From Podarcis pityusensis (taxonomy: Eukaryota), in assembly GCA_964106645.2 (NCBI GenBank), contig OZ067038.1: a stretch of 64,000 nt of DNA. One strand, 5' to 3'. Each line of letters begins with the position of its first letter. Positions within the stretch are counted from its first letter, which is position 1. Of the stretch, positions 1-64,000 are shown in pieces. Position numbers and translations under genes: made by a program. The notes below the pieces were generated by a model, which worked only from the letters and a program-made list of their open reading frames with translations, ran no database searches and had not been told where the DNA came from.

Positions 1-192
1 TTCCCACCTAGATGGTGTTTACTATGTTATTTTCTCATGTAACAATATACCCTTTGTATTGTGGTTACCTCAAGGTGGTATGTTAAGATGCTGTTCTTTC
101 ATCTATGGGCAAATTATACAATTAAAGTAATCCACTAAAAATTATTAAACTCAATTTAGAATTGGTAATAAAATTTTAGATTTTTAACACAC

Positions 193-193
<1 letters not shown>

Positions 194-228
<35 letters not shown>
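194..228. repeat. Compound (CT)n(CA)n microsatellite
   Basis: Directly visible. Confidence 0.9.
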
Positions 229-229
<1 letters not shown>

Positions 230-701
230 TCCTGCAAGAGCCACCAACAACAAGCCTGAACAAGTGATTAACAGTTGTACTTTTGATTTATGGCCAGATT
301 TTCCATTCGTTTATTCATGGTCATTCAAGGCATATATCAGAACACTATAGCCATACCATTGACCAGGACAAGTTACAAGAAGCCTGTTGCAATAATTTCA
401 ATGGCTACTGGTGAAATTTCCAGGCATTAATTCAGTGTTGGTTATAACATACAAAGTCCAACACAACTTTGGGTCTGATTATCAGAAATACTGCATTCCA
501 TCATATGAGCTTGCCTGTGTTTCAAGATTCTCAGGAGAGGCTCCCCTTTTTCCTCTCAACCTCTGAAGCATGTAGAAGATCAAGAAAGGAGAGAAATTCT
601 GAAACTCCTTGTCAGAGAAGAATCTCTGAGGATCTTCTTGGATTACCTTCTTCTGGCCAGACAGGCAAAGATACTTTTATTCAAGCACAATCTGACTTTC
701 T

Positions 702-841
702 CATAGAAGCGTAGAGTTGGAAGTGACCTTGAGAATCATCTAGTCCAACCCCCTGAAATGCATGATTATGAAGCTGTCTCTTATGGGGATCAAACCTGCA
801 ACTTTGGCATTATCAGCACCGTGTTCTAACAAACTGAGCTA
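702..841 (-). mobile_element. tRNA-derived SINE with CR1-type 3' tail
   Basis: Minus strand: TAGCTCAGTT...GCAGGTTTGATCCCC (A/B boxes), then GGGTTGGACTAGATGA...TTCCAACTCTAC...TTCTATG tail. Confidence 0.7.
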
Positions 842-1161
842 ATCACTGTAAATATTGCAATTTGTTCAACTGGCTGTTGTTCTTATTGATTTATGTTTTA
901 CATACCTCTTTTCTGATTTGATTATTATTTTGGATTTTACTGTTGCTCACTGCTGTATCATTTAGTGGAAAAATTGGAAACAAATTTAACAAATGATGAA
1001 TTCTAGACATTCAGATTTATATTAGATTTATACCACTTGGTGATTGGTCAGAGTTTTCAATGAACTTTGGGAAAAGTAGTTTGGTGCTGGGTATTCCATT
1101 AGAAATCCTTGGCTAAACTACAATTTCCCAGAACAGCAACCAAAACAAACACCCTTAAGTA

Positions 1162-1372
1162 AAGTAAAAAATTCTTTCCTGTAGCACCTTAAAGACCAAC
1201 TAAGTTAGTTCTTGGTATAAGCTTTCGTGTGCATGCACACTTCTTCAGATACACGTGCATGCACACGAAAGCTTATACCAAGAACTAACTTAGTTGGTCT
1301 TTAAGGTGCTACAGGAAAGAATTTTTTACTTCGACTATGGCAGACCAACACGGCTACCCATCTGTAACTGGA
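1162..1372. mobile_element. Penelope-like element remnant (inverted terminal-repeat pair) with about 13-bp TSD
   Basis: Perfect 77-bp inverted arms 1162-1238 and 1255-1331; GTAGCACCTTAAAGACCAAC motif; ACCCTTAAGTAAA at 1151-1163 and 1373-1385. Confidence 0.8.
1215..1252 (-). ncRNA. Minimal type I hammerhead ribozyme motif (Penelope-associated)
   Basis: Minus strand GUAU-CUGAAGA-A-GUGUGCAUGCACAC-GAAA-GC-UU-AUAC: stem I, core, palindromic stem II, palindromic stem III. Confidence 0.65.
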
Positions 1373-1405
1373 ACCCTTAAGTAAAAGTAACAATATTATA
1401 CTCAC

Positions 1406-1473
1406 TGCAGAACCAAATTGCTTCTGAAATTGATCAACAACAACATATTCTATGTCCTCCCCTTTGTCTTGAT
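1406..1473 (-). CDS. EXD1: EXD1 coding exon 5 (68 nt)
   Basis: ctgcag|(D)QDKGEDIEYVVVDQFQKQFGSA|gtgagt; resembles mammalian YTVINQFQQKFGAA. Confidence 0.88.
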
Positions 1474-4400
1474 CTGCAGTTAAAAAGATACCATACTAAA
1501 CATTTTCTCTTGCCTATGCTCACAGTATATGTTTGTAAAATATGTATTCAAAAATACACTATGCTTTCTCCTTTACAAAAAAGGTAAGCTGTGATGAGAC
1601 ATGAAACAATACTTAGAAAACAGATAAAATAAATTAACTCAGTAACCCTTTCTTCAAAACATTTGGTTATAATGCTTGTTAACAGCAAGTTACACATAAA
1701 TCTCTTAAAAAGCAGGTTGTTTCTGGATCCTCTTTTGTCAAGAAACAACTGTAATTAAAAGGCCTTTTTTCTTACTGCTCCATGACATGAATAGAACGAT
1801 ATAAAGTGATACAGTTTCCAAATTAAGCATTTGAAGGCTAGGAAATAAAAGCTAAGGCTTTCTGTATTACAGCGACCATATTATTTTTACATTCCACACA
1901 TTTTCCAGTTGAATCTAGAGTCCTAGGAATTCTCTTCCACCCAATCAACTGCAGCACTAACCACAAATACTCCATTTTGCCCATTATCTTATCTACAGCT
2001 GTAAATAAACTACTGAACTGGATTTCTGGGCTGAATTGCTTGCTGAATACACTCAAGGGCTGATTAACCTTCCACATGGCTTAGGCTATGTTAATGGTTG
2101 AAAAAGTGCCTGGGCAAGCAGACAGGCTATGGGTAGAGGTATGCCTGGAAGAGGGTATTTTCTGTTTTTATAGTTGAAAGTTGTTTTTACTGCTGTAATC
2201 TGCCCTGGGACCTTAATGTGAAGTGTGGGGAGCCTATAAACAAACAAATAGAGCCCCAAGTTGATGACATAAAAATTATGGGATTATGACTTGCTGCTTG
2301 GATATTAGGCTGAATTTCTGGTAGATACCTGAAAAGTTGTACCTGAAGTTACCCAGGTTGAGCTGATGAGTGTCCTGAGAAAGAGAATCAGGATTCTGTG
2401 TGTTCTGCTTCCGTGGTTCTCCTTTGTCCACTGCAGACACTTGGGTAGATGGAGCTTCCCTGTGCAACACATTATTAAGGGTGCCCTGATCAATTCTCAT
2501 TATCAGCTACGGTAAAACTGTGGACAGACCACACCTTACATTTTAACTAATGTAAACATAAAAACTCTTGGCATTTTATTCTACATGAAGCAAGGACTTC
2601 CTATGCAAACATTCACATCTTTCAAAAGAACTGGCAATTGATTTAGGCAATGGGGCTTCAGGATGGGCATCGCCAGGATTTGTGTTAGTGGGGGGCAATG
2701 TACCCACCTGTCATCATCCTCTATCTGGCTCTGTCTAGCAAATTTGGAATGAAATGTCTCAACAACAGTCGTATTAAATTACTTGCTTTTGAAAAGTGCT
2801 CAGAAAAATCTATCAAATTCTACTTTTAGTTAATAATTGTTATTTATTTACTTGATGGGGGGGCAACTGCCTACACCCATGGGCTTCAGGTCAGGAGAGG
2901 TTATTCTGGGTTATCCTAGAAGCAAGGAAGGGAAGATCCTCAGCAGAAAAATAGTAGAATGCAAGCAAGGAGAATTAGAGTTAAGATCACAGTCCTAACT
3001 GGAATTGCTTGTAGTGGTTTCCGGAAGTAACGTTTGTTTACCTCTGAATGGAGATTCCCTTAAATTTAGCTCAATTTTTTTCAAATTACATAACATAGGA
3101 CCATGCCACTCCTCACCCCGCCCCCAACACAAAATATTGTTTCAGTTGTGGAGGAAGGGTAATAATGAGAAGCTGGACCCAGAAACAGAGGTTATTTTAA
3201 ATTAAGAACTACAGAGGCAACGTGCAAAGTTCACTGGCTATCCTGTAAAAGGTTATGGGACAATAGATTACAGCCATCTTGCAAGTAGTAGGCTTCTGGA
3301 CTGCTTTAGTTTGCTGAATCAGTATACATATAAGATTTTCCACCTAACGTATCCTAATATCCAAGTTCACCAGTGATCTTTGATGATAAAACTCTTCGTA
3401 CGTACCTGATAGGAGTTGTCTTTCCTTCTGCAGTGTGTTGTTCCGAGTCATCAATTAATTCCACTGAAACATGAATATACAGCTCCAATTACAGATTTTG
3501 CCTTCAATGTGGAACTACACAATACCTAGAAAGTTGAAGATAGGCCAAAAACTCTACTGGCAAATGAAGAATGCAATCATGACTCCCAAGAAGAAAGGAA
3601 GCTACCAGGATCAGAAAAGAGGCACTCATTCTACAGGACAATAAGCATAGCATGACTCTTAAGAGGGTTAAATTAAATGCAAACATGTCATGGAAATAGG
3701 AAATAGGATAGAAGTTACACTGGCCTATTCTACAGAATCTCTCCAAAAACCGCTTTGGCTCTATTGACAAAAGCAGCTAGTATTACAGTACTATTATGCT
3801 CTCCACAACAGGCTGCCTATTCAGGATCTGAAAACAAGGTCCTTGAAAAGGTGAATGGGAAGTGCACAAGGATTTGAGAACGAAACAGGGAAGGGGCCAG
3901 GGGGAGAGAATGGAAACAGGGCTCACTGAATTGAGAAAGGCTGCAGAATATGCAGCCCCTAAGACTCTGCTGGGCGGCCCATTCATTTGATACAACCCTA
4001 CGTAGGTTTTCCTCCCATACCCCAAATTTGGTTTGAATCTTACCAATGAAGGGCAAGTTTGAAAATGTTATGAAGGATTTCTATTATGTCCCTAAATGAC
4101 AATTGCAACTTCCATGCATACATTTTAGATTTTGGCAGAATTAGCAAAAGTTAGAATTAATGAAGGTTTGACTAAACTGTGCCAAACATGGAAATTCCTA
4201 GACTTGGCCTATGCTAAGAGGGCCAGACCAACCTGGTAAGGCAGGCTGAGTGCAGCCATTAATAAATAGAGCAGAATCATTCCCATGACAAAAGGCGAGA
4301 CATTCAGCAGCAGACAAGGGCGGGAAAGGTTGCAAGGGTAACGGGTGTGTGATGCCTCCACAGGAATAAAAGTGTCCTTTTAAAACACAGGCTTTGAGGT

Positions 4401-7400
4401 AAGACTTAAAAGGTGTACATTTCAGAGAGAGCAGGGCAAAAGCTTCTGAAAATGTCTGTTCTACAGGCTTACAATATGACCTTCAAATGCTTTCATGTCA
4501 ACCCTTCCTCCATATAGTTCTCAGAGCTTTTACTAAATGCTTTTATTGAGCTTTGCCTGTAATCTATCAATAACTGTGTAGGCTAAGTTATTATTATTAT
4601 TATTATTATTATAACCATATTGCAAACAGAAGACTTACTGTATAATCCAGTTTACCCAAAAGTAAATCCCATTCTGTTCAAGGGGGCTTACTCCAAGGGG
4701 AGAGGTTTGTAGCCTAAGATTGAGAGAAGTTTGGAAGAGGCAAGCTATTTCCTAATTTACAACTTAATACCTTAGCAGCCACCAATTCATTGCTACAGAG
4801 GAGAGTCTGCTGGAACCAACAAGGAAGAGTTTTTTCACTTGCTTTCCCCACTCTTCCTGCAGGGGGCATTGTTTTTGCTGCTGTTTGGATGCTTTGTATT
4901 TTATTGTTAGGCATTGTTTCAGTGTTTATTAACGTGATATGTTTGTTTGCCCTATTAATAGTACTGTGGCTTTTTGTTTAAACTGTGTTGTGTTTTGTAA
5001 GTGTTAATGCATTATCCTGAAATGTTATATTTTATTCTGTATGTTATGAGCTGCTGTTCTACCATAGCAAAGAGACATACAAATATACTGATGCTGATGA
5101 TTCTAATTATAGTGATCACAAACATGAAATATTCATTATTTAATGCTTAAATCATTCCACTATCTACTGTACTGCCATCAAAGCTTCAGATCATACGTGA
5201 GCATGTATTGGCTTTAAGGATATGCAAAGACAATATTAAAGGGTACTTGACTTGCAGCTTTTCATGGAACATGCATTTTTGTAAAATGTTGGAAATAACT
5301 TGTGTAATGTGTTGAAATGTGACCAACAGATCTTTATTACAGCTTTTCCATAGCATTTTATGAATCCTGTGGTATTACTCACTGTAATAAAATTGCACAT
5401 ATATTTGTCAGTTTCACTGAACTGGATGTAGGCACATGGGGATAGTCAAGGGGGGGCAGATCAAGTAAAACAATAGAAATACTTAACCAACTGACCAATC
5501 ACATTGATTTTGCCCTCCCCACAAAAGTCATGTTCCTCCCCCCCAACAAAAATCCTGGCTACGCTCATGCATATGCATCCTTGAGTAGGGAACCTCATTT
5601 GAAAAGGGGTGGGACAAAAAGAACTGTCAGATGGCATTAAACCCAACCAAGAATTTCTGAGTATAACTAAATATATATATTCTCACCATTGACAATTTCA
5701 TGGCCAAAGAACATCTTTACTCCTGGTACAGATCTGCCACTTTCCAAGTTCTTAACTGAAGTAAACAAAATACAGTAAGGTAAGTGCCGTGGCCTTTAAC
5801 CAAAGCAAAAAGGATTTAGAAAAGTTTTTAATATTTGATGTTTTATTCTGTTTTTAATCTGTTGGGAGCCACCCAGAGTGGCTGGGGAAACCCAGTCGGA
5901 TGGGCGGAGTATAAATAATAAATAATGATTATAATTATTATTAAGAATCATGAGATATAAAACATCACTGGCGAACATAGCAGAGTGGAATTCTGTGAAA
6001 ATCATCCAACCGTCAAGCTTTCTTGTAACCTTTGAACAGTTTGCTCACTGTATAGTTTGCTTCTTCATAATTAGGTGGGCACCATACTTTTAGTATAGCT
6101 AATGTACAGTACATTGAGGATTTTTTAAATTGTGTGCATCAATCCTATTTTCTTAAGGTGCTTTGTAGCACTATACTGAGCTAATCTGTTTTATGATATT
6201 TCTTTACTGTCCTGTTTAAAATGGTGAAGTTTAAAAGCCAAGCACTGTATGTATATTTATATTATTTTCAGCCTGCCCTTCATTCCAAAGGATCTCAGAG
6301 AAGAGTATGAATTAAAATGTATTCAACATAAATAATAATAAAATAAAGACACATTCAAAATAATAGGAGGAACTAAACCAAGGGAGTAGAACCTCGGGTC
6401 TCCAGGTTCCCTCACTATGAGAAGTGAAGTTACAGGGAACCAGGCAGGAATTGCCTCCCGTCAGATGTCAAGGAAATAAACAACTATCTGACTTTTAGAA
6501 GACATCTGAGGGCAGCCCTGTATAGGGAAGCTTTTAAATGTTTCGTGATTTGTTGTGTTTTTAAATCTTAGTTGGGAGCCACCCAGAATGGCTGGGGCAA
6601 CCCAGTCAGATGGGCAGCATATAAATAATAAAATTATTATCGTCAATCAAATCAGTGTGGCCTAACACCCTATGTAGGTGTTTGCAGCTTCAGATGGCAA
6701 CCTACACACCAAATGAGCCAGAGTAGTCCTACTTATTCCAATAGACAAGAATGTGATTAAGTGATTCTTCCAGAGCAACCTACATTTTTGTCAGGACAAG
6801 GCCTTCGCTGGAAGCTGTTCTTAAGACTGTTTTCACTATCTAAGGTTTGTGGGTAACCACCAGAAAACAGCCTTTTCTGTGGTGCCTCCTAAATTATGGA
6901 ACTCCCTCCTAAATAATGTTTGCCAAGCATCTTATTACCTATCTTTTAGGCACCTGGCAAGGCCTATCCTATTTTAATGGCATTTAGTTTAGTTATGATT
7001 TCGGTTCTTTCTGTCCTGTTCAACTTAATCTTCTTGGCTAATCTATATGTTTGTTTTATTTGCTTTTTATTTTTATTTCTTTTTCCTTTTTACTAGTGTT
7101 AGCTACTTCATAAGTTCAGGAACGAGGCAGGACAGAAATCTAGACAATAAAAAGTTGTTTGTTCCTTGAAAAAGTGAATATGAGGGATCCAGACTGCTAT
7201 GTGAAGAATCAAATTCTTAGAATATTTATCCTTTTTAGCATAATAAAATGCTAGAAACCACTTAGGTTTTCTTACGATCAGGTGGTATATAGATTTTGTT
7301 AAACAAACAAATGAATAAATTCATGCCAAAAAACATAATGTTCTGCTGTAACTGGTACAGAAAATGCAGCAGATGTCTGCACATGTAACTGTGAGAGATG

Positions 7401-10400
7401 ATTCTACCCTATCAGTTGCTTAAGGTATTACTTTGGAATTCATCAAAGGATGCCAACTATTGAGAATTTATACAGCACAGCTGAGATTAGCCTTTTTTGA
7501 CTATATAAAATATGGATATATTTAATGCCTTATATGCCAACACTGTTGAAATTCTCTTGCATGTGATAAAAGTTGAACAAACACCTGCATTTCATCCAAG
7601 AAAATAAATCTTAAAAGCATTTGCATTCCAGTGTTCTTCCAATGAATTTAGTAGGACAAATTTAAAAAGCTTAACTTGCAGACAGCTGCTAAGGAATTTT
7701 CAGTACAGTAAGTGAAATCTTGTTATTATATTGTATATTTAGCATTAAGTAAACAACTCTGGAAATCTAGTCAATCTCCTTGAGATGCCACATAATAGAT
7801 CCATGTGCCGTGCTAGCAGCAGATTTTGAGAAAAGTGGATAGCTACTGCCAAAAGCATTTCAGTGATAATAGGGCCCCTATCATTTCAGTGATAAAATGA
7901 TAGGGCCCCTATCATTTCAGTGATAAAGGACCCCTGGACGGTTAAGTCCAGTCAAAGGCGACTATGGGGTGCAGCGCTTATCTCACTTTCAGGCCGAGGG
8001 AACCGGCCTTTGTACACAGACAGCTTTCCAGGTCATGTAGCCAGCATGACTAAACCGCTTCTGGTGCAATGAAACACCGTGATGGAAACTAGAGCACATG
8101 GAAACACCGTTTACCTTCCCACTGCAGCGGTATCTATTTATCTATTTGCACTGGTGTGTTTTCAAACTGCTAGGTTGGCAGGAGCTGGGACAGAGCAACA
8201 GGAACTCACTCTGTCATGGGGATTCGAACCACCAACCTTCTGATTGGCAAGCCCAAGACGCTCAGTGGTTTAGACCACAGCACCACCCGCATCCAGCGAA
8301 CACAACGAAATTATTTGCGGTTATGGAATGTTGCTAATATCTTTATGCGCCCCCTTGCCCAGACTGTCTGGAGTTTTGGGCTGGGTTGTCATCAATATGC
8401 TGATGACACCCAGCTTTATCTGTTGATGGACGGCCGCCCTGACTCGGCCCCAGACACACTAACCAGACGCTTGGAAGCTGTGGCTGGATGGCTGCGTGGG
8501 AGCCGGTTGAAGTTAAATCCTTCAAAGACAGAGGTCCTCTGGCTGGGTTGGGACAACATGGGGTTGGGGGGTCAACTCCCACCTCTTGCGGGGGCTCAAT
8601 TAGTGCCAGCTCCTTCTGTCAAGAACTTGGGTGTAACCTTCGATGCCTCCCTTTCCATGGAGGCACAGGTTGCAGCCACAGCAAAGGTGGCATTTTTCCA
8701 GTTCCGCCGTATCAAGCTGTTGGTCCCTTACCTTTCTCGCCCTGATCTGGCCACTGTGATCCATGCGACGGTCACCTCCAGGCTTGATTATTGTAACTCG
8801 CTCTACGTGGGGATGCCCTTGAAGCTGACCCAGAAACTTCAGCGGGTGCAGAATGCCACGGCGAGGCTCCTTAGGGGGTCCTTGCCATGGGATCACATTC
8901 ATCCAGTGCTTTACCAGCTGCACTGGCTCCCGGTGGAGTACTGGGTCAGGTTTAAAGTGCTGGTTTTGACCTTTAAAGCCCTATGCGGCCTAGGACCCTC
9001 ATACCTGCGGGACTGCCTCTTCTGGTATGCCCTGCGGAGGACCCTAAGGTCCACAAATAACAACACTTTGGAAGTCCCAAGCTACAAGGTAGTTAGTACT
9101 GGCCCCAACTTGGTGGAACGCTCTTTCACAAGAGACTAGGGCCCTGCGAGATTTGACATCTTTCTGCAGGGCCTGCAAGACAGAGCTGTTCCGCCTGGCC
9201 TTTGGTTTGAACTCAGTCCGACCCTTATGTTTCCCTCCTCTTATGGTTTTGATTTATGGGCTACTATTAAAATGAGGCTATTTTAAATTGTATTTTAACC
9301 TGTATTTTAATAAACTGGTTTGTTTGTTTGTTTGTTTGTTTCCCCCCCCCCATTATGTTTTATTGTAATTTTATTGGGGATTGCAGCCCTGAGCCCGGCT
9401 CTGGCCCGGGTATAAATAAAATTATTATTATTATTATTATTATTAATAATAATCTCTTGCTAAAAACATTATTTGCTGATTGGTGCAGTTAGAGTACTTT
9501 TCACTGAGAAGTTTCCAATGTCTCGTATAACTGATCCCTGTGTTAGCCTGTTGCAGGAAAAAAACACAGCTTTCTATCATTTCCAGATGGGTGTTGATTT
9601 AGGAAGCTAAATCCCCTAAACCATGGTGCTTGGATACCAGCAACTAAGAATCCAACCTACCTCCTGCTCATCCAGGATCAAATATTTGCAGTAATAGGAA
9701 ATGACAGCAAATACCACTGAAGGCAGAAGAGAGGAATGCTGTTCTGCTACTGTCTGTCAGGAATACACCTCAAGCACTGAGTAATCCAGTACATTCCCTG
9801 ATTCTAGAGATTCTTGGAATTTGGGCTATTTATGAAATTAGGCTGCACCCTTATTTGGTCATACATCAAATTACCTCAATGGGGCTTACCTTTGAGTAAA
9901 TTTAAAAAGGATTATGCTGCATTTTACATGCTCATATAGCGTAACTGTGGGACGTGGGTGGCACTGTGATCTAAACCACTGAGCATCTTGGGCTTGCCGA
10001 TTGGAAGGTTGGAGGTTTGAATCTGCTCATGTCCCAGCTTCTGCCAACCTAGCAGTTTGAAAGCACACTAGTGCAAGTAAATAAATAGGTACTTCTGCGA
10101 CGGGAAGGTAAATGGCATTTATGTGCACTCTGGCACTCATCAGTGTTCCATTGTGCCAGAAGCGATTTAGTCGTGCTAGCCACATGACCTGGAAAGCTGA
10201 CTGTGGACAAACGCTGGCTTCCCCAGCCTGAAGCGAGATGAGCACCACAATCCCATAGTCACCTTTGACTGGACTTAACCGTCCAGGGTCCTTTACCTTT
10301 TTATAGGGAACTACTATCAGTGAAATACTACCACTATACTTGTTCTTTTATTTGGATTTTTCCATGTGCATGTAACATCAAACATCCACATACCTTAAAT

Positions 10401-11111
10401 AACCATCACCTAGATAACCTAAGGAAGAACAGCAAGAGCTGTATGGGCTAGTATTTCATGCAGTCCTGGAACACAGGAGCAATTATATTTAGCACCCCTT
10501 GTAACCCTTTTGCTTTTAACATTTCAAATTGTGTACGTAAGCATTCCAAGGATATTCAATACAGAAATTTATTTTGACTATTACACCCAAATACTAACAT
10601 TGACAGATGGCTGTATTGAAAAGGGATGACCAACTGGTGGCCTGCGAGCCAGATCTAAAATTTGGAAACGTCGGGGTGAAGAGTGGAGAGATGCCCATAG
10701 ACTGACGTAAGGGAAATGATCAGTTTTCAAAAGTTCTGAGAGACAGGGATATAGCGATGCTAAAGATTTTTGTAAATTTTGAGTATAATAACTCATTGTG
10801 TGACAGCTATTTAGAGGCTTTATAATATAAGGCTTTATCATTTGATAACCATTAGAGAGACCAACATACACTTCTAATCCATAGACCATTGCTTCTAGAA
10901 AATTCAAGGATCTCCCCTAATAATAGTTGAAAAAACAGTTTCCAATAGAAATTATTTAGTTCAAAACAAATGTAGAACCTCTGTTCAGAAAGATGCTTCG
11001 GCTGGAATCCACATGTTGTAGCACCCCTTGGAATGTGCCACATTTCAGTGTGATTTTCACAGTTTTCCTCAGGATGTCATGAAGGAAGTGGTAATTGCTG
11101 CTAGGATCCAT
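1406..11111 (-). CDS. EXD1: EXD1 (piRNA-pathway exonuclease-domain protein), 5' part of CDS; join(complement 10979-11111, 5687-5755, 3406-3463, 2329-2459, 1406-1473); gene continues past the left edge
   Basis: Spliced translation MDPSSNYHFLHDILRKTVKITLKCGTFQGVLQHVDSSRSIFLNR-VKNLESGRSVPGVKMFFGHEIVN-VELIDDSEQ...-DQDKGEDIEYVVVDQFQKQFGSA resembles the EXD1 N-terminus. GT-AG junctions, consistent phases, head-to-head with CHP1 as in mammals. Confidence 0.92.
2329..2459 (-). CDS. EXD1: EXD1 coding exon 4 (131 nt)
   Basis: gcacag|(R)EAPSTQVS...NLGNFRYNFS|gtatct; phases fit both neighbours; poorly conserved linker. Confidence 0.78.
3406..3463 (-). CDS. EXD1: EXD1 coding exon 3 (58 nt)
   Basis: tttcag|(V)ELIDDSEQHTAEGKTTPI|gtacgt; phase 1 in, phase 2 out. 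Confidence 0.85.
5687..5755 (-). CDS. EXD1: EXD1 coding exon 2 (69 nt)
   Basis: ttcag|(V)KNLESGRSVPGVKMFFGHEIVN|gtgaga. Confidence 0.92.
5810..5935 (+). mobile_element. L2-type LINE 3' end fragment; related copies at about 6455-6640 and 18615-18752
   Basis: Shared GCC(A/G)CCCAGA(G/A)TGGCTGGGG..CCCAG..(A/G)GATGGGC...ATAAATAATAAA tail. Confidence 0.6.
7925..8294 (-). mobile_element. Sauria SINE
   Basis: Reverse complement has tRNA-like head, CCTGCCAACCTAGCAGTTTGAAA core and GACTGGACTTAACCGTCCAGGGGTCCTTT tail. Confidence 0.9.
8332..9445 (+). mobile_element. 5'-truncated L2-clade LINE: reverse transcriptase C-terminal half plus 3'UTR and (ATT)n tail
   Basis: HQYADDTQLY, LKLNPSKTEVL, KNLGV, TSRLDYCNSL and LHWLPV motifs in ORF 8216-9139. 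Confidence 0.92.
9949..10300 (+). mobile_element. Sauria SINE with small internal deletion
   Basis: GGGACGTGGGTGGCACTG head through CCTTTACCTTT tail. Confidence 0.9.
10979..11111 (-). CDS. EXD1: EXD1 first coding exon (133 nt from ATG)
   Basis: ATG at 11111; MDPSSNYHFL...SIFLNR plus 1 nt; donor AG|GTTCTA. Confidence 0.88.
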
Positions 11112-11286
11112 TATGTTTTTTATCCTTCAAGGAATCTGGTGCTCAGCCTAAATAAGAAACTAAACAGAAAAGCTTTCTGTTAAGTTATCATTAGTACTAT
11201 TATAAAAATTATTCTACAGTTAACAGGGACACTAAAGATAAACTACGCAAGGTAAACAAGAACTGCAGCAAGAAAAATATTTCAAT

Positions 11287-11458
11287 TACTGTACTTTTCT
11301 GTGTATAAAACTAGGGTTTTTTTTACTAAAAATAATGTTAAAAATGGGAAGTAGTCTTATACATGGGGGCAATCTCCCCCCATTTTCTTAATTTTGAGTC
11401 CCCAAAAACAGGGGGCGTCTTATACATGGGGGCGTGTTATACACAGAAAAATATGGTA
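11287..11458. mobile_element. Tc1/mariner (Tigger/pogo-like) MITE
   Basis: Imperfect TIRs ta-ctgtacttttctgtgtataa / ttatacacagaaaaatatgg-ta. Confidence 0.55.
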
Positions 11459-13949
11459 ATAGGCTTCCCATAGAATAGGGTATCATAAAAATCCAGGCCA
11501 AGAAATTTCCTATAAAGTGACATTGCAGAGCACAGATTGCACAGTAAAAAATTAAATGTAAAAAGGCTTGTCAAACAAGTGGCTAATGTTGCAGAAAAAG
11601 TCAAACAATTCAAAACTACTCCAGTGTGATCAGAAAGAAAACATTAAGGCTGCAATCCTAATCCCACTTACCTGGAAGTAAACCCCACTGATGTTAATAG
11701 GACCTACTTAAAAGTAGACATAGTTCTGTTAGTCATAAAATCCAGCTGTTTTGGATATTTGCAATTTGTAGTAATAACAGTTCAGCATGCAATTCTACAT
11801 ACTGGAAACTGCAATCAGCTAGCACCTTTAGTGGGCTATGGAAACAATTTGAGCAAACTAAAATTGAGCAAATTTGTATCTTTAATACACCTGCTCTAAA
11901 GGTGGATTAAGGTGATTTCATGTAAATGCTGTTATTTAATACACTTCATCTTGGCACTAGCCAACTCTATGTGTTATCCCTTGATATTGGAGAGTAAAAT
12001 ATGATAAGCTTTATCCTCCATACAGCTTGAAGCCACCACTAAATATAATTTTAAAGGGAGAAACTATTTGAAACCTTTTGCCCAGGGGTCAGCCAAACAA
12101 AACTACAGCATATTTTTAAAATGGAAAGAGGTATTTATGCACAGCTGCAGCGTTTTAATGTGTGGGAACTAGCAAGTCTGCCCATTTAAAAGAATCAAAT
12201 GCTTATCACATCACTTTTCATTATCCAGAGATCAGTTCCCACCACTATCACTGAAGTTTTGTGCATATGTAATTAAAGTTTTGCTTACTTTTTGCAGTTT
12301 AAGGCAAAAACAAAGAGCAGCATTATCAGTCACTCGAGCCCCCAGGTAGGCCTGCAAGGAATTTGTGACTTTGAAGAATGTATTTGAAAAGTTTGTTATT
12401 CCATTAAAACCTGTTTTGTAAGTAATGACACACCCTATTTCAGAATACAGAGACACTGTTTTCTATCTTGGGGTCTGGCAAATCTCTGAGGAAGAATAAT
12501 CTTATAAAATTGCCACTTTGATACCAGCAATTGGTCTATTACGTATAGAATTTGAAGGAAGAATTCAAAGGCAGGAAGATAAAAGCAAACTGAGGAAATT
12601 ACTGACACGCTGCTTACATATAAAATGCATACATACATAGTTTTTACAACTCCTTAAACTTACATTTTGCTGAACTTGAAATATGCTTTAGGCACTCATT
12701 TCATCTCATTTTATCAATACACATAGCACCAAGGGATAAAATGACATCCATATTAGATTTTAATTCTAAAAATAAATTTAAGACAAACTAGTGCCACAAG
12801 GATTATAAACCAGCTCTTGAGCGTCACAGTTTTTGAAACTTTATCACAATAAGCTATGAAAAGGAAGTGGGAGGAAGACACATTAGCTTGTCCAAAATCT
12901 AGAAAACTGCAGGTTTAAAGAAATTAAGGTGGAAGAGTGTGCCATACCGATCTAGGTTTTTCTGACAAATTCAATTTTTTTTACTAAAATGTGCTTTTAG
13001 CCCACTCTTCCAGGGCAAGCTGCAATAAAACAGCATGAAAGATAACATAATCTAATAATAAATACCAAGGCATTAAGATGTATGTGAGATTCTTGGCCGT
13101 ATTCAGCACAACTTCAGAACAATCCCAAACAGATTTACTCAAAAATGAGGCCTATTAAGTTCAATAAGAATTGCTTTCTACATATTGATAAGATTGCAAT
13201 CTTATACGTCTATTCAAAAGTAAACCATATAGAGTTAAATAGGAACTTACTCCCAAACAAGTGGGGATAGGACCACAGCCTTGGTAGCCAAATGCAAGTG
13301 ATCAGGCCGGCAGACAAACCATGAAACCACACCCAACATAGAAACCAAGAAAACTGTGAGATTATAGGAACCTGCTGCTCCGCATTCACCACACAAATAT
13401 AGCAGACTTTTTGCAAGATAACCAGAATTCTCCCTTTTCCCCTCTGCAGGCTTCCAGCAAGCTTTTAAATACCGTACTCTTGAAGCCGAGGAGCTTTTTG
13501 TAGTCTTATTTACAAAAAGGTGCCTTAGAAGTGAGCCATGATGGTGTAACAGGTTGCTTCCTCTGCCTTTGATCTTATTAAAAGTAGCTGCACCTGATAA
13601 AGAAACTGATGTGAAAGGATTGCCCCTTCAGTCAGGAGATTAACAATTTTGACAATGGGCATTGTTGACTATCAACACCAAGATTAGAATAGCCACTATT
13701 TATTACGTTTTGTCTGAGAACTCTTGTGCATTTTCCTGAAATAAAACACTGTCAGCAGAGGAAAAAGAGCTTAAGTTACATATTGTTGGGAACCGCCCTG
13801 AGATCTATTGGGTATAGGGCGGTATACAAATGTAATGAATAATAAAATAAAATAAAAATAAAAATATACACTACAGCTAAGGGGCAGCTTCTTCTCGCCT
13901 AGGAAAGCTGAGGCCATTTTGAAAACCAGCAACGTAAAATTATTTCACA

Positions 13950-15260
13950 GCTCCTCCACTCACGAGGACTTCCTGGACTTCACATAGAAATGAATGCATG
14001 ACTAGCTTAAAGACCGCGAAGCCTGCGCAACCACTAGGAGGGCGTAAGCGCCAGACTACAATTCCCACAGTCCTTTGCGCCTCGCCAGACTGGAAAGTAA
14101 ACAATAATGGGGGGGGGGGGAACCCGCTACCTTTCAACACTTTCGAGGCTAACCAGCATAGAATGGTGTAATATTTTTTAAATGCCTATGCCAGGTTCAT
14201 CAAATACAAGGTAGATATAACCGCCGTTGTGGACTGGAGCTGGTATTTTTTTTCCCAGAGAACGATTAAAAACCGCCCACAGTGACGTCAGAATCAGACC
14301 GATCAGGGCAGGAGGGTCGTTCTGCGCAGGCGTAACGCGCGGTAGGCGGGGCTACCGTGGTCTCCCTCGAACTGCCGGGGGCGGGACGGGGGCGGAGCTC
14401 GCGGCGGCGATAAGAGGAGGGGCGGCGCTCTGGCCCTCTGTGTCCCTCGCAATCTCGGTCGCTGGCGCAGCGTCTGCGCGGCTGATTGGCTGGCCGACTC
14501 GCCGCACGGAGGACCGCCGGCCTTAGGCCAAGAGCAGTCCCTCTGGTGCTTCGTCCAGGCGGTTGTCCGGCCGTGAGGCAGCAGCCGCGATGGGCTCCCG
14601 GGCTTCCACGCTGCTTCGGGACGAGGAGATTGAGGAGATCAAGAAGGAGACAGGCTGTGAGTACCGAGAGAAGCAGCTGGAGACCGGGGGCGCTGGGCTG
14701 GCCTTGCTTTCTGCGGCCGACACCCATTCACGGTCTCGTAACGCGAGGCGGGCGGGCGGACGAGCGAGCCACCTGCGTTTTTTCACCTTCCAGGGCCGAA
14801 GGTGTCCGGGCTGAGGGAAGAGGCGTCGCTACTTGTCAACCGCCATTCCCCGCCGATATACCTGGGAGCCTTTTCGGCGGCATTGGGTGACCCTTGACTG
14901 AGGCGCCTGTGGCTTGGCCTGAGTCGGGGTCGCCCGCAGCCCGGGAAGCTGTGTGGGAAAGGAAAGGAACTTCGGCAGGTGCCGCTTATCCTGTCACAGG
15001 ACTCGGGAGTGAGAAGTGGCACCTGCCGACATTCCTCCTCCTGCGCACCTCTTAAAAGTACAGGAGCCCCACATTCTGTTGCCTCTGGTCACCTTCTTTT
15101 GCCGCGTGACGTGAAAGGTCAAGTTCCCAAAGGCGTGTCTCCTTCCTCTTCAAGTTGCCCGGCTGCCAAATTCTGGTACAAGGTATGCTGCGTGAGGCGC
15201 AGCCTATAGTTACCGACCTGATAAACTTGGCACGTAGGCGTCGATACTATTCCGACCGAA
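13950..15260. promoter_or_regulatory. CpG island, shared EXD1/CHP1 divergent promoter
   Basis: CpG-dense; ZNF143/SBS-type ACTACAATTCCCA 14055-14067; full CRE TGACGTCA 14283-14290; GC box 14389-14397; inverted CCAAT 14485-14489. Confidence 0.85.
14590..14656 (+). CDS. CHP1: CHP1 exon 1 coding part
   Basis: gccgcgATGG start; MGSRAS...KETG; donor T|gtgagt. Confidence 0.97.
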
Positions 15261-18200
15261 GTATCTTGATACCTTGTGTGTGTGGTAGCCTTCTGTAAGA
15301 GAGGAGAGGGGTTTTTTTGACGTCTGACTGCTGTGAGTTGCCCTCCCCTTGATGAATCGGCAACATCTGAACTTTCGAAATGGTTGCAACATCAGTTTGC
15401 TATGTGCTGTTTTAAAGTCAAATGTTCAACCTGACAGTGGGTTGGAGGAGCATTTTTATCGTACTTCACCCTGCCTTAGTGATTTTTAAAATTATTCTGC
15501 TTAATTTGCCCCGTATAATTATGGGGGGTATAAAGCCCTTGTAGGAGCTCTTTCCATGTGAGTTGTAGCAGAGTAGAGAAGGGAAAACAACTCTACACAG
15601 GCCCTCTTAATTACAAGTGCTACGCTTGTTCCTGACGTAAGCATTCAGGACAAGTTCTAGCTTAAATTAAGCCTCTATTTGTTGTGAATGCTCCAACCTG
15701 TATCAAAAGTGTTGCTTGCTGCATTCTAGATTTTCTTTCAAAGTGTTAAAGGTGCCCCTCCTGCAGTTCTATGAATCTAAGTGCCATGCACATTGGTGGC
15801 ACATTATTTATGTATAGAATGCATTTCCTCTTGACATGCACTGGAGCATTCAAAGGACTGGTTAACATTTTTTATTTCATTTATAAATTCCTTTCCATGA
15901 GACACCCTGAAGCAATTGTGTAAGCAGTTCTGATAGTCTTTAGCACAACTTTATTTAGGGCACTTTTGATATAAAACATATTACAGCCTTTATCTTATTA
16001 CAAAGATGAACACCCACATGATATCGTTGGAATTCTCATTTTACAGCTTGTTTTCTGAGGCTCAGATAGCAACTTGCCTAAGGCCTCTTGATGGCTCCAT
16101 GGCTTAGTAATGTACATCTCCCATAGCCCAACAGAACGTTATATAGTGGGCAAAAATATAACAGAAAACAAATGTGCTATTAGGTTATAGCTACAGACTA
16201 GTTACACATGACTATTATTTTTCCTACCCCAGTTCTGGATTAGCAAATCCCGTCTACTGTTTTGACTAGTAGCAAATGACAATATATCCATCTACAGATA
16301 TTTGATTCCTAGTATGTAGCATGTAGTTAGTTCGCTTGAAAAAATAGGAAACGTGAAAGTACAAAAGTTCAGTCAGGACATTCCATTTTCTAAATTGCCA
16401 ACATGCAGTTCCTGGTAGTGCCAGGTGATCTGTGGATTACTGCCTTATTGCATAATTGATCTCACCTTTTTCAATTGTTTAATTGCAATGAAAGAAGCTA
16501 ATAATATATTATTTCCAATAATTACTTTGTGTATGTAAGCAACTACTGTATTTACCATAGGGATATAGCATGTCTATACAGGTAGGCTTACTGAGAGTAA
16601 CACAGTAAGGAGGAATTCTAGAGGAAACTAAGCAAAAGCTACAGTCACTAATTATTGCTCCTTATGATACATGCTATATTACATAGTTTAATGCTCTAGT
16701 AGCTACTGATTTTTTTCATTACTGGTTCAATGGTACAAACTTGGCACTAAGAAAAACAAATTCAATTAGATTTTGTCGTCATAGTGCTATCAGTTTAATA
16801 TAGGGGTCGGCAACCTTTTTCAGCCGTGAGCCAGTCCACCGTCCCTCAGACCATGTGGTGGGCCGGACTATATTTTTTGGGGGGGGGGAGAGAACAAATT
16901 CCTATGCCCCACAAATAACCCAGAGATGCATTTTAAATAAAAGCACACATTCTACTCACATAAAAACACGTTGATTCCCGGACCGTCCGCAGGCCGGATT
17001 GAGAAGGCGATTGGGCCGCATCCGGCCCACGGACCTTAGGTTGCCTACCCCTGGGTTAATACTACTATTCTGAGTAGTGCTTTATTCTCGGGAAGCTAAA
17101 TTTTATGTTATGCAATTATTTGACCCTTAATAAATAGAATTATTAGCGGGAGCATAAGGTGTATAGAAGCAGCCCAATGGTTTATATTCAGTAGTGGTTT
17201 GGGGCTAGCAAAAAGCATCCCTGCTTTTTACATTTTCTTGTTGGATGTCTGTATGTGGCTTATGGTAAAATAAACTAGCACAGCTTTCTCAGATCAGCAT
17301 ATTTTTGAGAAAGATGTTAGCAGCAGCAACAATATTGTATGGACATCACATATACATTTACTTATATATTAGTATGAAATGCGAAGGCTTTTAAAAATGA
17401 GCCAAAATAGTAAATTTGCTGGCAAGAAGCAGAAATAGTACCTGAAGAATACTGTTTATTCAGTAAATGTCTGGATCACTAAACATTTAAGAAAAGGTCA
17501 GAAGACTGGGATTGACACATCAACTGAATAATCTGAATCAAAATTGGAAATTATGTAGTACCTTTTTAGCCAACTATAGAGGAATGAGCCATCATAGAAA
17601 ATGATCTTGGCAGCCTGTCAGAGCAGCAATTTCTAGAAAAGTGTGCATTCCAGATACTATTGCTGTGAAACAGTTTCTAAGGATAGCTTATGTCTATCAT
17701 ATTCTTATGTTCCTAGTTTTAATGAAAGGGCAGTTATGTGAGGTGCTGATTGGGAGTCATTCATCCTTAACACCTGCAGTTCCTAATGCCAGCTACAATG
17801 TCTTGCTATGGGACATTTCTCATGTGCTTGCTAAGATACACAATGACTGCAGAGACTACATCAAAGTGTATGATGTTAATTGTGTGCTTTTCAAAGTCAG
17901 GCTTTGGCATTGGCTGGATTTGATATTTATTTTTTGAGATTAGGCCCTTGCTGTAGTTGAGATCACACTTCATGAAGACTGCAGACGAGTTATGGTCTTG
18001 GCAAGGCTACACATAAATACATTATAAATCAGAAACTTTAATGTGCATATAAGTGTTGCTATTTTATGCTTTATTCAGTGATTCTGTTTTTCATTGTAAG
18101 CAAGATTCATTACAAAAAACAACATTGTTAACAAATTCATTGTGCACAAGCAGTTGTTTGGACTACAGTCTACTTTAGCAGATACAGCATCTAATGGAAA

Positions 18201-21200
18201 AGTCCATGGAAGCTTATGCTACAAGTCCTTAAGGTACCACAACAGTCTTCATTGCAAGAGACTAGCACAGCTATTGCTCTGGCAAGAGAAGTTAGAGATG
18301 GCAATCTCATTGCATATAATTTATGCAAGAATTTATGTTTTTGTTTTGGTGAAGTATACGTTTCAGTTACTGTCTCAAGGCTTATTTAAGAAACAGATCA
18401 GGTAGCTGTTTATCATAATTGTCAAATTCATGGGGTCAATCCAGTTGGTACCTTTGTGCCCATGGATAGGTATTTGATCAGTTGAATGCCTCTGCTAATG
18501 AACGAAAGCTGGTTGCTTGCTGCAGCCCCCAGTGTCCCCAAAAATTGGCTCCAGGGTTTGGGGACCCTTTTGAAAAGGGTAGACGATTGGGGGACTGTCT
18601 GGGAAAGCCCACATTGGGAAGGCAGCCCTGTTTAGGGAAGCTTTTAATGTTTGATGTATTACAGTATTTTAATATTTTTTTGGAAGCCGCCCAGAGTGGC
18701 TGGGGAAGCCCAGCCAGATGGGCGGGGTATAAATAATAAATTATTATTATTAAAAAGTAAAGGTAAAGGGACCCCTGACCATTAGGTCCAGTCGTGACCG
18801 ACTCTGGGGTTGCGGCGCTCATCTCGCTTTACTGGCCGAGGGAGCCGGCGTGCAGCTTCTGGGTCATGTGGCCAGCATGACTAAGCCACTTCTGGCGAAC
18901 CAGAGCAGCACACGGAAACACCGTTTACCTTCCCACCGCAGCGGTACCTATTTATCTACTTGCACTTTGACGTGCTTTCGAACTGCTAGGTTGGCAGGAG
19001 CAGGGACTGAGCAATGGGAGCTCACTCTGTCGTGGGGATTCGAACCACCGACCTTCTGATCGGCAAGTCCTAGGCTCTGTGATTTAACCCACAGCGCCAC
19101 CCGCGTCCCCATTATTATTATTATTATTATTATTCCTTCTGCTTCCATTAACAGAGGTGTTCACTGAATCAAAAGCCTGAGTGCAAGGCCACCAGTTAGA
19201 TCCCACTCATAATTAATTACACCATCAGTTTTTGTAATAAGAGTTTTTGCAAGCTCATCTCAATGTCGGAAACCCCCAACTTGCTGTCAAACACTTAATT
19301 AAATGTGGCTTACCTACTGTGTGTCATAAAGCCCCATGTCCATTAACTTATAAAGAAGAGTCTTGTTGCAAATAACTCAAAGTAAAAATATGTGGCTTTG
19401 CATATAATTACAAAAAAAATGTATGACAAAACTATGAATACCATGTGTAATATTAAAATGGTTCTTTCAGCTATTTGGCAAATAGGCCACTGCACTTGGA
19501 CTTTGAAATGTAAATTACATGGTGGTGATTGTTAGTCAGACAAGAACAATATCCAGATTATGTGTATCAATAATTTTTTTAAACTTTCTGCCTGGAATGT
19601 TTGCATTTCATAACACTTTTTCAGATGTTTCCTTAGTTAATATCAAGAGAAAAAGACAAACCTAGTCTTGTAACCTTAGCTGCTTAAAGTTTCAGACACA
19701 CTCTTGTTTTAAAGTTATAGTTTGCTGGGGAATAATGCAAATGGACCCTGCAAATTTACTCATCAAAATTAAAAATAACTATTTCAGGGAGAGCTTTGTA
19801 GCCAGGGAGATCTACCTTAGCTACTTAAAAGGCTATTGGTAGTGAGGAGAGGATGTGCCATATTTTCATTGAAACCTGGCATCTACAGTATTTTTTGCTA
19901 GGTAAAGCTAGTCACTGAAACCAGTATGATAGATCAGAAAATTTAGAATACTGTATTCGTATTCTTTTATCAGAGCCCCGGGGAACAGCTTTTTAAAGAG
20001 AGATCAAGTTGATTCGTGTTCTGTGGAATTAACAAGGTTGTTCCTTCCTCAATTTAGCATGCTTTAAAACCATTTGGAATTGCTTTAATGGAGTTTTTTG
20101 CAGTGTTGGCAGCTGAGTGGTTTAAACTTTAAACTACTTTCAGCTGGAAAGGAAACTAGATTTTATCCAGAGGCTGAGGTAGCCTAGGGCTCCAGAACTG
20201 TCTGAATTTAAAGAGAGACTAGGAACAGGCTTCCCTCTTAGCCAAGTCAGTGGACTAGTTAGTACTTCAGCCTTGTAGTTGGCCTTTGCCTGGTTGCCAT
20301 AGGTGACAAGGAATTGGTTGCAAACAAGTGTATGGAATCCATCCTGGTGAGCTGGTGAAGGAAGGACAGATTGTCCACTTGGTTTCTGTGCAGGTCACAG
20401 AAAAAGTGAAGCACTTTCATCTACAACCAACAAAAAAATGTGGTAGTCTGATGGGAGAGGAAAATATATCTGTTCCTCACCTACAGGCCTACTGTATTTG
20501 TTAGCTATAGGCCACTAGACATCAGTCTGCATGCAACCTTGGAAATGTTTTGTGGACTTTCTGGCAAGGCTGTAATAAATTTACCTATGTCATACCTCTT
20601 CTTAAGACATGTCTGTTTAGTGAAATGTTTTACCAAATGCTATTTGTCTAGAAAGAGGTACTGGAACTCACCATGAATGGCTCCCTCGTTGTCTTAGAAT
20701 GGCAATGGCGCCCATCTGAGAGGTGGCAGAACTAAATTGCAGCGAGTTCCAGCTGAAAAAAGCCCTGGTTTTACTAATAAAGGAGTGAAATGTTTTACCA
20801 ATAGAGGGGTAATAGGACTTAAAATCTGAATGGAGGTCATTTTAAAATGTAAACATCCAGCAAAATCAATGTCCTGACCCCTGAAATGTAATAAAATTAC
20901 TCTTACTCTGTATTGAGTAGTGTGGATTAATTAATTTTAAAATGTTGCTGTTCAATTGTAAGTTTTAATTTATTTTTGCTTCAGTTTCCCACAGTCAGAT
21001 TACTCGTCTGTACAGTCGGTTTACCAGCCTAGACAAAGGAGAGAATGGCACTCTTAGGTAGGTACTCTTTAGCAAACTTCATTGTACTGACTCACTGCTT
21101 TTGCTTAGTGCCTTACTGTATTAACTTGCTCACTGCCTCTGCCCAGTTTCCCTTGATTTACCCCCTCTAGCTGCAGCCCTCTTCCTCCCATTCCATGCAT

Positions 21201-24200
21201 TTCCTGAGAGTCCTCTGATCCCCAGAAGGCTATTTGGGACACACATTGGGATGCAGTGGGGGAAGGAGGAACCAGAGAATTCCTGTTGTTTGAGTGTATT
21301 GGGTGCAACCCATAATCCCTGTTCAGGTTTTATGCTTCATGCAGTTACAATCATGTGAGGGACAATGGGACTGCACTTACTCTCACTGTTGCATTACCTG
21401 CCAGTTCAGCCCCCTGCCCTGTATATGTTGGGAGGAAGGTCTACTACGTACATAGACTGTCAGGGAAGAGTTAGAAGTTTCCAGTTTCTCAGAGGGAGAA
21501 AGCATTCGCCAAGGGGGGAAGGAGAGCAGTGAATCTAACAGAAGAGAGCAAGAGGAACAACTGGGAGGGACCGGCTGTTCACAGGAAAGGCAAGGGTTAA
21601 GTTCTAGCTCAGATTCGGAGGAGGGGAGATACAAGACAGCTCTAGCCAGGAGGTTAGAAAAAAGAGCGGGAAAGCGAAGGGAAAGGCGCCTTCGCCATTT
21701 TGAGGGTGGCTGGTCATGGAGAAGCAGAGCTCAGAAGGTATCTGAAATAAGTGACTCTGAGGAATAATAGTTAAGAACCGTTTATAAGATTGTTTTGTTA
21801 ATACACAATAAAAAGTTTTATAAAAGAGCAAGAAGCGTTTGTGTGGTGATTTGAAGAGGACAACGACCAGTCCTGACATAGACTTTCCCCTTTGCAATCC
21901 CAAACCCTGGGTCCTAAATTGTGTAAGGAGCCTTTGTACAAGGGTCCCATGTTCAACACCCCCTTCCACCAAAATGCATGTCTGAAGCTGTGTTTTAAGG
22001 AACAAAAGAGCGGGGCCAGTAACACATAGTCGAATTTAGAACACCAAGCCTTGTCATAATTGTCATAATCATATACATAATTGGGTAATATTAGTGGAGA
22101 TGAGAAATGAGCTGCGTACGTAACAATGCACATCACAGTAGAAGTACAGCATTTCCTTTAAAAACTTTCCCCTGCATTTCAGCAAAGCTTTCAAGGCAGC
22201 ACCATTTAAAAGGTGCTGAGGAGCAGAATTGAGAACAGCAAAGCAGTTGTTATTGTTGTTAAAATTTGTATACCGCCCTATACCTGTAGATCTCAGGGTG
22301 GTTCACGACATAAAATTACAATATAAAAAAACAAAATATGTGATGAGAACAGAAAATAGGAACAGAAATAAACCTCCGCTTCCATACGGGAGAACATTTA
22401 TTCCTTTTCCCACCCTCCATAAATCATTTTCCAAATTTGTAAGAAACACATATCTGGCCTACACAGAATATAAAAACAAGAAGGAATCATGTGACACCAT
22501 CAAGGCTTAACAGTTTTATTGTGGTATAAGTGTTTGTAGACAAGAGCCCACTTCATTGTGCCTTAATAATAAATCTTCTAATCTTTAAGGTACTACAGTA
22601 CTCCTGAGTTTTACTTAAACTGTTTCAGCTCAGAATACAGGGTAGATCATTTTTGTTACCTCTTGCCAAGTTGTCTTCCCTATATTTTGAGCCAAAACAG
22701 TTTAAGCAAGAGAAAAGATCATAAATTCATGTTAAGTATGAACGTGCAAAATTTCTAGTGAGTTGGTTAATTTGGGAGTGGCTGTAGGAATAAAAGTTCC
22801 AATTGCAGTGTGGCTTTGAATCCTGACTGATTTCAGGGCAGACTGCTATTTCTCAAACTTATGGACTCTCCAGAATGGCTAAAATGCCATTCTAATAGCC
22901 CATACCATATTGATGTAGATATTAATGTCAAAACAAAGTGTTCTTTTTAAACTGAAACCCACTATTTCTTACATTTATATCCTGCCTTTCTGCTGTCATG
23001 GAACCAAAGACAGTGTTTATATGGTTCTTGGACAATTGCACATCTAGGCACAGACCAGACCCATTTCTCACACCAGCATGCTGACAAATCCTCCCTTAAA
23101 TCCATCAAAATATATGGCTCCTGTAGTTGGAGTTAATCTCTTGACCTAAACAAGAGAGGATTATGAAATGAGGATTTGGAAGTAGATACAATCTTAGGAG
23201 CAACTTAGTTTGCTGTTGAAGATGGAAGTACAGAAAAGTCTAGAAACAATAACTTTTAGTATTAAAAAACCCTCTTTGTAAATAGATTGCAATGCTGATA
23301 ACAGTATTAACCGTATACTTTTATGTCAACAGACAAGGCAGGACAACTCATTACTTCATAAACTTGACTTTTTGTCACTTTCTCTTAGGATGAAATGTTT
23401 GAATAAGTATTAATGGTACTGTAAAGTAAGATGGAAAAGTCAAACTGAAATAAAAATGAAGCAGTAGTACAAACACGAGCTAGTTCTGTGGTGCATTCTC
23501 TCTGTTCAGACATTACAGAAAGTGGAAATGTTGCTGAAGGTATGCCCCACTCTATAAATATGCTACAATATGTGTAAAGTATATGGTTTGGCAGAGCGAT
23601 TTATTGAGTAGAAGATGTTTGGATTTCTGTGATTCAGAATAAGCCCAATGAAAGGGTGCTATTAGGCTTCAAAAACACATTAATTCATGGGTAGATCCTG
23701 TTGGATAGTGTTCTATGGCATGTGAACAGAAGAAGAAAATAATTCCTGTAAGTTCCAGTCTAAGCCAGGTGAAGTCGGTTTTGCTAAAAAAAACAACAAC
23801 ACACAGCTTGCTTTTCAGTATTCATTTACTTTTATGATGTGTGTAGTGTTTTCCAGTTAGTGTTCTTACTTGGATAATGTCCCCTTCATAAGCTCAATGG
23901 CTGGTAGCAATGACAGTAATAGATTTAAAATGCAATAGTTACAGTTGGTTAATGTTTAACCTTAAGCTAAGCCATAAAATATAGAAATTAGAAGCTTATG
24001 CATTCAGATTTCAGAAGCTGAATCTTTACAAACAGGGAGGGTATGTTTTAGAACACTGGAGAGTCTGACACATACATGCAACAGGAGATTTGCTGCTTTT
24101 CATATATCTGTCACACTGTTTGGACCCAAGGGGAGGTGGAGTACTTGGGGTGGGGGGGCAGGTTAACTCCCCCCCCCCCCTGCAATTTCTCCAGTTTAAA

Positions 24201-27200
24201 TGTTTCATTGGAAATTGCTGTTTTCCCCTTCTGGGCAAATAGCAGTTTAAAGTTGAGTGCTGTTTAAATCAGGAAAATGGCACAAGGTAAAATTATTATT
24301 TAATAACAACACTTCCCCCAGCACCCCAGTCCCTATCCAAATTATTTCGCACCCCCAGTTGCCTTTAATATGAGAGAGAAGTGAAAAAACTTATTCAGAT
24401 TTCCTGGGTCACATCTGGTTTGGCTCAAAGTCACTAGAGTTGCTTGGCTGTAATTATCAACTGCAAACAGAATCACCTTACTTGATTTTTTAAAAACTAA
24501 ACAGCCACAAAGGTTGTAGCAGGCTTCAATTTTCTGTACAGAGGTTCCCAGTTAGCTAAATACTGTACTGCAGAAACATGTTTTTTAAAATTTAAGCCAT
24601 GGACTCCCTACGATTGAATATTTTCATATCTCTATGGTAGTTTTTGTTATGTGAATAGTGCAATGGACCCCCTGGGTGGGATACATGCCCCCGGGGTCTG
24701 CAAACCACTAATTGGGAGCCACTGGCATAGTGAATTTGGATATTCTGTAACTTGCGTATAGGTGGAAACAATTTGGGGGAATATGCTAATTCATAGTGAC
24801 TGGGGCAGAAGCAGAGATGATACTCTCTCTGCCCTATTGCTTTTTACTATCCTCTGAGGCTGTCTGTAAACAAGACTTTACAGATTTTAGAAAGGCCTTG
24901 AGGGCCATTAGCATTGAATTTGCCCACTGGGTCACTCCTGAATGAACAGTGGTGTGAACAGTGCACTTGCTACTCCATTCTTCCCAAGGGACAATGCATC
25001 TGCTTTGGAAGAGTTATTTTCCTTAGCTAATAATTCCCTGTTGCAGATTGGAACTGGCAACTATGGCTGCATAAAGAAAGAACAATTGCTATGTGAGCTG
25101 GGAAATAGAATTTATTTTATTGAAATATAAGGTGAAAGAGCCATTTGACAGTGCCTAGATGCACGTGGAAGATGATGCTTAAGAGGTTAGTATTCCATGA
25201 AATCAAGGCTGTAGCTGGAGTCAGATTGATTCAAGCCTACTGTAGGATCAACACACCACATTCTGCATATATTCTATTGTCGAGGGGTTTCTCCTTTGAG
25301 TTTTATGGGCAAAAAATACTTAAGAGGCTTTTGCCACATTCCAGATGCCATTCATGGTGTTAGCTGGTTTTCAACATCATGGTAATGCTATCACCCAGCC
25401 CTACTCACCACTGCTGAGTGGATTCAAACCATCAACCTTCCAATTGGCAAGCCCAAGAAGCTCAGTAGTTTAGACCACAGTATCACCCTCTCCCTGTACA
25501 GCTATATATAACCATCCTGAAAGAAGGCTGCCACTCAGTGCTGTGTTATGTATATTAAAATGTATATCGGTTTAATTCCTGAGGCAGGTAACCAGGGCAA
25601 GCAATAGTTAACTTATTTTGTTTGGGTAATTTATCTGACACCAGCTTAACCTTGGCTGTTGAATGTCAGCCAGAACTTTTTACAGCTGTTCTGAAAGTAT
25701 TCAGGCTTACTCTGATAGATATCTAGGTGAAGGTTCATCTCCTCTCAAGGACATGGGAAGCAGTCAGCAAGAATGACTTTCTATGTATCTTTGTTTGGAT
25801 TTGGCACATAGATGACACGGTCAAAGCATTGCTCTTAGTTAATCTTGGCTGTCATGATGATATAAAAGTAGGTGTATGGTTTATTTAAGATCACCCTTCT
25901 CCCAAATTTACATCACCCACATCTATCTAGCAACTAAGACCATATCCTATGCACTACTATGGGACTTGCTTCCCAGTCAACATGCACTGGATACTCTATC
26001 CTACTTATGATTTCTCAGTATCTACAGCATGCAACAATAAAATAAATATATCCATTTGTACTTACTTGTTGGTTATATTCAGCATCTAATAGGAGTTTAA
26101 ACTACTTAGATTCATTATTTAGCCATGATAGTGTTCTTTATGCAATCATATTCATAGTACCTGGACACTATTTATTGTTTGGAAGTACAGTATTACATAT
26201 TTTGTCTTTTGCTTGCGTCAACTTGCCTGATGTGATGCCCTTCATATTTACCCTTTGATTCACTATGATCTGCCCATGGTATACTTTTGTACTCCATGGT
26301 TCAAAAACTATAATCAAGGGTTGCTGAAATAGTGGTTTGAATTAAAAGCAATACATTTCCTATATTTACCACTTTGTACCAAAGCTTGCAGTGTAGAAAG
26401 AGAGATCACTAGAATCCCCTCATTTTAAGAATATCACCAGCTAAATATCATGATATCTTGATGTATCATATATATCTGTGGTGGTGAAGAGCTTTGCTGG
26501 GCCTCCCCGCAGGGGCAGAAGGTATCGCCATAGCTCCTTGCAGCAGTGGAGTGTGTGCCGCGCTTCCCTGCAGCAGAAGAGGACCTCGCTGTGCCTCCCC
26601 GTGGCAGCAGAGGGTCCCGCTGTACCTCCCCATGGCATCTGCTTCCCCACTCAAAGGTCTAAGTGGAATCTCTGCATGCATAAGTCCCACTGAGTTCAAC
26701 TAAACTAACTTCTACTTTCCTTGGAATAAGCTCTATTGAATCCAGTATGGCTTGCTTGTGAGTAGACACACATTTGCTTTCACTGCTTACGGAAAAACAT
26801 CCTCCCCATCATTCTCATACAGTACCCAATCACCCATTTCAGCATAAGACAGCCAGCTAAATCTTCTCCCTTCCATTCTCTCCCCCACAGAAGCCCCCCC
26901 CCCAAGCCCTCATCCCACCACTCTCCCTTTTTATCAAAGGGAGGTAGGGAGGTCAAGCAAGCAAAAAGATAGTCTCCTTTAAATTAAAAAAACAAAACCC
27001 TTTTTAATATGGAGGAAAGCTATTTAGGGAGAACCAATAACATAAACACCACCAGAAAAGAAAGACCCCCCCTTTTTTTTCACTGGTGAGGGAAGAAAGA
27101 AGTGTTTACCAGTTATTTGTTTACTTTGCCTCTGGGGTGGAGCCATGGGGTGTCCCTCCAGGCTCTGCATAATTAGCTGACCTTTAAGTGGAAAGATACA

Positions 27201-30200
27201 GGTAAGGCTGGTTTGTGTGAGGGCTTATGGTCATTTCTTATGGGGAGGAGGGAGAGCAAACAAAGCTGAAGACACCTGCAAAGTATCGTTCAGTTGCTCT
27301 GTTCCAGCTTTTGCCAACCTAGCAGTTTGAAAGCACACTAGTGCAAGTAGATAAATAGGTACCGCTGCAGTGGGAAGGTAAATGATGTTTCTGTGTGCTT
27401 TTGCTTCTGTCACGGTGTTCCGTTGCACCAGAAATGGTTTAGTCATGCTGGCCACATAACCCGGAAAGCTGTCTGTGGACAAACGCTGGCTTCCTCAGCC
27501 TGAAGCGAGATGAGCTCCACACCCCATAGTTGCCTTTGACTGGACTTAACCGTCCAGGGGTCCTTTACCTTCTTTTTAAAAAATCTATATAGCTATAAAT
27601 TAATATTACACAATTGGGAATTTACTATTGGTGATGGGTGTTATGAACTGAAAATACAAAAGTCCGCAGCCCAAAACTCATTTTCTGAAACTGAGTTTTC
27701 TTGAGGTTTACTATTTTCATGATCAATGAGTGCCAATTAATGAGCTTAACATACTGGATCTTTACTTTTTAAAAAAGAAAAAACTTTTTTAAAACCCCTC
27801 ATAGCTGTTGTGTGATATCTGAACCATAAATTTCAATCAGCCCTGTTATAAAAAATGAATGTTTAACATGGGTGTTCAGAGATCTATTATTCTATTATTC
27901 TTATTCATTGAAATTGTAGCCGTGAAGATTTCCAACGCATTCCAGAACTTGCCATCAACCCACTGGGGGACCGGATTATCAATGCCTTTTTTCCAGAAGG
28001 GTAAGTTGCACAGTGTTTCTTCTTAATAAGTTGCTTGGTGTGAAGTGCTCGTAGGACTAATTTAAGATGTGGATTCTTATATTCTATTCTTGACACCGTA
28101 AAACAATCTGCTGGACTTCAGATACAATATTGGGGACTGGAGCGTCAGTTACTAACTATTCAAAGTAAAACTTTATTAATATTAGGTATTTGTTAATGCT
28201 TTAGTTCCATTTATATTCTGCCACATTTATATAATGGCACCAAAAATATCTACTTCACTTCCCAAATTCCCTTCACTAGCTGAGAAGTAAAACCCTGACT
28301 ACCTTTCAGTTGATGCTCTAAATAGGGGTCTGAAATTTTGGGCCAGTTGTAATTGCCAGGCTCCTTCCCCCTGCTGATTGGGTGGAGGCAAGCACCTCTG
28401 CTCAGTAACAAAGAAGTTCCACCAACCTTTATCTCCTACATCAACAAGAGGTAGGGAGAGCATATTTCAAAGGAGCGCAGAGCCCCAAGGCTACAACATC
28501 AGCCAGTTTTTCAGAAGGAAAAACATAGTTAAGTTTGGAGCAGCAAATTGCACTGAGACTTTGAATAGCAGCATATTTCCAAATGCCTGTGTAAACAGGT
28601 GAAGTGAGTACCTGGTGCCAGAAGCCCAATACTATAGGGCCCATCCATGCCTCCAGGGGGAGAGAACTTCTCAGTTGAGGAGCCACAACAGAGAGAATTC
28701 TATCCCACGTCAATGTACAACTGCCTACAACAAACACAGCAAAAATAGCAAGAAGCACCTCCCCTGCTAATCTAAGGATCTGGGATGGTTGGTAATTGTT
28801 GAAGGCTGACTAATTTTTATAGTTTAAGTTATAGTTTTGAGATGGTAGTTCAATAACGTTCAGTTAAACAGCAAAATAAAATAACAGCTGAGAAGAGAGA
28901 CCAAAACAGTGTACATGGAACAAGTATAGAAAAATAACAGCAAAATATGAAACTGCATTCTCCAAACTCTGGTAAATTTGTTTGGATATTCTTGTTTAAA
29001 GTATATTGCTTGATGGATTTGCAAAATGTAATAGATTGTGTGTATCTTCTCTGGTATAGAGAAGACCAGGTGAATTTTCGTGGATTCATGAGGACTTTGG
29101 CACACTTCCGACCCATTGAGGATAATGAGAAAAGCAAAGACCAGAATGGGCCAGAACCACTTAATAGTCGGAGCAACAAGCTGTACTGTAAGACATTTTT
29201 AATTGGACATCTATTCAGGCTAATTGTACTGCTTTGTATTCTTCTTTGTAATCCTGCAGCTTGGAATCTGTTCCTCTTCTTTTAAACTTAGTTTAAACCT
29301 GGATACAAATCTTACGGAAACAAGAGTAGAAAGTTACCTAAGTGAAAGTGGATTTTTGTCACTTTTGCTGGCTGTGGCTGATGAGGAGTTGTAGCCCAGC
29401 CATCCAACGGAATTTCCATTTTCTTTCCTCCTCCCAAAATCTACTCTGGATGGTCCCTCAATACCGCCCCCCCAGCTGTTTTTGAGGGTGCACAGGGACA
29501 GGAGAGGAACAGGAAATTCCATTGCGTGCCTGGAAGTCTGTTGTGTGAGTGGTGCTACAGTGTTGGGCACAGCCAGTTGTTTCTGTCCTAATGTAACAAA
29601 GCCTATAACCAAGCCCAAGTACATGGTACTGAAATAATTGTATTTGGAAAATGCTGTGCACATTGATGGTGCTGCTTTAAATGAATCATCGTAATATATC
29701 TTCCATGACCTCACATTTTACTTTATAATATTCTTAGATTTACATAAGATACTCAACAAATCTTAAATTATTGGTAAAACTGTTGAAGCAGGCTAACTTT
29801 CCATGCCTAAATATAGGCATTCTATATAAGCATTCTATAAATTACTGCCTGATAGGAAAAAGAAATCTGTTTAATGTGCTAGCATGTATCGGTAACTGGT
29901 CAAAGAAAAAGAAAAACCCAAGTATTTAAGCATAACTATTTTGGGACAGCAAAATTTCCTTTCTTGGGCATTTAGTGTGAACCTGAAAATGTCTTATCCA
30001 GTCAGTGAGATGAGTCCATTATGTTCCCTCTATACTCCTAAGATAGGCCTTTGGTCAGATGCAGCACAGTTACTCTCCTATTCTTAAAAATGATCACCTC
30101 AAGGAACAGTCAAGTTTTAACTGATTGGTGTCTTTGTGGTTGCCAGTAGTCAATGACTATGAAGAATAAGGGAAGAGTGTTTGTAGTATGGGGGCACATT

Positions 30201-33105
30201 GCTCTGGTTCGATAATGTATTCTGTATATGGCAGCAGTGGGAAAGAAAGCAGGGATTTTTAGTACAGGCACCTCCCCATTTGCACCTGATCATGCGTGCG
30301 ACTGCTGACACACTCATGCCTTTTTGGGGGCCCAAGGGGGTGGAGCAGGCTGGAACATACTTGCATGTGTCCCAGAGCAGACCCCCTGCATAAGCAGGGA
30401 TTCCCCTATATATCATTTTTTTCCCCGTATCCAGAAATTCCCTACCAAAATGTGACAGTTTGTTTACTTTTTATTTTCTTTTGTATTTTTACTTAACATT
30501 CTGGCATTTATGGCAGTTCCTAAGCAACACGACTGGTTCAACAGTCTGTGGCTTTTTAATGTGTTCGTAGGAAGGGGTTATTGGTTTTTGTTGTTCATAG
30601 AATCATAGAGTTGTAAAGTACTACAAGGGTCATATAGTCCAATCCCCTGCAGTGCAGAAATATTTCGCCCAGTGTGGGGCTCAAACCCATGACCCTGAGA
30701 TGAAGGGTCTCATGCTCTGTGGACTGAGCTGTGTAGAAGAGGATATTATGTTATGTGTTTTGATTTTGTAAACTACCCTATGAAGGGCAGTATATAAATA
30801 AATAACCTTGAATTTATTTCCTCTAGTTGCTTTTCGGCTATATGATCTAGATAAAGATGACAAGATTTCTCGAGAGGAGCTGCTTCAGGTATGTTTAGCT
30901 TTTGCAGCCCATAAATTAATGCAAATTTTTCGGATGACTGTCTTATTTAGCCTTTAAGGTAAAGTCTGGTTGAATGATAATACTAAATTATTATAATACA
31001 TAGGTATTATATAACAATATAACTATAGTAGCAGCTGAGGTAAGAAAAGACTTTGTGAATCTCTCCCCTCCATTTTAAATCCCCACACCCACACAGATAT
31101 TGCTCAATCTTTAATCTCCTCTTGTCTGCCTAGGCTGTGTGACCCTGTTCCAGGCTGGGGACAGGATTGTGTAGCCAGTGCAGGATTAAACCCTGTTCAG
31201 TAGTGATGTCAGCTCATGGGCAAATGGGTGTGCTTTTGGAAAAACAGCTTGGCTGCTCAAATTGGCACACAGGCCAAACATTCCTCACCCAATGTATGTC
31301 ATGAGGCTAAACTCTCCTTGCTATAACAATAAAAAATATACTCTGGTTCAAAACCAGCAGCTAGCCCCAATCCTATAAAGCTGTGCTCTTGGTGGTGGGG
31401 AAAGGTATTCTGTGAACCTGGAAAAAGTACTTAAAGGTTTGCACACCATGGTATGCCATAGTTACAAACTGTTAGGGCTTATCATGAAGCTCTTCTGGTT
31501 GTTCTAGAGAGAACTAGCCCACAAGTACTGGTTTGCACACAAAGCTAAGCTAGTAGTGTGGTTTGTTTGTTTGACAAACTGAGAAGCAAGGTGGGCATGA
31601 TTTGAGCATTTCACACCAATGTGCTGCTCATTCAAAGAATGCCATACTTGGTTTGTGTAACAATGGCTTACTGTATTATTTTATACTTTCTGGATGTCCC
31701 ATAATCATATTATATAAATAGTTGTGTTCTGTGTTATAAATCAAGCATTGCTGGGGGTTGTTTCTTTTTGCTTTCCAGTGTATTTCTTATCAATAAAAAA
31801 TTTGGTGTGGCGTGAGCAAATTTTTACTCTAAAAGGGTGGCCCAGAGAAAAAAGCGGAGAACTTTCTGAAAATTGTTAACTTGCTGGTCTGAGAATTCTT
31901 GAGATGAAAGTTGTATTTGTAAGTGGTGCACTTGACATTATTCAGTAAACCTGGACTGATCTCCTTATTTCTAGAAAGAGCTTCCTTAAACTGCCTCAGT
32001 ATATTTTATTTGAGGCAGTGCAGTAAATGGTGGTCTGTGCAACGTCAAGGTGTATAGTACCTAGCACCCAAGGACAGATAAGGTATTTTTGCACCTGAAG
32101 CAGGAAATGTCCCAAGCACCTCTCCTTGGGAACAATAATATAATAATTAAAAATTGCTGCTGTTTTGTGATATTTAAAACCAGCTGCCTGATCGGGCTGG
32201 TCCTGAAACTTCACTTGGTTGACTTAAAATAATAGCTTTACTTGTCTGGTGCCTTCTTAGCACTTACAGCATATTCTTTGTTAAACACTAACATTACATT
32301 CTTTTGGGGTTTCTGTATACTGCAGGTTTTGCGGATGATGGTTGGCGTAAACATCTCGGATGAACAGTTGGGCAGCATTGCTGACAGAACAATCCAGGAG
32401 GCTGATCAAGATGGTGACAGTGCAATCTCCTTTGCAGAGTTTGTTAAGGTCAGGAAACAATGTTTATTATGGCAAACCTGATTAAGTGCTTGGATTTCCG
32501 AATCAGATGTGCAATCAAATGAATAGAAGGCTTATGTGCATAATTTCTTCAGTTATTTTGCTATTTCCCATATCTGAACATAAATTGGCAGAGATGTGCT
32601 CTTCAGCTTCATAACAATTGCAATTTATCTTATTTGCTTAAATGATTCTTGTTAGACTTGTTAGTTTTTCTAAATATTTTTAGTGTGTGACAACTTTGCA
32701 TGCTGTTCCAAGGCATGATCTGTGGGTACATGATAAAGGAGCCTTTCTTGAAATTAAGCTGATTTAGTTTGGTTAGTGCTTTGATAGACTGCCCAGGGAT
32801 CATCTTGAATTCCATAAATGCAATTAAATACACTCCAAATGCAAGTGTTGCTAAGTACAGCTTTCATTTTCCATAAAATATATTACTGATGACCTCTAGG
32901 TCAAGATCTACAAAAAATAGTTCTGCAGCACAAGAGGAGATGCAGTAGGAAAGCTGACAAGAATGGCTTCCTAAGACAAGACTAAAGTCTAAATGTTGAG
33001 AGAGAATTCGATTCCTGTGACAAATGGTTAACAATTCTACTTTTTTTGCAGGTTTTGGAGAAGGTGGATGTAGAGCAAAAAATGAGCATTCGATTTCTTC
33101 ACTGA
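14590..33105 (+). CDS. CHP1: CHP1 calcineurin B homologous protein 1, complete CDS, 195 aa; join(14590-14656, 20985-21057, 27920-28000, 29060-29187, 30827-30888, 32326-32448, 33052-33105)
   Basis: 588 nt spliced: [71 protein letters not shown]...EF-hand loops [12 protein letters not shown] and [12 protein letters not shown]...[12 protein letters not shown]-myristoylation motif MGxxxS. Confidence 0.98.
16801..17053. mobile_element. hAT-type non-autonomous DNA transposon
   Basis: TIRs TAGGGGTCGGCAACCT / AGGTTGCCTACCCCTG; 8-bp TSD GTTTAATA / GGTTAATA. Confidence 0.8.
18753..19110 (-). mobile_element. Sauria SINE, full length, nested in the (ATT)n tail of an L2-type fragment
   Basis: Complete head-to-tail match to the other copies; ATT repeats on both sides. 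Confidence 0.92.
20985..21057 (+). CDS. CHP1: CHP1 exon 2
   Basis: ttcag|[24 protein letters not shown]|gtaggt. Confidence 0.97.
21458..21878 (+). mobile_element. Solo LTR (421 bp) in CHP1 intron 2
   Basis: TGTCAGG...CCTGACA termini; perfect 5-bp TSD TAGAC (21453-21457 and 21879-21883); internal AATAAA 21807-21812. Confidence 0.8.
27293..27571 (+). mobile_element. Sauria SINE, 5'-truncated
   Basis: Core and CCTTTACCTT tail present. Confidence 0.88.
27920..28000 (+). CDS. CHP1: CHP1 exon 3
   Basis: tgtag|[26 protein letters not shown]|gtaagt. Confidence 0.97.
29060..29187 (+). CDS. CHP1: CHP1 exon 4
   Basis: tatag|[24 protein letters not shown]...SRSNKLY|gtaaga. Confidence 0.97.
30596..30730 (-). 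mobile_element. tRNA(Lys)-like SINE with CR1-type tail
   Basis: Reverse-complement homologue of 35842-35983. Confidence 0.7.
30827..30888 (+). CDS. CHP1: CHP1 exon 5
   Basis: ctctag|[21 protein letters not shown]|gtatgt. Confidence 0.97.
32326..32448 (+). CDS. CHP1: CHP1 exon 6
   Basis: ctgcag|[41 protein letters not shown]|gtcagg. Confidence 0.97.
33052..33105 (+). CDS. CHP1: CHP1 exon 7 coding part
   Basis: ttgcag|[20 protein letters not shown]. Confidence 0.97.
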   Translation, partial: VLEKVDVEQKMSIRFLH

Positions 33106-34671
33106 TGGATCAAGGCCCATTCCTTGTTGTCCTGATATTTAAGGAATATAGTTTGTTTTACCCTCTCCTGAGCATTCCTGCTGGTGCATGTGAGGTACAT
33201 CTCCAAACCCCCCTCAGTTTGTTCCATCGATGTGAACATTCCTTCTGCATCAGAACAAAGGAACGTGGCTGCAGTGCAGCTTGGAATGGAACCTTGAAAT
33301 GGCCTTTTCCTCACACTTCTCTTTGCTTTGCTTTCTGGTTATAAATTATTTCTTCCCATGTTACTATAATCTTCTATCATTTTATGAACTATGACAACAA
33401 AAATCTGACTTGGTAGTATTTGTATTCTACCTTCGGTTTGTCTGGTTAACAAACTGTTTTCTTCTGTCCTTGGTTTTGTTTAAATATAGATGTTTGCCAC
33501 TCTTAACTTCACAAAGTAATGCAAGGCCAATGGTTTTGTTTTCGGAATTAAGGCTTCGGAGCTTCGTCTTGCAAGTGTGTCAAATGTTACGAATTTGTCC
33601 ACAGATGTGGGATGTCTGCCAAGAGAGTAACTTGCAGTTCTGAAAACATAGTAATTGGGTACTTGAATGAAACTATTTCATAGCAAGCTGTTTCTTAACT
33701 GGAAAAAGTTGATTGCCTCTCTGCTGCCCACCCCCTGCCACCAGCTTTGTTTATGTAGACGATTTTGATTTGCATTATACTTAAATTACTCAAATTTCTT
33801 TCTTGTGCTTTTATTGTTTTTCAGTGAATGTTTGCAATACATAATTTTTGTTGCACAGCTTATAGTGGAAGGCTTTTCATACCAATTATGCCAACTGGAC
33901 CTTTCGTCTCCAACATGCATGTCAAAGTCCAGATTTGAGTAGTACTGTGTCCCTACAAATTATGTGGGAACACTAACGGTTTTAGGAAAATTCTTAGCAC
34001 ATGTGTACATTTATTACTTCAGATTATATTTTGAAAGTTTTATTTTAACCACACACAAGGATCAAGTAACATTGTGAATTTTGATGTAAGCATCACAATA
34101 CAGAACTGAGGGCTCAAAAGCAATGAATATGATGATCTTTTCAGGCTGAATTGTCTTTGCTGTTAGTAAACAATTCTGTTGCACTGATTATCAATGAACT
34201 TTGACAACCGTGTTTAACTGTGCAGTGTTGGCTTCCAAGATGCAGAAAAATACTTTGTGTAAAAATCAGTGTTCAAATGCTCCCGACCCCTGCTATATGT
34301 CAGCATTTCTATAAGTATTGAGTGCAAGTTAATCTAGTTTACTTAAATCCAACACAATTCAATGATCCTTAAGAACTGCACACTATTTTACATTTTAAAA
34401 AAAACTGCAGAAGAAAATCTATTCCTTCTTCAGACAAATTATAAAGATGGGAACAAGATTATAGGGTGATTGCTTACAAATACTTTAGGATTTTTTTGAT
34501 CACAATGTAAACATAGGAATTTTATAAAGAGAAGGAAAATGAAAGTAACACCAAGTTGTTAGATTTATTGTTTGAAATTTGCTTATCTGAAAATAAGCAA
34601 TCTTCCTTTGGCTATAGAGGTAATCCACAGGTGTGCCTTGTCAGATCTATTATATTCATCAACTATCCATG

Positions 34672-34677
34672 AATAAA
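34672..34677 (+). terminator. Probable CHP1 poly(A) signal (3'UTR about 1.6 kb)
   Basis: AATAAA followed about 15 nt later by GT-rich ctgtgttctgtg. Confidence 0.55.
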
Positions 34678-35841
34678 ATCCTTCAACATACTGTGTTCTG
34701 TGAATGAATGGAGGTTTTAAATAACACAAGGTAGAATGCTACAGCTGAAAGACTTTATTTTCTCATATACTAATCTAGTTTTTAAGAGATTGGGTGACAT
34801 CCAGTGCTGTCAACCCACTTGCACAACATACACCTGCTAGCACAACAGGACTTGCCTTTTTCCTCCCTGCTCAAAAGAAAGGAAAACGAAACAAAAAACC
34901 TGCTCTGCAGGCTCCTGCAACCTTCAAAAGATTTCAGAGAGCAAAGAGAAACCCAGCTGCATAAGCAGATGTTTGCTCATGCAACTTTGGATCTCACCTC
35001 TTGTTTTCATTACTAAAGTTTTAAATGGCTTTGAATTTTCAACCTGCAGGCATTTAGAATGTTTTACAAGCAATATATATCAACTGGAATTTCCTGCTTT
35101 CTCTTAGGCCAGGAGAGTGTGGTCCTATTGCCCTTATATCTGGCTCAGCTATTTATCAGTTTGATGGTGGGAATAAATAGGAGTTGCCTGCCTTTTACTC
35201 AGAATATGTTAAGACAGAACAGATTTTAAAACTTCAAATAAAATTAGAAATAACAGGGAATGGAGATGAAATACAGGCCAGGTAAGTGTATTCTTAACTC
35301 TTGTTGTTAGTCCAGCTGTGCATTTTAACTCATATAATCTTCTCAACTTGATGGGTTCTGCTTAGGTTTCAGTAGCTGTACAATTCACTGTAGAGTGTAG
35401 AAACCTGAAGACTCATTTAACATGTTCCTGACTAAAGGTTGATTCTCATGTTACAGTGGATGCAAATTCCCATTTGTCTACAAAAAAGAATTCATAAAGC
35501 ACTGTAAAAAGTCTAATATCAATATGGAGTTACTGCAACTATTCATTTCTTGGCATGTCTTGTCAGAAAAACAACTCAAGCCATTATTATTATATATGGT
35601 ATGTTAGTATTAATCTATATATTAAAAGTACATAATTGTAAATGTGAAGCTTCCCTAATAGTAATTTCAGTTTGCCTTGATCCCACCCCTAAAAGACAGA
35701 GTAAGTTAATTGAAATGATGGCTCCAACTCAAGATTATGATGAATGTTGGTTATCACCCATACACAAAATATGAATGCATAACATGACACACCTTTTGGT
35801 GTGCTATGTTATCCAAACATAATAAACCTGCTAAATTAGTA

Positions 35842-35983
35842 CTGACTCAGTTGGCAGAGCATGAGACTCTTAATCTCAGGGTTATGGGTTTGAGCCCCAC
35901 ATTGGGCAAAAATATTCCTGCATTGCAGGGCTCAGACTAGATGACCCTCGTGGTCCCTTCCAACTTGACAGTTCTATGATTCT
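35842..35983 (+). mobile_element. tRNA(Lys)-like SINE with CR1-type tail
   Basis: CTCAGTTGGCAGAGCATGAGACTCTTAATCTCAGGGTTATGGGTTTGAGCCCCAC head, then GACTAGATGACCCTCGTGGTCCCTTCCAAC...TTCTATGATTCT. Confidence 0.75.
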
Positions 35984-36969
35984 GTGACTAGGAGACAACA
36001 GAAAATTGTCCCATATAGCAAACACCTCTTCTGTTATGGTGCAACAACCAGTATCTTAAAACTTGTTCAGGTCTCTGGACAGCTTCCTACAGGATATTCC
36101 CTCTAAAGCATAGTCACAGTACCCACACCATTATGAAACTAAGCTTTTAGGGTGCTATCATAGAGCCCCAACACGAGACCAGAATTTTTATAGTGCCCCC
36201 CCCCAAAAAAATTACTGTCAGATCATACCTGTACCCACTGATCACACCAGGAAAAAAGGGAGAGCTAACAATTCACAGCCCCACCTAGGAGCAAAAATGG
36301 AGAATCTGAGGTACAGATCCCATGTGAATATATATGATTCCTGCACAAGTTATTGATGGTGGTGGGTGACAGATCCCTTCTGAAAACCCAGAGGGTTTCT
36401 TTTTGAGATCTATTTTTGCAAAATGGTGGAACGAGGAAGTGCAAGACTTGGTCTGTGGAGACAAGTGTGATCTGAGTTTTGATGAGGATTTTGGTCTACA
36501 TTTTCTGTGCAGTTGTTCCAACTGTGTTTCAAGAAAGCATTCCCAACCTGCCAGAGCAAAAACCTAAGCAGTCTGATTTCTACTGAGGAAGCTCTTTCCT
36601 AAGCAGGGCTGGCGTGAATGTACCACCCTTTATATAATGCTTATTCTCCTCCGTGTAATTTGCAGGACACCCAGAACTAAAGCTGAAAGAACTCTAGCTT
36701 GCAAGTGGCATAGCCAACCCATGACATTTTGGCAAACCACAAAATGGCATCCTCCCTCCCTGCCAGTGAAGAAGGGGTGAGTGAAGAGCTAGACCAGAAA
36801 CTGGAGGAATCTGCCTGCCTGCCTCAATGCCTGAGGCGGTTGCAGCACCTTGCCTTGTGGGTGGGCCTGGTGTGTTTAGGATTGAAGCCCGGTTATAGTT
36901 CCCTATCTGCCCATCAAGTAAGATCGCCTATTGTACACTGAGAGATCCAGCTCTACATTCCCCATTCAA

Positions 36970-38270
36970 TTTGGACGCGCTCACTTGAGAAAATTAGTGG
37001 CAGCGGGCACGAGCATCCTACTGAGCGAGGAGGAGGAGCAGCTGCGGGGGGAAATGTAACAGAATAAACAAAAGTACAATTTCCAATTTGCGCATTCCCG
37101 CCACCGCGCACAACCCCTTCCTTCCTTTAGGAGGCGTCCTGAACGACTGAGTACAGCGAACGCGTAACCCCCGCCTCCCGGCCGTCCCACTTCTTCAACG
37201 CGGCGATAGGCCTCGCGAGGAGGAAGGCGTAGACCACATCGCAGTTGGCCAATCGCCTCTCAGTGTCCAGCCGTTTGGGGAAAGCCTACCCAATGGCAAC
37301 CCAAAGCGGAGAAGTGAGTGACAGGAGAGCGGCCCACTCGGTGGGACCCGCGTTCTGTAGAACGGCCGCTGCGTCGCCCTGCGCCGGCCTCCCATTGGGC
37401 GCTCGAAGTAAGGAGGGGAAGATGGCGGAGTGAGGGGGAAGGAAGGAGAGCGCCGTGGGCTGCGGCCCTGGGGCCTTAACTGAGGTAAGACATGGCGGGC
37501 TCAGGGGCTTCGGTGGGGAAGGTTCGTGGGCACGAGGGCCTGTTGGACAGAAAAAACCAGCCTTGAGCTTGGAGCTCACTTGGCGAAGCCCGTCGGTTGA
37601 GCCGGCCGGAACCTGCTCTCTTTCTACGTGCCCGTCCCGGTTCTGTGCCGCTGGAGAGAGACAAGTTCTGGGGTCCGGAGCTTATTCTTATTACCTCAGT
37701 TCTGGCCTTTTACCTCATAAGGGGCCTCCTTCCTCCTCCTCGTCCGGGGTTTGTGAGGGTGGAAGCAGCTCGCTTTTCTCTGCCTCCAGAGCCGCAAACT
37801 TGTAAGCGGGCTACGCCTGGAACGAGGGGGTCGAGAATCGCTGCGTGGCCTCGGTGGCCAAGCCAGGGCGATCCCCTCCTTTCCCCTCTCCCCTTTCCCC
37901 TACCTCCCCAAAGCTGGCAGTGAGCGAGGGCTTGCTGGTGAGGCCCTGCACGGGCGAGGTGCTCCAGGCACCCGGCGCTGTGCAGCGGCCAAGAGAGAGA
38001 GAGACAAGGCACACCGCCTCTCTAGTTCTCGAGCGGGTGGGGTTGGCGAGGCATTGCTGCGGGTACTTGGGCCTCACTGGGCGTCCCAGTGGCGAAGCCA
38101 TCGCCTGCCTTCTTTCCAGTGTTGAGAAGTGGGTTGGGGGTCGGTGCGCATTTTCCAGGGGGGTCCTCTGTAGCTCCTGTGTTTTTCGAGGGAAGGCTGG
38201 AGTTCGTCGTGCCTGCAGCAGACTAGCCCGGCCTCTAGTCATCGTTACTGCGCAGGTCCGATTATGTGTC
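36970..38270 (+). promoter_or_regulatory. CpG island promoter of OIP5-AS1/Cyrano
   Basis: CpG-dense with no credible ORF; CCAAT at 37249 and 37290; ATTGG at 37394; palindrome CCTCGCGAGG 37211-37220; YY1 motif AAGATGGCGG 37419-37428; strong donor GAG|GTAAGA at 37484/37485. Confidence 0.85.
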
Positions 38271-38291
38271 CCCTTTTCTTTCTTGAGCTGA

Positions 38292-38469
38292 CAGGGGTGC
38301 CAACTTGAATAAAATATCGTGGGGACCAGGTAAGCCCCACCCCACATAATCAATCACATGACGCATTTCCCACACGCTATTTGAATGGCGATGCCCGTCA
38401 ACTTTGTGGGGCCCCGGCCCCCTCAAATATTTTATTGTGGGGTCCGAAGCCCCCAGGAGTTGGCTCCTG
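38292..38469. mobile_element. MITE-like element
   Basis: Imperfect TIRs CAGGGGTGCCAACT / AGTTGGCTCCTG. Confidence 0.45.
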
Positions 38470-40289
38470 TGAGAGCTGTATCTCTTGTTGATTCAGCTCC
38501 CATTTTCCCTTGTCTTGCACTTCACAGCTTTCATGTGCCTGTGTGTATCAGAAATAGAACAAGCCATATGTTTTTGTGGGGATCAGGAAGGCTTTCGCTG
38601 TCCTGTTTCCATACTCATATAAGTGGACATATTTATTTCCATTATTATTTACTTTTTCTGTGAATTTTGCTTTTTTTAAAAGAAAAATAACCCTGGGTCT
38701 TATTTGCTTCTTACAATTCTGTGTTTAATAAGTAACACATACAAGCAAGAGTGACAGATCAGCTGTTTTCTTAAAGAAGTTAAGAAATAGGAGCCCATCT
38801 GCAATGAAGAAATAAATTATGACTAGCTTTGGAAAAAACATTGAAACATACACTATGAACAAGCTGGCAGATCTTATGTAGAATTGCTGGTGAGCTTCAG
38901 CAGATGGCTGGAGTGCATTTTGAATGCATTAATTTGTATGCACTGTATCCATTACTATATAGACAAAGAGCAGCTGCATCTTATTGAAGCAGATACTGCA
39001 GAAATATTTTTTTTTTTAATTGCATACTTAGGAGATTCTATTTATACAGCTGCCAAAATGTCTTTGAATGGAAAAGAGACAGATGTGAAGAAATGGAGGT
39101 CTAATTCAAACTGCCCCAAGTAAGGGTGTATCATTTTTGGCGAGCTTTACTGGCAGAGTCAAAATCTGTAGTTGCCAGCCCCCTTCTCTATGAGCCAAGC
39201 CCCTTTCAAGCCTTTCCCAAGGGAAGAACTAGTGGAAAGAATGCCAGGTTGCTGTCAGTGCTTGAAAATGTCCCAAACCTTCAAGCAACAAATCAAGCAC
39301 CCTCCCAAGGGAAGGGCTTGAGGGTAATGTAGCCAAGGCATGCAAGCCTTTCACACAGTGGTGCACAACGTACTCCACCTGCCTTTCCCAAGAGAAGGGT
39401 GGATGGGGAGAGTAGCCAGTTGGGTGCCACTGTTTGAATGTCCCCCAAGTGCCTTCAGGCCAGTGGTGTAGCTAGCCACTTGGGCGCCATGGATAGCGGG
39501 GCAGGGTGAGCAGGGCACAAAGCCAGAATCCCAGCGCCTGAGGTGTTACGTTCCGCTCAGGCGTCCTGCAGGCCCGCGTTTATCTTTCAAGCAGCGCAGA
39601 GCCTGCAGGAAGTCTGCCCAATGCTTCCCCCTCAGCTGGAGGGTAATTGAGAGGGAGGCGTTGGGCAGAGGCCAGTCCCACAGTGCTTTTTGGGGCGTCA
39701 CGGTGTCTGCAGGTGCCCAAGACACCATGGCTCAGGTTCGCTGTGGGCCCAGCACCGCTCGTGGGGCCAGCTCGTGCCAGTTGCATCCTTCTCGGCTGCC
39801 CCCCCCGGCAGCTGTGGGGGATGCAGCAGCTTGGCGCCCTGCAAGCACAGCCCTGGTCCGCACTGCGCTCTGAGGTGCTTGGATTTGGGTGTCACCTTGG
39901 GCTCCAGCACTCAACACAAATACACACCCCAGCTTCTGGCAAGGACACTGGGAAATACATGGAAAAGATGAAAGCACTAAAAACTGTTATTTTGCCAACC
40001 CAAAAACCTGGGTGTTAGTGATATAGACATTTCCCCTGGAAAAAATTAATTCCAGCTTTGAAACTGCCTTATTTGATAGATAATTGCTAATTCATTTTAT
40101 AAAGCAAAGCAATGCATTTTTATGGCCTTTCTGACACTAATGGGACTAAAATTCTAAAACTGCTGATCTCTTCCTAAGTCTATCTCCATCTTCTTGTCAT
40201 CTTTGCTGGCATGACACAGACACCATTTTGCAGAGCTGGTGGTTGCTGTGTTGAGATTGGGCCTTGATCCAAGGCAATGGGATATTACG

Positions 40290-40291
<2 letters not shown>

Positions 40292-40324
<33 letters not shown>
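40292..40324. repeat. (TA)n microsatellite abutting the Penelope remnant
   Basis: Directly visible. Confidence 0.9.
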
Positions 40325-40327
<3 letters not shown>

Positions 40328-40625
40328 CAGTAGCACCTTAGAGACCAACTGGGTTTGTTCTTGGTATAAGCTTTCATGTGCATGCACACTTCTGGATATA
40401 TGGACTCTGTTCTGAAACTGTATGCCATCAGTGATCCTAGCTACATAAGTGACACCACAAACTTTCTGAGGAAAATACAATCTTTGAACAGGTATCTGAA
40501 GAAGTGTGCATGCACATGAAAGCTTATACCAAGAACAAACTTAGTTGGTCTCTAAGGTGGTACTGGACAATTTTTTAATATATATTTTGACTGCGTCAGA
40601 CCAACACAGCTACCTACCTGAATCT
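40325..40625. mobile_element. Penelope-like element remnant, inverted arms 40325-40393 and 40500-40568
   Basis: Same family as 1162-1372; 66 of 69 positions Watson-Crick complementary. Confidence 0.8.
40492..40529 (+). ncRNA. Minimal type I hammerhead ribozyme motif (Penelope-associated)
   Basis: GUAU-CUGAAGA-A-GUGUGCAUGCACAU-GAAA-GC-UU-AUAC. Confidence 0.6.
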
Positions 40626-43600
40626 AGAATAATGGAATATTACGTTGTACTGATATTGCAGCCATTGCACTTGAGTCTCAGCGGTGCTGTTCCATTATTA
40701 GATCTTGCTTTAAATTAGATGAAGTACAGAAATTTCAATTCCTATAACAGCCCTTTACTGTTGAGTACTGCCAAAGTACCTGTTATAAGTAATTACATTT
40801 TACTATCATTCACTTCATTGGTTTTATTTACTATTTTAAGAAAGCAGATTAAAACTGCTTGGTACTAGAATCATTATAGCTGCTGACTAAACTGTGTCCT
40901 ATTCCCCTGCTCTGCTCAGTGCAAAGTGATTATTTTAAAACATAGCTTCCAGTTTATATTTTGCTGAATGGAGTAGGGAGATAAGAGTTTCAGATTCTTT
41001 TTTGGCCTTAGTCTTATTGATGACAAAATTCTGTAAATGAAGAACCACTGTTCTGGGGAATTGATTTGCATCACAAAATAGTCCTGGGCACCCCCTTCCT
41101 CCAAGCTTTACATAATGCCATGTTAGCATCATGATAATGTATTAATACATTAAACATTTCAGTGTTGCTGTTCAGGGTGAAGGGGATTTATATTATTAAT
41201 TGGGTGAGTAGACAACCTGCTTTGTGAATGTAGCAGTGATTTCAAAAACACAAACCTATTTTTAAATCTTGCATTACAGTTTCAATACCTTGACTTGCAT
41301 CTTCACCTTCCACGGGTTTTCATGTGAGTTGGGTATAATTCCATCATGTCACTGGAAAATCTTGCATTATTTTGTTATGAAAATACTCTCAGATATGTGG
41401 AGAGGTGACTAGAACTGAAAGTAGTACGTATAGCAGCCAAGTTCTCCCACTCTCCCCTTCCTACTTTCTTATTAGTTAAGTAGCTCAGCATTTCAGTTAC
41501 TGTAATTTATCAAGAGAATTGTCAAAGAATTTAAATATGCTTAAAAAAATTCTTGAGTAGTTAATGCGGTTTGATTTTTAAAACGAAATTTCAGAGTGCA
41601 AGATGGTATGAGAATTTAAAGACCATCTTAAATGGCTAGAAATTTCTAAAGGTGCTCACACTTCTTTGCCTTTAAAAATATTGTGTATTGCAGAAAGTGA
41701 ATAAGCACCAGAATGCTGCTGTTTGTATGTACCGGGTATATGTGTGTGTTTAATTGTATGATGAGCACCCCTGCTCACAGGTGATCCATCATTCTACTGC
41801 TAGACTTGTCAGCTTTGCATTCTTAAGACCCGAGTGTAGTCCTTCCCTTTGAAATTTAATTAGAAACTGCGGATTTTCTGATCATCTCTATTTGAAACAC
41901 TCCATTCTTTCCCCGAGAATTGCATATTACTTGATTAGATAGTAATTTGAGGGAAATGTAACCCTTTGTGCTTCTTTAGTTATGACTGCACTGTTATAAG
42001 CTGTTGAAGAAATGCAGAGGCTCTGAATGAAAAATGCATTCATTTGAGTATTGCATTTCTGACTGCTCAGTGAAGGCTAGGCAAATATGATCTTGATGAA
42101 TTATACCCTGATGTTAAATGCATTGGCTTGAAGATAAGAGCTCTTTGATGCAATACACAGCCTGCTACCACTGTATGGAGCAATAAAGACAAAGTCCAAA
42201 GAAGGAATTGTAACTCCAAGCAAACAGTGGAAAGGTACCAGGAAGGCAAAATCAATTGGTAGCTCCTGTGCACATGTCCCCAAGCGTTTGGGATTCACCT
42301 GTACCTTTCAGATGCTGTACATTTCAGAAGTGGTGTGCATACTTGTTGGGTTTTAGAGACTGTTGTAAATCATGGTTTGCCACTAATCATGATTAGAAGC
42401 TTCTGGTTGTGTCACATTTGCCAGGGGCAGGAGGAGAACAGGAGTGTGCAAGTCAGCTTCTTGTGGCATAGTTAGCATTGCATCTACATAATCCCATTGA
42501 TTACAATGAGCACTTCTATTTATTCCTTAAGACAAAACTTAGGAGATAATTTATGCCTCATCTTGAAAGGACATTGTCTGTTATACTAGCAGGCTGTGCA
42601 TTGTCATCATGATTTATATGGGTTCTGGCACCTCTTTGGTGCGTTCCAGCACCTCTGTAGCATTGCAGCACAGGGGCACAGTTGCTCAGGGCTGCGCACC
42701 AGAGGCTGCAGGTGGCACTGCACTCCATGTTGAGCAACTGAGGCTGTGAGTGGCACAGTCTCCGGTGCGGCGCAGCGGCAGTGGGGTGAGTGGGCAAAGA
42801 AGAGAGCCCCCCCCCCAAAATGGTCACCAACTTTGGCTGGGCACTCCCCTAAGAAAAGCTCAACAAGTTCCAGTGCATCTTCCTGGAAGAAAAGCCCTGG
42901 TTGGAGACTTTTTTCAATACTAGGAAACCCAGTATCTTTGGATAAGAAGAGCAACATGTGATACATTTTTTTCTGTGGCCTGAACTTGAGTTCCTTTCCT
43001 GTTGTGTGCCTAGGTCCATGCATGCACCATCTTGATTGGCAGTCAGAATAAGAAAATTATCAGAAAGCTAAAGGCAAGAGTTCCTGGTTATAATTTATGC
43101 AGCCATAAAGCAAAAGGTAAGTGTTGGTTTAACCCTTCTTTGGATAATATGAAAGCCGTTTGCTGCCTAGCATCCTAGGAATAGTGTTTATGTTATACAT
43201 TAAGCCTGCAACTTACACACATTTAACTACTGCGCATTAAGCTTTACCACTTGGCAAAATAATAAAAATAAGTAAACGGATTTGCACATCCAGGAAAAAA
43301 GACTTTGGCAATTGCACCCAATGTGTTTTGACTATACATGGTTTTGACTTTAGGCACAATTCCTGGAACATAACCTCCAGGTAAGTTGCGGGCTTACTAT
43401 TCTTGGTTCAGATGAGAGCATACCATTTGGAGTTTTTACTAAGAGACTTAGTAGTTTTGTTGACAACTCCCTTCTCATGCAGTTCTAAAACCAATAACTA
43501 TAAATAACCCCTTCCAAAATAAAGACACCACACATGAAAGTTAGCTTTTTATGATATTGCTTGACTGATGTATGATTTTTAAAAGCTCTCAATCTTTTCT

Positions 43601-46600
43601 TACACAGGGGAAAACATTCTTGTGGTTGCAGTCAAAGAATCAGGAGTCAGAAAATTACAGTAGTCTTATGCAACAGTAAGTAAATATGGAAAGGTGGTGT
43701 TAAGCTGAATTGACAGAAATTATTTCAGGTCCTTGGATAGACATCTATAAATGTATAAAGTTGGATAAAAGTATCTGGGTGTTTTCCACTACCCACTTGA
43801 AAGTGTTTTTCCAGCAGAGGAGAAGTGGAGTCTTGGATGTGTTTACACTGCCCTGCTTGGTTACCTAAGTGGGCTCGGCAACGTCTCTCCAAATTCACTT
43901 CCTGCCAGCTGGACTGCAGGTTGACAGTTATCACTCTCTCTCACTAGATGAATGCATGGGACAATGGCAACCCAGATTTTCTTTTTCTTTTTTCTTCCAT
44001 CAGTCTGCCTTTCTGTGCTCCCCCCTTTCTCCATCTTAGCAGGATGAATCTGCCAACCCTCTCTGGAGTCATCCAACTAGGGGGGAAGGAAGCTAGGTCT
44101 CCCATTTCCCCTCATGACATGAAACCGACTCATAGTCTAAGTGTGCTGTATTGAAATGATGAAACACTCACCAACTGCTCACAGTTTCTGTTTATTCTCT
44201 GAAGTTTTCTTCCTCTGGCAATCTTTTTATTCCATTGCAATATTTGGATTAATTAGCATTTATCCCTGAAAAAGGCTTATTTCCTACAGCTTGAATGATG
44301 TACCAGGTAGACTTCTAGCACTGCTTGTATATAGCATTGGCCACAGCAATCAGGATCTGTTCTTGGTGTGTGAAACCTGAGGGGTCCCAGAATAAGAACT
44401 GCTTGGAATACCATGGGGGGGGGGGGTCACAGGCACTGTAATTCACCTGTAAAACAATTCCTCCAAATCTTTAAAAGTTCCAAGGTTCCCATAAAATGTA
44501 TGTGTGAAGTCAGTTTCAACTTAATTTAGAGTGAAATTACTTTCTCTTTTAATTAGCTAATTTGTGTGTGTATGTTTCCAGGTCCTTTCCTGTCAACCCA
44601 ACACAGGCTGCTAAAGGAGCTTTGACGGCTTCTGGTGAAGAAAACTGCTTCCTTTATCTCCATGAGGGAAATGAAGGAAAATGAAGAAGCACTGCTTATT
44701 TTCTGCTCCACTCCTTAACATGAATTGGAGATGTAAAGCCTGTATTATAGAAAAAAAAACTACTGTCCTTTCAGAGCAACTGAAATTAATGGCTGACATT
44801 TCACTGAAACATGCAAACTTTTTGTTCAGAGTTTTTGCACTCTATAAATGATTGCATATAGATAGAGGCATAACCCTAATTTGATTGGCATTTCCCCGCT
44901 TTCAAACTACCTTGGTAAAATAACTGCCTACTCTCAACATAGCATTTAGAGAAGCGAGCAAATTGATATATCCTTGGAACTTGTTACACAAACCTTTAAA
45001 GAAAATATTGCGCAGAAATAAAAGAATATACAGGTGTACTTAAAATGAGGAATAACTTTTTAAAAAGGAAAAAAAAACACCTTGTGAAATTGCCCTGTTG
45101 GAATTTTTCTCCTTTTAAAAGGAGCCAATTTATAGGTGTCCATCTTGATGCCATTATGTGAAGCAGTTGAAGCACAGTAGCATTTAGTAATTTTGTTCAC
45201 TGTTTTGAGTAGACTATTAAAAAACAAAACTTGCATATATAAATTTACATAATTGCTGGAAAGGAGAGGTGATCCTGTGAGTTGCTGCTTTTCTAGCAAG
45301 ATCCTTCCCAAGGGGTTGAATTCTTGAAACCAAACCCAGGAGCAATGGGTTTTACATGGTATCCTCAGTCTTCCTAGGGAATTCAGCAACAAAAGGAAGA
45401 ATACCTTTCTCCAAGCTTTTACCCAAAGGCACCAACTGATAGTGTAAAATATATGTGAAATTTCCCACCAGTTGGATGAACAAAGACAACACATGCTCAG
45501 AAAGGGCTTCTTCACTAATTCTGTGGGTCACTGAAAGTTAACGTGGAAATTCTGTTTCTAACATGTTTACAAAATATGCTTTGTCTCAATTGCACATGAT
45601 TCATATAGGACATTTTCTTTAGCATGGAATAATAGCTGATTTATTAGCCATACCTTGCAAGGGTAGATTGATTCCTGGTTTTTGAAAAGTCTCCCCCGCT
45701 TCCTTATGCTGAAGCCCTCAGCACTGCACCTTCAGTCTTACTGAAAATGTGAGTTTAAAATCTGCCAATGGCTTCAAAATATTTTCAATCTGGGTAAAAA
45801 AATGGGAGTGCATGTTATAATGGTCAGTCTTGGTTATTAACATTTTCAGTGCTACTTGATGTCTGGTTTGAGGTAGCAATGGCAATATTTCCTGAGATGG
45901 AAAACAGCGGCTGTTTGGGGTATTTAATAGTTTTGAAAGGAGCATCCCAAGCTAAATACTGGTATTTGCTCATCACTTAATCTTATGTTCCTTTTATATA
46001 ATAAAAGATTCACATAAATACTTAGGAAAGCTTATTCAGATGCTTTCCTTAATTCAAATCAGTTTTTTTAAAATGGAATGTTTAATAGAAGATTATCAAA
46101 CAGGTAAATATTTATAACTACTGAACATAATCAGATTTATGACTTGGGTCAGCTTGCTGGGGGGGAAATTGTCATGGTTGTCATTTAGATTGGCTTTGAA
46201 GTATACTTAAATCCTAATTCAAATAGAAGTCCAGAAATAAAAGTAGTTGGATTTCCTTCTAGGTTCTTCTGAACAGGAATTCCTGTTTAATTTATTGGGA
46301 TTTTAGATATAGGGTTAGGCTTCTTAGTGAAACATTCTCTCATTCTGGAGCTGAAAATTCAGAAGACATCAGGTGTAGTGATGATTTGCTTCTATGTCAG
46401 TAGACTTTATGTTGTCTTCCTTACGTACTTCTCTCATATTTAATTTGTAAAAGAATATGCTGGCACAGAGTGAAAACGCTTAGTTTCCCTAAATTGTCAG
46501 GATAGATATAAGAGAAAGTGGCCATATCAGTTGCACAAAATTCCAGCAAAGAACAACTCCCCCATCCCTTTCCCTCAAGCTCCCCTGACTACATGAGGAC

Positions 46601-46862
46601 TCAGTTTAAAATCTTGGAGAAACGAGTGCTGTACATGGCCCAAGAAACCTGTTTGTAGTACTTCTCCTGTAGCATCTTAAAAGTACTGTGTCAAGGCAAT
46701 ACTGCCTTAATCTTTTTGTTTTACATTTTGATCTGCATCTCTTCATGTTGGCAGGAAATCTTTCCTTTATGAAAAACAAATACTGGGGCACGTGCAATAG
46801 TATAATATATACATATAAATATATTTTAATACTTGTGGACAAAATGTTACAAGTTGTTTGAG

Positions 46863-46888
46863 AACAACAAAATCACCAATGTCTTCCA
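46863..46888 (+). promoter_or_regulatory. Extensively paired miR-7 site (TDMD trigger) in Cyrano
   Basis: GTCTTCCA (46881-46888) is the 8mer for miR-7 nt 1-8; AACAACAAAATCAC (46863-46876) pairs perfectly with nt 11-24; internal loop CAAT opposite UA. Confidence 0.96.
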
Positions 46889-49800
46889 TTTTGAGATGTG
46901 TATAGTTCCATAAGCATTAGTGCTTTGTAGCAAAACTGTAGTGCCATTTTAGGATCAGTGCATGAGCCTAGTAGTACTTTTTTTACAATTTCAGAGTGAC
47001 AAATTAACAAGGCTGATGGTGTAATTCATAAGAAACTGACAAGATTATGGTCATGAGCTAAGGATGCAGTGTCCTTTCTAGGCAATGATAGCTTATATTG
47101 GTGAATAAAATCAGTAGCATGAGGAGTGCATGGCTCTTGAATCTGTAAGCAGGTAGACGTGCACCTCAAAGAAACTACAATTGAAACAGTCCTTAACAAA
47201 TCTTTTTTTGAGCAAATAATATTTTGCTACAATGGGAAAATTCACTGATCTCTTGGACTAAGAAGTTTCACAGATTTAAGTGTGCATAAGGCTAATCTTT
47301 GCCACAACATGTTCTCATAAAATGTCCCTTCATATATGACTGTTCTCCATTCAGAAGAGCCTATAAACTTTTACTCAGTTACCCACTAGTTGCATATTTG
47401 CTCATAAGTACCCTTATGTTAGAGCAGCACATCATCTATCAAGTTGAAAAAATGACTAAATTATAAATAATAACACTGCTACTGCTATTCAAGATTGGTA
47501 GTATTCATTTTTGAAAGCAAATGATTCTCATTTTTCTACTTCCATAGAAAGCACCTGAAGGAGTTTGCTGTTTTAAAAATTTTTAAATCATTGCAGTACA
47601 ACTATTTGGGTCACTAAGATGTCTCCCTGCTTATATTATCAATTTGCTTTTAGTTCAAATAAGTGAGATCAGCAATTCAGGCACCTGATTTTTCTGTGCA
47701 GATCCTGTAGTCTGGACTGCTGTGATTCTGTTTTTAGAAAACAACTACTTGTAGCTTAAAGAGGATACTGCATCTTTTTCTTGGTCTTGTCTGTAAATGG
47801 CTACCTTGGTGAGGAAAAAAAATATTTCTGGTTTTGGTTTACCATTGGCTAAAAATTCATAGGAAACATTTAATTAACCACAAAACAAGAGATCTATGTT
47901 TAAAGGTCTCTGCCTATTCTCCCTTGAAATTTGGGAAGGTGGGTTGTTTACAAATGAGCAGTGAGGACCTGAGCTCAGCCAAGGTTCTGTTGGAAAGAAA
48001 TGTATCTGTCCCACTGAATGAAATAGTTTTTAGTGCTTGGGAGAATCAATTGATGGAAAAATACCTCTGAAACTGGAATGCAAAATAGCACAGTATGTAG
48101 GGGGAAAGAATCCCTGATGCAAATAAAGCCATAAGATGACTTAATCAATAGAACTTTAGTAGCAATAACTGTTTGCATGTAATAGGAACTACTTGCATTA
48201 GCAAGTATTGTATAGTAGAATAAATGGTACTAACCAAATAGGTTTGTGGTGCTCTGTGTTGCAGGGAGTTGCCTGACATGATGAGTTTTCTCTTTAAAAT
48301 GTTAGGAAATTCCTCAAAGGAAGTTGGCACTTGAATGCTTTATTGAGGAGCCTGTTTAAAACTCCTGCATAGCTCCCCCCCCCCCATTGATGCAACTAGG
48401 GCAGAAATTTGTTGTGGTCATGGGCTAAAGATGCAGTGTGCATGAGAAAGTGGATGAACCCCTGTCCTCCTTGTCAATAGATAGCATGTAGTTGAACTTC
48501 TGGTGTGAAAGGGAACTCTTCAGAGACTGTGAACAGGGCCAGGTTCAACCTAAACATGCAATTTAGATTTGATTGTGGAAACTTGTTGCCATTACCTAAA
48601 GCTGGTTAGATGTGTCAAATTTTTGAGGAATGTTGGCAAGGTACAAAGCATCCTAGCACCTAGCAAGTGTTGTGTCTCCTGAAAATGTTATTTTTCTCTT
48701 TAAAAAAACCTTTTAAAAACTTGTACGCCTGTTACGTGGTTTCACTCTTAATTATAAAAGCTACTTTTGAGTTTGGAAGCTTCTATTCTAGATGGGTATG
48801 CCTGGCAATCTTACCCTCACCACTCTATAGAGTGCAGTTCATACCTCTTTAAAATGCAGCTTGCACTAACCTAGTATGCATGTAAGACCATGTAAACTGT
48901 AAGCCTAATATGTAACTCTGCCTTAAACAGGATTCAGCTGAAGTAGAACAGATTCATCTACAAGGTTGGGATGTATACTTGAAGGCTTTACCTTTATTGT
49001 TTTCCTTAATTGCAAGGAGTTATATCCCAGCTGGTATGTGTCTGCCAACAGAAGGCTTTTGAATAGGGATCAAGGCTATTTTGGGTAGTTCCCCTCCCCT
49101 CAACAGCTGCCCATACTGTTCCAAAGGGCCCACCAATTCTCCAGGTCAGATTTGAGTGGGAAGGAGGAATCACTGAAGAGTGCCTCAACCCTTTTTCCAC
49201 TGATGGCTCCACTGTACTAAAGAGCCTTCCATAAGCAGAATATGGCCAGAGGGTAGCCAGTATCTATCATCAGTCTGATCAACACAGCCATCTGTTCAAG
49301 TGGATGGAAGAAGCCCATATTGTAAAAGTAGAATTGATATGTATTCTGTACAGAACAACCCCTATATATTCATTCTGTAATATGAGCTTTACTAATGGTT
49401 TCCAAAATAGTGTTTGAAATCTGAATCAAGGAGACTGTCCTTTATATGTGAAAAAATAGTCAACAAAAACCTGTGACTATTTTGTCACAAAATATACAAG
49501 GCACTTTTTACTGTTTTCAAACAAACATGATTCTAGGGCTAAGGAAATTTGCACTTTGTTAACCATTCTGAGCAAACTGGCAGAATCTGAAAGGCATATC
49601 ACGGCTATGCCACCAGTAGGACTTGCTTTGCTCTAAATTTATTTTGAGTTGCTGGTTTGCAGATACTTTTCAATTTGCAAAACTGGTGCTTGACTGACAT
49701 AGTGCTGCTGCTACCCAATTTAATAAATAATGAGCTTTTTAGCTTGGTATCTGGATAAGTGTGTGAGCTTCATACATGCAGGATTTGCTGTTGTGGTGCT

Positions 49801-52800
49801 TAGTCAGAAACATTTAGGATGTGGTTAACTGTTTGAAGATGCTTGGCTATCTTGCATAACCTCATAATGGAGAGCTTTGCTGCCTAGATCTATAGAAATG
49901 AGGGGTTCTGTTACTCCAGAGCAGCCTTTGCCAGCCTGGTGCCCTCCAGATGCTTTGTGCTGTAGGTCCCATCAACCCCAGCAGCACATCCAAAACAACT
50001 GGAGGACACCTGTGAGAGGCGGCTTCAACAAATTGCACTTAAGCAGTTTGCACCTCAGTAGCTGTAGTATTTAAACTCCTGAAGGTTTAGCACTGAAATT
50101 TGTTTCCATAAGCAGTTAATGAGGGGAAAGATCTTTCTATGAAGTGGCTCTTCATGGCACATAAGCAGCACTTGGGGTATACATGGTGTATACACCACCA
50201 CCTCGCCTTCCATTTATTCTCCTAACAGCCTTTATTCTATCAGTGGAGAACAGGATTTCATTCTAAGTATATTAGTGCCATTCTTTATGAATGGTTGCAG
50301 GGGGCTCTTTTTTAATAGTCTGTCTCTATTCTACATGTGCACTAGTTTTTACGATAAAATCCCCCTTACTTGACTTCTCCCTTTTAGACCTTTTATTCTT
50401 GCTTTGCACTTTGAAGAATAGTAATTATTGAGCAGTAGAAGTCCAAGCACAATACATGGGTGCCAATAAATGTATTTTCCAAACAGGCTTCTGGGATATA
50501 GATGGTAAGTTTGCAAGTGGTAGCGTTGGATCTTTGCAACAGGATTTGGAGGCCTAAGCTGAACTGAATTTTTGTACCATGCTTTATTAAGTACTTGAAG
50601 ATTGAGGGTGGGGGTGGAGGAAGGACAAGGAGTTTATGCCCTCACCCTGTACACAGAAAGGCAATGAGTTCTCCCTGCCCTGAAATGTAGAGGAATGGTC
50701 AGCTAAGTGGTGCTCCCCAAAGACTACAGGAATAAAAGCTTAGTAGGGTATCTGCTGAACAAAGAACTCATTTGTATGAAAGGACTCCTATGACGGGAAT
50801 GTGGAAAACAAAATACTAGAGAATGAGAATATGTCATGTGATGGGGCAGGGGAGAATGCCCCAAGGTGAAGATTTCCTACCTAACTAGATGAGAAGAAAG
50901 CAGGTTTAGAGCTGGAAATTGGTTCTATCTGGGGGGGGGGGGGGGCAGGATGAAAGCATTCGAGTTTGATCACTTGCTAGTTCGTTTTAGATGGAATTGT
51001 CAACTTTCCCTAATTACAGCACAATGAACATACCACAGAGTTTAGCATTTAAATAGTTGCAACTTATCTGTCCTCTGCTATCTTTGACAAACCCTTGGAC
51101 GGCAGATGAGGTTGTGAAACTCAAGTATGGAAAACATACATGGAAAATTGACAATGGCACAAGCACATAGGCTCACAAACCAAGTCTTTTATAGAGGTAG
51201 TATTCTAATTATGCATGATTAAGATGTCTAGTGTTATAGTTATTACCAGTAAATTGATATATGCATTTATACATAATGAAGCAATAGGAACTAATATACC
51301 AATAGCTTGAACTTACTGCTTTGATTCTCAGATTTTGATTTTAGAGAACATTCTGTCTCTTTAAAGGAGGCAGAATGTACAAATAAGAGAAGCATGACAC
51401 CAAAACTGTGTATTTGAAAGAAGAATCAGCAGAATGAGCCCTTTTGACCTCTTACCAGGTTCATTGTGTTCCCTTGAGCCTACATAATATGAGCATGGTT
51501 GGTGGTAAGATGGGTTTCTTGGCTGCTGCAATTGTACAAATAAAAAAGGTGCAGAGTTTCAGAGTACAGAGAAGGCACTAGATGAACCCCAAATAGGGCA
51601 ATAGCAAAATGTATGTAGTAGGATTTTTCAGGTAACAAGAAGGAAGGAACCTGGATCACAACCTGTTGGCAAATAAATGAGAATTTAGGTGGATGAAATC
51701 ATTAAGCAGTCCTTACTCTTCAGGTATTGAGTTTAAATGACAGGTTCTCCCCGCCAGGTATCTCTCACCCTGTTAGGCAGCTATACCAAGATGAACTGGT
51801 TTCAGACCAGCATTAATATACCTTACAATAACTAATCTGAAAATGGCAAAGTTCTGCTTTAGACACAAAGCAAGGTAAAGCTTGCTAAGTAGGAGTGGAG
51901 CTTGCTAACTAGATTCAAGAGAGTAAATGGCACCCCCATAAAAAATTATTGGTTTAGTTACAAAAAAAGTAAAGTGGGTGCATTTAATGGTAGAATATAT
52001 ATGCTGAATACGTAGAGGATGGTAGAAGCATAGCCCTTTTATCTAAACCTGGACTAGAAAATTATTTTCCTAATGTGAAGGTGCTGCTTAAAATAAACAC
52101 TGAGTTTAAAGTTCCTTAACTAGATTATGGCTATACTAGTTTCTGCAGAGCAAGTTACAAACACTTCTTCATATCAAAGTTTGTTTTCTCATAGATCTGA
52201 AAAAGGGTTCGTTATGGCAAATCTGCATTTTATGTTAGTGGTTATTTTCCCAATCATTTATTTTAAGCTTGTTATAGAGGCCATATTTTTTACATTGCCA
52301 GTCTCAGTAATTAGTAGCTGCCAAATAGATGTATGAATATTGGAGACGTGAGTGCAGGCTTGTAATGACATCAGTTTGACTTCCCCTCTGATTTCATGTT
52401 AACATGAAAATACTCCATAGTATTTTATCATTGAATTGTTTTCCCCAAACTCTGTCCCTCTTGTAGGTTGTGATTTAGGTCTCTGCTAATTAATTTCTTC
52501 TTTCAGAGCAAAGAAAAGATTGTCTTTGCAAATGCATAGGATAACTGATCATAATAAAAGGATTGTGAAAGCTAGTCTGGGAAAATGTACAGAAACATTG
52601 TATAAATTTTAGAAGTAGGCTTAAATTTTGTTAACTCACTTGAACAAGCAGAACAGACAAGAAAGGTATATGCCACTGCAAACTATTTACTCCCATTGCA
52701 CAATTATGTAACAAATACCACAAATCTACCCATGTATATATCTGAAGATTTCCAAAAGGCAGCTTGCTTTTATATCTATGCATCTTTTGGGGAGGGAAAG

Positions 52801-52889
52801 AGGGTGTTAAAATTATTCTTTTGACACTGTAAACAATAATTGTTCAAAACTGAACCTGGAAACTCTGCACCTGTATACAATTTTTTAGC

Positions 52890-52895
52890 AATAAA
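52890..52895 (+). terminator. Probable distal Cyrano poly(A) signal
   Basis: AATAAA with several TGTA (CFIm-type) motifs in the preceding 300 nt. Confidence 0.5.
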
Positions 52896-53171
52896 GCAGC
52901 ATGGGCTGAGAATGCACTTAAAATGCCATTGTGTCATTTATTCTAGGACAAACTCTTGAAATGATAGAAATGTAGGTTCACATATTTCAAAGTTTGCCCT
53001 CATTGTGGAGCAGGAGAAAGATGTTTAATCATTGCAAGCTTATATGATTGCTGTGAAACCCCAGCAGCTTTTTAGCACATCTGAGCCACTTCATACTCAT
53101 GTATTTTTCAACAATTATGTGATTGGTTGCCATGTGTTTTGCAGTGCCTCTTCTCCCTCCTCTTCCCAATA

Positions 53172-53375
53172 TAGTGGTACCTCGGGTTACATACGCTTCA
53201 GGTTACAGACTCCGCTAACCCAGAAATATTACCTTGGGTTAAGAACTTTGCTTCAGGATGAGAACAGAAATCGTGCTCCGGCGGCGCAGCGGGAGGCCCC
53301 ATTAGCTAAAGTGGTGCTTCAGGTTTAAGAACGGACTTCTGGAACAAGTTAAGTACTTAACCCGAGGTACCACTG
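53172..53375. mobile_element. Tc1/mariner (Tigger-like) MITE
   Basis: TIRs (T)AGTGGTACCTCGGGTTA / TAACCCGAGGTACCACTG flanked by TA on both sides. Confidence 0.82.
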
Positions 53376-54163
53376 TACAGGGCTTTAAGTTAGCTGCATT
53401 GTTTTTTTCAGAAAACTATCAGGTGGTGAAATGAATAGGAAAGCAGCTCCATCAAACATAAGCTAACTGGTCAGTCCATTCTGTCAAATTTGTGTCTACA
53501 CCATTTAAACAGCACTGGAACGCACATTCTTACATTGGACTTGAAATTGTTTTTATTGTTAAATTGCTTTGAGATGTTTCATAAGAAGCAACTCATAAAA
53601 TTAATAAGAGAGATACAGAAAAGCCTTTATGTAGGCTGCCTCACATCTGTACAACTTTCCTAACCTATGCTCCACCTTTGGTAGTTTAGGCAGCATTTTA
53701 AAAACCCGGTTGTTAGCATAGAATTCAACTGGTGTTACAGTTAAGAGTTCAAGTTCGATGAAATTTTAATAGTTTTTAAATTGACACTTTTAGTTTACAC
53801 AACAGGTTACTGGGTAGACTGAACTGTCTCAAGCCAAATTTAAAATAAAATGCTGAATTGAAGCCACCAACAAAACTGTACAAGCTGTACATTTCTTCTA
53901 AACAGAGGCTGCAAATGCATTCACTGTATAGTTTAGGATAGTATTAACAGATGCAACAATTCCAAAAAAATCCAGGCAGAACTATATGTGCACATATAAA
54001 AATATAGCAGTTCATATGCTTTGTGTAATCCATTTGCCAGTCAAAGACACACTGCCTTTTTCAAATACTGTACAACCAAAACAGTGGTTGTGTAGACGGC
54101 AAGTTACAACCTCATGTTCATCACAGCCAAATGCAGATATGTGACTTGCAGAAATGCTACCAG

Positions 54164-54319
54164 TTAGTTCAACTTCTTCCTTGTTCCCCCAGATGCTTGG
54201 CCATGTAGTCTTGCTTTGTAGATCTGCTTTTCAGACATCAACTTCTGCTGGTTTCTTTCTTCGAGTTTCTCAATCAACCGTTCTATCCGTATGTGCGCTA
54301 AAACAAGGCTCTCCTTTAA
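54164..54319 (-). CDS. OIP5: OIP5 exon 5 coding part
   Basis: ttgtag|LKESLVLAHIRIERLIEKLEERNQQK...GTRKKLN TAA. Confidence 0.9.
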   Translation of the reverse strand, partial: LKESLVLAHIRIERLIEKLEERNQQKLMSEKQIYKARLHGQASGGTRKKLN

Positions 54320-57300
54320 CTACAAAAAAATAATAATCACCAAGCTTAGATAAAACAAAGTGATGCAGAAAACCAATTATATCAGCCAAATCTTTGTCAG
54401 TGAAAACAAAAAATTGTCCAATATTTTAAGTCCAGCGACACACCTTGTAACTATGCATTTGAGAGGCATCTCTGTTAAAGGTGTGGGAGAAAATCAACAT
54501 TGCACCAAGGCTATTCTGTCAGGTCAAGCATTTTGGCTTGCTAGATGAATCAATCCCCTTTACCTGTTTCGGGTGTTCTCTCAACCAAACACCCCCTTGA
54601 CCCAATTATAGAGGGCACAGGGGAAGGAGGGGATGGAACCCCAGTGCACAAGCAGAAGTCCTTGTTCAGGGTATCTCTCATGTATCTTGGGGAAGTGACT
54701 AGGGCAGCTGAGCGCTCCTTCATTATAGCTCTCCAAACTTGATTGGCATGAACCCAGTATGCTGACAATCAATTCTTCAAACATCGTGTAAGACAGTTTG
54801 TCATGTGCAAATTTGGTTCCACTTGCTCCTCACCTTTTAGCCCACCTCACTGGCCTCGGATGAAAGCCGCTACTGTCAGCTGTGTAGTCTGACACTTAAT
54901 CATACTTGGGAAGATTTAAACTCAGGTAGGTCCCCTATGGCCTACCATAGCTGTTTGCTAGCATGGTCAAGGGTTGCCCATCCCTGATTTAAACAGTTCT
55001 ACTTGATCTAAAGAAATGATGAAGCTGTACAGGGCCTGTTCCAAACCTCTCCAACTGCACAGAATCCACTGCGGCAGCTTTTTCATTTGGGTAATGGCAG
55101 AAGCCTCAGAATATGTGAGGAGTCCACAATGCAGTTCCTACCAGAACTGGGGCAACATTAGTGCAGGAAGAAGCCGTGCTGTGGACTCCTCTTTTATAGC
55201 ACAGAAATTCTCCTGTTTCCTCAAGTGGCACAGGAAAGTCAAGCTGGAACAGCTCCTATTTGTCTCCGATAAAGTGAGGACACACTCTCTGAATATCTTA
55301 TTAGCAGAGTATACCATATTTGCCTTTGGTATTCAGCTGCCAAATGTGTTCATGTGCTCTTTGGTTTAAATGAGCAAAGGACTGTATTAAGCTCAATTTT
55401 ATGGACTGCTTGTTTTGAAAAGCTTGTTTATGAAAACAGGATGCTGTAGTTAGTTTCCAGAAAATATTTATAATTTAAACTGAAAAATGTTAATATTTAC
55501 TAGTTTGAAGTATAAATATTCTCTGGAAACTAACTAGAGCATCCTATTTTCATACAACCATGTGCTTGAAAGAACAACCGGTGTTGGCTAAGTGTGCCTG
55601 GGAACTACCGTATTTTTTCTATTTCACAGACTTGGAGGGTTGCCTTTGATTTGCCAAGCCTCAAAACAGTTTGTGCCCATTATTATTACTAGAAAAGAGC
55701 CTATGTTTCCATGTTCCATAAATGTCTGAAAGACTGCTCTGACTACTCCTTTTAAACCTCAGTCTAATATATTGTGCAACAGTCTATACGAGAAACCCAG
55801 GTTCAAATTCTGCCCTGTCAAAGACTATCAGCACAATTCTATCTATGTCTGCCCATAAGTAAGTCATATTGAATCAGTGATTTCGGTGGGCCTTATACTC
55901 CCAGGTGAATGGGGTTAGGATAGCAGCCTTAAAAAAGTTCACTAGACGCTCTCTGTTGCAAGGGTTGCAAAGCTGATAAGAGCACTTAGCATGTTTTGTA
56001 ATGGTACATATTTTTGTACATTTAGTCACATTTTTATCTGCCCAGTTCCCCTGTGAGAAGGGGAAAACAGTAGTTAACAAACACAAAAACAGAAGAACAC
56101 TTACTTTCTGTACTTGTTCCTTTAGGCTCACAGGAGGACAGGTCATCTTTGAGGCTTCAATTGTCGTTTTAGTTTTTAACAAGTAACTGAAAAACAAGTT
56201 TAAAGACAATACATTTTGAAATTAGCTGATCAGTCACAGGAATGTATGAATAAAGGAGAGGATAAAAATAATTTATATTGCAATTTTTCAGAATATTGTG
56301 TCCAATTTTTTCAACATTTTTGTCTACTCCAGCAAGAGAAATCTAAGCATTCAAAAGTGAAGATTATTCATAATAACAACCATGTAATAGTATTTTGCCA
56401 GCATCCTGATTTCAATAATTATATCCTAACTTGTGATATAATTTCCTGAAATTAATAGGTTTCCACAATCTGATACTGCAGTACATTTCAGATTCGTAAC
56501 AATGTATTTTGAAGGACCTAATTATTCAATATACAACACTTATTTTATTTTCAAGAAAATAACTTCTCGCCTCTCCTGTCCCTTCCTCAAGTAGGCTAAA
56601 CTTTTGTGGTCATAGATCACTTCTGTTTTATAGCCAGTTTTAAGCCCTTTCACACAGCATATTCAAAGGTCAATGCCTTATCATGAAGTAATACTTAAGC
56701 AGCCAATCAACAAGTAAATGTCATCCACTGAAAAGCACCGTCTTGAGCTGTGACATTACGGTTTCTCATTCACAAGTCAAAACACAAGACTGCATGATCA
56801 TTGTTTAGCGTAATAGCAAGGCTATTCAAATCCCAGGTCAGCCATGAAGCTCACTGGGTGACTTTGGACCTGTACTTCCCACTAACCATATAGTACTGGG
56901 CTGTTGGGAATCTAAACTGGAAGGGAAGCAGTCCCCTGAGCTCTTTGTAGAGGTGATGGGATAAAAAAAAGGGGGGGGGACAATTAAGTGGAGTCGCCCT
57001 TAAGATCAAGAAAATATGAATGGTACTTTCCAGTTGCTAATTGAATAAATCTCCTAAACTTGTATCCCACTGGAAAATTAGTTTTAGATCAGCTCTCACA
57101 ACAGCATGGTGTTACTCCTGGAATAGTTATTTTCAGTTGTATAAACGCCTGCTTCTACCCAAACATTAGCTACATATTGTGCTGCTGTAACTACCACAGC
57201 ATAGTGTCTACAAATGATGCCATCAGCCAGTATCTCTTTTGGAAAAGCCTTTTTTTAATCCTTTGCATGCCTTTTTATGAAACCTTCATATATAAACTTA

Positions 57301-60053
57301 TACAGGATGTCTTGTATGTGTCAGTTTGTTACCCTTCGTTTTACTGGAGTTTATCCGCATGACTTAACCATCTGATCAGTTCAATATGCATCTGGACACT
57401 AACCATATGATGTTGTCCTTCAAAAGGCAAAAGAAGCCTCGCAGGTGAGCCAGAGGTTTTGAACAATAGAGTCTGAAACCTATTCCCGCTTTACATTCTC
57501 GACAGTACAACATGTTGTAGGTGCTGGGGAAAAAAGACCAGGTGTGCAGTCAGCATTCCATAATCTGCTTTATGACCAAACTAGGGGCTTCAGCCATCAT
57601 AAGCAACATTTTTGGAATTTGCCCTAGAAAATCCAGAATTATTCAGTTATAAAAACCAAATTTAGAGTAACTTTTCAGAAGTATGCATCTTTCCATTAGT
57701 AGATAGCAGGCATAGGCAAACTCGGCCCTCCAGATCTTTTGGGACTACAATTCCCATCATCTCTGACTGGTCCTGCTAGCTAGGGATCATGGGAGTTGTA
57801 GGCCAAAAACATCTGGAGGGCCGAGTTTGCCTATGCCTGGTATATAGCTTCCAAGTTTACAGGGGAGAGGGGTGTTGCAAAAGCCTGTATGAACATATTC
57901 CTTGTGATAAGAATGCAGCATGGTTTCCTTACTACAGAATATGCATCCTTAAACAAAAGATGCTGCATTCATCCAAAATATTTACAAAGAAGTCCTATGA
58001 GGGCAGCGGTGGGAGAATCCAAGGTGGATGAGAAACCAAATCGAAAGCTCTGCGGAGCTGGTAGGGCAGAAAATTGGGGTGGGGAACAAGGAGGATGTTT
58101 CCAAATTTCTTCTTTCACTGGTTCCCATAACATCTTATTGTTTTCACAGTCAGAAAGCTAGAGAAGGCAGAAACCTTTCTCTGCCCAGATCTTTATCTAT
58201 ACTCTTCTAGGACCCCAGGATACCCGCCCCAGGAAACAAAGGAAAGAAGAGATGCAAAAAGAGCCATTTCTCGGAGACAAAGGGTGCTCACTGGGAATGA
58301 AATAAACATTTACTTAAGCCAGGCATTTTATTTTGAAAAAGTACTAAAAAAAACAAGTCTGGCAAATCAAGTATTTATTTCATTAGCCACCTTCCCCAAG
58401 TCACATGCAAATAGAACAAAAAGGTGGCATAGGGTTCCAAGATATTCTTGCTCTTCTAAGCATCTGATGTAGTAAATTTTAATTAAAAAACAAACTCACC
58501 ATCCATTGAGGTCTCCCTCAATGCAGACCATCAATTTATCTTCCACTACAACATCATTTGTAACCTCTGAAAAGAGCAGACCTTTTGCAGATTGAATAAA
58601 GCTAAGCATTCATCAATACATTACATTCAAACACTTTATTTCATTTAATATTTATTCAGGGACCTGTTAAGACACCTGTAAATTATTCAAATAAATCTCA
58701 TAGAAACAAGACTATCTTCATGCTTGAAAAATAAGAGACATCTACTGCTAGAATTACTGCAACATGCACTTTAGGTTTAATATATATTATTACAGGCATA
58801 TTTAAATTACTGAAGCATTTTACGCAAGCTAAATCTAAATTAAAAATGTCACTTTCAGAAATCATAGTAGAAAAGGGACTCTCACTGAAGATTGCAAAAG
58901 TGGATTCCTGTTATGATAGAAATTAATGCTGTACTTTGGAATTCACACCATTATTTAGATCATGGCTTGATGTTGATTTATTTAACATTTGTTAAGATTA
59001 AACAGTTTATTGGTTTGGAAATGAAAGCTTCTGAACTCCTCATGGCTATGCCACATGAGGAGACGAGGCGGGAATCACCCCAACAGAAGGCTCTCCACAG
59101 CTTATTCACATCACACTAAATTGGTTTAGTGTGTGAATGTGAATGTGGCCTTCTCAGCCTCAGAATGGTTGTGGGAATAAGGGCAAGTGGAGTGTCATAT
59201 ATGGCCTGAGGTCCACATTCATGCTTGGTCAACCCTGTAGGGTCTCTCTCTCTATATATATATACACACTACTCTCTGTCTCTCTCTCTCTCTCTCCTGC
59301 TGCCAATACTGGCAAGGTCTCATGGGACTACATCATTTTTGTTTTTTAAATGTATTTTTATTGCTTTTATTTCTTATGCATTATATTTCAGTTTGAATTA
59401 CATTTGAATTACAAGAAAATACAACATAAGAAATGAAAGCAATCAAAATCAAACAGCACATGGCAGAAGACATCACAAAAATCATGAGCCACGACCACCA
59501 ACATTTTTCAAGTGGCCAGCGGGGGGGGGGGGGGAGAGAGTTTTGAGCTTCGCACGATCCCTACATAAATGTAACAGGTGTAATGATAACCCGTGTACAT
59601 TGCCACGTGCGACAACAATCCTGCGTGTATTTATTTGAACATCTGTGCAGCCTGACTGATGAAGAGCCCGGTGTAGCTCGGAAGTTCGCACCTTTTCTTT
59701 TTCTAAAGAAAAGAAAGCGCCTTTCCCTTTTCGCTCCGAGGCTGCCAACCCAACACTCAAAAGAGTGTGACTCACTCACTGAAGCAAACGAGAAGGCGGA
59801 GCTTCTCCTCCTGGGCGCAGAGATGAAGCGAGTCGCCCAGCACCGAACGGCAACCGCGGCACTGGTAGAGCACGCAGTCCTCCAGCCTGAGACTCCGGGA
59901 GCCCGGAACCCGCTCCCCGGGGTTCTCCGGAGGCTTTGCGCTTTGCTGACCATGGCGGCAGCTCTTCGTCCCGGGTTCCGCCCGATCCACCCTGATCACG
60001 CCTCCCAGTTGGGGCTCCTGGAAGAAAAGCTCCAGCTGCCGCCGCACGGCCAT
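54164..60053 (-). CDS. OIP5: OIP5 / Mis18beta, complete CDS, 232 aa; join(complement 59780-60053, 58500-58566, 57404-57523, 56105-56186, 54164-54319)
   Basis: 699 nt spliced; Yippee/Mis18 zinc ligands CRGC and CREC; DCVLYQCRGCRSVLGDS, KVTNDVVVE, CTYNMLYCREC, LRGFFCL, CYLLKTK; C-terminal coiled coil LKESLVLAHIRIERL. Confidence 0.95.
55429..55554. repeat. Long inverted repeat (53-bp arms, 20-nt spacer)
   Basis: 55429-55481 versus 55502-55554, about 48 of 53 complementary. Confidence 0.85.
56105..56186 (-). CDS. OIP5: OIP5 exon 4
   Basis: tttcag|CYLLKTKTTIEASKMTCPPVSLKEQVQK|gtaagt. Confidence 0.94.
57404..57523 (-). CDS. OIP5: OIP5 exon 3
   Basis: ccccag|CTYNMLYCRECKAGIGFRLYCSKPLAHLRGFFCLLKDNII|gttagt. 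Confidence 0.95.
57707..57839. mobile_element. hAT-type MITE
   Basis: 29-bp perfect TIRs CAGGCATAGGCAAACTCGGCCCTCCAGAT; 8-bp TSD GTAGATAG / GTATATAG. Confidence 0.85.
58500..58566 (-). CDS. OIP5: OIP5 exon 2
   Basis: tttcag|KVTNDVVVEDKLMVCIEGDLNG|gtgagt. Confidence 0.94.
59780..60053 (-). CDS. OIP5: OIP5 exon 1 coding part
   Basis: MAVRRQLELFFQEP...CVLYQCRGCRSVLGDSLHLC...LVCF|gtgagt. Confidence 0.9.
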
Positions 60054-60505
60054 GTTTCTTCCCGCCAACTTTTCAAACTCAGTCCCCACCCCCTGGGGCG
60101 CCTATTGGGGCAGTCCCTCATGACGCTAGCAGGCTTTCCCCCCTCCGATTGGGTGCCGCTCTTACTCATCAAGCTTTCCCCAACCAGTCGCGTTTTCCAC
60201 CCAAGGGGCGCTTTTGTTTTACCTCGGAGCGTGTGGAGAGCCGGAGAAGCCTTCGCGCCTTTTCGAAACAAGGAAACGAAACGGTGGTGGGGTTTGTTTG
60301 TTGTTTGTTTGTTTGTTTGTTTGTCCGGGGTTCCTATTGGCTACGAGCCTCCTTCGAGCCCCACCCACTTTCGCTTGCGGCTCGACCAATGAGACGGTGC
60401 GAGAGGTGATTTCGAAGGCAGCGCGGCTGGGAGGAAGGACGGCGAGCGCTGAGCGGGCTGGTTTGAAGTGCGGCGGTTGGAGCGGTCGGTTGGCTAGAGG
60501 CGAGC

Positions 60506-60598
60506 ATGGAGGCTCCTTCAGCGCAGCAGCTGGAGGCGCTCAAGTACGGCGAGCTGAGGCGCCTGGCCAAGAGCGCGGGGCTGAAGGCCAACCTCAAG
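60506..60598 (+). CDS. NUSAP1: NUSAP1 exon 1 coding part
   Basis: agcATGG start; [20 protein letters not shown]|gtgcgg. Confidence 0.93.
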
Positions 60599-63500
60599 GT
60601 GCGGGGGCTGCGCGCAGTGAAGCGGGGCTGGGGAGGGACGACTGGGTGCGGGCGAGGCGAAATGTGAGAGGGCGTTTTTCGGAACGAGAGTCGAGTAACA
60701 TGGCCGCCGTTCTTTAGCCGTCTAACTTGCCTTGTGAGCCTCACAGGAGCTCGCGCGCCCAGGACGATCTAATTAACTTGACACAAGCTATAGCTTAGGG
60801 CCCCACTCTCTTGGGCCCCTCCCTAACAAAAATTAAAGGAAAAAAACTTGGCTTTCCAAAATATAAGATAAAAAACCAAATAAAATAAAACCTACACACA
60901 GCAACAGTGTTTTGTGTTGTGTATGGACCAATTAGGTTCCTAAATTACCATACAGCATACATTCAACGCAAAAAACAGCTACAATTTGTTGTTGACAAAG
61001 GACAGCTGGACATATAAAGGGCCCCATTACCTTCAGTTGCTTAGGGCCTCATCAAACCTAAATCTGGCCCTGCACACACTAGTGGCCAAAATTGTGGAAA
61101 CCTTTTGGGAAAAGTGTATTTCTGAGGTTTGGTCGCTCATAACACTACCTTTTTTGGAGCAATACCATAAAATTATGTATCAATGGAAAGATAATTTAAT
61201 GAAGAATATAATGCAACAAAGTTTGTTCAGTTACCTGTATTCTATCAATACAATTCTATCAGCAAAAACGTTAAATTGCGACCCGCGCGTGCACCGACGT
61301 GGCGCTGCGGGTTGCAGACGTGCCTCCCGCATGGATCGCATTCGCTACCTGAGGTTCCACTGTACATCCGAGGCGCTAGTCCATATGAATGTGCCCACTC
61401 AAGTTGCCTAGTCAATTTGAAACGGGCGCCCTACTCAAAACAATTATGCCAGAGGGCGATCTTTTCTAGATTGCTTTCCTGTGTTGCATTTAACTGGCCG
61501 CAAACAAACACCAACTGGCACCAGCTTTGTAGCGAGTGCTTCTAGATGGCTTTATTGTGGGATCAGGGCTTACCCGTTGCACCCCTTTGTATACAAATTG
61601 GGGGTTGGCTTTTGCTGTCCAACTCCCCAAGGATATTCAAGTGCCCTGAGTCCATGATGGGTCAGAGAAGAATAGCCCACATACTTTCCATCAAGTTCTG
61701 CCTGCTGGTGTGAACAGCAAGTGGTGGAACAGCAGTGAATGTTATCACTACAAAAACAGTGTATGGAAGCTAATGTGCCAAAGACACAGAAAAATCTGGT
61801 CTGAATGACTTCTTTGTGGTATTAAATATCCTTTCCTAGGAGCACCCAGTATGTTCCTCTTTCTCAAATACAGGGTCCCCAATTCTGTTAGCTGAACCAT
61901 ATAGCAGTGAAAGACTATGTAACCTATTTCTATACCTAATGTTTTGCCAGGAGTGCCTGGCATGCTCTGGTCCATGGGGTCACGAAGAGTCGGACACGGC
62001 TAAACAACAATGTTTTGCCAACTTGAAAAGACTGCCCATTCTTATTACTCAATATAATCTATCAGTATGATCTATCATGACTTGTCTATTTAATTTAAAG
62101 TGACTTATAATGATGTATTTAATTTTATATGAAAAAACCTGGTGAAATGAAACCTTGTGTACACTGATCTCACATTATGCTGTAACTGTTTTGTAGGCAG
62201 ACAAGTTGTTACATTTGTTGAAGCAGCACTTCCTTTCATCAGTAAAGGAAAATGGAAGTATGGTAAGCACAAAATATATTTGGCCTATCAATTTCTGTGT
62301 TTTTCATTGCCTTTAAAACACCATGCTCACTTGTTAATTATGCATATGCTGGCGCAGAAGCGATTCTCACCTGATTTTTATCAGAATTATTCTTGGGGTA
62401 TAAACTGTAAACCATTTTCTGAAATCACCAAATAAGTGATTTGAGTTTCAGCTAGGTGGGAAAATCTCCCCATGTTGCTTCTTCAATGTTTACAAATAAT
62501 TTGGAAATAAGAATGATGTGGTCCAATTTACTTGGTACAGGTAAACAAAAGAGGCTTATCTACAGATACAGATGAGCTGGACAGCAGTCAAAGGCTTGTA
62601 AACGAGTCCATGGTGACTAAAAGGCGTAGAAAACAGAAATATGATGATGCCCAGGGAAACCCAGAAGGAAAAACAGAACTTCCAGAGAAAGAGGTGACTT
62701 TATGTATCATTGAGTCTTTGTATTGTAAATATTTACCTGCTGCTTTTGGAAGTTTAAGTTGGTATTTTGTGCTTTTGAAAAGAGTTTTATATGAAAAGGC
62801 TATAGTGCTTTATGCGATGATCAAAAGGTAACAACATTTACGAGTTTTGTGTAGTATGTCCTTCAAAAAGGTGTCAAGAAATGTCTGATCCTGAACCCTG
62901 TATAAATTAAGTTATGAATAAGTTACTTTGTAACATTGTTAGTTATTGGGTGCAAAGAACTATTCAGTGTACTCTCCAGCTTTTGAAATCCATGTTCTGA
63001 TCGCCCTATCATTTGCCTGTATATTTACAAGCATGCATTGAAGCCCTAAGGCTTTCTTTTACTGTTCTACTGTAGCAGAAAAGCAAAATGCTTATTTACA
63101 AGTTTATTTTTTTGAACTTCAGATTCTGACAGAGGTGACAGAATGTGAAGAGGCCCAGGAAGTTGAGTCTAGAAAAATGCTGAAGACCAGCCAAAACAAG
63201 TGTCTATTGAACAGTGGAACTGTAGAAAATTTAGCAGATAACTCAGATACTGAAGGTCAACAAAAAGAGAAAAAAACCAGAAGAAAGGGAGGTAAAGTAA
63301 CTTGTGCTTTTAAGTAAAATGCTTGTTTTGTACTAGTTCAGTACAGTGTGGGGGGCAAGCTGTTGTCTATATTTTCACACTCAGTAAAATCTAGGATTCT
63401 TGGGAGCTGAACAATAGTTTGTAGACAGTAGTGGCAGCAGTGTGCAGTGCTGCTCAGGCTAGTAGTCTCGTGAAGGATCTAATGTGAGAGGAGCTTTAAT

Positions 63501-63811
63501 GTACCACTTTTATTTTCCTCTTTGTCATCAGCATGCTCAACAAAATCACCATTTCACAAAGTCATTAGTAGAAAGCCTTAGCAAACATTACACTCATATG
63601 AAAGATTATCTGATTGAAACTTGAATAGCTAAATTTGTCCTGCTTAACTTAAGAAATTTGAAAATGTTAAGAACAGTTTGAAATTGTAGCACTATTGTTG
63701 CCCAATAATTTTCAAGTTTTCTCCCATATCTGTTTCCATCAGGTAGGATTCTTGTGGATCCTGTCTCTGAAAAGAAACCTGGGAGAAAAGGATTTGTTTC
63801 TACCACTCCAA
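60506..63811 (+). CDS. NUSAP1: NUSAP1, 5' part of CDS; join(60506-60598, 62197-62262, 62541-62693, 63123-63291, 63743-63811); gene continues past the right edge
   Basis: N-terminal SAP-like segment [43 protein letters not shown]; exon 5 ends in ...STTP, matching the conserved TTPNF motif; head-to-head with OIP5. Confidence 0.92.
61950..62008 (+). mobile_element. BovB/RTE LINE extreme 3' end, 59 bp
   Basis: GTCCATGGGGTCACGAAGAGTCGGACACGGCTAAACAAC tail; perfect 12-bp TSD AATGTTTTGCCA (61938-61949 and 62009-62020). Confidence 0.82.
62197..62262 (+). CDS. NUSAP1: NUSAP1 exon 2
   Basis: ttgtag|[22 protein letters not shown]|gtaagc. Confidence 0.9.
62541..62693 (+). CDS. NUSAP1: NUSAP1 exon 3
   Basis: gtacag|VNKRGLSTDTDELDSS...VTKRRRKQK...LPEKE|gtgact. 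Confidence 0.82.
63123..63291 (+). CDS. NUSAP1: NUSAP1 exon 4
   Basis: cttcag|ILTEVTECEE...KKTRRKG|gtaaag. Confidence 0.8.
63743..63811 (+). CDS. NUSAP1: NUSAP1 exon 5
   Basis: catcag|GRILVDPVSEKKPGRKGFVSTTP|gtaagt. Confidence 0.85.
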
Positions 63812-64000
63812 GTAAGTAGCATTAATATAGCTGACCTGCAATAGGATAAAATATTAACCTATTTTTACATGAATCTAAATGTTTAAATGCACAGGTGCTG
63901 TTTTTATCTTTCGCTTTGCCATTTGTTTGTTAAATCACACTGCTGTGCTTATTTTAAAAAATATGTGGGAAAGATTTTTATGGAAGAATTTTGCAGCAAA

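What the first reader, a model, noticed from the sequence alone, without database searches (positions are those of the whole stretch)
46863..46888. Intact miR-7 degradation (TDMD) trigger site marks a lizard Cyrano lncRNA
Seen: AACAACAAAATCAC-CAAT-GTCTTCCA, which pairs with miR-7-5p (UGGAAGACUAGUGAUUUUGUUGUU) at nt 1-8 and 11-24 with a central loop over nt 9-10. Established: this architecture in mammalian Cyrano triggers ZSWIM8-dependent destruction of miR-7 and acts upstream of the Cdr1as/miR-671 circuit. Inferred: the same miRNA-decay module operates in this reptile, although Cdr1as is regarded as mammal-restricted, so the downstream wiring may differ. ORF-based annotation cannot detect this site.
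Basis: partly seen in the sequence, partly recalled or inferred. Interest (0 to 1): 0.85.

Follow-up and report, generated by a model that had tools for sequence, protein, structure and literature searches.

The report
Lizard copy of Cyrano lncRNA
This is the reptile's copy of Cyrano, a well-studied vertebrate non-coding RNA whose 26-letter site marks the microRNA miR-7 for destruction in mammals; it is intact and transcribed, as expected for any bony vertebrate.

Summary
Observation confirmed. The 26-mer at 46863-46888 pairs miR-7 nt 1-8 and 11-24 around a 2x4 loop, the published Cyrano geometry (duplex -29.6 kcal/mol; next best in the window -20.6). It lies between CHP1 (+) and an OIP5-type Mis18 gene (-). 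The published Cyrano motifs flank it in order and at the published spacings: TISU micro-ORF, miR-25/92 site, Pumilio-like element, Rbfox, miR-153 site, poly(A) signal. RNA from a close relative, laid beside the conserved core, shows a spliced + strand transcript. One 8.6-kb contig implies a 3' end at the predicted poly(A) signal, so it spans the site. The gene is the Cyrano (OIP5-AS1) orthologue. ZSWIM8-dependent miR-7 destruction in this animal is inferred from mouse and human work, not shown. Cyrano is already known from fish to mammals, chicken and frog included, and its origin before Cdr1as and miR-671 was already discussed in 2018. I found no paper on a squamate copy. Ordinary: a new member of a known kind.

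The parts
46863..46888 (+). miR-7 trigger site: 14-nt match to miRNA nt 11-24 (46863-46876), 4-nt loop (46877-46880), 8mer seed match (46881-46888)
   Evidence: geometry as published
37400..37484 (+). Exon 1 in a CpG island; 3' end exact (donor GT at 37485), start approximate
   Evidence: loose read ends in three RNA runs equal window 37453-37482; CpG island 37001-38500
37419..37433 (+). TISU-like start context with a 3-codon ORF (Met-Ala-Glu-stop, ATG at 37422); conserved Cyrano element 1
   Evidence: described in PMC7798263
41280..41323 (+). Optional 44-nt exon
   Evidence: GT..AG joint 41323-43014 in 10 bulk and 2 single-cell reads, with exon-1 loose ends; boundaries
43014..43116 (+). Internal exon
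   Evidence: joints and depth in three RNA runs; boundaries
43608..43675 (+). Internal exon
   Evidence: joints and depth in three RNA runs; boundaries
44582..52915 (+). Terminal exon of about 8.3 kb holding the miR-7 site; longest ATG ORF 69 codons; 3' end approximate
   Evidence: continuous stranded depth 44582-46550 and an 8,600-nt contig with 6,408 nt left at 46550; 14 RNA-like runs hold 47200-52700
46792..46799 (+). miR-25/92 family 8mer site, 63 nt upstream of the miR-7 site; possible extra pairing over 46783-46790
   Evidence: PMC7798263, 10.1101/820548
46899..46905 (+). Pumilio-recognition-like element TGTATAG, 10 nt after the site
   Evidence: PMC7798263
46959..46965 (+). Rbfox motif TGCATGA, 53 nt after the Pumilio element (published: about 55)
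52776..52782 (+). miR-153 seed match CTATGCA, 105 nt before the poly(A) signal (published: about 100)
52888..52895 (+). Poly(A) signal GCAATAAA (also a miR-137 match)
   Evidence: contig-implied end near 52,958
14590..32460 (+). Upstream neighbour CHP1 (calcineurin B homologous protein 1); coding exons near 14590, 29060, 30830 and 32330; limits approximate, last exon not mapped
   Evidence: PDB matches to CHP1/p22, E 1.5e-21 and 3.5e-6; EF-hand exons
54167..60100 (-). Downstream neighbour on the opposite strand, Yippee-Mis18 family, read as OIP5 (Mis18-beta); limits approximate
   Evidence: PF03226 on two successive exons, E 2.7e-4 and 1.8e-6; the name OIP5 within the family rests on my recall and on context

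Best explanation
The locus is the Cyrano/OIP5-AS1 orthologue: a spliced, polyadenylated non-coding RNA of about 8.6 kb made from a CpG-island promoter near 37,400 and ending near 52,915. Shown here: the site, its neighbours, the motif chain, and a + strand spliced transcript in a close relative. Inferred from mouse and human work: Argonaute loaded with miR-7 binds the site through the seed and nt 11-24; the 2x4 loop prevents slicing and bends the duplex; the miRNA 3' end leaves the PAZ pocket; a ZSWIM8-CUL3 ligase clamps the complex, helped by flanking RNA, and ubiquitylates Argonaute; miR-7 is then degraded while Cyrano survives and acts again. The output in this animal would be lower miR-7 and release of ordinary miR-7 target mRNAs, since Cdr1as is placental-only. 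The miR-92, miR-153, miR-137 and Pumilio sites most likely set Cyrano's own level. Orthology about 0.98; working ZSWIM8-dependent miR-7 decay about 0.88.
For: Site geometry and rarity equal the published one: 8mer seed, 14 contiguous 3' pairs, nt 9-10 opposite 4 target nt, wild-type loop length 4. Neighbours CHP1 and a Mis18-family gene. Four further motifs at the published spacings, rough joint chance 7e-11, plus the TISU micro-ORF. GT..AG joints, stranded reads and an 8.6-kb contig that matches the 8,585-nt model. ZSWIM8 and AGO contact residues are conserved across bilaterians (PMC13083262); mature miR-7 is conserved beyond the seed (PMC13125240).
Against: No miR-7 or ZSWIM8 data from any reptile. 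The RNA comes from a related organism (about 97% identical), and I stopped the read layout at 46550, so the site's letters were not read in RNA. I did not see this species' mir-7 or ZSWIM8 genes. In zebrafish, deleting the conserved region raised the transcript, unlike in mouse, so regulation may differ outside mammals (PMC6633201). Cyrano-like geometry alone did not always engage ZSWIM8 in synthetic contexts (PMC11662681).
Confidence: 0.88

Rival explanations
1. It is the Cyrano orthologue, but outside mammals the site works mainly as a high-affinity ordinary target or sponge: miR-7 destabilises Cyrano or is held by it, with little miR-7 destruction.
For: Zebrafish lacking the conserved region over-express the remaining transcript, whereas mice do not. 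I found no passage showing Cyrano-directed miR-7 loss in a non-mammal. The site is predicted to be partly buried in local stems (unpaired probability about 0.06).
Against: The geometry is the one that human ZSWIM8 recognises best; flanks act without sequence specificity; the same burial is described for human and mouse Cyrano, which work; the decay machinery is conserved to flies and worms.
Confidence: 0.1
2. The site belongs to an extended 3' UTR of CHP1 or to OIP5 antisense read-through rather than to a separate lncRNA.
For: CHP1 is on the same strand just upstream, and OIP5 converges from the other side.
Against: The locus has its own CpG island, and every spliced read leads back to a first exon ending at 37484. 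The 8.6-kb contig has only 60 letters before exon 2.
Confidence: 0.01
3. Chance match, or a silent remnant of Cyrano.
For: None beyond the absence of reads laid on the core itself.
Against: Chance about 1e-7 for the site and about 7e-11 for the other motifs; abundant spliced RNA in the relative, 14 RNA-like runs from 5 studies.
Confidence: 0.01

Closest known systems
Cyrano / OIP5-AS1 (human), Oip5os1 (mouse), cyrano (zebrafish)
   Same: Position beside OIP5 on the opposite strand; about 8 kb with a long terminal exon holding one miR-7 site (8mer, 2x4 loop, 14 3' pairs); TISU micro-ORF; miR-25/92, Pumilio, Rbfox, miR-153 and poly(A) elements in the same order and spacing (PMC7798263, 10.1101/279687).
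   Different: Four exons plus an optional fifth, where mouse has the site in exon 3. The 9-mer at the miR-25/92 site begins with C, not the U reported for all 18 species in PMC7798263; the 8mer is intact. No squamate was in that set. Function untested here.
Nrep (mouse) / libra (zebrafish), trigger for miR-29b
   Same: Deeply conserved vertebrate trigger RNA with extensive 3' pairing and extra ordinary miRNA sites.
   Different: Other miRNA and locus; Nrep encodes a protein in mammals.
Cdr1as / miR-671 / miR-7 / Cyrano network of placental mammals
   Same: Cyrano and miR-7 are its two oldest nodes.
   Different: Cdr1as is placental-only and miR-671 therian (PMC13125240), so the downstream half is expected to be absent. 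That absence was not tested in this genome.

Membership tests
Cyrano/OIP5-AS1 orthologue | 26-nt site complementary to all of miR-7 except nt 9-10 | tested here: met
   definition
Cyrano/OIP5-AS1 orthologue | Lies next to OIP5, on the opposite strand | tested here: met
   Yippee-Mis18 exons on the - strand downstream, CHP1 upstream. The name OIP5 within the family and the human gene order are from my own knowledge.
Cyrano/OIP5-AS1 orthologue | Ordered conserved motifs (AUGGCG micro-ORF, miR-25/92, Pumilio-like, Rbfox, miR-153, poly(A) signal) | tested here: met
   against PMC7798263; one letter outside the miR-25/92 8mer differs
Cyrano/OIP5-AS1 orthologue | Spliced long RNA with the site in the terminal exon | tested here: met
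   in a close relative; the site is bracketed by coverage and contig length, not read directly
Cyrano/OIP5-AS1 orthologue | No substantial coding frame | tested here: met
   exon by exon: longest ATG ORF 69 codons; at most 33 open codons enter the last exon
Cyrano/OIP5-AS1 orthologue | About 300-nt tetrapod-conserved core alignable to other species | not tested
   no vertebrate genome collection among the tools; no human sequence was fetched or typed
Cyrano/OIP5-AS1 orthologue | Cloverleaf fold around the site (PMC7430676) | tested here: inconclusive
   predicted folds give a 6-bp stem with a 4-nt loop and a stem whose loop holds CCAU, as described, but z-scores are +0.4 to -1.1
ZSWIM8-dependent TDMD trigger | [quoted passage not shown] | tested here: met
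ZSWIM8-dependent TDMD trigger | Target-side loop of 4 nt and at least 25 nt of untranslated RNA on each flank | tested here: met
   requirements in PMC13083262
ZSWIM8-dependent TDMD trigger | Mature miRNA rises when the site or ZSWIM8 is removed | not testable with these tools
   needs genetics and small-RNA sequencing
ZSWIM8-dependent TDMD trigger | Cognate miR-7 and ZSWIM8 present and co-expressed in this species | not tested
   not in the window (Rfam empty); no note in the scan's index; assumed from conservation

The most novel reading that the evidence does not exclude
The reptile Cyrano could be a two-miRNA trigger. Against it: the miRNA's last five letters stay unpaired, miR-92b served as an unchanged control in Cyrano-null mouse brain, and in mouse miR-92a represses Cyrano.
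Probability: 0.06. Interest if true: 0.55.

Novelty: new member of a known kind. Interest (0 to 1): 0.17.

Why it matters
Modestly. It adds a squamate gene model to a known vertebrate-wide family and shows that all published Cyrano motifs are kept in a lineage missing from the curated 18-species set. An animal with Cyrano but no Cdr1as is a place to ask what miR-7 destruction was for originally, but zebrafish, frog and chicken already offer that with better tools.

Tried and rejected
Rfam found nothing in the window. A perfect miR-7 complement with up to 3 mismatches is absent, as the loop predicts. PDB searches did not identify the OIP5-like exons or the EXD1-like exon. The NUSAP1-like first exon gave only a weak SAP-domain lead and no Pfam hit. 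Three papers asked for by PMC id (Kleaveland 2018 journal version, Ulitsky 2011, Hezroni 2015) were not held; I used the Kleaveland preprint. I therefore could not check whether Hezroni 2015, which I recall includes a lizard, lists a lizard Cyrano. Searches for a lizard Cyrano found no paper describing one. Local folding is no more stable than shuffles. Rbfox motif enrichment in the last exon is mild (5 against 1.8, p about 0.03); consensus Pumilio sites are not enriched. The spliced model was examined exon by exon; the joined step was left out.

Full report
Observation. Against the miR-7-5p sequence given in the finding, pairing is perfect for nt 1-8 and nt 11-24, and miRNA nt 9-10 face a 4-nt target loop. 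The duplex scores -29.6 kcal/mol; the best other tile of 12,779 on both strands scores -20.6. A composition estimate gives about 1e-7 such sites per window. The 8-nt seed match alone is at chance level.

Neighbours. Upstream on the + strand is CHP1: two exons match solved CHP1/p22 chains (E 1.5e-21; E 3.5e-6) and two more carry EF hands. Downstream on the - strand, two successive exons match Pfam Yippee-Mis18. I read this gene as OIP5; the name within the family and the human order CHP1, OIP5-AS1, OIP5, NUSAP1 are from my own knowledge. A NUSAP1-like first exon at 60500-60664 and an EXD1-like exon near 1300-1500 were seen by eye and not confirmed. CpG islands sit at 14,001-15,000, 37,001-38,500 and 59,501-61,000.

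Motif chain. PMC7798263 lists elements conserved in Cyrano across 17-18 vertebrates. Every one named in its text is here, in order. The TISU-type start with a 3-codon ORF is at 37419-37433. The miR-25/92 8mer is at 46792, 63 nt before the site (published about 60). TGTATAG is at 46899. TGCATGA is at 46959, 53 nt later (published about 55). CTATGCA is at 52776, 105 nt before GCAATAAA at 52888 (published about 100). The rough joint chance for the four non-miR-7 placements is 7e-11; the search windows were set around the published spacings, so this is an order of magnitude only.

Transcript. The core around the site is reported to be highly conserved to human, so I worked beside it. For 47200-52700, fourteen small RNA-like contig sets from five studies hold 56-61% of the sampled words, the same share as DNA runs of that organism. 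These are guessed, not recorded, as RNA, and come from relatives (organisms A and B); the best DNA holder is organism C at 0.92. For 40650-46550, a recorded bulk RNA run, a recorded single-cell run and one contig set of organism A show depth on exons and almost none on introns, while a DNA run covers all 30 bins. Joints are GT..AG on the + strand. First mates lie almost wholly on the - strand, as a stranded library of a + RNA would give. Loose ends equal window 37453-37482, so exon 1 ends at 37484. Exons follow at 41280-41323 (optional), 43014-43116, 43608-43675 and from 44582. One contig of 8,600 nt (depth 264) carries three of these exons and has 6,408 nt left at 46550. That implies an end near 52,958, against a poly(A) signal at 52888 and a model length of about 8,585 nt. 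The site therefore lies inside a continuous terminal exon, although its letters were not read in RNA. No exon holds an ATG frame over 69 codons. The model was examined exon by exon; the joined step was left out.

Mechanism. Published Cyrano has an 8mer seed site, 14 contiguous 3' pairs and two miRNA letters opposite four target letters. In mouse, loss of Cyrano raises miR-7 40- to 47-fold in cerebellum, and a 2-nt deletion that removes one seed pair and shortens the loop largely abolishes the effect. The cryo-EM study PMC13083262 shows a ZSWIM8 dimer clamping AGO2-miR-7-CYRANO, sensing the vacated PAZ pocket and the bent duplex; loop length matters, and 25-nt flanks help regardless of sequence. 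This site meets each sequence-level requirement. I infer the same decay here with probability about 0.88. The main rival, about 0.10, is that outside mammals the site acts more like an ordinary target: zebrafish lacking the conserved region over-express the transcript, unlike mice.

Comparison and novelty. Cyrano is described as conserved throughout bony vertebrates, with curated chicken, frog and fish copies. Its origin before miR-671 and Cdr1as, and the idea of an older role in limiting miR-7, are stated in 10.1101/279687 and PMC13125240. I found no paper describing a squamate copy, but two key older papers were not held. Differences from the published copies are small: extra short internal exons, and a C for U just outside the miR-25/92 8mer.

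Most novel reading. Mouse data point the other way: miR-92b tailing and trimming are unchanged without Cyrano, and miR-92a represses Cyrano. I put a two-miRNA trigger at 0.06.

Verdict. Real, correctly identified and ordinary: a new member of a known kind, interest 0.17.

Noticed in passing
window 46783-46799: miR-25/92 site: the 9-mer reported invariant in 18 species starts with C here instead of U; pairing to miR-92a can extend over nt 10-17 with two G-U pairs (miRNA from memory).
   Followed up: partly
window 41280-41323: Optional 44-nt exon, included in a minority of spliced reads of the relative.
   Followed up: partly
window 46853-46899: Predicted stems overlap the site: a 6-bp hairpin with a 4-nt loop and a stem whose loop holds CCAU, resembling two arms of the published cloverleaf; not more stable than shuffles.
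   Followed up: partly
window 40308-40585: Inverted repeat with 93-nt arms, 88% complementary, in intron 1; looks like a small non-autonomous transposon.
   Followed up: no
window 53165-53382: Inverted repeat with 45-nt arms between the Cyrano poly(A) signal and the OIP5-like last exon; looks like a MITE.
   Followed up: no
window 43210-43410: High-copy repeat in the intron after exon 43014-43116 (summed DNA contig depth 844 against about 14 elsewhere).
   Followed up: no
window 8216-9139: Reverse-transcriptase fragment (PF00078, E 2.8e-6), probably a LINE piece, in the region upstream of CHP1.
   Followed up: no
window 52895-54167: Cyrano and the OIP5-like gene converge tail to tail; Cyrano's predicted end is about 1.2 kb before the OIP5-like stop codon, so overlap looks small or absent despite the 'antisense' name.
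   Followed up: no
window 60500-60664 (+) and 1304-1495 (-): Exons resembling NUSAP1 and EXD1 by eye, which would extend the conserved gene order; tools gave only a weak SAP-domain lead for the first.
   Followed up: partly
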